DNA from: Mobula hypostoma
Lineage: Eukaryota
Length of the DNA stretch: 64,000 bases
Direction of reading: 5' to 3'
Assembly (NCBI RefSeq): GCF_963921235.1
Contig: NC_086097.1
Coordinates: 142,168,001 to 142,232,000 of the forward strand
A program made the position numbers and the translations under genes. The notes under the pieces are model-generated. The model saw nothing but the letters and a program-made list of their open reading frames with translations, searched no databases and was not told the origin of the DNA. Positions within the stretch are counted from its first letter, which is position 1; each line of letters opens with the position of its first letter. Shown piece after piece: positions 1 through 64,000 of the stretch.

Positions 1-138
1 GTGTTGGAGACAATGGCCTGGTGCTTCTTAGTGGGGTCATGATCAAGGGGTGAATAAGAGGAGGTATCCGCGAGTTGTTGCTGTGCCTCGGCAAGGTAGA
101 GGGCAGTATGCTGTGCCTCGCCAAGGTAGAGGTCAGTA
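1..138 (-). mobile_element. Penelope-like element (PLE) RT fragment, 5'-truncated, continuing off the left edge
   Basis: Minus strand translates as TALYLAEAQQQLADTSSYSPLDHDPTKKHQAIVSNT, resembling the region preceding the PLE RT core. It ends in a 30-bp tandem duplication (79-108/109-138). Confidence 0.7.
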
Positions 139-432
139 TATCTTTAAACTGATTGGCTTAAGTTTAAATACTAATGAATTTCTGACATTAACATCAAGCA
201 GAATCACTACATGCTTTACTGATGCTTTTTCAATTTTCCATTAAGATTCTCATTGTTTTCTGTAACTAGCTAATATGCACACAGTTATTGCAAACATTTC
301 ATTGTTCCCATTCTTCTGCACTTCAAATCAGCCTTAATCACCCATCTCCTCAAAACTTTCACATTTTATCTGTCTGCTCTTGCAGATTATCTTCAATCAC
401 CAACTTTGCTTTGATCTTAAAATCCATCCCCC

Positions 433-530
433 TCCCTGTGTGGAGTCTGTATGTTCTTCTGTGACTGCCTCAATTTTCTCCACGTGCTCTGCTTTCTTCC
501 CATATTCCAATGATATGCAAGTTAATGATA
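433..530 (+). mobile_element. V-SINE/HE1-like SINE core fragment
   Basis: CTGTGTGGAGTCTGTATGTTCTT..GTGACTGC..TTTTCTCC..GTGCTCTGCTTTCTTCCCATATTCCAA resembles the V-domain core of vertebrate tRNA-derived SINEs. Confidence 0.55.
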
Positions 531-829
531 ATTGGCCTCTACTGGGCCTTCATAAAAACACACATCATATTCTGCTCTGAAAGAGTCTGAATCCTGCAAA
601 CTGGACATACCATTTTCACCTTGCTTGGAGTCTGATCTTCTTCAGGAGGATCATTTACTTAATTCCAACTTGAGAGCACTGCCAGCACTAAACCTGCCCC
701 AGCTAATTTTTACTGAAACGTTCATGCATAATTAACATTTTGTTATTATGTTAATAAGTTAACTCTAATCTTCTGCACCATCACCACTTTCCTATACCAT
801 TTCCATTTCCTTTCACTCTCATAAGGCCC

Positions 830-1560
830 AAAATATCTCCTCTCTTGAATAAACTCAAACTTTGAGCCTCTAATACCCTCTAGATAGAATGTCTAAAGGT
901 TCCTTGTCCTCTGGGTGAAGTATTTTTTTTCTCAACTCCTTCCTGAATTGGTTACCCCTTTATTTTAAAATTTTGAGCCTGTTCAGAAAACCCCATCAGG
1001 GAAAATGACATCATTGAGCTTATGCTGTTAGCAAGATCAGCTTTCCTTTAAAAAGAACAAGAGAATATGGGATCAGTTTGCATAATCAAGTCAGCATAGC
1101 TGCTTAATTAGTCATCGTAGCACAATCTACCAAGAATCAATCTGGCAAACCTTCATTTTATACAGTTAATGTATCCTTTATTAGATGGGAAATCATACCT
1201 GTGTATAATGTTTCAAGTGTAGTCTCACCAGGCCCCTCTTTCACTTCAATAAAAAATATTTGCTTCTGCAATCAAATCCACTTCCAATAAAGGACAGCAG
1301 AGACTTACTTTCAGAATAGTTTTTTGCAACTTCAGTTCTGACATCAATTCTCACCATTTAAGCCACAACTCTGCACCTTTATTTATTCTGTTGAAGTGGA
1401 TGACATCATGATTTTCCACATTGTACTCTAAATGCCACATCCTCACCCACTTCTTTATCTTGTTCATATCTCTTTTATGTCTCTCTGCATCCTCCTCACA
1501 ATGCTCACTGTCACCCTGGTTTGTATTATTGGTAAACTTGACTACATTATTCTTGGTTCC
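830..1560 (-). mobile_element. Highly decayed CR1-type LINE 3' fragment
   Basis: Colinear similarity to the better preserved CR1 at 12807-13910, e.g. CTCTGGGTGAAG, GTCTCACCAGGCCC, AAGTGGATGACATCA..TTTTCCACATT, CTCTGCATCCTCCTCACA. Confidence 0.6.
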
Positions 1561-2139
1561 CTGGAAGGTGAGAAATCAAGATTTTGAATATTAGTCAAAG
1601 GATTGGGGTGAGTGCAGGAAAGTGGCAGTGATATAGATGAGCATGATCTTAATAAACAATTAGGCAGACATGCTCATCTCCTTACTACATTCATCCAAAT
1701 CCTCAACTCGTGACATTCCCTCCACTGTAATTGCTAAACTCTGTCCCATTCTCACACCTAAAGCATGTATTCGTCTTCCATCTCACTAGACCATACATTA
1801 CACTGAAACTTCCATCACCTTCAAAGAGCGAATGGCACTACAATTTGACATGGTAAATCATATGCAAAGTACTCTGAAGGTTTATCAGAAATGTTATCAG
1901 GCATTTTAAATTAAAGCCTTTTTTTTAAACTGAACATCACCAAGACGCAAATACTGCAATTGAGGGAATAGATTCCCATTGTGTATAGGTCAAACACACC
2001 CAACATTCTGTATCCTTTATAAACTGCTATTTGCATCCTCAATTGCACCAAATCCCATTCTTCATCATCCTGTGCTCAGTCACCTACATCAGCTCCTGAA
2101 TGAGAAATAACTCAACTTCGAAATTCTGAGTGATTTTAC

Positions 2140-2247
2140 CTTTCTCAGTGTTACCATTAGTCCTATAACCCCAGTTATTATGGTCCTCCAACTTGGGACT
2201 CCAGCATAACCTGATTTTATTAACTTCACCAGACTGGCAGTGAAGTC
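2140..2247 (-). CDS. Candidate internal coding exon of an unidentified host gene (phase 1-1, 108 nt)
   Basis: Acceptor gtgttttag|GAC, donor AAG|gtaaaa. Open frame GLHCQSGEVNKIRLCWSPKLEDHNNWGYRTNGNTEKG, in frame with the exon at 3754-3885. No recognisable domain. Confidence 0.4.
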
Positions 2248-2717
2248 CTAAAACACTGGAATTATAGTTCAAGGTTTGTACATTTCTATCTCACCTTCTT
2301 CCTTTACATTGTTCCTTAGGGTTTGCCTTTTCACTCAAGATTAGATCATCTGCTTTAATATTTATCATGTGGTTTTTAACTAAATCATGAATGATAATGA
2401 AATGGAAACAGAAAATGCTGAAAAGATTCAGGCAACATCTGTAGATAGAGAAACAGAATTACTTTACTAGCCTATTGCACTATAGGATGAAAAGGAGACC
2501 CAAAATACACTTAAGGAATAACCTATTCCCTGTTTTGGTACAATGAAGCCTCATAGACCACCTAATTACACAACTTCAGATCACTCACTGTCTCTTCTGC
2601 ACGAGAACTGCCCATTTCTAATACAAGTCATTCATCTGTAACACTGACTCAGTCATTGTTTCTGTATTACTATAGCCTTACCTGCATGGCACATACCATT
2701 ACCCTATCTTTTGCAAC

Positions 2718-3080
2718 ACATTGTGTGTTGCTTTGGATTTCCAGCATCTGCAGATTTTCTCATGTTTATGATTTACTACTCTACTGGGTAGTCTCTTTCA
2801 GGGATGTCTACCCTAAAGTAGTTTAAATCTTCCCTTCGACTAGAGTTCAGTGAAACCCTCTGTCACTGTGACCCCTCAATGCCAGCTAGCCTCTTTCTCC
2901 TTGCCCAACTTTAAATTCAGGCATCTCCTCCCTTCCCTCTTGGTCCTGAAGTAGGGTCTCAACCCAAAACGTCAACTGTTTACTCCTCTCCATAGATACT
3001 GTCTGACCTGCTGAGTTCCTTCAGAATTTTGTGCATTTTGCTTTGGATTTCCAGCATCTATAGATTTTCTCATGTTTACA
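2718..3080 (+). mobile_element. PLE-derived non-autonomous fragment (terminal repeat + ORF-start piece + terminal repeat)
   Basis: TTGCTTTGGATTTCCAGCATCT..GATTTTCTCATGTTTA occurs twice (about 2729 and 3038). A decayed hammerhead-like motif lies at 2942-2978. Confidence 0.65.
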
Positions 3081-3753
3081 ATTTACATTATGCTTTTGTT
3101 GGTTTCATCATATAACTGCCTCCATTACTCTATCTGACCGGAGGATCTCTGCAACTTATCCCCATTGCAACTGTGACTTCGCCCATCAGTTACTTCCTTC
3201 GTCCTAGCCATCCTTCTCCCATCTTCTCTCACTTAAAACTAATGTCTCTTTCTCTTTCCCAATTCAAATGAAGACTGTTTTGACCAGAAACTTTCTACAG
3301 ATGTCCTCTGCTACTGTGTGTTTCCAGGATGGTCTATTTTTATTTCAGATTTCCAGCGCCTGCAGTTTTCATTTTCATTTGATAATGCCTTAGGATATAT
3401 ATATGATGGTGAATGCTCTGCAAAAATTCAAGTTTCTGTCTTAGAAAAAGTTGGTATTTTAAAAAAAGACAGATCTTTCTTCCCTTTCTTCAGCTCACAA
3501 CAGAAAATACATAGGAGGTCTTAATGAAGGGGTGAGGGGGAAAACGAGGACTGCAGAGTAACAAACTGCAAGAGAACCAGAGAATTATTTAATATATTTA
3601 CATTTCAGGAGCTCAGTCAATTGAGGAATGTGACGTTACAAGGCAGTGAGAAAGAAATAGTTGAAATAGTTTCTTTCATATTTTTCTTCTCTAGCATCCA
3701 CTACTAGCCAAATAAAAAAATCTATGATCTTAAAATTTGAGATGCATCCTTAC

Positions 3754-3885
3754 CAGAAAGTCTGAAGGGAGATTCTGTGCTCATCTGTGCTGACTGTGAC
3801 ATCAAATTCATTGCCACCTCCTCTTCATCATGACATTTATTACCAAAATGCAACAGCTCGTCACCAACTGGAACATTGTGCATTT
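3754..3885 (-). CDS. Candidate internal coding exon of an unidentified host gene (phase 1-1, 132 nt)
   Basis: Acceptor acttttatag|AAATG, donor CTG|gtaagg. Open frame EMHNVPVGDELLHFGNKCHDEEEVAMNLMSQSAQMSTESPFRLSG in non-repetitive sequence. Confidence 0.45.
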
Positions 3886-5279
3886 CTATAAAAGTATACA
3901 AGAGTTCAAAGTTTACAACTATCCTGATTTTCAAAACCATTGCTAGTAAAATAATTAATAATAAATTTCAACTATTTCTCCCACCAGAAGAGTCATGATG
4001 TTGCCCTATGATCTGTTAGCAATTTCATTGCAGTAATGGCCTAATTGAGTTTACCTGGCAAACTTTCCAAAGTTGAGTAGTTCACTGATTAGCAAGCTCA
4101 CATATTAAAAATGACAAGAAACAAGTTAACAGTGCTTGTCAACTTAGAACAAAAATAAAAATTGGGAAAAGACACTGATTTTAAAAGAATCCACAAGATA
4201 GAGGTATCACAGCCAAAATGAGCAGTTAGCATTCCTTCCTAATTGGCCTTTTGATTGGGTAGTTTTCCATTTCTAATGGTAGTTCAGAATCAGATTGCTC
4301 TGGATCAGGAATCACAAATGGAGAAATGAGTGAATCACCTGGGGTTTTACAATAATCCATTATATATTATTGTAGCTCTCCATTTCTTCAATTGAATTTA
4401 AATCCCTAGCTATCATGGTGGGAATCCTGAAACATCAGTTCAATAACTTGACCATCAGCTGAAATGGTTTCCTACACCACCATGGACTAAGAACTGGTCA
4501 ATGCCTTCTGACCCCTAAAGGGTTATTGAACACTGTAGATTTGATGAGCAAAACATTGTCACTTTTCTAATGATGCGGCTTTGGTGAAAAACTTAATACA
4601 AGTTGGTCAATCTCACAAACATGGCACAGAGCTGAAGTGTGAAGTAAAAGACATTCAATACTGTAATGAAGAACAAATACAACCAAAGCAAATGCACCAA
4701 TGTACAATATAAATGAATTTGTTGTCAGCAATATGTACTCTATGCTTCTTTCCCCTTCCTTACACAAATCATTAGAAAAGTTTCATTGAGAGTACTGGAA
4801 CAGAAACACAGAATTGTTCTCAAAAACTATGGGGCCAGATTTAACTGAACTGGATCTCATACTTGGTGTCATTCCCTTTGTCTCTTCACACCTACGCTTC
4901 ATCAATCTGGACGCTCATGGAGAAGCTCACTGGCTCAAAACATTCAAGATTCCTACAGCCTATAGTTTAGGCAGGAAAGGGGCTCGTACAAGGCAAAGAA
5001 GCAGCCCTGCTTCTGAAACAGTTCTAAATGACAGTTAACTATTACATTTAGAAAAATACAAAAGAAACAGTGAATTAATAAAACAAGTTTCTAAATATCA
5101 GAAATATTAAACAAAAGCAAAATTATTGCAAACATATTACTTTTGACTTAACCTTTTCATCTGAAACCCTACTATCCTCATTGAAATCAAAATGATGACA
5201 GATAGTCAAGTTGTTTAGAATTTTCTTGCTTGGGCTCCTACATTATTCCAATGTTATGCTTGAAAAACAGCACTGTTTC

Positions 5280-5642
5280 TACATGTTTTTTTCTCCTTCT
5301 GTCCCTCTCACTATAACTCCTTGCCTGCTCTCCACCCTCCCCCCTTCTCTTTCTCCCCAGGCTTCCCGTCCCATGATCCTCTCCTTTCTCCAGCCTGGTA
5401 TCAACTTTTCAGCTCTTAGATCCACCCCTCCCCTCCTGACTTCTCTTATCATTTCAGATCTCCCCCTCCTCTTCCCACTTTCAAATCTCTTACAATCTCT
5501 TCTTTCAGTTAGTCCTATCGAAGGGTCCCAGCCCGAAACGTCAACTGTACCTCGTCCTATAGATGCTGCCTGGCCTGCTGCGTCCACCAGCATTTTTTGT
5601 GTGTGTTCCTTGAATTTCCAGCATCTGCAGATTTCCTTGTGT
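5280..5642 (+). mobile_element. PLE 3' terminal (pLTR-like) fragment
   Basis: Closely similar to the reverse complement of 31022-31400. The hammerhead core is mutated (CTATCGA instead of CTGACGA) at about 5515-5545. Confidence 0.8.
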
Positions 5643-7080
5643 CACTGTTTCTAGATGGGTATGTTTAGTGATGAACTTCCTTCTGTTGAATATGGGGAGG
5701 ACTTGTCTACAGTAACTATCATGAATTTCACCCTCACCATCAATTCCTCCATTCTAGTCAATACCTCAGACTTAGTAAGTCTATTTGTAACCCATATATC
5801 CTTTTCAGCAGAACTGAATTTTAACAATACCCTTTCAAGCAAAAATATCACTACTTCCATCTCCGTAAAATTGCACTCGTAACACCCAACTTAGCTCATA
5901 TTCAGCTGAGAACCTCAAACGCATTATCACATCCAGATGTTTAATCACCATTCTCGCAAGGATCAACTTCACCTACATTTTCCTATCTTAACATCACTAC
6001 TTTGTCTCCATCTCCCATCTTCAGTAATTTTTTCCCTATACTTATGCTCCAAAATTCATTCACATCTCTTCTCACTCCTTTTACAAATCCTTCCAAATTC
6101 ATCACCTTTCCTAAAATTTCATCTTTTATTACAACTAAATAAAATGTTTTCATCATTTTGAGTAAAAGTTCTTCATTCAGTGATTAGTTATGGAGTAAGT
6201 TAAACTCTAAGCAGCAGACTAGGTAAAACCCATTTATACACCTTCTACTGTACCATTCCTCAACTTCTGTTCCCCCCCCCCCATTAACCTGAAAAATTAA
6301 TGCTCTAGTGAGCCTGCAAACTTCTAATTCATAATATTACAAATAAAACTAAGATTACAGATGTGTCAAGTTCAGGTATCAGAGTACTAATCTGCTTATG
6401 AAAGCTGCTTTTTAAGATGTAAATGGGGGGGAGGAGATAAATAGGGGGTGGGCAACATGGATCTGAAGGTGCAACTAAGGTGCACTTCACCTTAGGTGTT
6501 TGTATGCCATGTCTATAACTTAAAAGCAAGGTTTTGTTTTGGTATCTGAAAAGGATTTCTCCGTCAAGCATCGCAAAAACAAAGAAATTTTACATATATT
6601 GGTACTCTTACCGAGGAATTACCAACACTGCATTTTGAATGTATTTCTCTGTGTAAAAAGAATCTCCTTATGAAAGATGATTAAAATTATAAGCTCTCAT
6701 GTTCTTACATTCTCCACAGAAAACACCAGCAACTCTACTGCTAATGCAAGTGTCCAAAATATAGCTCCAGGTACTATACTGTATTATTCTGCAATTGCAC
6801 ATATCCACTTATAGTCAAGCTTTATAGAATTTCTTCAGCTTTCCTCATATGCCTCTGTAAAATGACCTGAACTCCATTGTAGAGATGCACTAAGCTTGTT
6901 CAAAGCCAAAGTGGATAAATTAAAGTTACCAAACTACTCACCCAAATCAAGGTTAAGAAATATTTTAATAGAGGATATTTTTCTATTTCCAAACTAAATG
7001 ATCTCTATATAAATTTTCGGAATTAAAGATGACTAACTCTAATGTCACAGTAGACAGGAGATGTATCTGCTGCCTGATTA

Positions 7081-8419
7081 CAAGTGTCCCCCGCTTTTCG
7101 AACGTTCGCTTTACGACATCTCACTGTTACAAAAGACCTACATTAGTTACCTGCTTTTGCTAACAGAAGGTGTTTTCACTGTTATGAAAAAAGGCAGCGC
7201 ACGGGAAAAGCAGCCAACCTCCTCCCCCGGAACTTCATTCTAGCTGGCATTGCTTAAACACGTGCCTGTGAGCATCTGTTTGCAAGATGAGTTCTAAGGT
7301 ATTGGAAAAGCCTAAAGGAGCTCTTAAGGGTGTTACACTTAGCGTAAAACTAGACATAACTTAAGCATTTCGATCGTAGTGAACAAAGTAAGGACAAAGT
7401 GAGTTTGGCTTGTGGAAGCTGACGAAGATGATGTGAAGAGGTTTTGGCATCCCATGACCAAGAACTGGTAGATGAAGAGCTGATGCAACTGGAAGAGGAA
7501 AGGATAACAATCAAAACTGAATGCAGTAGCGAACAGACTGAAAGTGAAGTCGTCCAGGAATTGAACGTGAAGCAAATGCATGAGATGATAGAAAAATGCA
7601 CGAGGCTAGCAGATAAGCATACTGTCGTTTTTCAAGCCTTCCACATCAGCCACAGCAGATGACGAACCCTGACCTTCGACATCGAGGCAGGCAGACATAG
7701 AAGAAGGTGACCTGCCTGCCCTGATGACACCCCAGTGTCCCACGACCCCAGCCCCCGGGCCGCGGACCGATACACTGCTGCGGAGAATGCAGCAGTAGCC
7801 GGGGCGCACCCAACACATCATTAAGAAAAAAGACAAAATAAATAAACTAATTAATTAGGTGCTGCCCGGCACGTAAATGTCAGCCCAGATCAGAGGCGAT
7901 TGCCGAATGCGTCGCCTCTGATCTGGGCCGACCTTTATGTGCCAGGCAGCACCTAATTAATTAGCTTGTTTATTTCGGCCTTTTTCTTAAAGATATGTTG
8001 GGTGCGTCCCGGCCACCGCTGGACCGCTGCATTCTTCACGGATCGGTATCAGTCGGCAGCCCAGAGGGTGGAGACCACTGCACCACCCCAACCTCCGACG
8101 ACTCAGCCTAACACACCATCATCAGTGTGCTCGGCGCTGTCTTCCCGATTCCCATAAGTGATACTACACTGTAGATACATTATTTCTACTTTATATAGGT
8201 TGTGTATTTATCATATCATTCCTGCTTTTACTATATGTTACTGTTATTTTAGGTTTTGTGTGTTATTTGGCATGATTTGGTAGGTTACTTTTTGGGTCTG
8301 CGAACGCTCACAGATTTTTCCCATATAAATAAATGGTAATTGCTTCTTCACTTTACGACATTCCAGCTTAGGAACCGTTTCATAGGAACGCTCTACCTTC
8401 GGATGGCGGGGGAAACCTG
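7081..8419 (+). mobile_element. Non-autonomous Tc1/mariner Tigger-type DNA transposon
   Basis: TA flanks at 7079-7080 and 8420-8421. TIRs CAAGTGTCCCCCGC..CGAA and CAGGTTTCCCCCGC..CGAA. Transposase remnants KGVTLSVKLDITKHFDRSE (psq-type HTH) and LASHDQELVDEELMQLEEE (C-terminal). Confidence 0.85.
7733..8080. repeat. About 350-bp GC-rich imperfect palindrome (probable hAT-type MITE nested in the Tigger)
   Basis: Arms CAGTG..CTAATTAATTAGGTGCTGCCCGGCAC..CCCAGATCAGAGGCGA and TCGCCTCTGATCTGGG..GTGCCAGGCAGCACCTAATTAATTAG..CACTG, centred near 7905. Confidence 0.8.
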
Positions 8420-9989
8420 TATATTCTCTTACCCAAAGCTGCATTAAAGTCAACATGCACAAGTAACAATGTCAATAGCCAGAGCTTATGTTTATGCTTT
8501 TTTTTCTTTTTGATCTGTATGCCTGCTATACACTATTCAAATGCTTATTATTCAGGCATGAGGTCCAGTAGATTTACTTCCAATTTAATGGTCCACTCTA
8601 CCACTAAGACACACTTTTCCCTTCATAAATTCATAGTACTAAGTTCTATTTATTCCCTTCTGTAGTTTAGAAACTAAGTCTTTTCGCATCATCCAGTTCA
8701 CAAAAACATTATCCTTCCATCCTTCCACCCTTCCCCCAGCTTCCAAACATACTGCAAGTTCTCAAGAGGCACAAAGGCAGAAGGACAATGAAACAAAGCC
8801 ACAGAGTCTGCTAATATCATGTCACTGGCTTGAAAGATATAGAAACACCTGCGATCTGGGATGAAGAACAGGATGTAATCCAGACTGATTAGGTCAATGT
8901 GCTACAATTTCTGTGCTATTTTAAATAAATATTTCTTTACTTATCAATGAGGAAATGGTTTGTATATTTTTTTCACAGGTTCCATTTACAACCCATGTAG
9001 AAAAAAAATGTTGATTAGATTCTGGTTATACCTCCATTTACAGACAACTCAATTATGCAATCCCTCTCATCAATCATGAAATACAAGTCGGAACCTCTGA
9101 TTTACTTCAGATTTTAAGAAAAACTCAAGATATTTTACAATCAAAGTCACATTTATGTGCTTTAAGCAGGCTGAGAAGATAGCCAGCAGATTATAATTAC
9201 AATAGTCAGAAAATGCTCAGATCATAAACAATCTCCATTCCAGATGTGCAAATGTCATTGTAAGTCTACAGCTATTAATCTCTGCTGAACGCACATTAAT
9301 CAAATAGGGAGAGCTCTTTCATAACCACGGGCAATGATCAGAAACAGAATACACTCAACCGGACAACCCGAAATGCTTTATTAAGGCCTACTCAATTTTT
9401 AAGTCAGAATAAAATCCAAAAGACGAAGTGGTTCTACCCAGCCTGTGCTATGTATAATGATAACCATCTGGAACCATGTAAAATCATCTGACCACAAAAC
9501 AGTCACTAAAAATACTCAGCCATGAGATGCGGATTTTTTTTTAAAAACACAGATCAAGAGTCTGCAAGCAGCATCACAAACCCACTGTTAGCTAGACATG
9601 TGGCTCAAAATTGATTTTTGTTTAATTGATGCATCACTAAACTAAGCTCTTATTTATCATATACCAGTATGGCTGGTGTGCATCATGTAAATAAGTAACT
9701 AATGTAATTTCACTTGGGTATGGATTTGTAACAACTCCAATACAAAGCAAATTTCAATGAAAATATTTCAAGATGCAAATCTAACTTTCTTGGTCTAAAG
9801 ATGCTATATGACCTACTGAGAATTTCCTAACATTTTTTAAAAATCTAAAATTACAACTCCGACCAGATATGAACCAGATGGGTCTGTTTCCACACTTCTC
9901 AGGAATCTATCTCAAAGATCAGGCCAACATTTACACTAGAATTAAAAGTTAACTATTTCATACTACAATACAATCTGTAGGATCTTGCC

Positions 9990-12562
9990 ACTCGTACGTG
10001 TGAAGTTGTTTCTGAATATAGGCCGAAAAGTATCCAACCCAGACAGAATAACTGGCCAACTACTAAAGTCCAGGGCTGATCAACTGGCCGAGTGTCCACT
10101 GAGAACTTTAATCTCTTGGTTCGGAAATGTGAAATACCCACCAGATTTAAGAAGGCTTCACATATCAATGTCTAAGAAGAACGTGGTAGCATGCCTCAAT
10201 GACTATCATCCAGAAGCACTTACATCCATCGTGATGAAGTGCTTTCAGAGGCTGGTGATGAAACATATCAACGTCTGCCTGAGAAGTAACTTGAATCCAC
10301 TCCAATTTGCCAACTGGCACCACGGGTCTACAGCAGATGCCATCTCAATAGCTCTTCATTCAACCCTGGAACATCTGAACAGCAAATATGCATACATCAT
10401 AATGTTCTTTATTGACTAGAGCTTGGCATTCAATACTATCATTGCCTCTAAAATAATCAAAAAGCTTCAATTCCTAAGTCTCAATACCACCTTGTTCAAT
10501 TGGATCCTCAATTTCTTCACTTGCAGACACCAGTCAGCTCAGAATGACAACATCTCCTCCACAATTCCCATCAGCATAAGTGCACCACAAGGCTGTATAT
10601 TCAGCCCCCGCTCTACTCGCTTTACACTTATAACTGTGTGGCTAATGCCACTTTCAAGTTTATTGAAAACAACACTGTCGCAGGCCAGATCAAAGATAGT
10701 AATGAATCAGTATACAGGAGGGAGATTGAAAATCTGACTGAGTGGTGTCATAACAATCTCTTACACAATGTCAGCAAAACCAAGGAGCTAATTACTGACT
10801 TCAGGAAGAGGAAACCAGAGGTCAATCAGCCAGTCCTCATCGGAGGATCAGAGGTGGAGAGGGTCAGCAACTTTAAATTTTTCAGTATTATCATTTCAGT
10901 GTTATCATTTCGGAGGACATGTCGTTGGCCCAGCAAACAAGTGCAATTATAGAAAGAGCACAGCAGCACCTCTATTTCCTTAAAAGTTTGTGAACGTTTG
11001 GCATGACATCTGAAACTTTGACCAACTTCCATAGATGTGCAGTGATAAGTATATTGACTGGCTGCATCACAGTCAACATACATCACAATGCTGTAGGAAA
11101 ACACCATTACTCTTGAATGGAAAATCCTACAAAAAGTGCTGGATACAGCCAAGTTCTCACAAGAAAAAACACATCCCATCATTAAGCACATCTACACGAA
11201 GCATTGTTGCAGGCATGTAGCATCCATCATCAGGGATACTACCATGCAGTTGACACTCTCTTCTCACTGCTGCTGTCAGGAAGGTGGTACAGGAGCCTCA
11301 GGACTCACACCACCAGGTTCAGGAACAGGGGTACCTCAACCATCAGACTCTTGAACCAAAGGGAATAACTTCACTTGCCTTGATCATTGAAATTTTACCA
11401 CAACCTATTGTGACGAAAGAGGGTTACAAAAGTACACATAGACTAAGATGTTAACTGTCCTGCGCTAGCACCAGTGGGATCAACAGTTGATCTTCCACCT
11501 GTCTTCAGGAGAAAGAGATAAGTAAGACAATGGAGCAGCATTTGGAAATGTTAATGAAGAGACGAGAGAGTTTAACGGAAGGAGACACCGGTCTGAGTAT
11601 TGTCAAGACCGGCTCCTTTTGAACCCTGAACTGTTTGAAGTGTGATGGACAGGCGATACCCCAGCAGGGAGATAAAAAGGGGCAGGTTCGCTAAGACACG
11701 ACGCACACGACTCCACGAGGTAACGAGACCCTGAAAGCGGTGTGCCCCCCCCCACTAGTTGGTGGGAGTTGTTGGAGGTCTGGTCGCGGGACCAGCCATA
11801 GACGCACAGGGTGGAAAGGTACGGATCGGTGGGAACCTGGTGTGTGTGTCCGCCCTTGCCTGGGTGCTGGGTTCACCGCAGAAGAATGATCGTATCTGGA
11901 ACGGAGGGGTCACAGTTGGTGACCTCAGAAGACATTACAAAGGGCTCGCCCGAAAGCTAACTGCTAGGAATATCAAAGGTCTGTTGAATCCGATTTGAAT
12001 ATCAGCATTTGCTCTCTCTCTCTCTCTCCAACGACACAACGGCGACTACTGCGAACTGAATTAAACTGAACTCTGTCACTTGTGATTGATCATGTTACCC
12101 CTAGACTGCGATAGAGCTTGATTGACCCTATTATCCTAGTTCTGTGTACATGTGTGTTTATTCATTGCTAACCTGTTGCATTTATATCCTTACTATTAGA
12201 GTACTGTGTTGCTTATTTCTTTAATAAAACTTTCTTAGTTCCAGTAATCCAGACTCCAATTGAGCGGTCCATTTCTGCTGGTTTGGCAACCCAGTTACGG
12301 GGTACGTAACACTATGCACTCAATTTCAAGGACTCATCATCACAAGCCCTTGATATTTATTGCTTATTTATTAATGATTATTATTTCTTTATTTTTTGTA
12401 GTTACACAGTTTGTCTTTTGCACACTGGTTGAAAGCCCGGGTTAGTTGGTCTTTCCGTCTATTATGGTTATTATTCTATTATTGTTTTACTGAGTATGCC
12501 CTCAGGGTTATGCATGGTGACATATATGTATCTTGATAATAAATTTACTTTGAACTTTGAAC
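9990..12562 (+). mobile_element. Rex1/Babar-type LINE, 5'-truncated and decayed, interrupted by a solo LTR
   Basis: RT remnants KKNVVACLNDYHPEALTSIVMKCF, PLQFA, APQGC, NVSKTKELITDFRK. 3' tail AATAAATTTACTTTGAACTTTGAAC. Confidence 0.85.
11409..12311 (+). mobile_element. Solo LTR (903 bp) of the Gmr1-like Gypsy family
   Basis: TGTGACG...CGTAACA termini, 4-bp TSD CTAT (11405-11408/12312-12315), AATAAA near 12223, and clear homology to the LTRs at 27780 and 36605. Confidence 0.92.
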
Positions 12563-12806
12563 ATTGCTGTGATAAGTCCTAACTGTGCTTCAAAAATCAA
12601 TGGGTTTAAAGCTTGGAGTGTTTCTAAAGAAGTTGAATATGTATACAAATGCAAATTGTTTCTTCTTTTTCAGGAGAATATAAACAATATAGTATAGTTT
12701 ACAGTTCAGCTGCAATGAGGACAAAATTCAAAGATAGTGCCAAAAAGTGCATAAATAGTCATCTGTGATGTACTTTTCATTTATCCTCTTCACGGATGCT
12801 GCCAGA

Positions 12807-13910
12807 CATAGAAACATAGAAAATAAGTGCAGGAGTAGGCTATTCAGCCCTTTGAGCCTGCATCACCATTCAGTACAATCATGGTTGATCATCCAACTCA
12901 TAACCCTGTAGCTGCCTTCTCTCCATACCCCCTGATCCCTTTAGCCACAAGAGCCATATCTAACTCCCTCTTAAGTATAGCCAATGAACTGGCCTCAACT
13001 GTTTCCTGGGGCAGAGAATTCCACAGATTCACCACTCTCTGTGTGAAGATTTTTCTCATCTTGGTCCTAAAAGGCTTCCCCTTTATCCTTAAACTGTGAC
13101 CTCTCGTTCTGGACTTCCCCAACATCGGGAACAATCTTCCTGCATCTAGCCTCTCCAATCCCTTTAGAATTTTATACGTTTCAATAAGATCCCCCCTCAA
13201 TCTTCTAAATTCCAGCGAGCCTAGTCGATCCAGTCTTTCGTCATATGAAAGTCCTGTCATCCCAGGAATCAATCTGGCGAACCTTCTTTGTACTCTCTCT
13301 ATGGCAAGAATATCTTTCCTCAGATTAGGGGACCAAAACTGCACACAGTACTCCAGGTGTGGTCTCACCAAGGCCTTGTACAACTGCTGTAGTACCTCCC
13401 TGCTCCTGTACTCGAATCCTCTTGCTGTGAATGCCAGCATACCATTCGCCTTTTTCACCGCTTGCTGTACCTGCATGCCCACTTTCAATGACTGGTGTAT
13501 AATGACACGCAGGTCTCGTTGCACCTCCCCTTTTCCTAATTGGCCACCATTCAGATAATAATCTGTTTTCCTGTTCTTGCCACCAAAGTGGATAACCTCA
13601 CATTTATCCACATTAAATTGCATCTGCCATGAATTTGCCCACTCACCTAACCTATCCAAGTCACCCTGCATCCTCTTAGCATCCTCCTCACAGCTAACAC
13701 TGCCGCCTAGCTTCGTGTCATCCGCAAACTTGGAAATGCTGCATTTAATTCCCTCGTCTAAACAACTGGGGTCCCAGCACTGAGCCTTGCGGTATCCCAC
13801 TAGTCACTGCCTGCCATTCTGAAAAGGTCCCGTTTATTCCCACTTTTTGCTTCCTGTCTGCCAACCAATTCTCTAGCCACATCAATACCAAACCCCCAAT
13901 ACCGTGTGCT
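12807..13910 (-). mobile_element. CR1 LINE 3' portion (RT C-terminus + tail)
   Basis: ORF 12898-13800 contains ISKFADDTKLGG, WQMQFNVDKCEVIHFG, LVRPHLEYCVQFWSP, RLRGDLIETYKI. (TTTCTATG)n tail at 12807-12822. Confidence 0.93.
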
Positions 13911-16458
13911 TATTGCCGTGACCTTCTGAGTTTTTCCCCAATGTTCTCTATTTTCAGACTTTAGACAAAGCAATGTAATCTCACACTTCCAGCATTGGCT
14001 TTTCCTCTCACTCCTGGTCTCATTCATCGCCTTCCACTTACAGTTTCTCCTCCAGAGACATCAGCTGCAATCAACAAACCAGAGATCCCTGCCAGCTGGC
14101 ACAACTATTATCATTCAATCTCTCATCCTCTCACACAAATTTCTTCTGCTATCTTCTCTAAAATATATAAGCATATCTGATTTCTAAATCTTTGTACTTC
14201 TGATGAAAAATCTTCAATCTAAAAGAGGCAATTTCCCCCCCCCCAACAATTTTCCCTAATTTGCTATTTTCAGCGTTCTTTTATTTTGTCTTGGAACCCC
14301 TATCTTAGCTCTCATGTGTGATAACAGGACAAAGTGCATTTTGATATGTATATACATGTTGAAGAGCTGGAGTTTTTTTTCTGGAGCATATTTTCCTGCA
14401 GAATATTTACTTTTTTTCTTTTTAAATCTTTTTATTAAATAAGTATACAAAAAGGTAAGCCATATAGGCACTAATACACTGTTAGAATATAATAAAATTA
14501 CAGGAAATAGTAATACAGAAAAAAAGTGATACAAGCAATGTAATTTAAACATAACATACTAAGGTAACATAATAGTATACTAATATATCTCAATAGAGAA
14601 AAGGAAACCCCCCCCCAAAAAAAACCCCACCGTGCAACTAACTAAAAGCAAAGCAAAGCAATGGGCTAACTTGGAACCAAGTAGAGTTAAAGAACTTAAA
14701 ATCACGTCCTCAAACCCGACCTCCATTAAAAACAGTAAAAAAAAACAAGGGTATATAAATATGGAGCAAAAAAGAGAAGAAAAAAAAATTACATTAAATG
14801 AAAATATTGAATAAAAGATCTCCAGGTCTGTTCAAATTTAAGTGAGGAATCATAAAGATTGCTTCTAATTTTCTCCAAATTCAAGCATATCATCATCTGA
14901 GAAAACCAAAAGAAGGTGGTTGGAGCATTAAGCTCTTTCCAATGTTGTAAGATACATCTTTTTGCCATTAAAGTAAGAAATGCGATCATTCTACGGGCTG
15001 AAGGAGAAAGATTACTGGAAATTTTAGGTAGTCCAAAGATAGCAGTAATAGGATGAGGAGAGATATCTATATTCAATACCTTTGAGATAATATTAAAAAT
15101 GTCTCTCCAAAAAGATTCCAGAGTAGGACAAGACCAAAACATATGAGTTAAAGAGGCTATCTGCCCCGGACATCTATCACAAAAAGGATTAATATGAGAA
15201 TAAAAGTGAGCTAATTTATCTTTGGACATATGTGCTCTATGAACAACTTGAAATTGAATTAGGGAATGTTTAGCACAGATAGAGGAAGTATTGACTAATT
15301 GTAAAATCTGCCCCCAACCATCCACGGAAATGATAGACCCCAATTCCTGTTCCCAATCTACCCTAATCTTATCAAATGGAGCTTTCCTAAGTTTCATAAT
15401 AATATTATAAATCATAGCCAATGCACCTTTCTGACATGGATTAAGGTTAATTATAGCATCTAAAATGTATGTAGGAGGAAGCATTGGAAAAGAAGAAAGT
15501 ATAGTACTTAGGAAATTTCTAACTTGTAGATATCTAAAAAAATGTATACTTGATAAATTATATTTATTAGATAATTGTTCAAAAGACATAAGGGAACCAT
15601 CTAAAAATAAATCCAAAAACCGTGAAATACCCTTAGTCTTCCAAATTTGAAAAGCACGATCCAAAAAGAGGGAGGAAAAAATATGTTACCTAAAATAGGA
15701 ATTGCTAGCCCAAATTGGTTAAGATCAAAAAATTTTCTGAATTGACACCAAATACGTAAGGTATATTTAACTATCGGGTTAGATATCTGTTTGAGGCGTT
15801 TCAAATCAAAAGGAAGAGAGGAACCTAAAATAGAGCCGAGTGTATAGCCCTGAACAGATTGTAATTCCAATGCAACCCATTTAGGAATGGATAGTATATC
15901 CTGGTCAAGTAACCAAAATTTCATGTGTCGAATATTAATTGCCCAATAATAGAATCTAAAGTTAGGTAATGCTAAACCTCCATCTCTCTTAGCTTTCTGT
16001 AAATGTATTTTACCCAGTCTCGGGTTTTTATTTTGCCAAATAAATGAAGAAATTTTTGAGTCAACTTTATCAAAAAAAGATTTTGGAACAAAAATCGGTA
16101 ATACCTGAAATATATATAGAAATTTTGGCAGAAAAAAATCTTAACTGCATTAATATGACCAATCAAAGTTAAATATAAAGAAAACCATTTAGATGAAAGT
16201 TGAATAATATGGTCAATTAAGGGTAAAAAGTTAATCTTAAATAAATCTTTGTATTTACAAGTAATTTTAATTCCAAGATATGAAAAATAATTATTAATCA
16301 ATTTAAACGGAAAGTTATGATATAAGGGAAGTTGTTTATTAATCGGGAAAAGTTCACTCTTACTAAGATTTAATTTATAACCTGAAGAGAGACTAAATTG
16401 TGCTAATAACTCTAAAACAGCAGGGATAGATTTTTGAGGATTAGAAATATATAAAAGT

Positions 16459-19400
16459 GGAGAGTGTTTTTTTTCTACTAGAGAAAAATGCAAACCGAAT
16501 TGGTAAAAATAATTTCCTATAATGTTAAGGGGGTTTTGAATCCAATTAAAAGAAATAAGATTATGTCTAAATTGAAAAAAGAGAGGGCACAAATAGCTTT
16601 CCTCTAGGAAACACATATGAGCCAATCTGAACATGGAAAATTAAAAAGAATGGGCTTTAGGCATGTATTTTATTCATCATATAAATTGAGTCACAAAAGA
16701 GGGGTAGCTACTTTAATATCAAGTACTCTTAATTATGAACATATTTCAGAGACTAGAGACAAAGAAGGACGGTTCGTAAAAATCACAGGAAGAATAAAAG
16801 GTACAGAAATAACATTGCTGAATGTTTATGCTCCTCCAGGTTGTGAATGGTCATTTTATAGACACATTTTTGACCTAATGGTCAGTTCTCAAGGGGTAGT
16901 AATTTGTGGAGGGGATTTTAATATTAGATTAAATCCTATATTAGATTCTTCAAGAATAGTTACTCAGAATAAACCTCTGACTTGGAAAGTGAATTCATTG
17001 ATGGAGGAGTTGGGAATTATAGATGTCTGGAGGGAATTACACCCTACTAGTAAAGATTATACATATTACTCTTTCCCTCATTCAGCCTATTCAAAGGTAG
17101 ACTATTTCTTTATCTTTAATACAGATAGACTCAGGATAAAAAACTGTAATATTGCAACAATTGATCTGTCAGATCATAGCCCAGTCTCTATGTCTCTAAT
17201 CCTGGAAAGGAAAATGAGGAAAACACTATGGAGGCTAAACTCACATATACTCAATAACCCGAAAGTAATGGAGAGATTAAGGGGAGAAATCAAAGAATAT
17301 CTAGACCTTAATGACACGGGAGAAACATCACCAGTGATCTTATGGGATACATTGAAAGCTGTACTGAGAGGGAAAATTATTTCCATTACCACTCACATGA
17401 AAAAAATCAATGCACAAAAATTAGCAGACCTTCAAGGAAAATTAAAACAACTTCAAGTTGTAGATAGCAACAAAAGTAATTCAAATCGAAAACAGGAAAT
17501 TAGGAAATTGCAAAGTGAAATTGACGATATTTATACGTTGGAAACTCAAAGAAATTTTCTTTACCTGAGACAAAAGAATTATGAAGTAGGAGGTAAATCA
17601 GCTAGATTATTAGCATATAAATTACGAAAACAACAAGCAGACAATACAATTCATAAAATAAAGAATCCAAAGACGAAGCTTGTGGAGAGTACAATAGGGA
17701 AAATTCAAGAGAGTTTTGAAACATATTATCGAGAGCTGTACTCCCAACCCCGGGCCCCCAATGAGCCCTATATAGACAGGGTATTGAATTTTTTAGATCT
17801 ACCTAAACTTACAGATTTACAAAATGAAAGTTTATTAGAACCAGTAACTGTCAAAGAACTGAATGTGGCCATCTCTAGGTTAAAGGCTGGAAAGTCCCCG
17901 GGTTCTGATGGGTTTACCTCAGAGTGGTACAAGTCCCTGAAGACACAGTTAGCCCCATTACTACTTAACACCTTTAATTGGATCTTGCAGAGAGGAGAAA
18001 CTCCACCTTCCTGGAGAGAAGCGATTATTTCAGTTATTCCTAAAGAGGGTAAAGATAAACTAGAATGTGGCAATTATCGGCCAATTAGTGTTCTTAATTT
18101 AGATTACAAACTATTTACATCTATATTAGCGCGCAGATTGGAAAAGTTTTTACCTGGCCTAATCCACTTAAGACCATACTGGATTTATTCAACAAAGACA
18201 AACACAGGACAACATAAGGAGAACTCTGCACATATTAGAACAGGTTAATAAGAACGAGACAGAGACAATGGTAGTAGGATTGGACGCTGAGAAAGCTTTT
18301 GCTTCGGTTAGTTGGGCATTCCTATACAGAGTGTTAGGAAGATTCGGCTTTCAAGAAAAGTTTATTAAAGTAATTCAGACTCTATATGACAGCCTACAGC
18401 CCGAATTAAGATAAATGGGGACCTCTCTGACTCCTTCATCTTAGAGAGAGGCACTAGACAGGGATGCCCAATTTCTCCTCTCCTTTTTGCGCTATATATT
18501 GAACTGCTTGCCCAACTAATAAGACAGAGTGAAATCGTAAAAGGTATCAAGGTGGCAGGGATTGAACAGAAAGTGGCGTTATTCGCAGATGATGTTTTGG
18601 TCTATCTGAGTGAACCAGAAAAATCATTTATAGGATAGTTTACACTGTTGGATGACCTTGGGAAAATATCAGGTTATAAAATAAATGTAAAGAAACGCAG
18701 GTTATGTCCCTAAATTATACACCATCCAAAAAATTGCAGGATACATACGATCTTAAGTGGGAGGCTAAATCATTAAAATATTTAGGAATAACCCTGCCGA
18801 AGGATCTTTCAACACTGTCACAGGTAAATTATGGGCCATTAATCGCAGAGATAAAAGCAGATATGCATAGATGGAATCTTATCCCCTTTTTAAGTTTAAA
18901 TTCAAGGATAAATACTATAAAAATGAATATTCTTCCTCGGTTATTGTATCTTTTCCGTACTTTACCGGTGGAGGTGGATGATAATCAATTCAGGGAATGG
19001 GACAAATGGATTTCCCGCTTCATTTGGCAAGGAAAGAAACCTAGAATTCGATATAACACCTTACAGTTAGGGAAGGAAGGAGGAGGTATGGTTCTTCCTT
19101 GCCTGAGAAATTATTTTTATGCCTCACAGATAACCCCTCTGTTATATTGGTATAATAGGGAATATAAGGCTAGATGGAAGGAAATAGAATTTGGATTAGT
19201 TGACAGTTTTCCTCTACAGTCCTCAATAGCTGACAAAGGATTGATGGCCCAGTTGGAAAAATTTAAAAACAGTTGGATAAATCTTACATTAAAAGTATGG
19301 CAGAAGGTGGTTAATTCATGTGGAATTAATAACATGTTAAAACTCTTTAGATGGTGTACATATGATACCGAATTCCTTCCCAACAGAGGAGATAAAAGAT

Positions 19401-20833
19401 TTGAGCTATGGATAAAGAAAGGTCTTACAACCTACCTCTCATTTATAGATAAAAGAGTATTACAAAGTTTCCAAATCCTGCAGGACAAACATGGCCTAGA
19501 ACATAATGACTTTTTTAGGTACCTTCAAGTATGAAACTATGTTAACCAGAGTTGTAGATATACAGACCTATCAACAGTAGAATTAGAATTTTTCAAGATA
19601 CTGAATTCGGCTTGCAGTTCAATACCTAGTAAATCAGTTTCTCGATTATATAATGCACTCTCCCATGCTAAAAATGTAAATACACTGTATATTAAAGAGA
19701 AGTGGGAGAAAGAAGCGGGGTTGGTACTTTCAGAGGAGGCTTGGGGGAAAAATCTGCAGCTTTCAATGGTCCTCGACTAATTCTTTGACTTGGAGAGAAC
19801 ATTGTTGGAAAAACATTATAAGATACTTCAAGACCCCATTATCAGGAAAAATATAAAGATACAAATGTGATGTGTTGGAGAAGGTGCGGCTCCAAGGAGG
19901 CAAATCATTTTCATATTTTCTGGGATTGCCCTAAATTAAGTCTATTTTGGGAAGGTATTCATAGAACATTAGTTAAGGTACTTAGGTCCCAGATACCTCT
20001 GAACTTTGAGACGCTCTATTTGGGACATGTATTGTTCCTTGAACAGAAGGAAGATATAAAGTCGCTGCAGGCCCTCTTAGCGGCAAGTAAGAAATCAATC
20101 ACTAGAAAATGGCTAAATCCAATACCGCCTACATTAGAAGATTGGTACGAAATTATCTTGGAAATATTTAAAATGGAAAAGTTGACTTACTCCCTGAGAA
20201 TTCAAAAAGAAAAATTTTATCAAATCTGGAATAAATGGATTGAATATATAACCCCAATGTGAGCAGACTTTAGATGACTCTCCTAATGATTTATACTGCT
20301 CTTCTCATCAACACAGTAATATTGCTAACGTAAGCACCCCTAGTCTAAATGTCTGTTTTTTTTTGTTTTCTTTTGGAAAATAGAGAATTAACACAAGTAA
20401 AGGGAAAGATTTGGGAAAGGGATAAAAGAAAATGAAAAAATTAAGTAAATAAGTACATAGGGATTGGATAATTATGTCTGCAGGAGCAAGCATGAACAAA
20501 TTAGGATATAAACACCTACAATGGTTGGTACATAGGCTTATATACAACATTTTGGACCAGTGGAAATGGTCCAGAAGGGTTATATGGAAACTATTATTAC
20601 CATTTTTCTTAACAACTAATTCCATTACTTAGCCTAATAGGTTAGATTTACCACAGTACATAATTATCTATTTAAGTGTTTACTTTCCTTTTATATCATC
20701 TCAATGTGTACTTAAGAATGTATAAATAATTGTAGTTTTATACATATAAAAAAATGGAAAAGGTTATATGTGTGAAAAAAGTACATGATATTTGTGAATT
20801 CCTTATCCAAATAAAAATAAAATTAAAAAAAAA
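16459..20833 (+). mobile_element. Nested L1-clade LINE (inner), 5'-truncated just upstream of ORF2
   Basis: 16-bp TSD AGAAATATATAAAAGT (16443-16458/20834-20849). AATAAA and poly(A) at about 20810-20834. Confidence 0.95.
16488..20262 (+). pseudogene. Inner L1 ORF2 (endonuclease-RT), complete length with a few stops and frameshifts
   Basis: [102 protein letters not shown]. Confidence 0.93.
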
Positions 20834-23639
20834 AGAAATATATAAAAGTAAGTCATCAGCATAGACTGATATTTTATGGGACTTTAAGCCCCGAGTTATC
20901 CCAGTAATATTTGGAGATTCTCGAATGGCAATTGCAAGAGGTTCTAATGCAATATCAAATAATAAAGGACTAAGAGGACAACCTTGTGAGTACCTCGAAA
21001 AAGAGGAAAAAAAGGTGAGCTTAGAGAGTTAGTATGGACCGAGGTCACAGGAGAATGATATAACAGTTTGATCCAGGATATAAATTTCGAGCTAAAATTA
21101 AACATTTCAAGCACCTTAAATAAGTAAGGCCATTCTACTCTATCAAAAGCTTTCTCAGCATCTAAAGAGATAACACACTCAGGAACATTTTGTGAGGGGG
21201 TATAAACAATATTTAACAGTGTGCGAATGTTATAAAAAGAGTAACGACCTTTAATAAAACCTGTTTGGTCTTCCGAAATAATAAAAGGAAGTACTTTTTC
21301 TAATCTGTTTGCTAATAACTTAGAAAAAATTTTAGAATCAACATTTAATAAAGATATTGGTCTATAAGATGCACATTGAGCAGGATCTTTATCCTTCTTT
21401 AATATTAGAGAGATTGACGCTCTATTGAAAGGTTCGGGAAGTTTACCAAGTTTTAATGAAGCTTCGAAAACCCTACAGAACCAAGGGATTAATGAAGGTG
21501 CAAAACATTTATAAAATTCTACGGTAAACCCATCAGGGCCAGGAGCTTTCCCCAAGTTCATAGAGGAAATAACATTCTTAATCTCATCAGTGGTAATGGG
21601 AGTATCTAGCATAACCTGTGAAATCTCAGGGAAGTCTAGGTTATCTAAAAAATCATTCATATATTTAGAGTCTCGAGGAGACTCTGATTGATATAAGGAA
21701 GAATAAAAATCAAAGGAGGTTTGATTAATCCCCGCATGATCAAGTATCAGTCGGTCATTTTGATTATAAATCTGATTAATTTGAGATTTAGCATAATTAG
21801 ACTTCAATTGGTTAGCCAACAGTTTGCCAATTTTGTCACTGTGTACATAAAATTCACTTCTTGTTTTCTTTAATTGGTTTACAATCGAGGACGAAAGTAA
21901 TAAACTGTGTTCCATTTGAAGTTCAGTTCTTTGTTTATATAACTCCTCAGAGGGAGCTGTAACATATTTCTTATCAATTTCCTTAATCTTGTCCACAATT
22001 ACCAACTCCTCCTGCTTCAGCTTCTTCCTCAAAGCAGCAGAATACGAAATAATCTGACCATGAATATAAGCTTTACAAGTATCCCAAAGAATGTTCACAG
22101 AAATATCCTCTGTATAGTTGATTGTAAAAAAAAGATCAATCTGTTCATTCATAAAGTTAACAAAGTCCGAGTCCTGAAGCAACAGCGAATTAAAACGCCA
22201 TTGTCTATTATTTTGTGTATTGGCCTAAATTTTAATAGAAAGCTTAAGTGGAGCATAATCCAAAATGGTTATAGTCATAATCACATTTAATCACTGAAGA
22301 AATAAGACAAGAGTCAATAAAGAAATAATCAATTCTTGAATAGAAATGATGAACATGTGAAAAAAAAGAAAAATCTTTTTCCTGAGGATGCAAAAAACGC
22401 TAAATGTCCGTCGACCCAAAATCAGAGAGGAATGAATTAATCAAAGTTGCAGATTTATTAGGTAAGGTCCATAGAGGAGCCGAACGGTCCAAAGCTGGAG
22501 ATAAACAGGTATTAAGATCTCCGCCCCAGATCAATGAAAACTCATTCAAATTCAGGAACTGATTGAATAATGATTTATAAAATTCTGGACAGTCCATATT
22601 GGGAGCATAAACATTAACCAAAACTACCTTTTTTATTAAATAGTAGACCACTAACCAGTAGAAATCTACCATTCGGATCAGAGATAATATCATGTTGTAT
22701 AAAAGTAACTGAGGAGTCTATAAAAATAGAGACGCCTCAAATCTTAGCGTTAGAGTTCGAATGAAACTGTTGGTCCTTCCAGAATTTAAAAAAACGTAAT
22801 CTGTCCCCCCCTCCGCACATGGGTCTCTTGTAAAAATAAAATTTGTGCTTTAAGTCTCCGGAACACTTTAAAAACTTCTTTCCTTTTAATAGGATGGTTA
22901 AGACCATTAGTATTCCAGGAGACAAAATTAATAATACACTCCATAAACCCTAAAGTCAACCCGCAACAAGGAGGATTGACGATAGGCTCAACCCACGAAC
23001 CCGGAAAGGGAACAGAACAAATAAGAGATACCGGGAAGGAGAACGCAACCAATACTTCAATAGTATACATAGCCCATGAAGAAAAAAACTAAAACGTGAA
23101 GCCCCTCCCACCACCCTCACCCCATGACCCCAAGGCTAAATCTAACACAGACCAGCCAGAAAGAAGCAAGCACTAAAACTACCCCCATGACTTCCGATAG
23201 ATGCTCCCTAAAAAAAAGTGTAAATATAAAAAAGATCAGCTAGTTATAAAACAGTAAAAGAATAAAAAAAGTAAATCAATTAAAACAAACACTTAATATA
23301 ACAGAGAAAAAACCAGAAAATATAAAAACCACAACAAACCCCAGAACCTATGAATAAACAAAAAAAGAAATGAAATTATTAACATAAACTAGTTATGAAA
23401 ACCTACAAAAAAAAGATTTAAAAACTACAAAATTTAAAGCCTCAAAGGAAATACGTAGAATGACGTTGAGGGAATAACCACCCAGAATCCCCTGGGAAAA
23501 AGAAAGGAATGACGCAGATAGAAAGAAAGTTTAGCAACCATATTAATTAATCAAAAATAAACTTTTCTGCCCATATAAGGCAAAAAAAATTAAGGCTGAC
23601 AAATTCACGACCTCCGATCAAACGGAGATAGTTAAAAAT

Positions 23640-24490
23640 TACGATTAAGATGTCGAAGGTGAAAATTGATCCAGATAATTCTGGGCATCCGATGGAGATT
23701 CAAAAAAAACGGAGGGCTCCATCCAACGTACGAATCCTTAGACGTGTTGGGTAAAGCAGCGCTGGTTTTAAATCCATCTTGTAGAGTTCCAACATCACAG
23801 ATCTGTAACGAACCCGCTGATCCCGAATTGATTTGCTGAAATCCTCCACGAATCGGAACTTCAGATCCAAAAAATCAATGTAACCTTTAGATCGAACGAA
23901 ATGAAACAGTTTCTCCTTGTCTTGAAAGTAATGAAAACGTAAGATGACATGTCGAGCTTTATCTGACTTAGACGAATATGATGGAACTCTGTGAACACGA
24001 TCCAGTAACGGTGGTTGGTCAGGAAATACAGTAGGAAATGCATCTTTTAAAAGTTGAGAAAAATACTTCATAGGGTTATCAGATTCAACAGCTTCACGCA
24101 CCCCGATCATTCGAAGATTCTGCCGTCGCATTCTGGATTCTAAGTCAGAGTTTTTAAAGGTCAGAGAGTCAAGTTTCTTCTTCATTACATTAATTGTTTC
24201 TTCAATTTTCTCCATCTTGAGTTCATTTTGTTGCGTGGATTTTTGAAGATCAGATATAGCCGACTGATGTTCCGTAATAGATATTTGTATCTTATCGATT
24301 GAATCGGCAATTTTCTGAAATTAATTGAAATTTCCGCACGAATCAGCTCCGTAATAGAGGTTGAAATTTCCCTTTGAGTTAGATCCGATATAGCTTTCAA
24401 AGTCACCGGTGGTTCAGTCAGAGGAAAATCGGTACCTTTCGGTCTAACCGGAGGTTTGCCGTCCTTCCCGTTTTTTCCATTCTTAGACAT
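23640..24490 (-). pseudogene. Outer L1 ORF1 (coiled coil + RRM-type RNA-binding region), frameshifted
   Basis: MSKNGKNGK start. DLESRMRRQNLRMIG, LDRVHRV, HVILRFHYFQDKE, LLYPTRLRI are typical of L1 ORF1p. The 3' boundary is approximate. Confidence 0.85.
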
Positions 24491-26985
24491 AGCAGACCTT
24501 AAAAGCATCTGATTATCAAAGAGCCCAATTTATTTCAAAATATTGTAAAAGTCGATGCCTTAATGGTTAATTAAAATATAGCTGATCATAAGAAGAAAAA
24601 CTCAGAGGTAATGGAGCGAGTCAAGAACACGACTTCACTCCATGAGCTCTACCGGAAGTCCTCAGAATATTTAAAGAGAAATTCAATAAGCTTGTTCAAA
24701 ATAATGAAGAGCTCTGACACACTAACTAGTGAGAAATAATCTCCTCCAGAAAAGAACTCAGCAACCAGATGCCATTGATTTAAAATAATTGGCCGAAGAA
24801 CTAAAGAATTACTTTCATGCAGAATGGTGTTAGAATGTATTACACACCGCCTGAAAAGAATTTCTGAAGTCATTTTTCCTCTTAACTTGATAAATTTGGA
24901 AGAATTCTGAGAAAAATGTAGAGGTGCTGGAATAAATTGAGCAGTTCTGTTAAAGCTCTTGCACAAGTCCAACTGACAAAATGCACACCTTGAAGATCTG
25001 TAAGATTCAATGATTAATTTAAATTTCTACATTAAGTACAGAATTAGGCCATTTGGTCGCTCAAGTCTGCAACACGTTTCAACAAGATCAGCGATCAAAC
25101 TACAGATTCACGACCATCATCCTGTCTCCTGTATCTGCTTGGAGCTATCATCTCTTTGCGGGCCATGCTGTCATACAGTTTTGTTGTTCCCGTCTTCTCC
25201 ATGTTATTTTTCCCTTTCCTAAATCTATGATATCACCTGCCATTGTGTGTCTAATCCTAGGACAGTACCCTCATTGTTTGGGCACACTCAAAAATCCGCA
25301 AGAAGATGCACTCCCTTAATTTCAAGTACCTGAGGCTTACTCTTCTTTCTCCTCATTGTTCCACGTCCTGCACTGATAATTAAATCAGCTCTCCAGTCAT
25401 AGGCAAAGGTAGATCAATTATCGATACTGACAACCCTATGTCCACTAACATTTCACTTTGCCAGCCTCCTAATAAATCCTTTGTGCACATCCATGGGTGA
25501 CCAGTACTGACAATGAATGCTGCAGTCAGCTGTTTGTTTGAACTGGATACTGTTCTCACTAGCTCTATAATCTGATCATCAGTCAAATCGAATGGAGAGA
25601 GTGCTGCTCTGGTGTCTCCCTGTTTTGGTGAGTGACTCTCAAACCTTTCTCTCTTTTAAGGATACAGTCTCCAACTATAGCCTAGGGGCCACAGCTTTAT
25701 CATATCATCTAATTTACCCTTCAATGGCTACTCCAGCACTCCCTTATTAGGTGTCCTGGTCGCTGGCTCAGAAACCACATACTCTGCATCTTCACAGTAG
25801 CCACATTCACTACAGCCACTTTATGACTTCTTTTCCTCCTCCTTTGATCTATCTCCCCAGCCCATGATACTACTGCGGGTAGGTCGATCCCACTGTTACT
25901 CCCAGATATAAAACTTCCTAGTCGGATGAGCTCAGGCCTTCCTTCAGCATTTTCAGGAAGACAGGATCAGCCCTCCATGGATTGACCAACCCTGAGTATT
26001 CTTCATCTGCTCGATATTCACACTCTGCATAATCCATGGCAGATTCATCAGCTCTCTGAACCACTGACATTATCATTCCCAAGTTACACTCACTTCCCCC
26101 TTAAAGAAGCAAAATCTTTCATCATTATTGGCATTCCCAGTGGTTGCCCATGTACCATCCTGCACTCCCTAGGCCGTACCATCCTACATGTTCCTCAGGC
26201 ATTTCGCTTTTACCAACTCATGTACAAACGTTTGTATAACTTTTGGGTGCATTTGGTGAATTTCAATAATTTCTTCAAGCTCGTGACAGAATTTTGAAAT
26301 CCCATAGCAATCTCAAGTGAGGGCAGCTCTGAAGAATGTTCTGCTTCTCATTGGGGAATGAAGGGTATGTGAACAGTGGGAATTGATGCTTATGGCTGGC
26401 TGGAGTCACTGCGATTCTCAACCTGCCATTGCCTGACCTCAACAGGTGCCATCTCAACAGATATACCTGGGTATAACCTCTCCTTACATATTTTTACATT
26501 AATTCCCACACTACGCAAAATATTAGGGATGGATAAAAATTAAACAGTACATACTTAAAACCACGGAGTACGTATTCTGCAATCTTCCACTTCTGTGCCG
26601 CCGAACTCATGATGCTGGTAGTATTCCCTTTCATATAAAAGTCTATACCGTAAAGTTTAAAACTTATTCTTAAAAACACTAACACACTACAAATAAGTAC
26701 ACTGCTATAGAGTATCCTGAATGAGCATACCACACTCCTCTAGTGTCTTGAATAGTCAGTGGCCACCTCTGAACTGGTGGCCCTGCCTCACCGTGCTACC
26801 GAATACTGTCACTTACACAAACACACTTGCACGTGCACACACTCACTTTTATATCTAGCAGTTCAGCTCTCTGCCAGGTTCTTTGATACTTCATGATCCT
26901 GTGCTTGTTGACCTGACCAGATCCAAACATGGGTGCTACTCTTAAAAACACCTAAGTCACTGGTCACATAGTAGGTCACGAATGC

Positions 26986-27003
26986 ATCCTGAACAAGCCG
27001 CCA
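26986..27003 (-). promoter_or_regulatory. Primer-binding site, tRNA-Pro-like
   Basis: TGGCGGCTTGTTCAGGAT begins 2 nt inside the LTR end (CAACA-TT-TGG). It matches the tRNA-Pro PBS TGGGGGCTCGTCCGGGAT at 14/18; two mismatches are CpG-type transitions. Confidence 0.7.
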
Positions 27004-27005
27004 AA

Positions 27006-27544
27006 TGTTGTGACTGTGATCAAAGTTACCAGAGAGACACTGAAGCTTGCAATATAGAAGTTTTTATTCTTCACAACAGGTGGGCATCATTCAGGAGACA
27101 CTGAGGAGAGTCTCACAAACCCAAATATACATCACATTTTTATACCCTTAAGTTCAAAGGTACAGTAGCTGATACAACACAATTTCAATCGTTACGATGT
27201 CATTGTTTACTTCAATATTTAAGTTAACAATGATTCCTTTAAATCGCTATCAACAGTGGAAACACTTCCGAACGTTCAAACTACCTCTGCTAATCGCAAA
27301 CTTCTCTGAACTTACTTTCAATGTTGCAAATTACTTAAAAACCATAGTTGCCTAGATTGCTGCAGGGTAATTAACACAACCCTATGTCTTAATGTTTGGC
27401 TGATGCATATGCAATCGCTTAGTCTGTGTGCTTTTACCTTCAAGTTACTGCCTGCAATTTTTTTTTACAGTAAAAACTGAAGACTGGTTCATGCTTGAAT
27501 TAATATCTGGCTACTTTCATATAACTCAAGAATACTCCCTAACA
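27006..27544 (-). repeat. 5' LTR of the ERV-like element (539 bp)
   Basis: TGTT...AACA termini, TATAAAAA at 27137-27144, AATAAA at 27063-27068, followed directly by the PBS. Confidence 0.78.
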
Positions 27545-30500
27545 AGAGCATGCCTTGGGTGATGGAGGTCCTTAATGATAAATGTTGCCTTTTTGAGGTG
27601 GCGCCTTTTGAAGATGTTGTTTAAGGAAAGGGCTGTGCCCATGATGGAACTGGCTACATCTGCAACCCTTTGCAGGCTCCTTCTATCTTATGCATTGGAG
27701 CCTGCATACCAGATTGCAATGCATCCAATCAGAATGCTCCTCATGGTGAATCTGTAGAAATTTGCTAGAGTCTTTGGTGTGTGACGAAAAACCAAGTTAT
27801 CAGAAGATTGATGCTAATGAGAGAGATAAGTGAGACAATGGAGAAACATTCAAAATGTTAATGAGAGAGGAGAGAGAGATAACGGAAAGAGACACCAGTC
27901 TGAGTATTGACAGACCAATTGCTTTGAACCTGGACTGTTTGAAGTTTGATGGACAGGCGATACCCCAGCAGGGGGATAAAAAGAACAGGTTCGCTAAGGC
28001 AAGACACACACCACGAGATCACGAGATAACGAGACCCTGGAAGAGAAGTGTGCCCCCACAAGTTGGTGGGAGTTTTGGAGGTCTGGTCGCGGGAACTGAC
28101 CATAGACGCACAGGGTGAAAAGGTACAATCGGCGGGAACCTGGTGGGTGTGTCCGCCCTTGCCTGGGTGCCAGGTTCACCGCGGAAGAACGGTCATATCA
28201 GGAACGGAGGGATCACAGTCGGTGACCACAGAAGACATAAGAGGGTTCACCCGAAAGCTAACTACGAAGAACATCAAGGTCTGTCTGAATCAGATTTGCA
28301 TATCATTCTCTCTCTCTCTCTCTCTCCCCAACGGCACAACAGCGATTACTGCGAACTGTACTAAGCTGAACTGAACTCTGCGTCACTTGAGACTGCTCAT
28401 TTTACTCCTAGACTGCGATAGAGCTTGTTTGATTCCTATTATCCTAGTTCTGTGTACATGTGTGTTTTATCATTGCTAATCTGTTGCATTTATATCCTTA
28501 CGATTGGAGTACTGTGTTACTTATTTCTTTAATAAAACTTCCTTAGTTCCAGTAATCCAGACTCCAACTAAGTGGTCCATTTCTGCTGGTTTGACAACCC
28601 AGTTACGGGGTACATAACATAAGTGGGGATCCCGCCCGCGATTTTGAACACCAAATTTGGGACTGGGTAAATTGATTGGGTTAAAATTCCCGAAAGAAAG
28701 AAAGGGCAAACAGCAGAAATGGAGATTGAGGAATTTCTAAAGGCGCCAACCTTGGAGGCATTACAGCATGCCAGGAAATCAGAGTTGGCAACTGTTGCCA
28801 AACGGTTGAATCTTTTTAAGGGGAAGTCGACAATGAGGAAAGCGGAGCTGCACAGAGCTATCACAGAGTGCTATGTATCTAAAGGTGTGTTTCCCCAAGG
28901 GGAACTGGAGGTGGTATCTATGGGCAAACCTGATGGAGCAGCAGTACAGCTGCAGATGGAAAAATTGAGACTTGAGCACGAGTTCCACAGCTGGAGCAAG
29001 AAGAGAGGGACAGGCAGTTAGAACACAAAGAGAGAATAAAACAGCTGGAGCGAGAAGAGAGGGACAGGCAGTTAGAACGGGAAGAGAAAGAGAAGGAAAG
29101 GGAGTTTGAGCTTGAGAAGTTAAGGATGACGCTAGCGCAGGGGCCCATGCCGAACCAAGGCGGAGGGTTCAGGGCGACGCAGGAGGTTAGGCTGGTTCCC
29201 CCATTTGAGGAGGCCGATGTTGATCGGTACTTTCCCCATTTTGAAAAAGTTGCTGCAAGTCAGGACTGGCCGAGGGATAAGTGGGCTGTTTTGCTTCAGA
29301 GTGTACTAAAAGGGAAAGCCCAACAAGCTTACTCGGCCTTGTCCGCAGAAGATGCCCAGAGGTATGATGTGGTGAAAGAGGCCATACTCAGGATTTATGA
29401 GTTGGTCCCGGAGGCATACCGGCAGAGGTTCCGGAATGCGAGGAAGCAGTGGGGCCCCACGTATTTAGAGTTTGCCCGTGAGATGCAGATGTATTGTGAG
29501 CATTGGTGCGCCTCGAAAGGGGTCAATGGGGATTATGACAGACTGCTACAGCTAATACTGATTGAGCACTTTAAAGGTTGTGTCCCTGAAGGTATGAGAC
29601 CCTACCTAGATGAGATAGAGGCAGACACCTTAGCCACAACTGCTAAGTTAGCAGATGAATACGCATTAATGCATAAAGCGAAGTTTACCCCGAGTAAAGG
29701 CTACCAGAAGGGTAGTCAAGAGGGCGGGGAGAGTCCACCAGAAAAGTCAGAAAGTAAGCCGGGGACTAGTGAGAAGGATAAGGAAGACCGGGAGCAGTTT
29801 GGTAGGAAGTCTCCTGGGGTCATATGCTATAATTGTGGGAAAGCTGGTCACTTTGCGTCCAGGTGCTTTGCCCCAAAGAAAGAGATGGGGAAAGGAAAAA
29901 CGACTGTTCGACTGGCTGTATTGAGCTGGCAAACAAACCGCTAGGGGAGAAGAGGTCTGATAAAGTTCAGGAAGGGCACGAGAGGTTTATCTCGGCCGGA
30001 TTGGTGTCGATGAAGGAGGGGTCACACCCGGTTTCAGTACGGATCTGGACAGACACTGGAGCTTATCAGTCATTGATATTAAAGGGTGTATTAGACTTTA
30101 GTTCAGAGACCCAGACTGGGGAGGTCAGGGTGATAAAAGGCATTGGGAAAGGGACTGAAGCGGTACCTTTGCACCAGATACACCTAAAAAGCGACTTGGC
30201 CTCCGGACCGGTCACGATAGGGGTGAGATCTGAACTACCGATGGATGAGGTGGAGGTCTTACTCGGTAATGACCTCGCTGGCGGAGAGGTGTACCCAGCA
30301 GTAAGATTGACAAGCCAACCTGCCAGGATTGAGGCCCCGCCCATGGACTCACAGGTTTATCCCGTTTGCGCAGTGACTCAGCGCATGCCCAGAAAGACTG
30401 CCGAAGTGAATATAGATTTAGCTGAGACGCTTTTACCAGCCTTGTACCGGGGGGGGGGGGGAGGTTAGAAAGTGAGAAGCAGCATAGTAAAACAGAAGGA

Positions 30501-31021
30501 AGTAAGGGAGTTGAGGTAGACTTATCATTAGCAAGGAAGGAATTTATACAGGCACAGGAGCGAGATGAGGAGCTGATGGTTTTGATGGAGACAGCTCTCT
30601 CCGAAGCAGAATTAACAAGGGAGCCAGTGGGTTATTATGTGAAGGAGGAAGTACTAAGGAGGAAATGGAGACCAAGTACCGTGCCCGCAGATGAGGAATG
30701 GGGGGTGGTGCTGAAAATTTATGGGGATGAGATTCTTAACCTGGCCCACAAGATACCCCTTGGTGGACATTTTGGGGTGAGGAAGACAATTGATAGAATC
30801 ATGAAAGAGTTTTACGGGCCACACAGGAGGAAGGATGCTATTGACTATTGTAGACGTGAGCTAACACAATTAGAGGCTATTGATATGTTAACAGCTTGCC
30901 ACGATAGGCGATCAGACCTAGTCGGCGTTATCACGAAAATTAATGAGGCTAGTGTGCCACCTGATAAGGGGAAAACCCATTTCGAAAAGGTAAGTATGGT
31001 GCCGACCAGATGGCAGAACTC

Positions 31022-32652
31022 AAACAACAGGAATTCTGCAGATGCTGCAAATTCAAGCAACATACATCAAAGTTGCTGGTGAACGCAGCAGGCCAAGCAG
31101 CATCTATAGGAAGAGGTGCAGTCGACGTTTCAGGCTGAGACCCTTCGTCAGGACTAACTGAAGGAAGAGTGAGTAAGGGATTTGAAAGTTGGAGGGGGAG
31201 GGGGAGATGCAAAATGATAGGAGAAGACAGGAGGGGGAGGGATAGAGCCAAGAGCTGGACAGGTGATAGGCAAAAGGGGATACGAGAGGATCATGGAACA
31301 GGAGGTCCGGGAAGAAAGACAAGGGGGGGGGGACCCAGAGGATGGGCAAGAGGTATATTCAGAGGGACAGAGGGAGAAAAAGGAGAGTGAGAGAAAGAAT
31401 GTGTGCATAAAAATGAGTAACAGATGGGGTACGAGGGGGAGGTGGGGCCTTAGCGGAAGTTAGAGAAGTCGATGTTCATGCCATCAGGTTGGAGGCTACC
31501 CAGACGGAATATAAGGTGTTGTTCCTCCAACCTGAGTGTGGCTTCATCTTTACAGTAGAGGAGGCCGTGGATAGACATGTCAGAATGGGAATGGGATGTG
31601 CAATTAAAATGTGTGGCCACTGGGAGATCCTGCTTTCTCTGGCGGACAGAGCGTAGATGTTCAGCAAAGCGGTCTCCCAGTCTGCGTCGGGTCTCACCAA
31701 TATATAAAAGGCCACATCAGGAGCACCGGACGCAGTATATCACCCCAGTCGACTCACAGGTGAAGTGATGCCTCACCTGGAAGGACTGTTTGGGGCCCTG
31801 AATGGTGGTAAGGGAGGAAGTGTAAGGGCATGTGTAGCACTTGTTCCGCTTACGCAGATAAGTGCCAGGAGGGAGATCAGTGGGGAGGGATGGGGGGGAC
31901 GAATGTACAAGGGAGTTGTGTAGGGAGCGATCCCTGCGGAATGCAGGGGGGGGGGGAGGGAAAGATGTGCTTAGTGGTGGGATCCCGTTGGAGGTGGCGG
32001 AAGTTACGGAAAATAATATGTTGGACCCGGAGGCTGGTGGGGTGGTAGGTGAGGACCAGGGGAACCCTATTCCTAGTGGGGTGGTGGGAGGATGGAGTGA
32101 GAGCAGATGTACGTGAAATGGGAGAGATGCGTTTAAGAGCAGAGTTGATAGTGGAGGAAGGGAAGCCCCTTTCTTTAAAAAAGGAAGACATCTCCCTTGT
32201 CCTAGAATGAAAAGCCTCATCCTGAGAGCAGATGCGGCGGAGACGGAGGAATTGCGAGAAGGGGATGGCGTTTTTGCAAGAGACAGGGTGAGAAGAGGAA
32301 TAGTCCAGATAGCTGTGAGAGTCAGTAGGCTTATAGTAGACATCAGTGGATAAGCTGTCTCCAGAGACAGAGACAGAAAGATCTAGAAAGGGGAGGGAGG
32401 TGTCGGAAATGGACCAGGTAAACTTGAGGGCAGGGTGAAAGTTGGAGGCAAAGTTAATAAAGTCAACGAGTTCTGCATGCGTGCAGGAAGCAGCGCCAAT
32501 GCAGTCGTCGATGTAGTGAAGGAAAAGTGGGGGACAGATACCAGAATAGGCACGGAACATAGATTGTTCCACAAACCCAACAAAAAGGCAGGCATAGCTA
32601 GGACCCATACGGGTGCCCATAGCTACACCTTTAGTGTAGAGGAAATGGGAGG
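31022..32652 (-). mobile_element. Penelope-like element (RT + GIY-YIG), 5'-truncated, nested in Gypsy copy A
   Basis: GVAMGTRMGPSYA, YIDD, LPFLDL, YYKPTD, then FTCESTGVIYCVRCS*CGLLYIGETRRRLGDRFAEH (GIY-YIG). Flanking duplication AGATG(G/A)CAGAACTC at 31008-31021/32653-32666. Confidence 0.93.
31120..31155 (-). ncRNA. Minimal type I hammerhead ribozyme in the PLE terminal repeat
   Basis: AGTC-CTGACGA-AGG-gtctcag-CCT-GAAAC-GTC-GACT: helix I AGTC/GACT, intact CUGANGA and GAAA boxes, helix II AGG/CCT, palindromic ACGT mini-helix III, GUC cleavage triplet. Confidence 0.8.
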
Positions 32653-35600
32653 AGATGACAGAACTCTATTGTTTGGCCAACTTTGCTGATGAGTTCTCTC
32701 ACTTAAACCCCGAACAGAGCGAGCCGCTAAGAAAGCTAATTAACCGGCACGCACACGTATGTCCGGATGTCCCGAGGCGATGCAAAGAGCCGGGACATGG
32801 TGTTGTTGTCACATCAGGTCAGTTTAGTGAGCAACACCCCTATAGGATGATTAATTCAGTGACAAAAGGGCTAAAGAATGCAGAAGCGTATATTGGCGAT
32901 TTAGTGGTCTGGAGTGACACGTGGGAGGAGCTGTTTGAAGCCAGCCTGACAGTGAACCTCGCAAAAAGTGAATTCGGCCACGGAAAGATCACTTATCTGG
33001 GATTTGTGATAAGACAGGGGCAGCTGGCACCGATGCAGGCTAAGGTGCGGGCTATCTCTGAAGTCCCCACCCCGACAGACAAGAGAGCCCTGAGAAGGTT
33101 CTTGGGGATGGTGGGGTACTATCGGAAGTTTTGCAAAAACTTTGCAAATATTACCCTCCCTCTTACTAAGCTCTTGCCAAAGAATGCTAAGTTTGTGTGG
33201 GACGACCCTTGTTATCTTTGTCCGGGACGGAAACCACTGAGAATTTACACTGATCACAACCCATTAGTGTTTTTGGCCACTATGAAGTTTGCTAAGTTGG
33301 AGCCTGGTCTTAGAGGATTATTAAAATAACACATATAAAAGGAATGGAAAGGTGATTGCTGACTGTCTGTCAAGGTGTTGACAACTTAAAGTTCTCTGTA
33401 TTAGCCGAATAGCGGATGACCCTGTATATTAGTGTGAATCTAATAATGTATTCGTGCCCCTAATTTTTACCCCAGTAAAAATCCTTTGAAGGATAGGGGT
33501 GTGACAAAAAACCAAGTTATCAGAAGATTGATGCTAATGAGAGAGATAAGTGAGACAATGGAGAAACATTCAAAATGTTAATGAGGAGAGAGAGATAACG
33601 GAAAGAGACACCAGTCTGAGTATTAACAGACCGATTGCTTTGAACCTGAACTGTTTGAAGTTTGATGGACAGGTGATATCCCAGCAGGGGGATAAAAAGA
33701 ACAGGTTCGCTGATGCAAGACACACACCACGCGATCACGAAATAATGAGACCCTGGAAAAGCGGTGTGCCCCCACAAGTTGGTGGGAGTCTTGGAGGTCT
33801 GGTCGCGGGAACTGACCATAGACGCATAGGGTGAAAAGGTACGATTGGCAGGAACCTGGTGGGTGTGTTCGCCCTTGCCTGGGTGCCGGGTTCACCGCGG
33901 AAGAACGGTCGTATCCGGAACGGAGGGGTCACAGTCGGTGACCACAGAAGACATAAAAGGGTTCACCCGAAAGCTAACTGCGAAGAACATCAAGGTCTGT
34001 CTGAATCAGATTTGCATATCATCTTCTCTCTCTCTTTCCAACGGCACAACAGTGATTACTGCGAACTGTACTAAGCTGAACTGAACTCTGCGTCACTTGA
34101 GACTGATCATTTTACCCCTAGACTGCGATAAAGCTTGTCTGATTCCTATTACCCTAGTTCTGTGTACATGTGTGTTTTATCATTGCTAATCTGTTGCATT
34201 CATATCCTTACGATTACAGTACTGTGTTACTTATTTCTTTAATAAAACTTTCTTAGTTCCAGTAATCCAGACTCCAACTAAGTGGTCCATTTCTGCTGAT
34301 TTGGCAACCCAGTTACAGAGTACATAACAGGTGACATAACAACTCTCCTCAAGCTTCTAATGAAGTATAGCCACTGGTATGCTGTCTTTATGATTGCACA
34401 ATATGGTGGGCCCAGGATAGATTTCTCTTGAGATATTAACACCCAGGAATTTGAAGCTGCTCATCCTTTTCACCACTAACCCCTCAATAAGGACTAGTGT
34501 GCTCTTCCAATTTCCCCTTCCTGAAATCCACAATCAATTCCTTGGTCTTACTGCCATAGAGTGAGAGGTTGTTGACCACTCAACCATCCAATCTATTCCA
34601 CTCCTTGCCATCTGAAATTCTTCCAACAACAGAAGTGCCATCAGTGAATTTATAGATGGCATTTGCGCTTATGCCTAGCCATACAGTCATGAGTGTGGAC
34701 AGTGTAGAGCAGTAGGCTAAGCATGCAGCTTGTGTTGATTGTCAGCGAGGAGGAGATGTTATTCGGATCTGCACTGCCTGTGGTCTCCTGTTAGGAAAGT
34801 CAATGAACCAGTTGCAGAGGGAGGTACAGAGGCCCAGGTTTTGAAGCTTTGGATTAGTACTGAGGGATGATGGTGATGAACACCAAGCTGTCAGCAATAA
34901 TCAGCAGACTGACATTTGTATTCCTGTAATCAAGGTACTCCAAAGCCAAGTGGACAACCTATGGTGTCTTTGGTGACATACCAATTCTCCTCAAATCCCT
35001 GATGAAATATAGCTAATGTCACCCCTTCTTTGTAATTGCATCAATTTGTTGAGCCCAGGAATGATCTTTAGACTTTGATACCCAGGAACTTGAAACTGTT
35101 CATTCTTTCCACTTCTGATTCCTTAATGAGGACTGACTCCCTTTCCTGAAGAAAACAATCAAGTCCTTGGTCTTACTGACGTTGAATGCAAGGTTGTTGC
35201 TGAGACTCCAATCAACTGATCTAGCTTGCTCCTGCACGCCTCCTCGTCACACCACACACCTGAAACTCTGCTAACAATAGTTGTATTGTCGACAAATTTA
35301 TAGATGACCTTTGAGCTGTGCCTAGCTACACAATTATGTGAATACAGAGGACAGAGCAATGGGCTAAGCATGTAATATTTAGCAAATGCTAACTAACCTG
35401 TATTTCATGCTTTATAATCAATTTATTTTGATCAAAAGTAGTTATATTTCCTTTTTCAAAGCTCATGAGATTTACCCAGACCTCGAGATTCCACCTCTGA
35501 CAAGGTTATTTTGTTAAGTTTGATAATTAAACCACACCAGAATCAAAGCTTAATGATCAGAATTGAGTAAAATTCCTTTGGTCAGTAACAAGAAACAAGC

Positions 35601-35950
35601 AGAGAAACATCAGTAGTAACAAACAGGACTTAAATAGAAAGCCTTTGTTGGCTTTCGCACATCTAATATGTTATAAAACTCTGCAGAAGTCACTTCGAAA
35701 ACTGTACTTGCATAAAAGTCAGTAAGAGACAAGATAATTATAGAAAAACATTCGTCTGTAACTACTATTCTGTAACAAGAGATATTTTGAAAAGACCTTA
35801 CCCTGTGCTGCACAAAGCAACTTGAGAAGCTAAAACTGTTAATCATTCACAGTTCAATTGAAATCTAAATATCTCAATTTTCTTGGATGGAAGTAGGTAA
35901 AGGGGAAAAAAAACCACATGATATGGAACTGTACTGAGGCAGGGGTACCG

Positions 35951-36494
35951 TGTTGTTAACTCACCGTAAAACAATCTACTCTTTCTAACTTCCCCGATCA
36001 TTTCTTTTACCCTAACAAACTATTTACCCTCAAGTGCATAACCAATTCCCTCTTGAAAGCAAGCCAAAATTTATTTGCGACCCAGCTCCTTAAAACAAGA
36101 TAAAATCTTCAGATATCCTTTGTATCTTTATTCCATATTTTATCTTTGTAATTAAGTTGTGGCTCCAGCAAACCAGGTAGGGCATTCTTTTCTTTAATTA
36201 AGGTGGCTGGAGTGTCTAACAAATTGATTGTTCTTTGTATCAATAGTCCATTGACTTGGCCGGAATGGTTATCAAGTTGATTGTTCTTTTGTATCAGTGG
36301 CCTTATAACTTCTGACAATTCTGACGTCAAGCAGTGAACTTGTAGAACCGCCAGAGAGATGAGAAAGGGTCTCTCCCTGATGTTGGGTCCAAGTTCACTT
36401 GCCGGCTGAGCTCAAAGAAATAAACGGGTGAAAAGATAAGTAATGATCTTTTTGTGCTGTCGTTATTTGATCTAGCAAAGTTATGTTTACAACA
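35951..36494 (+). mobile_element. Solo LTR, ERV-like, with no evident similarity to the other LTRs here (544 bp)
   Basis: Inverted termini TGTTGTTAAC / GTTTACAACA (9/10), flanks ACCG/ACAG, duplicated motif TTGATTGTTCTTT(T)GTATCA (36224, 36277), TTATAA 36303, hairpin AGTGAACTTG/CAAGTTCACT, AATAAA 36419. Confidence 0.65.
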
Positions 36495-37609
36495 ACAGGA
36501 AGATTCCCAGAATATCCCCTCATCCCTAATAACGTAGGGCCCAGCATACAAATGTTAACAGACAAGTTCAGCCAGAAGCAATGAATAGATATTTCATTTT
36601 GGTTTGTTACGTACCCCGTAACTGGGTTGCCAAACCAGCAGAAATGGATCACTCAGTTGGAGTCTGGAGTACTAGAACTAAGAAAGTTTTATTAAAGAAA
36701 CAAGCAACACAGTAATCGAAAGGATAATAAATGCAACAGTTCAGTGATGATAAACACACATGTGCACAGAATTAAGATAACAGCATCAATCAAGCTCTAT
36801 CGTTGTCTAGGGGTAAATGACCAATTTCAAAATGACTCAAAGTTCAGTCCAGTTTAGTAGTTCAGTTCACAGTAATCGTTGCCATGGCGGTGGACAACGT
36901 GGGGGAAGAGAGAGATAGAATAGGAACAACTCATCATTCAGAACGGCTTCACTCACAGACCAGCGGGATGGCTCACAGACCAGCGAGATGGCTCACAAAC
37001 AGCTTTTGGGCGGGTCCTTGGTGATGTCACCTGAGGTCACCGACTGTGACCCCTCCTCCAGATGCGGTCGATCCTCTGCAGTGAACCCGGCACCCAGGCA
37101 AGGGCGGACACACACCGGGTTCCCGCTGATCGTACCTTTCCACCCTTGTCGTTGTCCGGTACTTCTCACCCACTCATGAGAAGCGCACCGCTTCCAGGGT
37201 CTCGTTACCTCGGGTGGCGTGTGTGTCTGTCTTAGCGAACCTGTCCCTTTTTATCCCCCTGCTGGGGTATCACCTGTCCATCACTTCAAACAGTTCAGGG
37301 TTCAAAGGGGGGAGCCGCTCCAGACAGCTCTTCCTCCCACATCCCTTCATTACACATCTCCAGACGCTGCTCCATTGTTCCTTATCTCTCCTTCCCCTGA
37401 GGGCAGGTGGCAGACCAACTGCTGATGCCACTGATGCTAGCCCAGGCCAGCAAACATCTTAATTTTATGTGTATTCTCGTAACACTTCCCCCCTTTAAGG
37501 ATTTTTACCGGGAGGTAAAAATTACAAACATGACTACATTATCTGATACATACACAATATACATCTTTAACAGTTATTTAGCTAATACAGAGAATTTGAA
37601 GCTGTCAAC

Positions 37610-38241
37610 ACCTTGACAGACAGTCATCACATTTTCTGTTCCTTTTACACGTGTTATTAATAATTCCTTAGACCAGGCTCCAACTCAGCAAACTTCATAG
37701 TGGCCAAAAACACTGATGAATTGCGACCAATGTAACCTCTCATTTGGTTTTTGTCCCGGACCACAATAACAAGGGTCGTCCCATTCCGACTCAATTTTCT
37801 CTCGCAAGGGCTTAGTAGGAGGGGGACGGGTATTGACCGCAGAGTTATTGCAAAACTTCCTGCAGTACCCCACCATCTCCAAAAGCCTTCTGAGGGCCCT
37901 CTTGTCTGTCGGGGTTGGGAGGTCAGCGATAGCCTGCACTGTAGCTTGCATCACTGCCAGCTGCCCCTGTGTCACCACAATTCCCAGGTAAGTGACTCTC
38001 GTGTGGCCGAATTCATTTTTTTCAAGGTTCACTATCAAACTGGCTTCAGACAGCCGTGTTAAATTGCCAATACACACCTCTGTGTTCATCAGCCCTTTAG
38101 TCACTGAATTACTCGAAAAATATGGGTGTTGTTTACTTGGCTGCCCTATTGTAACAGACATAACCCAACGTCCCAGTTCTTTGCATTTCCTCGGGACAAT
38201 CAAACACATGGGTGCGAGTCATTTAATTACTCCTTCGGGGA
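37610..38241 (-). pseudogene. Copy B deleted RT/RNase H remnant
   Basis: KQHPYFSSNSVTKGLMNTEVCIGNL (catalytic YxDD lost), VTYLG, LRRLLEMVGYCRKF, WDDPCYCGPGQKP. Confidence 0.85.
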
Positions 38242-40557
38242 TTAAGGGAGAGACCTTATCAGTAGACCTGGCCAAAACAATAGCCTTCTCCCATCTGACC
38301 GATCCCATCCTAATCTTTTCAAAATGGTTTTTTCCTCTATCAAGGGGCCCCTAGCATCATTGATTTCCACGCTAACACCGACTAGGTTTGTTAGCATATC
38401 AAAAGCCGGTGACCGTCTCAGTTCGCGTCGGTCATGATCAATAACATTCTTCCCCCTGGGCAGCCGGTAAATCTCTTTCATGATTCCACCAACTGTTTCC
38501 TCCAGCACCGCAAAATGTCCACCGGGGGGTACCTCGTGGGCCATGTTAAAAACCTCATCCCCATAACTCTTTTGCACCACCCCCCATTCCTCATCTGCGG
38601 GTACTGTACTTGATTTCCCTTTCTTCCTTAGCACTTCCTCCTCCGCACAATAGCTTGTCAAGGCTGTGTCAGAGAGAGCGGTCTCGGCAAAAACCATCAG
38701 CCCCTCGTCTCGCTCCTGCGTCTGCACAAATTCTTTCCTGGCTACTGCTACGTCCGTCCCAGCTCCCTCACTACCTCTTATCTCACTACACCCTGTCTCA
38801 TACAAGGTTGGCAGAAATGTTTCAGCCAAATTCACCATCGCGGGCGGGGCCTCCATGCTGGCAGGCTGACCCGTCAATCTCACGACTGGGAACACGATTC
38901 CTCCGGCGATGTCATTACCGAGCAAGACTTCCACGTCTTTCATCGGTAATTCGGACCTCACCCCAATCGTGACTAGTCCAGAGACCAGGTTGCTCTGTAA
39001 GTGTATCTGGTGCAAAGGGACTGACTCTGTCCCTTCCCCAACACCTTTGACCTCTACCTCCCCAGTCTGGGTCTCTGAGCTAAACTCTAATACACTCTTC
39101 AGTATTAGTGACTGACACGCTCCCGTGTCTCTCCAGATCCGCACTGGAACTGGTTTTAACCTCTTTTTCACTGACACCAGTCCGGCCGAGATAAACCTCT
39201 CGCGCCCTTCCTGGACTTTTTCAGACCTGTCCTTCCCTAGCGGTTCGCTTAACAGCTCAATACAGCCATTCAAAATTTCCGCTTTTCCTTTCCCCGTCTC
39301 CTTCCTTGGGGCAAAGCACCTGGACGCAAAGTGTCCGACTTTCCCACAATTATAACAGACGACCCCAGGAGACTTCCTACCAGACTGCTCCCGGTCTACC
39401 TTATCCTTTTCACTAGTCCCCGGCTTACTTTCTGACTTTTCCGGTGGACTCTCCCCGCCGTCCTGACTACCCTTCTGGTAGCCTTTACTCGGGGCAACCT
39501 TCATTTTATGCGTCAACGCATACTCATCCGCTAACTTAGCAGTTGCGGCTAACGTGGCTGCCTCTTTCTCATCGAGGTAGGGTCTCATACCCTCAGGGAC
39601 ACAACCTTTAAACTGCTCAATCAGAACCAGTTGCAGCAGTCTGTCATAATCCCCCTCTACCCCTTTCGAGGCGCACCAACGCTCACAATATGTTTGCATC
39701 TCACGAGCAAACTCCAAATACGTGCGGTCCCACCGCTTCCTCGCATTCCGGAACCTCTGACGGTATGCCTCCGGGACCAACTCATAAATCCTGAGGATGG
39801 CCTCCTTCACCACCTCATACTTCTGGGCATCTTCCGCGGATAAAGCGGAGTAAGCTTGTTGGGCCTTCCCTTTCAGTACACTCTGAAGTAAGACAACCCA
39901 CTTATCCCTCGGCCAGTCCTGACTTATAGCTACTTTTTCGAAGTGGAGAAAGTACCGATCCACATCGGTATCGTCAAATGGGGGAACCAGCCTAACCTCC
40001 TGGGTCGCCCGGAACCCTCCACCTTGGTTCGGCACGAGCCCCTGCTCGGCCCTTATCTTTAACTTCTCCAGCTCAAATTCCCTTTCCCTCTGTTTCTCCT
40101 CTCTCTCCAACTGCCTGTCCCTCTCTCTCTCTTCTCTCTCCAACTGTCTTTCTCTCTCTTGCCTTTCTACCTCTTTCTCTCTCTCCCGCCTTTCTAACTC
40201 TTTCTCTCTCTCCCGCCTTTCTAACTCTCTCTCTTTCTCCTGCCTTTCTAACTCTCTCTCTTTCTCCTGCCTTTCTAACTGCCGTACCCGGAACTCGTGC
40301 TCGAGTCTCAGTTTTTCAAGCTGTACCTGTACCGCGTCTCCAGCAGGTTTTCCAATAGACACCTCCCCCAGCTCACCTTGGGGAAACACACCTTTAGATA
40401 CATAGTGCTCTACAATAGCTCTGTGTATCTCCTCTCTCCTCATTGTCGACTTCACCTTAGCAAGATTCACCCGTTTTGCCACAGCTATCAATTCCGATTT
40501 CCTGGCATCCTCTAATGCCTCCAAGGTCGGCGCCTTTATAAATTCCTCAACCTCCAT
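38242..40557 (-). CDS. Uninterrupted 771-aa Gag-protease polyprotein of Gypsy copy B with a degenerate integrase zinc-finger tail
   Basis: E/R coiled coil, SCAN-like capsid (LLQLVLIEQFK), CCHC CYNCGKVGHFASRC, protease IWRDTGACQSLI..LLGNDIAGG, AHEVPPGGHF. Confidence 0.9.
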   Translation of the reverse strand: MEVEEFIKAPTLEALEDARKSELIAVAKRVNLAKVKSTMRREEIHRAIVEHYVSKGVFPQGELGEVSIGKPAGDAVQVQLEKLRLEHEFRVRQLERQEKERELERQEKERELERREREKELERREREKEVERQERERQLEREERERDRQLEREEKQREREFELEKLKIRAEQGLVPNQGGGFRATQEVRLVPPFDDTDVDRYFLHFEKVAISQDWPRDKWVVLLQSVLKGKAQQAYSALSAEDAQKYEVVKEAILRIYELVPEAYRQRFRNARKRWDRTYLEFAREMQTYCERWCASKGVEGDYDRLLQLVLIEQFKGCVPEGMRPYLDEKEAATLAATAKLADEYALTHKMKVAPSKGYQKGSQDGGESPPEKSESKPGTSEKDKVDREQSGRKSPGVVCYNCGKVGHFASRCFAPRKETGKGKAEILNGCIELLSEPLGKDRSEKVQEGRERFISAGLVSVKKRLKPVPVRIWRDTGACQSLILKSVLEFSSETQTGEVEVKGVGEGTESVPLHQIHLQSNLVSGLVTIGVRSELPMKDVEVLLGNDIAGGIVFPVVRLTGQPASMEAPPAMVNLAETFLPTLYETGCSEIRGSEGAGTDVAVARKEFVQTQERDEGLMVFAETALSDTALTSYCAEEEVLRKKGKSSTVPADEEWGVVQKSYGDEVFNMAHEVPPGGHFAVLEETVGGIMKEIYRLPRGKNVIDHDRRELRRSPAFDMLTNLVGVSVEINDARGPLIEEKTILKRLGWDRSDGRRLLFWPGLLIRSLP

Positions 40558-41859
40558 TTCTGCTGTTTGTCTTTTCTTTCTTTCGGGAATTTTAACCCAA
40601 TCAATTTACTCCGTCCCAAATTTAGCGTTCAAAATCGCGGACGAGAACCCCACTTATGTTACGTACCCCGTAACTGGGTTGCCAAACCAGCAGAAATGGA
40701 TCACTCAGTTGGAGTCTGGAGTACTAGAACTAAGAAAGTTTTATTAAAGAAACAAGCAACACAGTAATCGAAAGGATAATAAATGCAACAGTTCAGTGAT
40801 GATAAACACACATGTGCACAGAATTAAGATAACAGCATCAATCAAGCTCTATCGTTGTCTAGGGGTAAATGACCAATTTCAAAATGACTCTAAGTTCAGT
40901 CCAGTTTAGTAGTTCAGTTCGCAGTAATCGTTGCCATGGCGGTGGACAACGTGGGGGAAGAGAGAGATAGAATAGGAACAACTCATCATTCAGAACGGCT
41001 TCACTCACAGACCAGCGGGATGGCTCACAGACCAGCGAGATGGCTCACAAACAGCTTTTGGGCGGGTCCTTGGTGATGTCACCTGAGGTCACCGACTGTG
41101 ACCCCTCCTCCAGATGCGGTCGATCCTCTGCAGTGAACCCGGCACCCAGGCAAGGGCGGACACACACCGGGTTCCCGCTGATCGTACCTTTCCACCCTTG
41201 TCGTTGTCCGGTACTTCTCACCCACTCATGAGAAGCGCACCGCTTCCAGGGTCTCGTTACCTCGGGTGGCGTGTGTGTCTGTCTTAGCGAACCTGTCCCT
41301 TTTTATCCCCCTGCTGGGGTATCGCCTGTCCATCACTTCAAACAGTTCAGGGTTCAAAGGGGGGAGCCGCTCCAGACAGCTCTTCCTCCCACATCCCTTC
41401 ATTACACATCTCCAGACGCTGCTCCATTGTTCCTTATCTCTCCTTCCCCTGAGGGCAGGTGGCAGACCAACTGCTGATGCCACTGATGCTAGCCCAGGCC
41501 AGCAAACATCTTAATTTTATGTGTATTCTCGTAACAGGTTTCATTCTGAGATTCTCACTGTTACAGAAATCAATCGTTAGTCAACTCACTCGAAGTGACA
41601 TCAAGGCCAAGAGCACTGCATCCCATAAACGGTCTGGACTCATATACTGCAGTCGTAATGCCGAAGACCTGAACTTCAGAATTAGTTGTGACTTGAGCCA
41701 AGATGTTCCAGTACAGTTATAATGCTGGCATCTATCAAACAACGTGGAACATTGCCCAACTATATCCTGATCACAAAAATATAGTGCAAATTGGCCAATA
41801 ACTACCCAGTTAGGCCTGACTCAATTGCCAGAAAATTGATAGAAGACATCATTAACAGC

Positions 41860-42465
41860 ACAAACAAGAGAAAATCTGCAGATGCTGGAAATCCAAACAC
41901 ACACAAAATGCTGGAGGAACTCAGCAGGCCAGGCAGCATCTACAGTTGATGTTTTAGGCCAAGATTCTTCAGCAGGACTGGAGAAAAGAAAAAGATGAGG
42001 AGTAGAGTTAAAAGGTGGGGGAGGGAGAAACACAAGGTGATAGGTGAAACCAGGAGGGAGAGGGATGTAGCAAAGTGTTTGGAAGTTCATTGGTGAAAGG
42101 GCTGGAGAAGAGGGAACCTAATAGGAGAGGACAGAAGGCTGTGGAAGAAAGAAAAAGGGGGGGGTGCACAAGAAGGAGGTAATGAGCAGGCAAGGGGATA
42201 AGGTGAAAGAGGGAAAAGGGGATGGGGAATGGTGAAGGGGTGCATTACCAGAAGTTGGAGAAATCAATGTTCATGCCATCAGGTTGGAGGCTACCCAAGC
42301 AGAATATAAGGTGTTGTTCCTCCAACCTGAGTGTGGCCTCATTGCGACAGTGGAGGAGACCACAGATAGATATACTGGAATGGGAATAGAAAGTGGAATT
42401 AAAATGGGTGACCACTGGGAGATCCCGCTTTTTCTGGTGGATAGAGCACAGGTGTTTGGCGAAGC
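41860..42465 (-). mobile_element. PLE 3' fragment (GIY-YIG C-terminus + terminal repeat)
   Basis: FAKHLCSIHQKKRDLPVVTHFNS..RLEEQHLIFCLGSLQPDGMNIDFSNF, with a decayed hammerhead motif at about 41944-41980. Confidence 0.85.
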
Positions 42466-43139
42466 CATCAAATTCCATTTGCTTACTAATAACCTGCTCA
42501 ACAATGCCAAGATGGGGCTTCCTCAGGACACTTGACTCCATGCTTTACAGCACTTTGGTCCAAATTTTGGCCGAAGAACACAAAGGTGAGAAAAGAGTGA
42601 CATCAAAGCAGTATTTAATAAAGTATTGCAAAAGGTGCCTTGATAAAACTGAAGTCAGAAGTCCTCAACAGAGAAAACATATCAACATTTAAAGTCATGC
42701 TTGCTTTTGAACCCTCAATGGAGCAATTCAGACTCACTCTAAGCTGTCCTGGACCACAGTTCCACTTTCATGTCTGCCACATTTTGGTGCTGCATCAGAA
42801 GACCCTTTTTCTTCTTTTGAAATGTCAAAGATTACTAACTTCAAAAGCTTTCTAATTCTAATACTCCAGCAGATTGTTCTCACCCTTCAACTCTTTTCTG
42901 CACATTTGCATGATCACTTCTGGCCAAAGGAAGAACAAAGATCCCTTAGTCTTAAATTTCCACAACTCTAGAATTGCATTCAACAGATTATCCTTCACAA
43001 TTTCCTCACATTATATTTACAATATCACAGAAGGCAAGCAACCTCATCCACAGTCCTTTTCTTCTTATTGCCTATAGCCTTGCAACTTACTCTGTCACAT
43101 ATGCCTGAGCTTCCCTTTAATTTCTTTTGTCATTAACTT

Positions 43140-43310
43140 ACACTAATGGATAATTCACCTTATGCAACAAACCTACCACATGTGGGAGGAAACAAGAGCC
43201 TGGAACATCTGGGGAAAATCAACACGGTCACTGAAAGAACATGCAGACTCCACACAAAGGTCAGGATCAAATTGAGGTCCAGCAGCTGTGTAGCAGCGGT
43301 AACATCTGCA
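43140..43310 (-). mobile_element. V-SINE/HE1-like tRNA-derived SINE, decayed
   Basis: Minus strand reads GCTACACAGCTGCTGGACCTCAATTTGATCCTGACC..TGTGTGGAGTCTGCATGTTCT..GTGACCGTGTTGATTTTCCCCAG..TTTCCTCCCACA. Confidence 0.6.
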
Positions 43311-43349
43311 TCCTAGTTCTTTCAGCTGCAATGAGTTTTCATCATCAGG

Positions 43350-44075
43350 TATATGAGGCTGCTTAACAAGCTACGACCCCATGGTACTACAGGGAAGATT
43401 CTAGCATGGATAAAGCAGTGGCTGGTTGACAGGAGACAAAGAATGGGAATAAAGGGAGCTTTTTCTGGTTGGCTGCCCATGACTAGTGGTGTTCCACAGA
43501 GGTCTGTGTAGTGCTTAGACTTTATAAAGCACTGGTGAGGCCTCAGCTGGGGTATTGTGAGCAGTTTGGGGCCACTTATCTTAGGAAGGATGTGCCGAAA
43601 CTGGAAAGGGTTCAAAGGAAGCTCATGAAAACAATTCCGGATTGAATGGCTTGACATATGAAGAGCGTTTGATGGCTCTGATCCTGTATTCACTAGAATT
43701 CAGAAGATTGAGGGGTGACCTCATTGAAACCTATCGAATGGTGAAAGGTCTTGATAAAGTGGATATGGAGAGGATGTTTTCTGTGGTGGGAGAGTCCAAG
43801 ACCAGAGGACACAGTCTCAAAATAGAGGGGCTTCCTTTTAGAACGGAGATGAGTAATTTCTTTAGCCAGAGAGTGGTGAATCTATGGAATTCTTCGCTAC
43901 AGGCGGCTGTGCAGGCCAAGTCTTTTTGTATATTTAAGGCAGAGGTTGATAGATTCTTGATTGGTCAGGGCATGGGGGGATGAGCTGAGAGGAAAACTGG
44001 ATCGGCTATGATGAAATGGCAGAGCAGGCTCAATAGGTCAAATGGCCTAGTTCTGCTCCTGTATCTTATGATCTG
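43350..44075 (+). mobile_element. CR1 LINE fragment with internal deletion
   Basis: WLPMTSGVPQ is joined to RLYKALVRPQL, then YSLEFRRLRGDLIETYRM..FFSQRVVNLWNS. Tail AATGGCCTAGTTCTGCTCCTGTATCTTATG. Confidence 0.88.
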
Positions 44076-44099
44076 ACCCTAAGCAGATTGCTGATCTTA

Positions 44100-44445
44100 T
44101 GGTTCATCCAGAGCTTCTGGGTGGAGAAGACTCCAAATGATATTGTGTGGACACACTCATCTACACCTGTTTTAATAAAGTCCGTGACAACCATGATGTG
44201 TGTATTCATTCAGATCCACAGATGAGTCTTTGAACACAGCCCAGTCTACAGATTCGAAGAAATCCGTAGCCACTCCTTTGCTTCCTGTAACCACCTCTTT
44301 CTTGTCCTCATCTCAGGAGTTTTGCTCTTTAGCCTCTGCCTTTATGCAGTAGAAAGACAGCCAAGTGATCCGATTTTCCGAAATGCAGTCTGGGCGTGAA
44401 ATGGTAGGCATTTCTTATCTTACAGTGGTCTTGTGTGTTGGGACT
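44100..44445 (-). mobile_element. Rex1/Babar LINE endonuclease-region fragment
   Basis: TRSPNTQDHCKIRNAYHFTPRLHFGKSDHLAVFLL, colinear with 50670-51020. Confidence 0.75.
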
Positions 44446-44697
44446 TCTAGTGCTGCATGTTAATTGGGCAGGGTTTTCTTCAAACAAGCCACAATGAAAT
44501 CCCTGACTATGATTTGAAATGCGTCGGGATGGACTATTTCTGGTTTGGAGAACAACCTTACTTTGAGCATACACACTATTATATTGAAACTTTTCATAAG
44601 TCTTTACCAAGACTGAAAACTAAAGTATTAAGAAATAGAATAGTATTCATGGCAAGTGAATTAGAACGGATGAATTTAAGTACAATTGCATTAGAAA

Positions 44698-45185
44698 CAA
44701 GTAAGCAAATTTATTTGTATAGCACTTTTCAAACACAAGGCAATTCAAAGTGCTTTACATACAACAGGATACAAAAATCAAACATTAAATTTCAGACAAT
44801 AAGAGAATAAAATCACACAAAAATAGATACGATAAATATGTTACAGTGCAGGAGATCCTAATTAAAAGCTACAGCAGAAGTTTTAAGCCTCTATTTAAAG
44901 AAGCTTAAAGTCTGGGCAAACTTTAGATCCTCTGGAAGGTTATTCCAGATATGTGGAGCACAGTAACTAAAAGCTGCTTCACCATGTTTAGTTTTGAGCC
45001 TGGAGACAGTAAGCAGACCCACTCCAGACAACCTGAAAGCTCCAGAAGGTTCATAATGCAGCAGGAGATCAGAGGTGTATTTTGGCCCAAGAACATTCAG
45101 TGCTTTATAAACCAGTAGTAATATTTTAAAGTCAGTCCTCTGATGCACAGGAAGCCAGTGTAGCAATCTGAGAACTGGAGTTGAC
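44698..45185 (-). mobile_element. L2 LINE 3' end
   Basis: LHWLPVHQRTDFKILLLVYKALN..GEAAFSYCAPHIWNNLP. 3' tail TGTAAAGCACTTTGAATTG..GAAAAGTGCTATACAAATAAA. Confidence 0.85.
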
Positions 45186-45976
45186 TTTACATCTCTTTTT
45201 GATACTTTTTTTTCAGTTTTTTAAACAAATATCAGACAGCTCACTTAATTTAAAATTCAAACAAAAGTGCTAGAAACACTGAGCAAATCAGACAGTTAAA
45301 TGAGAAATTGAGTTTGTTTTTCAGGTTGAAGATGCTTTGGCAGAATCATGAAGGAGAAATAAAGCTTAATAGGTTTTTTTTTAAAATCTTCAACCCAAAA
45401 CATTAATTCTATTTCTCTTCCCATAGCTGCATCTTGACCTATGGAGCATTACCAGAATTTTTCTTTTTATTAAAAGGAGAAAACAATGGCCATTTAATCT
45501 ATTTGTCACAAGATACAATAACAGCTGTGCCTAATCAAAAAAAAATCACTGCATTACTTCCTCAAAAGCTCCAGGTGGGAGTTGAAGAAACCATCATGAA
45601 GAAATTAGATCTATTGTCCCTTGGGCCTCACAAGTACACCATACTTGCTGCCACTTCTCAAGTTACTTGCATAACCAATCCCAGAGCTATTTTCTCAAGA
45701 AATCTAAACTGCATCTGGATTAATACCACTTTTCCTATTGCCCTTGTCAGTCTATTCCATAATCACGAGCCCCATAAAGATTGTTCCAATAATGATTTTT
45801 ATGTTTATTTTCTTCAATCACAGGCCATTGTCCTCTGATTCAATTACTTTGGATAGCTCAATATAGTCCATATAATTCATTTCTTTTAAAATCCTAAACA
45901 AGTTTTCAATATTCTCTTTATCAAGTGAACATTGCTAATTTACATAATGCCTTGTAATTCAATTCACTCCAAATAT

Positions 45977-46165
45977 CAAAGTTGCTGGTGAATGCAGCAG
46001 GCCAAGCAGCATCTGTAGGAAGAGGTGCAGTCGACGTTTCAGGCCGAGACCCTTCGTCAGGTCTTCGACTGCACCTCTTCCTACAGATGCTGCTTGGCCT
46101 GCTGCGTTCACCAGCAACTTTGATGTGTGTTGCTTGAATTTCCAGCATCTGCAGAATTCCTGTTG
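45977..46165. mobile_element. 189-bp fold-back PLE-tail insertion with a hammerhead core in the loop
   Basis: 60-bp inverted arms 45975-46034/46065-46124 (1 mismatch). Flanking direct repeat TTCACTCCAAATAT at 45963-45976/46166-46179. Confidence 0.88.
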
Positions 46166-47579
46166 TTCACTCCAAATATTTTAGCTTTAGTCTATATTCT
46201 TTGCAAAGCCACAAGATTCTTTTTATATTCTGATTAAATATGTACTCTGTATTCAAAGTGGGCTTTCACTGATTTTATAAAGTAGCAAGATTACCTCAGT
46301 AAGTGGTAAAGGTGGGTACAGTTATGTTGTCAGTCATAATTAAAAGGTAGTTGTATAATTACATGGATAGGAGAAGATGGATATGGGCTAAATGCAGGCA
46401 AATAGGACTAACTCAGGTAGACAAGTTGGATCAAAGGGCCTGTTACCATACTGTTTAGCTCTACGATTATGATTATTTGACTCTAGCTTGGCTTAACTAA
46501 CACACCCCAACTCTTGGCTTCATTAATTCACTGTTCCCATGTTTATTTCCATTCAATATCCCATTTGAACTTCTGAATTTCTTTCCTTTTCATCCCTTTG
46601 GCCAATCCCTTTCAGTTACTTGATTGGGAAGTACTGCTCAAGCACAGTTTAACCCAGCATGGACATTCAAGCCTGAGAGGTGGGATGACTGTAGAAGTCT
46701 TCCCTGCCATGTTGAACTCCAATGAGAAGTCCACCAACGCAGCGTAGAAGCAGTCACAGCCAAAAGCAGCAGAGAGGTTCTGCTGTCAGGGTCAGAGGAA
46801 ACAGTAATGGTCACCAACAAATCTGGGTAAATCCCAGGATTAACTTTGGCATGTACCGGTAAACTCTGGGCCAGTGCTTTGGAGAAGTGAGAACTCCCCA
46901 TTTTTAAAAATTATTTTTCATACTAAAAATGAAACCTTTTGTAACAATGAGCATCTCGCATTACTACTTCAGGTTATGTTTAGCAACAAGATATTGCAGT
47001 TCATTTATTTAACACAGAAAGATGGTCACAAATAGGTTTCTTACTTACAACTACCAGTCACATCTTTCCATTAATGGGTACAAGGCAAAGCTGGCAAGTT
47101 ATCTTTAACATTAAGCAGATCACAATTATTAATTATTAAAACTTTAGAGAGACTATCTGAAGTTGAAAAGCAGGACAATTGCAGTATTTTATAAAATAAC
47201 TATTTTCTGCCCCGGTCTTCAGAATTGTTCATATCAAAGTAAACAGACTTCATTCTGTTGATCAGGACTAACGTTAACACTTTAATCAAGTATTGCTTTT
47301 ATATTATTGCATATAAAATAGATGCAGCTTAGGACAAGGCAAATGCAACTTGCATTTTGCTGGAACAATGAGCTCGTGACAGATACCAGCCAGTGAGCTG
47401 AGCTCATGCTCTACATTTATAAATATCTCTCCTAGATTTCAGCACTTTGTACCAAAAGGAGCTTTATTTAAAAGTACTTTCATGGGGAGCCTATTTTTCT
47501 AAGTCAATGCTGCAGATGGTCCATCTCTGCTACTTATCCAAAATTTACCAATCCTATCCCGCTGCAAAAGTAAAACACC

Positions 47580-49895
47580 ACAGATGGCAGGATTCTGAAA
47601 GAACATGTTTTCAAAAACACCCAGAAGATCAGGCAATATATGTGGAGAAGGGAAAGAAGCACAGGGAGAGAAACAGCCAAAGTTTCAAGTTAAGAGTTGA
47701 TGGTTTGGGCTGATACCCTTCATCAGGACTGGAAATGGGGAAGAAGTCAAAATAAAGTGGGGGGGGGTTGGAATAGAGTACAAGCTAGAAGATGAAAGGT
47801 GAAGCCATGTGGGGTCAGGTAGGTGGGAGCAGAGTGTGAGACTGAAGTGAGAAGCTGGGAGGCCTGAAGAAGTACGAATCCAATCGACGAGGAGAGTGGA
47901 CCATGGGAAAAAGGGAAGAGCACCAGAGGGAGGTGATAGGCAGAGAGGAGAAAAGAAGAGGTAAAAGAGGAGCTAGAATGGGTAATGAAAAAGGAGAGAA
48001 CAGGAGAATAGAGAAATTACCGCAAGGTGTTGCTCCTCCAATCTGTGTGGTCTTATCACAGCTGTGTAAGAGGCCATGGACTGACATGTCAGAATGGAAA
48101 TAGGAAGTAGAATTGAAATGGATGGCTACTGGGAGATCCCACTTTTTCTGGCAAATGGAGTGTAGATGCTTAGTGAAGCAGTCTCCCAATCTACGTCTGA
48201 TCTCACCAATATACAGGAGGCCACACCAGGAGCACCAGATACAGTAGATGACAGCAACAGACTCACAGATGAAATGTTGCCTCACCTGGAAGAACTGTCT
48301 GGGGCCCTGAATGTTAGTGAGGGTGGTGGTGTAGGGGCAGTTGTGGCACTTGTTCCATTGCAAGCGAAAGTACCAGGAGAGAGATCAGTGCAGAGGGACG
48401 AATGGACAACGGAGTCACGTAAGAAGCGATCCCTGCAGAAAGTGGGGTGGAAAGAAAAGATGTGCTTGGTGGTGGGATCCTGTTGGTGAGGAGAGATTAC
48501 AAAGAATAAGTGCTGGACGCGGAGGTTGCTTCTTGCACACATGCCGAGCTTGTTGACTTCATCAACTTTGCCTCCAACTTTCACCCTGCCTCAAATTTAC
48601 CTGATCCATTTCCGACACCTCCCTCCTCTTTCTCGATCTCTCTGTCTCTATCTCACGAGACAGTTTATCCACTGATATTTTTTATAAACCCACTGACTCT
48701 CACAGCTCCCTGGACTACACCTGTTCCCACCCTATCACTTGTAAAAATGCCATCCTCTTCTCTCAATTCCTCTGCCTCTACCACATCTGCTCTCAGCATG
48801 AAGTTTTTCCATTCCAGAACTAATGAGATGCCCTCCTTCTTCAAAGAAGGACTTTCCTTCCTCCACCATCAAAGCTGCCTTCGCCTGCACCTCTTCCACT
48901 TCACGCACATCTGCCCTCACCCCATCCACCTGCCAAGGATTGGGTACCTCTTGTCCTCAACTACCTGTGTCCAGCACACAGTTCTGCATAATTTCTGCCA
49001 TCGCCAATGGGATCCCACCACCAAGCACATCTTTCCCTCTCCCTGTTCCCCCCCCCACCCCCCACTTTCCACTTCCTATGCAACTTCCTTGTTCATTTAT
49101 CCCTCCCTGCTGATCTCCATCCTGGTACTTATCTTTGCAAGTGGAATGTGCCACATTTGCCCTTTCACCTCCACCCTCGCTAACATTCAGGGCCCCAAAC
49201 AGTCCTTCCAGGAGAGGCAACACTTTACCACTGAATCTGTTATTTACTGTATCCAGTGCTCCCGGTGTGGCCTCCCATATATTGATGAGACCCGAAGTAG
49301 ACTGAGAGACCACTTCGCCAAGCACCTGTGTTCCATCCGCCAGAAAAAGTGGGATCTCCTGGTGGCCACCCATTTTAATTCTATTTCCCATTCCAACATG
49401 CCAGTCCATGGCCTCCTCTACTGACACAATGAGGCCATGCTCAGGTTGGAGGAGCAGCACCTTATATTCCGTCTGGGTAGCCTCCAACCTGACGGGGTGA
49501 ACATCAATTTCTCATGCTTCTGGTAATTGCCCTCCCCCCTTCACCACTCCCATTTCCTTCTCTCACCTCATCTCCTTACCTACCCATCACCTCCCTCTGG
49601 AGCTCCTCCCCCTTCCCTTTCTTCCATGGCCTTCTGTCCTCCCCCATCAGATTCCTCCTTCTCCAGGCCTTTAATCTCTTTCACCAATCAACATCTTAGC
49701 TCTTTACTTCACCCCTTCCCCAGTTTCACCTATCATCCACTACCTTGTACTTCTTCCTCCCCTCCCCCCACTCCCTTCCTTTGACTTATCTCTTCTTTCC
49801 AGTCCTGATAAATGGTCTTGTCCCAAAACGTCGACTGTTTACTCTTTTCGACAGATGTTGCTTGCCCTGCTGAGTCTCTCCAGCACTTTGTGTGT
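47580..49895. mobile_element. Two decayed PLE 3' halves in inverted, tail-outward arrangement (minus about 47580-48490; plus about 48515-49895)
   Basis: Both arms carry GIY-YIG remnants (VIYCIWCSWCGLLYIGE; VIYCIQCSRCGLPYIDE) and terminal repeats with decayed hammerhead motifs (about 47700-47732 and 49800-49836). Confidence 0.85.
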
Positions 49896-49989
49896 TACTT
49901 CTAAATATATTTCTTTAAAATTACTCTCACTGTAATCTACATCATATAACTTCCCTTTAAGTAATGTACTTTTAAATCAACTTAATGAT

Positions 49990-52900
49990 CTACAGATTTC
50001 ACAATGTTCTGAAGGACTCGGCGGACCAAGCAGGAATGGCACCTTTGAGCAGACGAAGGCTCATTACCATGGCCAGAAACAAGGCAGGAAGGGGGAACTC
50101 CAGCCCAGGCTGAAGCACAGAGGGATGAAGACCTTTCTACCCAGCATCTTGTTAGCAATTGTGTAGTCGCTAGAGAACAAAATTTGGGGCCTGAGGGGAA
50201 GATTGCTGATTCGGAGAGAAATGAGGGATTGCTGTGTTCTATGCCTGAACAAGACGTGGCTATCTCTGGTACACCAGATATAGTTATCAAACTGAAAGGC
50301 TTCTTAATTTTCCATAAGGACCAAACTGCTGATTTGGGAAAAGGCAAAAGGTGGAGGCGTGTGTTTCATGATAAATTCTTTGTGGTGCTTCAGTGTGGAG
50401 GTTTTGTCAAACTTCTGTTCCCCTGACCTGGAACCCCTGACGATCAAATGCTGCCCATTCCTTTTACCAAGGAAGTTCTCCTCCATAATTCTAACCGTAG
50501 TTTACATACCATCAGCAGCCGGCTACATACAAGCACTTGAGATACTACATGATGACGTCACCAAACAAGAAACAATACATCCAGATGCACTTCAAATCAT
50601 AGTTGTAAACTTTGAGCAGGCTTTGACCAAGGCTTGAAGAAAACCCTGCCCAATTACCATTACCACATTGCCAGTAGCACCGGAGGTCCCAATACACTAG
50701 ACCACTGTTATACTAAGATAAGGAATGGCTATCATCTCATGCCCAGACCACATTTTGTTAATTGAATCTCTTGGCTGCCCTTCTACCTGCATACAGGCAG
50801 AGGCCAGAGGGCAAAACGCCAGAGATTAGGACAACATAGAGGAGGTTGCGGGAGGTAGAGGAGCGCTGCAGGATTGCTTCAAGTCATTGGACTAGGTCAC
50901 GTTCAAGGACTCATCTGTGGTTCTGAATGAATACAACATGGTTGTCACAACTTTATTAGAACAGTTATAGATGAGTGTGTCCCCACAAAATCATTCAGGG
51001 TCTTCCCCAATCAGAATCCCTGGATGAACCATGAGATCCACAATCCTCTGAGGACCAGATCAGAGGCATTCTAAATCTAGTGATCAAAAGAATAGCAAGA
51101 GGTCCAGTACGATCTTTGGAAAGTCATCTCACGGACGAAGTGGCAATTCTAGACTAAAGTTGAATCAACGAAGGATGCTTGATAGTTGTGGTAAGGCTTG
51201 AATACCACTATCTCTTATAAAGTTAAACCAAGCGACATAGGCAATAGCAGGGCTTCACTTCCAGAAGGGCTCAATGCCCTTTATACTCACTTGGAGGAAC
51301 CATCACAAACTCCTGCAGCCCCAGATGATCCTGTGATTTCAGTCTCTGAGGCCAAGGTGCAAACAGCTTTCAGGAGGATGAACTCACAATAATCATCTGG
51401 CCAAGTACTAAAGGCCTGTGCAGATCAACTGTCAGAAGTGCTCACTGAGATACTTAACCCCTTGCTTCAACATTTTGAGGTACCCACTTGCTTCAAGCAG
51501 GCTTCAATTATACAAGTGCCTAAGAAGAATGTGGTGACCTGCCTTAATAACTATCGTCCAGAAGCATTTACATCCACAGTGATGAAGTGTTTTTCAGAGA
51601 TAGGCAATGAAACATATCAGCTCCTGTCGAGAGGCAACTTGGATTCACTCCAATTTGCCTACTGCTGTCCAGGTATCCCATGGTTGAGTCAACATGGCTC
51701 TTCACTCAACCATGGAACACCTGGACAGCAATATGCAAACATCAGGATGCTTATTATCGACTGCACCTCAACATCAATAAGCTCCAGAATCTTGGCCTCA
51801 ATACCCCTTCGTGCAATTGGATCCTCAACTTCTTCTCTTGCAGACTCCAGTCAGTTCAGATTGGCAACAACATCTCCTCCACAATCACCATCAGCACACG
51901 TACACCACAAGGCTGTGTGCTTAGCCCCCTGCTGTACTCGCTCTACACTAATGACTGTATGGCTAAGCAAAGGTCCAATGCCATATTCAAGTTTGCTGAC
52001 AATACCACTGTCGTAGGCTGAGTCAGGTGGCGACGAATCAGCATATAGGAGAAAAACTGGTGCACAACAACAACCTCTTACTCTATGCCAGCAAGATCAA
52101 GGAGCTGATTATAGATTTCAGGAGAAGGAAACCATGTCCATGAACCAGTCCTCATCTGAGAATCAGAGGTGGAAAGCGTCACCAACTTTAAGGTCCTGTG
52201 CAGTCAGCCCTCCTTATCCGTGGTGGATTGGTTCCAGGACCCCCCGCGGATACCAAAAAACACTGACGCTCAAGTCCCTTATTTAACCTGTCCAGTGCAG
52301 TGGTGTTCAGGACCCAACTGAACCCCGGACCTTATTTAACCTGTCTCAGTGCGGTGGACTTTAGGACCCGGTGCACCTCTGAATCCGTAGTGTTTCTGTT
52401 CATGGAAATAATCACAATTGAAAATAAAGTGGAAGTAATAAAGCGATCGGAAAGAGGTGAAACTCCATCAGTCACTGGAAAAGCGTTAGGCTACCGTCAG
52501 TCAACAATCAGAACAACTTTAATGGAGCAGGTGAAAGGCCCTGCCCCGAAGAAAGCTACAATTATTACTAAGCAACGCAGTGGTTTAATTATTGAAATAC
52601 ATATGTTTCTTAAGTGTTTTATATGCATAGAAAAGTAAAATATATACTATGACAAATGTTTGACTAACTGACGCTAAATAATACCGATGTACCTGTTCCG
52701 ACTTCAAATCTGACTTAAAGACTGACTCAGGAATGGAACTCGTTCATGACCTGGGGACTGCCTGTACTTTTAAATCATCTCTAGATTACTGATAATACCT
52801 AATACAATGTAAATGCTAAGTAAATAGTTGTTATACTGTTATTATTTAGGGAATAATGACAAGAAAAAAGTCTGTACATGCTCAAACAACGAATGCTGGA

Positions 52901-53614
52901 GAGAGAACTTCTGGGTTTTCCCAATCCGCGGTCAGTTGAATCTGCGCATGCGGAACCCACGGATAAGGAGGGCCGACTATATGTTATTATTTCAGAGGAC
53001 CTGTCCTGGGCCCAGTACATAAGTGCAATTAGGAAGAAAGCACAGCAGCAGCTCTGCTTCCTTAGAAGCTTAAAAAGATCTGGCATGATATCTAAAACTT
53101 TGACCAACTTCTATAGATGTGTAGTGGAGAGTATATTGACTGGTTGTATCACAGCCTGGTATGGAAACACCGTTGCCCTTGAACAGAAAATCTTACAAAA
53201 AGCAGAGGGTGCAGCCCAGTCCATCATGGATAAAGTCCTCCCCACCATTGAGCACATCCACACAGAGCAGAGTCGCAGGAAAGCAGCATCCATCTTGAGA
53301 GATTGCCAGAACCCTGGCCATGCTCTCTCTTCATTGCTGCCATCAGGAAGGTGGTACAGGAGCCTTAGGACTCACACCACCAGGTTCAGTAACAGTTATT
53401 ATTACCCCTCACCATCAGGCTTATTTATTATTATTCTTTATTTCTTTTTGTATATGCACAGTTTGTAGCCTGTTGCACAGTGGTTGAATGCCCAAGTTCG
53501 TGTGGTCTGTCATTGATTCAGTTATGGTTATTATTCTATGGAATTATTCAATATGCCCACAAGAAAATGAATCTTAGGGTTGTTTATGGTGACATAAATT
53601 TACTTTGAACTTTG
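49990..53614 (+). mobile_element. Near full-length decayed Rex1/Babar LINE, interrupted by a Tigger MITE
   Basis: Endonuclease remnants (LPSILLA, CSPDLE..IKCCPFLLPRKFSSIILTVVYIP), RT remnants ([38 protein letters not shown]), LLPSGRWYRS, tail TTTACTTTGAACTTTG. Confidence 0.88.
52201..52979 (+). mobile_element. Tigger/MER2-like MITE (composite)
   Basis: TIR CAGTCAGCCCTCCTTATCCGTGG / CCACGGATAAGGAGGGCCGACT, TG/TA flanks, psq-HTH remnant ITIENKVEVIKRSERGE. Confidence 0.85.
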
Positions 53615-53865
53615 GAGTAGATGCAAACACATGTATGGATGCTGCGAACAATTTATTATACTAGAAAACAAAATCAAACTCTATGTTGCGCCAAGAAAAA
53701 GCTCCACTTAAAAAGCAGAGATATTTAATGAATACATTATGAAGGATGTTGATTAATATACTTTGGGGTTCAAATCTGTGCCGCATACCAAATGGTCTCG
53801 GACCTCAAACGTTGACAGATTTCTATTTCCACAGATGCTGCTTGACTGGCTGAGTTCTTCTTACA

Positions 53866-53953
53866 ACATACATCAAAGTTGCTGGTTTCACCAGCAACTT
53901 TGATGCATGTTGCTTGAATTTCCAGCATCTGCAGAATTCCTGTTGTTTACATT
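53866..53953. mobile_element. 88-bp fold-back PLE-tail insertion
   Basis: Hairpin CAACATACATCAAAGTTGCTGG-tttca-CCAGCAACTTTGATGCATGTTG. Flanking direct repeat TGAGTTCTTCTTACA at 53851-53865/53954-53968. Confidence 0.8.
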
Positions 53954-54609
53954 TGAGTTCTTCTTACATTGGTTTTTGTCCCACTTTACTTCTGCCTTGC
54001 CATTCCCAACACCATCTGCCCCTCAGTTGGGCTGCTAATAGCCCCTGTGAATCGCCATCTTTTCAAAGGAGGCATGCAACATAATCTGCAATGAGTTGCA
54101 GATTTACCAAACAAACACTACTTCAGAACTACTCCAGATTTTCTCCAGTATCATCAGAACTATTTTTACTAAGCTTAAACCTAAACCTTAACTGGCCATC
54201 TTTATTCTGAAAAATCACCCCTATGACAAAGGACAAATTCACTGGCCTATAAATGAACCTGCATTCATTTGCTTCAGAAGATCAATGAGAAACCAGGCAA
54301 CAGTGTCACAACTATAATTTCTCTTATATAAAACAATTGAATCAAACAAAACATATTGTAGGCATCTCAGAAATATACACGAGAAACATCATGAAATCCC
54401 TGCAACAAAATAACACTGCAGTAAAAATTGTAAGCTATTGTCTGTGTTTTGCAACAGAAGGGTGAAGATGACCTACTTTTTGCATAAAAATAGGGTTTGA
54501 CAGCTTGCAAATGAAAAGTCTTTATTCCCATTTGTGCACATTATCATCCAAAGCATAGCAACAGCAAATAGTTTTTTTGATAAGTAATATATGATCCCCT
54601 CTGTTCTCT

Positions 54610-54968
54610 CAGCTGCATGGAAACATCCCACAGGACTAAGCCAATATCAAATCCAATTGACTGCTTCAACCTGAATGCCAAAAGACTTGATCTTCTGGAC
54701 CAGCCTCCCATGCAGGACTTTATCAAAGACCTTTCTAAAGTCCATGTGGATAACGTCCATTACTTCAACATTTTTGGTAACCTCCTTGAAAAAGAGGTTT
54801 TTCAAGATTGGTTACACATGACCTGTCATGCACAAAACCACATTGACTATCCTTTATCAGGCCCTGTTTATCCAAATAAATAACTAAACAAACTTTGTTG
54901 TTTGCCCTATCCCTTAGAATGCCTTCCAATAATTTACCCACTACTGACATCAGACTCATCGTCCTATA
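54610..54968 (-). mobile_element. CR1 RT fragment
   Basis: YRTMSLMSVVGKLLEGILRD..LIKDSQCGFVHDRSCVTNL, followed by DVIHMDFRKVFDKV. Confidence 0.8.
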
Positions 54969-54969
54969 A

Positions 54970-55170
54970 GACAAGAAAATCTGCAGATGCTGAAGATCCA
55001 AGCAACACACACAAAATGCTGGAGGAACAGTAAGCCAAGTTTCTCGTATCTGTGCTACTACTACACTGTGAAGTCTCTTCCAGGGATGTCTACCCTGAAG
55101 AAGTTCAAATCTTCCCTTCAATGGGAGTTCAGTGAAACCCTCTTTCACTGTGATCTCTGCTGCCCTCTAA
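54970..55170. mobile_element. PLE-derived fragment (inverted tail piece + probable ORF-start piece)
   Basis: The minus-strand terminal repeat (54970-55028) is followed by a segment homologous to 2775-2885. Confidence 0.6.
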
Positions 55171-55864
55171 CTCTTTGACCATGTGCTCAAAAAAAAAACC
55201 CACTACAACAGCAGCGACAGGACAGGGCAGCTCCAACTCAGAACGGATTTCAGCACACTCACTGGGCCTCTCCTACCCTGCCTCAGCGTCTCCTCCTCTG
55301 GATAGTTGCAAACGGCGACCTTGCAGCTTTAGGCCTTGCCACAACCAAGGCAATGCAGCTCCCCCACCATCAAACTCTCCAATGAACCAATCTTGCAGTG
55401 TTCTATGTTACAGAAGTCCAACAGGGTCTTTCTTGCAATCACAATAAAAAGGTCCAAGGTAATCACTTGCACTTTTTATTTGAACTGCACACCATCCAAA
55501 GGTTCACAAGTCCAGGTGACAATGCAACGACAGTACACTAGGTCTGGCTCCATCACTATCAAGCAACTCACTGAAAGGCTAGTCCTGTAGTACTTGATTC
55601 AAAGACAGCAAGTCGTGGCCAGTATCCAGGTCTGCTTTGGCAAGTAACATTTGTGTCAAATAAGTGCTACACAATGATGATATCTAACAAGAAAAAATCC
55701 AGCTATCACCCGCCGGCATTCTGTGTCAATACTTTCAATGAATTCCTCTACTATCTATTGACCAGTAACTGATTTACAGATGTATTTGAGTATTTTCTGC
55801 CAAATCAACAGTACATATTGATCAGATTTTTCAGACTGCTCTTGCGGCCACATTATATATAGTA

Positions 55865-56570
55865 CAGGTTAAATACACTTCATCTGAAATTCCAAAATCT
55901 CCAAAATCCAAAATTTTTTTTGAAGATTGACATGACATCACAAATAGAAAATTCGACAGTGCACATCTCTGCGCACCACAGACATTTGAGAAATGACCTC
56001 ATTTACACAATGAGAAGTTAATGAAAATCAGAAAAACACCATATAAAGCAAAAAATGAAGATCGATCATGTATTGAAAGAGTGGATACATCACCAGAGTG
56101 AACATATGATGCTTAACAGTATGCTGACCATGAAACAAGCAAAGATCTATCATGATGAACTGAAAATTAAAAATTTCATGCACAAAATTATTAAAAATAT
56201 TATATAAAACTACCCCCCCCCCATAGTTGCTGTGGAATAGACAGCTGTTTTAAATTGATGAGGGATATGAAGCCAATAATAGAACCCATTAATAGACGAG
56301 GTTGGGGATGGTCATTCAACTCCGACAGTCTGTGGAGGACGCAGCTCCGTCACGTCAGACAGTGCTCCAACTGCGTACTGTTCACTCTGTGAGCTTCACA
56401 GCTGCTGAACATAAACTGCACATGTAACGTAAATGGATTTCGTGGTTAGTCTTGGGTCCCCTCACAGAGTCACCTCATTATATAGATGCAAATACTCCAA
56501 AATCTGGAAAAACATCTAAAATCAGAGATACTCCAGCCCCGAGCATTTCGGACAAGGAATGCTCAATCTG
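55865..56570 (+). mobile_element. Tigger4/MER46-like MITE
   Basis: TA-CAGGTTAAATACACTTCATCTGAAAT at the left end; GCATTTCGGACAAGGAATGCTCAATCTG at the right end. Transposase remnant MLTMKQAKIYHDELKI. Confidence 0.75.
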
Positions 56571-57019
56571 CATATCAATTGTACTGACGATCTGGCGCAT
56601 AACTAATGCTAGCTGCAAAGCATCTATTCAGAGTTAAGAAAATTAAACTGAACATTGAGGAAAACACTTGCATTTATTGCTGTGTACCTCAAATTTTGAA
56701 GAATCGCACACAACCTAGGAATCTATGAACACAGTTGGATCAAAAAAAAATCCTTCAGTCTATTCAAATACATCCTGGCTGTATCTAAACTATCTACTGA
56801 CTTGATACATTCTTGTTCTTAATACATTTATTAACTGTGCAGTACGCTTCATGGTTTGCTTTACTCATCTCCAATGGAGAGGATCTCTCTTAAATCTTCT
56901 CAAAATTTTAGCTATTCATCACTTAAATGATCTTGATATATCCTTTGCCTTCCTTCAAATTGGATGATTTCACACATCCCTGCACTGAAATCTATTTGCT
57001 CACTTTGTTTACTCAATCT

Positions 57020-58665
57020 AGCAAGGCATAATGTGAAGGAATTGCACTATTAATCAGGGAGAAAGTCACAGGTTCACATACATAGAGAACATCTTAAGAC
57101 CAGCTCGTCCAGTAAGGCTATATAGATATAATTCAGGAATAAGAGTGGAGCAATCACTATGATGGAATTACAGCACAAGACCTCTCAACAGTCAGTGGGA
57201 CTTAGAGGAACAGATATTCAGGCATATCAAATATCAAAAATGTAAAAGCAAAGCAACAGGGTAATTGTAGTGGGTGATGTAACTTTACATGATAGACTGG
57301 GACTTCTTTAGTGGCAAGGGCTAATACAGGAAGTATTTGTTAGGTGTATCCAGGGAAGTTTCTTGAAACAATACAAATGTAGTTCAACTAGGAAAGAGCC
57401 ATATACCTAATACTGGGAAATGAGCCAGGCCAGATAATCAAAGTTTCAGTGGAGGTGCATCTTGGGGGCAGTAATCACAATTCCATCAGTTTTAAGTTAG
57501 TTATGGATAGCGAGTTATGAAAAGGATATGGCTAATCTTTGGGTGAAAATGCTATACCGAGGTAAGGTTAATTACAGCAATATCAGGCAGCAATTGGGAA
57601 GAACAGATTAGAAGAGCTGCTTTAGGTTAAATCTATATATGACTTATGGAAGAACTTCAAAGGCCAGTTGATTAGAGTTCAGAAACATTACATTTCTTGT
57701 GAGGATGAAAGTAAGGACAACAAGGTTCAGGAACCTTGGTTGACAAGGGACAATGTAAGTTCAGTCAAAACAATAAATAAACCTGCATATGTAAGATTTA
57801 AGATGCTGAAATAGGTCAAAGTATATCCAGAGAGCAGAAAAGAACCCAAATAAGGAAATAAAAGAACTACAAAGGAACAATTAAATGTCCTTGGCAAGAA
57901 AGATTAAAGAGAATCTCGAGTTGTAATACAGGCAATTCAGTAAGAATGTAGGTAAGGGTAGGTCAAATCAAAGACAAAGAAGGGAATCTGTGCCTCGACA
58001 CCAGAGGGTGAGGCTCTAAATGAGGACTTTGCATGTTTCACAAAGAAGAAGGAATGAGATAATTCAGGATCTGAGATGGGTACATTGATAGCTTAGGTCA
58101 TGTTTATATTGAGGTGGTATTGGGTCTCTAAAAAAAATACTTAGGTGGACAAGTCACCACAGCCTGATGGAATCTATTCCAGGAAACTGAAGGACATGAG
58201 GGAGGCAAATGTTTGCCCCTTAAGGAGATTGTTGTATCTTCTTTAGCAGCAGACTGGGTGCTAGAAAAGTAGAGAATAGCCAATATTGTTCTTTTGTTTA
58301 AGGTGGGGTAGGGGTAACAAGTACATACCAAAAAGTTATAGGCTAATAATGCATACATTGGTGGTGGAAAAGCATGAACTTATTAGGGAAAGTCGGCATG
58401 GGAGTGGTCTTGATTGATGTTTTTTTGAGAAAGTGACGAAGATGACTGATGCAGTAAGGCAATGGATGGTGTCTATATGGACTTTAGCAAAGCATTTAAC
58501 AAGGGCTCTCATGGTAGGATGGTCCAGAAGATTAAGTCGCATGGATTCAGAGAGACAAAATAGAAGATAGAGGATAGTGAAGGAGGTACGTTGCCCTGAC
58601 TAGATGCCTGTGATCAGTGGTGTTCTGAAAGGATCAATGTTGGGACCTCTGATGTTTGTGAGATA
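57020..58665 (+). mobile_element. Heavily decayed CR1 ORF2 (endonuclease-RT)
   Basis: Remnants VIVVGDVTL, EVHLGGSNHNSISF, DKSPQPDGIYSRKL, IANIVLLFK, VYMDFSKAFNK, SGVLKGSMLGPLMF. Confidence 0.8.
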
Positions 58666-58669
58666 GATA

Positions 58670-58830
58670 GACGATGGATTCCAGTTAATTGGGACACATT
58701 GGAACAAGTACATTTTGGCCCAATTAAGTGGCTGCCCAATTGGTTGAAGTTTGATGGATATATTTTAAAGGGTAGAAAAATGTTTCACTGCATAACAAAC
58801 TATGTATTCAAGTGAAATACAGAAGCAATT
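58670..58830 (+). mobile_element. Tc1/mariner (Tigger-like) MITE end fragment
   Basis: GGATTCCAGTTAATTGGGACACATTGG..GGCCCAATTAAG..CCCAATT resembles a TIR/subterminal region. The second end was not found. Confidence 0.45.
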
Positions 58831-59189
58831 AGAACACTACCAACACCACTGCTGGTTGTCCATCGTATCCGACATTGACAAGAAATCTGTGCGGGAGAGT
58901 TTTAAAGTGGGAAAAGCCATTCCTTTGGGGTAGTTCCACTCTCTTGACCTTGGAAGTCCGGGTCCAGTGGGACAAGTGAACATCACAACTGAGGTCTTCC
59001 CTGGTTGCAGTGGATGACCATTACTTCTTCCGTGCCTCATCACATGCTTTGCTCTCCACATAGCATTGTTGAACTACCTTCCTGGCTATTGGATCTCACT
59101 GTAGATCTCTATCCACCCAGTCTGCTGGAACTGACTTTGCATGCCAGGACAGGTGTGTCCCCATCTCACCACGGTAAGACAGCCACTGG

Positions 59190-59330
59190 CTATTGGTCTT
59201 CTGTTGATTCTATTATGGTAATTATTCTATTATGGATTTATTAAGTATGCACACTAGAACATATATCTCAGAGGTATATATGGTGACATACATGTACTTT
59301 GATAATAAATTTAATTAGAACTTTTAACTT
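59190..59330 (+). mobile_element. Rex1/Babar 3' tail fragment
   Basis: Matches 12445-12560 and 53500-53610 (ATTATTCTATTATGG..GGTGACATA..TGATAATAAATTTA). Confidence 0.75.
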
Positions 59331-60238
59331 AATCTATTGAAAGTTAATGTCAATATAAGAAAGTAGTCTAACTTACACAAAGAGGACTGCCAATCATATT
59401 ATTTCCTGATGTACCCTCTCCCCACACTGGGAAACAGTTCATAGTATATTTTTCAGGGATGACAATCATTTTTAATGACAAGCTTCTGAAACTATTCCTG
59501 TCATGACCATCCCAACACAGATCCCAACACCAAATGAAATCTATTCATTGGACTTGTTTGCATTTGTCAACATGTTGTTTTGCTTAACTGAACTGAATGG
59601 TTGCAAGTATCTAACCATCTCATCTGAAAAATTAGTACATGCAGAAATCTGAATACATTGTTAATTAAACACCCAGTTCCTAAATTCAAGACTTTACCAG
59701 CACAGCATATATGCTATGGAGATGTAGGTCACAATATTAACACTAAATTTTCTACTGGAATTTACTGATCAGATGTGTCTGGTGCTTAAAGTAAATTAAT
59801 ACATATACTAACTTTAACTGCAGGGATGCATTTTTACCCTTTAGCAAAGTAACCCCAGCAGTAGGAGGGAAACAGACAACATGGTCATCTAACCATTTAA
59901 TTAAAAGCCCAATGCTAGTTTCAAAGAAAACAGTGTAATTCAAAACTTTTTAAGACAGCAAGGTGCATTAATTTAAAAGTGGTCTTGACCTACTTTTGCA
60001 AACTAGAACAGGAATGAAACTGCAATAATAAGTCAATGTCACTCTTCCCAAACTTTAATTCTCTTGAGCTTTTCATTCATCCAAGCCATGTAAAAAAAAT
60101 TTTTCCCCAAAAGGATGCGCAATACTGCAGAAGACTGCTCTTTAATTCAAAAGTGCTCAATATTTGTAGTTATGTCCTGCAGTTAGTAATAACATCCTAT
60201 ATTTTGCCTGAACAAAAAAAGCTATTCAGTTATTGCCT

Positions 60239-60487
60239 CACAAACAAGAGAAAGTCTGCAGATGCTGGAAATCAAAGCAACACACACAAAATGCTGGAGG
60301 AACTCAGCAGGCCAGGCAGCACTGGTGGAAAAAAGTACAGTCGATGTCTCAGGCCGGGACCCTTCAGTAGAACTCATATAACCAAAAGTTCTGCCGAAGG
60401 GTCTTGGCCTGAAACGTTGCCTATATTTCTTTCCATAGATACTGCCTGGCCTGTTGAGTTCCTCCAGCATTTTGTGTGTGCTGCTTC
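60239..60487. mobile_element. Inverted pair of PLE terminal repeats (tails outward)
   Basis: Minus arm 60239-60374 and plus arm 60387-60487, each with a mutated hammerhead motif. Confidence 0.82.
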
Positions 60488-63014
60488 AGTTATAGCTACA
60501 ACTCAATATACAATAGCACATATTAAAAACAGTTCATTTCAGAATAAGAATGCTATTTTGTCCACTAAAGGAGGCTACCATTTGGTACATTATATTTATG
60601 CTTACTCTTACAATCAAAAAATAATTGCAGTGTTTTCAACCTATGGCCTGATGTTTTTCTTAGTTTCAAATATTTATCTAATATTTTCTTTAAAAAATTC
60701 AATCATCTTTATTTCAACTGGAACACACAACAAAGCATTCCAGGATTCAAAGACCTATGCATAAAGAAAGCTCTTAAACTCTATTTATTACCCTTAGTAA
60801 GAATTTCAAATGCTTTACAAAGAAGATGTAAGCTATAATAACTTTTCACCTCGGAGAATTATTATGCACATGGGGTGGCTAGTTGGCCCTTGAAGTCAAT
60901 GTCAGTCTGTCCATGGGGGACAAAAAGTTAGGAGAACTAAACTCACACTTTATTCAAGTAAAAGCAAACCCCATGTTATGGAGGGGTTGCATTCCTAGAA
61001 AAGTATCCATAACACAATTATTCACATGGTGAAATCCCATTTCCCAATGAATCCTAAGTTATAATTGGAGATGCACCGATAGCAGCTGCTGCTTCATAGT
61101 CATGGGAAGGTGGCGGGGGGGGGCGGTGTGGAAGAGGAACTTAAGAGATTGGCTTATCAGTTTCAAAAGCAAATTTCTTAAATAGCCAGCAGATGCATTT
61201 GGAAACCCAAGTGAATGCAGACGCGGTAGTTTTAGCTTTTGCGTTTTTCTCTAGTGTTAAACCTTTGTAAAGTATCAACTTTTGCATCTAGTGGAATTCC
61301 TCTATGCAGTCATTTAGATTTACAACTTGCATTTAATCTTGTCGGGTTTGTTTCATATATACTGAGGGTAAGTAATATGAAAAAACAGCAATTAAAAAAA
61401 AGCTGGCAGACAGTAAAATGAACGTACTATGCTAAATAAATGCCACTTATCTGTGCATGGATGAGAGTTGGAAAAAAAACAAAATTTGACTCTTTTGCAA
61501 TATGTAACTTTTTCCTCGATTTTTATTAAAATTTTCCCTATATAAATTCAGTAAGAGGGAGTTGTGGTGTTTATTTCAGACAATAGTTTATGAATTCTGC
61601 AAGTGTGATTTTCCATAACCTAATGGCTATAATGGAGAAGTCAATAGTATTTGCGATTTCTGCAGCTTTCAGATTCCAAATGACAATGAAATACAAAGAT
61701 AACTTTTTTCACTAGCATTATTTTAAAATACTTTTCCCTAAAAAAAGACACCTTGCAATTTATCCACTGTTGGGTAAAGCAATTCCACTGCCCATCAGCA
61801 AATAACTTGCTCCAAAGCTTCTCCTAGTGCATTTCTATTCCTAGTTTGAGAAATAGAGAAGGGTTATCAATGACAATCCACAAATTTTCCCTTGTAAAAG
61901 AATCTGACTTAAATAGTGAAGTTTATTTTTCAACACCATTAAAATAAATTATCAAAAGCAAAGTACCCCAGATGCTGGAATTCTGAACTAGTAACAAAAT
62001 ACTGGAATTATTTCAGCAGATCTGGAATTCTCAATAGACAAAATAAAGTTATTTCAAATTGATTTCTTTACAAAGATGTCTGTAACTTATTCTTGCAAGT
62101 AGTAACTCAATTTTTAAAATATCTTCCTTCCCATTCCTCATGTTATATTACACGAAAAGGAGTTTACAAGAGAATAACTGGAGTCTAATAAAAGGTTTGC
62201 ATTAAAGCTTCGGGGACCAAGCCATCTATTTTAAAGAGTTTCAGTGATGGAGATAATTTCATTAATTACAATGAAAACCAAATCAAGTAACTGTCTCATC
62301 CCCCCACTCTTGAAACTGTCACACTGTTCCCTTCACTCACAGTTCTGATACAGAGTCTCAACCCAAAACAGCAACAATTTCTATCCTTGTCCTCCCCCCA
62401 AAGAAACGCTGCTTGACCAGTAGACTGTAAGTTACACCAAATTCTAGCATCTGAAGTCGCTTGTGTCTCCAAATTGATCAGGAATTAATTTTAATCCAGT
62501 TTTTAAAAAATGGATTTTGCAGATATCTGCTTATTTTTCTGTAGACAGAGCTTGCCTTAAGAAAGACACAAAAGAAGAGGGCATTAAGATGCTACCAATT
62601 GCAGTAGGTTTAAATCACATAGGTCAGAATAAAAATGGCAGATTCTTTTTCTTGAGAGGCATTAGAAAATCAGTAGGGCTTCACAACAAATTAGCAGCTT
62701 TTATAAACATTCTTCTGGTGGCATCTACTGAATTCATTGTCACCAGCCAAGTGGAAGTGGAATCACAACCCACTCCTTTATAGGGAGCTATCAGTATCAC
62801 AACTCATTGTCACAGAATAAAAGCATTACTGAACACTCCTAAATTTAAATATGGTTTCTTCCAGGAATTGTCTGTAGGTTTATACAAAAGAAATTTATTT
62901 TAGCACAGTTCACAGTGCCCAAAGTACAGTATTTATAGTATGAACTTCAGTGAAGTAATTAAAACTCTGTAACTTTGCTCCAAAATAATAATTAGTTCAT
63001 TTATTTAAGAATAG

Positions 63015-63860
63015 AAGGGCAGGTGATGAGTTGCTGCTGTGATACAAGGGAGGTGATGGAAACTATTGTGAACTGATCTACAATGTCTGCAGCTCAAGGA
63101 ACTTTGGCTCAGAGCTGATGAGCTGGAGTCAGAGATTCAGATGCCGCTATGCATCAGAGAAGGTAATGTTATTTGAACACGTTGCTCCAACAGGAGCCTT
63201 TGGATTAAGTACTACACAAATAGTCATTAAAGAGGGACAGTAAGTGGAGGCAGGGATAAAAAAAACCACAATCAAGGAGGTAGTGCTGCAAAAACCACAG
63301 CCCTCATCAGTGGTCTGAGAGATACAACATACTTGCAGCTTGTGTGGACGTGAGCAAAGGTTTTGCAGGGAAGATGAGCAAGAGACCATAGTAATATGGT
63401 ACAGAGGGCAGGAATAGGAGTGGGACAGGCCAAAGTCAGGGGTCAGTTCAAAATTTAAGCTCAATTAATTAAATGAAAACTAATGTAGTAGAAATGGTAG
63501 TCAGCAATATTGGAGGATAAGTATTACTCCCGGCAACCAGAAGCATGAATTCAACAAGCTTTTTTGTTTGCCCAATGCCTAATTAAAGGGATCTGCTAAG
63601 TCAAAGAAATGTTGAGTGGGAAGAGAGATCCAGTTATCATTGTCTTTTGAAAATGAAAGGAAAACTGATGAGGTGGTGCTAAAGGAGCACGAGTAACTGT
63701 GGTCCAATTATAAAATCCAGAACTCTCTTATTGATTACTGGTGCTTCGTGCAAATTGGCATTGGGTCAATAAGTTCTGAGACGGGTTTCAATTCATTGGG
63801 CACTTGAACCTATATTGGGGAAAGCGAGCTGTTAAGGTAAATTGAAACCAATATATGCTG
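63015..63860 (+). mobile_element. Decayed CR1-type ORF1 region (Cys motif, coiled coil, SGNH-esterase remnants)
   Basis: CLQLKELWLRADELESE coiled-coil remnant and ERDPVIIV preceding the esterase block. Very degenerate. Confidence 0.5.
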
Positions 63861-64000
63861 CACAATAGAAGACTGGTTACCTGAAATTATCGAATTCAGT
63901 ATAGCGTTCCAAGGGCGACATTATGCCCAGACATAAGGTGCTGTTCCTTCAGCATCTTTGAAATGATGAAGAATGTCAAAGATGGAGGTCTGAGTGGAGC

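Follow-up and report, generated by a model that had tools for sequence, protein, structure and literature searches.

A Gmr1-like Gypsy lineage with a hollowed-out pol in the ray Mobula hypostoma and its probable pol-complete partner

The window analysed here, a stretch of 64,000 nucleotides from the ray Mobula hypostoma, carries two copies of a Gmr1-like Gypsy retrotransposon, the older element A and the younger element B, in which gag and protease are kept and pol is hollowed out. The two very probably belong to one long-lived lineage that would be mobilised in trans by a rarer pol-complete sister lineage (the helper), and the best reading of the hollow element is as a putative semi-autonomous Gag-protease donor, with selection for translation through the pol scar. 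The features of both copies, and of a solo LTR of the same family that lies beyond the interval covered by the first-pass annotation, are listed below (TSD, target site duplication; PBS, primer-binding site; PPT, polypurine tract).

11409..12311, forward strand: solo LTR of the A/B family, TSD CTAT, 86-91% identical to the LTRs of early intermediate hollow copies (I1)
27780-34329, forward strand: element A, Gmr1-like Gypsy copy, TSD GGTG
27780..28619, forward strand: element A 5' LTR, TG...CA, TSD GGTG upstream
28620..28637, forward strand: element A PBS
28719..30400 (end approximate), forward strand: element A gag (coiled-coil, SCAN/capsid, CCHC) and protease
30401..31020 (start approximate), forward strand: element A pol remnant, 5' part with integrase zinc-finger stump
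31021..32652, reverse strand: Penelope-like insertion in the element A pol remnant, with a weak GIY-YIG match and an RT fragment
32653..33420 (end approximate), forward strand: element A pol remnant, 3' part
33488..33499, forward strand: element A PPT
33500..34329, forward strand: element A 3' LTR, TSD GGTG directly downstream
36605-41536, reverse strand: element B, Gmr1-like Gypsy copy, TSD GGTT
40657..41536, reverse strand: element B 5' LTR, 93-97% identical to LTRs of the young pol-complete subfamily
40639..40656, reverse strand: element B PBS, same variants present in the young pol-complete subfamily
39300..40557 (lower bound approximate), reverse strand: element B gag, with ATG at 40557, SCAN/capsid, and CCHC at 39357
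38860..39299 (bounds approximate), reverse strand: element B linker and protease, DTG at 39129
37657..38859, reverse strand: element B pol remnant, junctions located in the sequence
37485..37496, reverse strand: element B PPT, identical in most young pol-complete copies examined
36605..37484, reverse strand: element B 3' LTR, TSD GGTT

The LTRs of element A (840 and 830 nt) agree at 787 of 830 aligned bases, and its PBS is presumably of the tRNA-Pro type. Its gag and protease reading, with the protease DTG at 30052, is spread across several frames. The 5' part of its pol remnant holds a 15-nt junction at 30696 and the integrase-core junction at 30846-30860, and the 3' part holds the RT junction (32838), YIGD (32889), the RNase H junction (33204), and a 14-nt junction (33279); the 1.63-kb Penelope-like insertion, with its 13-nt duplication, is private to this copy and foreign to the family. 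The LTRs of element B are 880 nt each and 99.66% identical. Its gag is a helper-type segment with 98-99% identity to young pol-complete copies, its linker and protease are specific to the hollow lineage and under purifying selection, and its remnant, with junctions at 38589, 38433 (integrase, IN), 38126 (RT), 37777 (RNase H), and 37701, carries two single-base frameshifts, near 38337 and 37748, that break it. Neither window copy is free of frameshifts, and the in-frame remnant of most B copies was missed by the first-pass annotation. The LTRs of A and B are clearly different, as described there, with about 73% identity across about 700 nt.

The same annotation proposed that A and B share their junctions in pol, and every junction it named was located in both copies. 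Alignment with three complete Gmr1-like polyproteins reproduced the named gaps, and breakpoints coincide between copies when these are aligned to pol-complete relatives. Relative to the latter, A and B have three in-frame deletions in common (867, 384, and 258 nt), by which the IN core, the N-half of RT, and the N-half of RNase H were lost; the spacing across each of these large junctions is equal in A-type and B-type copies. Two details of the original description did not hold: QHPY and NSVT are separated by three residues rather than two, and the junctions are not all coeval. The EEWGVV junction is still undeleted at 5 of 30 A-type loci and the ACTATGAAG junction at 11 of 30, while both are deleted in all 29 B-type copies, so these two small junctions are younger than the three large ones. 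Absence of the pol cores and retention of capsid, CCHC, and protease were borne out, since a domain search matched SCAN and CCHC in both A and B and gave no rve or RVT_1 match in any of the 9 window translations. DTG and CCHC are retained in 29/29 B copies, none of which (0/29) retains any of seven IN, RT, and RNase H catalytic motifs, and the zinc-finger cysteines and YxDD are lost from the hollow remnant.

Two of the three large deletions have microhomology at their breakpoints (4-5 nt for IN, 7 nt for RT). Several clean internal gaps with a preserved frame might also be taken for introns, which would make the hollow element a retro-copied, spliced subgenomic helper RNA, but pol-complete relatives carry direct repeats rather than GT-AG at the IN and RT junctions, and a GT-AG version of the RNase H gap sits one base off the observed junction. 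We rejected a splicing origin of the gaps on these grounds and regard it as scarcely credible. One copy with IN intact and both RT and RNase H deleted is known; a gapped pattern for copies with IN intact and RT deleted returned 0 matches, though it would miss this example.

The junctions are shared by further copies, more than 1,500 of which have the RT junction. A generic pattern for that junction has at least 1,542 matches in the genome, with 1,029 for the B-type and 215 for the A-type junction, and reversed-pattern controls for these searches gave 0 matches. At about 4.9 kb and at least 1,500 copies, the lineage accounts for no less than about 7 Mb of the genome. Hollow copies form a graded ladder, with junction variants, from old (A) to young (B). 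To sample B, we took the 30 loci that match the window copy best, of which 29 were parsed (a tandem or nested locus, L026, was left out of the B counts), and the intermediate copies were drawn from one contig. B copies are 4.85-4.95 kb long; a perfect 4-nt TSD flanks 28 of the 29, LTR pair identity is at least 99% in 22, and a single ORF of 970-987 aa is present in 25, although ORF-intact fractions are biased upward because the B copies are best matches and the intermediates come from one contig.

Frameshifts in both window copies and the private insertion in A might suggest two independent decays, a segmental duplication, or an assembly artefact. We give such explanations almost no weight, as the 1,542 junction matches are dispersed, with distinct TSDs and graded junction variants, and the junctions are spanned by contigs from independent public sequencing runs, with the IN junction spanned in a second organism too. 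Shared breakpoints, the more than 1,500 copies, and the trees described below agree with the earlier proposal of a long-lived propagating lineage. Reads from public runs, whose RNA nature is a guess, cover the element and none lies over unique flank, a picture that a 1,000-copy repeat would also give in DNA sequenced at low coverage.

Placement among Gmr1-like elements rests on domain order and on similarity to database polyproteins. The remnant order (zinc finger, IN C-terminus, RT, RNase H) is that of the complete relatives, with integrase upstream of RT as in Gmr1-like elements, and the family has a single fused gag-pol ORF, a SCAN-like capsid, CCHC, TG...CA LTRs, a PBS, a PPT, and a short TSD. 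Fish Gmr elements are described as 6.1-6.5 kb long with one fused ORF of 1,506-1,634 aa (PMC11117352). Our pol-complete relatives match this size and ORF, and the clade likeness extends to the single gag-pol frame, the order PR-IN-RT-RH, and the SCAN-like capsid. The hollow element differs in its length of 4.9 kb and in the loss of the IN core and the N-halves of RT and RNase H, which makes autonomy impossible; B copies lack the IN DDE, RT YxDD, and RNase H residues of an autonomous Gmr1-like element. The term "non-autonomous" does not appear in the fish Gmr paper (PMC11117352), and the titles and abstract openings searched, which take in few subscription journals, held no description of a non-autonomous Gmr1-like family or of this ray family.

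Comparable elements are known elsewhere. Mouse IAP 1Δ1 has an internal deletion that leaves one gag-pol fusion ORF; it is non-autonomous, is described as the source of most new insertions, and its fusion is reported to work in cis (PMC6466679, PMC7411935). The ray deletions likewise preserve one gag-pol fusion frame, and by analogy a cis action may be suspected here. IAP 1Δ1, however, is an ERV with one 1.9-kb deletion that takes part of gag, and it needs Gag in trans, whereas the hollow Gypsy element has a whole gag and protease, many stepwise deletions, and a long fossil series. Wheat RLG_Sabrina_SA keeps GAG-protease and RLG_Quinta keeps GAG; both are proposed Gag donors to an autonomous partner, and LTR transfer between sub-populations has been proposed (PMC9744471, PMC11302176). 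Sabrina_SA and Quinta/RLG_Cereba resemble the ray system as high-copy Gypsy derivatives with Gag (and, in Sabrina_SA, protease), the donor role in the ray being a putative one suggested by the selection signal. As in Sabrina_SA, an intact GAG-protease ORF without functional RT or IN occurs at high copy number (25/29 copies; 1,029 junctions) beside an autonomous partner with the same LTR termini, PBS, PPT, and activity period. In the plant elements pol is absent, whereas the ray element has an in-frame scar, and the gag of Quinta is strongly diverged from that of its helper, whereas ray gag is homogenised with the helper's. Plant TR-GAG elements are also non-autonomous and LTR-bounded, with one Gag ORF, and are apparently active (PMC4350172), but they are shorter than 4 kb and encode Gag only, compared with 4.85-4.95 kb, a protease, and pol remnants in the ray.

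The autonomous partner that the first-pass annotation suggested seeking was found as pol-complete copies with matching LTR termini, PBS, and PPT. Such relatives (6.3-6.7 kb, frames of 1,414-1,580 aa) exist for each age class of hollow copies. The youngest subfamily has 17 motif matches; at eight young loci the LTRs are 93-97% identical to those of B, and their own LTR pairs 95-100% identical. This is the subfamily whose LTR termini, PBS, and PPT match those of B. Identity between B and the young helper is 95-99.5% from PBS to CCHC and 95% in the 3' tail, compared with 82-89% in the linker and protease and about 71% (56-84%) in the remnant. In the remnant tree, 33/33 hollow copies form one clade (support 100) and a grouping of B with the helper is rejected (p-AU 3e-10); in the gag tree, B and the helper form one clade (support 99-100) and hollow monophyly is rejected (p-AU 2e-31). 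Across 20 intermediate copies the LTRs move from A-like through P2-like to P3-like. Gag and LTR follow the helper subfamily of equal age, and the remnant is inherited solely through hollow copies. Du et al. reportedly described in 2010 a soybean autonomous-nonautonomous pair whose partnership is maintained via LTR swapping. The ray differs in that the swapped block extends across the 3' tail, the LTR, the PBS, and gag up to its end, and in that the exchange recurs over at least two helper generations. Because successive helper subfamilies have traded LTR and gag with the hollow lineage, its age cannot be read by simple descent from the divergence between the LTRs of A and B, a refinement of the earlier claim that the deletions predate the LTR divergence.

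Other candidate partners were rejected. Age rules out the oldest pol-complete subfamily as the helper of B (30 loci with 88-94% mutual identity, 0 full frames), and the 30 retrieved matches to a sawfish integrase-core bait, considered as parent, are more distant Gmr1-like families with about 66-72% DNA identity to A/B over short stretches (150 of 18,463 candidates scored). The first parent pattern gave 4 matches, one a close relative and three distant.

In the protease tree, copies I2-I4 and B form their own clade (support 92-97), and the AU test on this segment rejected neither B with the helper (p 0.175) nor all-hollow monophyly (p 0.14). Clade support is the one line suggesting vertical descent of the hollow protease, and the B protease could have come from an autonomous donor outside the sample. 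Gag and protease are constrained relative to the remnant, as had been anticipated (pN/pS about 0.1-0.3 versus about 0.7-0.9), although the purifying selection seen in gag may date from the helper, with the selected sequence then imported. Along the hollow trunk, protease pN/pS is 0.14-0.33 in 7/7 quartets (P 0.02 to 1e-7) and remnant pN/pS is 0.69-0.92, compared with 0.15-0.18 for the same codons in autonomous quartets; the protease-remnant contrast is non-significant in one of seven hollow quartets (B|I3, Fisher 0.079).

In most B copies the reading frame continues from gag-protease into the remnant. About 5.5-8 stops would be expected in the latter under neutrality; none is fixed in its 383 codons, within 294 of which about 186 trunk substitutions were counted. 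Net trunk indels between the protease end and the RNase H junction are all in frame (13/13), compared with 0/8 private non-coil indels in B copies, a contrast that overstates selection by an unknown amount because microhomologies within coding DNA bias deletions towards keeping the frame, and private single-base indels may come from faults in the assembly. Were the element a pure parasite, helper particles would package its RNA, recombination would refresh its gag and protease, and the open frame would be a by-product of in-frame-biased deletion. Such a history fits the B gag, which is indistinguishable from young helper gag, and a helper origin of the protease segment is not rejected by the AU test; it fits poorly with the separate I2-I4 and B protease clade, with pN/pS of 0.14-0.33 along it, and with a remnant that fixed no stop despite its substitutions, and we consider it unlikely.

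The conserved frame could also mean that the remnant polypeptide has a job of its own, for example in recruiting helper Pol or binding element RNA by way of a catalytically dead RT-thumb or zinc-finger piece, or as a cis-acting fusion protein like that reported for IAP 1Δ1 (PMC6466679). Remnant pN/pS is below 1 in all seven hollow quartets, significantly in one (0.69, P 0.023); one sub-segment reaches 0.46 (P 0.017), and on the B|I2 trunk the C-terminal part of RT gives 0.39-0.50 (non-significant). This weak constraint could reflect a residual protein role. A dedicated function nevertheless seems decidedly unlikely for a remnant that lost its zinc-finger cysteines and YxDD, accumulated 13 indels, and diverged in amino acids several-fold more than the same codons in autonomous copies.

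Under the preferred reading, a Gag-protease donor with selection for translation through the scar, the three deletions would have arisen via RT template switching at microhomologies. Hollow RNA is likely co-packaged with that of the pol-complete sister and would be copied and inserted by the sister's enzymes, and the LTR and gag exchanges would have arisen by recombination inside shared particles, to which the hollow element may supply Gag and protease. We infer that it could build its own particle, as first proposed; mixed particles would be as likely, because B gag is indistinguishable from the helper's. The frame would be kept since translation to near the natural stop aids the element's own RNA, through a cis effect as in IAP 1Δ1 or through escape from nonsense-mediated decay, and the scar polypeptide itself would have no enzymatic job. 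A reading of pure decay escape is weakened because the B 3' UTR is already about 1 kb. Tentatively, we also entertain the possibility that the hollow lineage co-evolves with its single-ORF helper as a Gag donor, outnumbering it by about 60:1 and supplying surplus Gag that a fused gag-pol cannot make. It would recombine with the helper in one gag/LTR pool, possibly as the donor because helper gag nests within the hollow ladder, and translation as such would be selected, with about 380 dead-pol codons held open over many subfamily generations.

The lifestyle of the hollow lineage is already known; what is unusual is the detail of the record. Plants have supplied most examples of Gag-keeping non-autonomous LTR elements, and mouse IAP most examples of in-frame gag-pol fusions. 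Here both partners are preserved at several ages, so the blocks of the element can be sorted by fate: the 3' tail, LTR, PBS, and gag stay matched to the helper, the protease evolves alone under selection, and the pol scar decays with its frame open. Annotation keyed on RT and IN would overlook such a lineage. Two questions become testable from the sequences themselves, namely whether the element is a parasite or a Gag donor and whether translation itself is selected. If the donor reading is true, the family would be a long natural experiment indicating that the mobility of an LTR element needs its RNA to be translated to near the end.

Two oppositely oriented elements of one Gmr1-like Gypsy lineage, an older (A) and a younger (B), lie in the window, and both carry a hollow pol with three large in-frame deletions:

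27780-34329, plus strand: element A; LTR pair identical at 787 of 830 aligned bases; target site duplication (TSD) GGTG
36605-41536, minus strand: element B; LTR pair 99.66% identical; TSD GGTT
31021-32652: Penelope-like insertion private to element A; sequence uninterrupted at the insertion point in 29 of 29 other A-type loci

The A and B LTRs are ~73% alike. Pfam detected SCAN and CCHC in both elements and an integrase (IN) zinc finger in A, and nine translations from the window gave no match to the integrase core or reverse transcriptase (RT). Their closest full-length relatives are polyproteins of 1,400-1,700 aa, and the best named one, from the sawfish Pristis pectinata, has the order PR-IN-RT-RH, which is the Gmr1 arrangement; this relative would point to a cartilaginous fish, probably a ray, as host. 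The pol gaps named in the first-pass annotation are present when A and B are aligned to complete relatives, and every junction it listed was located in both elements.

A variable tandem repeat of 27/33 nt codes for the gag coiled-coil (40081-40280 and 28999-29087), and its length variants common to several B copies are all in frame. A solo LTR of the same family (11409-12311, TSD CTAT) is nearest to early intermediate hollow copies (I1). Related Penelope-like fragments with GIY-YIG and RT pieces, 69-81% alike, occur at 41861-42465, 48024-49539, 5288-5637 and within element A. At 7790-8021 and 60275-60486, two near-perfectly matching arms of ~100-110 nt face each other in inverted orientation across a 12-nt spacer; they look like short interspersed repeats placed head to head.

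One pol-complete relative, recovered with a pattern matching the RT junction in its undeleted state, shares 84-89% identity with an A-type copy, and three further pol-complete relatives with A-like gag are 85-93% identical per segment. The IN deletion (867 nt) removes the IN core together with most of the IN C-terminal part, the RT deletion (384 nt) the RT N-half, and the RNase H deletion (258 nt) the RNase H N-half, all in frame. Direct repeats of 4-5 nt (IN), 7 nt (RT) and ~1 nt (RNase H) lie at the deletion ends; the deletions would fit template switching, and splicing as the source of the gaps was rejected because the breakpoint repeats do not fit it. Two small junctions are undeleted in 5/30 and 11/30 A-type copies and fixed in B, so pol erosion was stepwise. 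One locus (L150, G000:C18:79334500-79344000; LTRs 93% alike) combines the RT and RNase H junctions with an intact IN core, and is possibly an early IN-retaining intermediate or a recombinant.

In the search with the B internal region, the best 40 of 3,081 candidates were scored, and 39 were full length at 97-100% identity. Of thirty B-type copies retrieved, 29 were parsed. Their 4-nt TSD is perfect in 28, identity within the LTR pair reaches 99% or more in 22 (100% in 4), and DTG and CCHC are retained in all 29. In 25 of them a single 970-987 aa ORF spans gag, protease and the entire pol remnant, a fraction biased upward because the sample consists of the sequences most similar to the window copy, itself one of the four with a broken ORF. 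None of seven IN, RT and RNase H catalytic motifs sought was retained in any of the 29. Copies recovered with the A 5' part are older, with identities of 83-93% and disrupted frames. Exact RT-junction patterns matched 1,029 B-type, 215 A-type and 1,542 generic sites genome-wide (control patterns, 0), the generic matches including graded intermediates between A-type and B-type; 20 such intermediates from one contig (I1-I4) all have an internal region of 3.1-3.3 kb. Tandem elements with a common central LTR were also observed (L137, L055/L057, L026). Public contigs of the same kind span the IN, RT and RNase H junctions in one organism and, at ~94% identity, the IN junction in a second; that the underlying runs are RNA is a guess, and they are uninformative on expression.

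Pol-complete relatives, the putative helpers, fall into three age classes. P1, the oldest, comprises 30 loci with mutual identity of 88-94%, P2 has ~94%, and P3, the youngest, comprises eight loci at 95-99% with LTR pairs of 95-100%; all motifs tested sit in one frame in three of the eight. A P3-specific RT motif had 17 genomic matches versus 1,029 for B, or ~60:1 hollow to helper for the youngest pair; 920 candidates put older pol-complete copies in the hundreds. The loci also include two or more additional Gmr1-like families that are less closely related and represented by old, decayed copies (L061-L090, L096-L098), and a copy of one such family contains a nested gag fragment of the A/B family type (L079:2502-3573).

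P3 and B LTRs are 93-97% identical with the same termini, and the PPT is the same in most P3. PBS variants are common to both (8, 20 and 1 of 29 hollow B copies; 2, 3 and 1, plus 1 other, of 7 young pol-complete copies), and the sharing of two or three variants fits ongoing exchange or primer-templated repair. Identity between B and P3 is 95-99.5% from PBS to CCHC knuckle, 82-89% in linker and protease, 56-84% in the pol remnant and 95% in the 3' tail. Trees were built from alignments of 43-46 copies with a small helper sample (3 P1, 3 A-like, 3 P2, 4 P3), and one odd copy was left out of the AU trees. In the remnant tree, all 33 hollow copies form one ladder-like clade (support 100) in the order A, I1, I2, I3, I4, B, and a B+P3 grouping is rejected (p-AU 3e-10). 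For gag, B and P3 group together (support 99-100), P2 falls among the I2 copies, and monophyly of the hollow copies is rejected (p-AU 2e-31). In the protease tree, I2-I4 and B form their own clade (support 92-97), but the AU test rejects neither of the two groupings compared, all-hollow monophyly (p 0.14) and B+helper (p 0.175). Intermediate LTRs shift from A-like in I1 to P2-like in most I2 and I3 (86-93%) and P3-like in most I4 (87-92%). Together, the remnant and gag trees and the LTR series indicate that hollow copies passed the scar down among themselves, while they shared the 3' tail, LTR, PBS and gag with contemporary helpers, in either direction. The claim of one propagating hollow lineage holds, and the observation behind it is real. 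Five young B copies with intact TSDs (L002, L003, L004, L005, L011; a 970-982 aa frame open in 4/5) have their own LTRs 2-6% apart, which suggests that LTRs were converted or that these copies are recombinant; ages based on LTRs may therefore mislead in this family. LTR swapping in an element pair is reportedly known from soybean.

Pairwise dN/dS between B and P3 protease was 0.17 (dS 0.37). In seven hollow quartets, where a difference counted only if two natural copies on each side shared it, pN/pS was 0.14-0.33 for protease in all seven, 0.11-0.23 for capsid and 0.69-0.92 for the remnant; protease and remnant differed at Fisher P 8e-5 to 0.025 in six quartets and 0.079 in one. Between autonomous subfamilies these remnant codons score 0.15-0.18; the hollow remnant therefore drifts, with a hint of residual constraint in one quartet (P 0.023). 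Between the protease end and the RNase H junction, 13/13 net indels are multiples of three, whereas the private indels of B copies outside the coil are frameshifts in 8/8 cases, a contrast to be read knowing that microhomology deletions in coding DNA tend to be in-frame and that private single-base indels may be assembly errors. About 5.5-8 stops are expected in the remnant and none is fixed (P0 4e-4 to 4e-3, simple model). Frame retention points to selection on translation. Owing to a last deletion, of 14 nt, the frame closes some dozens of codons short, and its far C-terminal end can therefore be dispensed with. From the B stop to the poly(A) signal is ~1 kb; were translation to stop right behind protease, the distance would be ~2.2 kb.

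Established LTR-retrotransposon biology and the sequence patterns suggest how such copies would propagate. A helper-like LTR would most likely drive transcription of the hollow RNA, whose translation product, Gag-protease-scar, would assemble with helper Gag-Pol; reverse transcription would use the PBS and PPT common to both, and helper integrase would insert the new copy with a 4-nt TSD, as in the helper. Co-packaging of hollow and helper RNA would account for the repeated exchange.

Among the papers listed by literature searches, none describes the A/B family or a non-autonomous Gmr1-like lineage in its title or the opening of its abstract. IAP 1Δ1 is closest in logic (PMC6466679, PMC7411935), and wheat Sabrina_SA, a "semi-autonomous" GAG-protease element, and Quinta, a GAG donor to Cereba, are closest in anatomy, with LTR transfer between partners proposed for them (PMC9744471, PMC11302176). 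In size and content, the hollow lineage lies outside the TR-GAG definition (PMC4350172). Because Gmr elements make Gag and Pol from a single frame (PMC11117352), we hypothesize that a Gag-protease-only partner could give the helper surplus capsid. The family has clear precedents, and is of note for its preserved series of hollow copies tracking their helpers and for a scar kept in an open frame.
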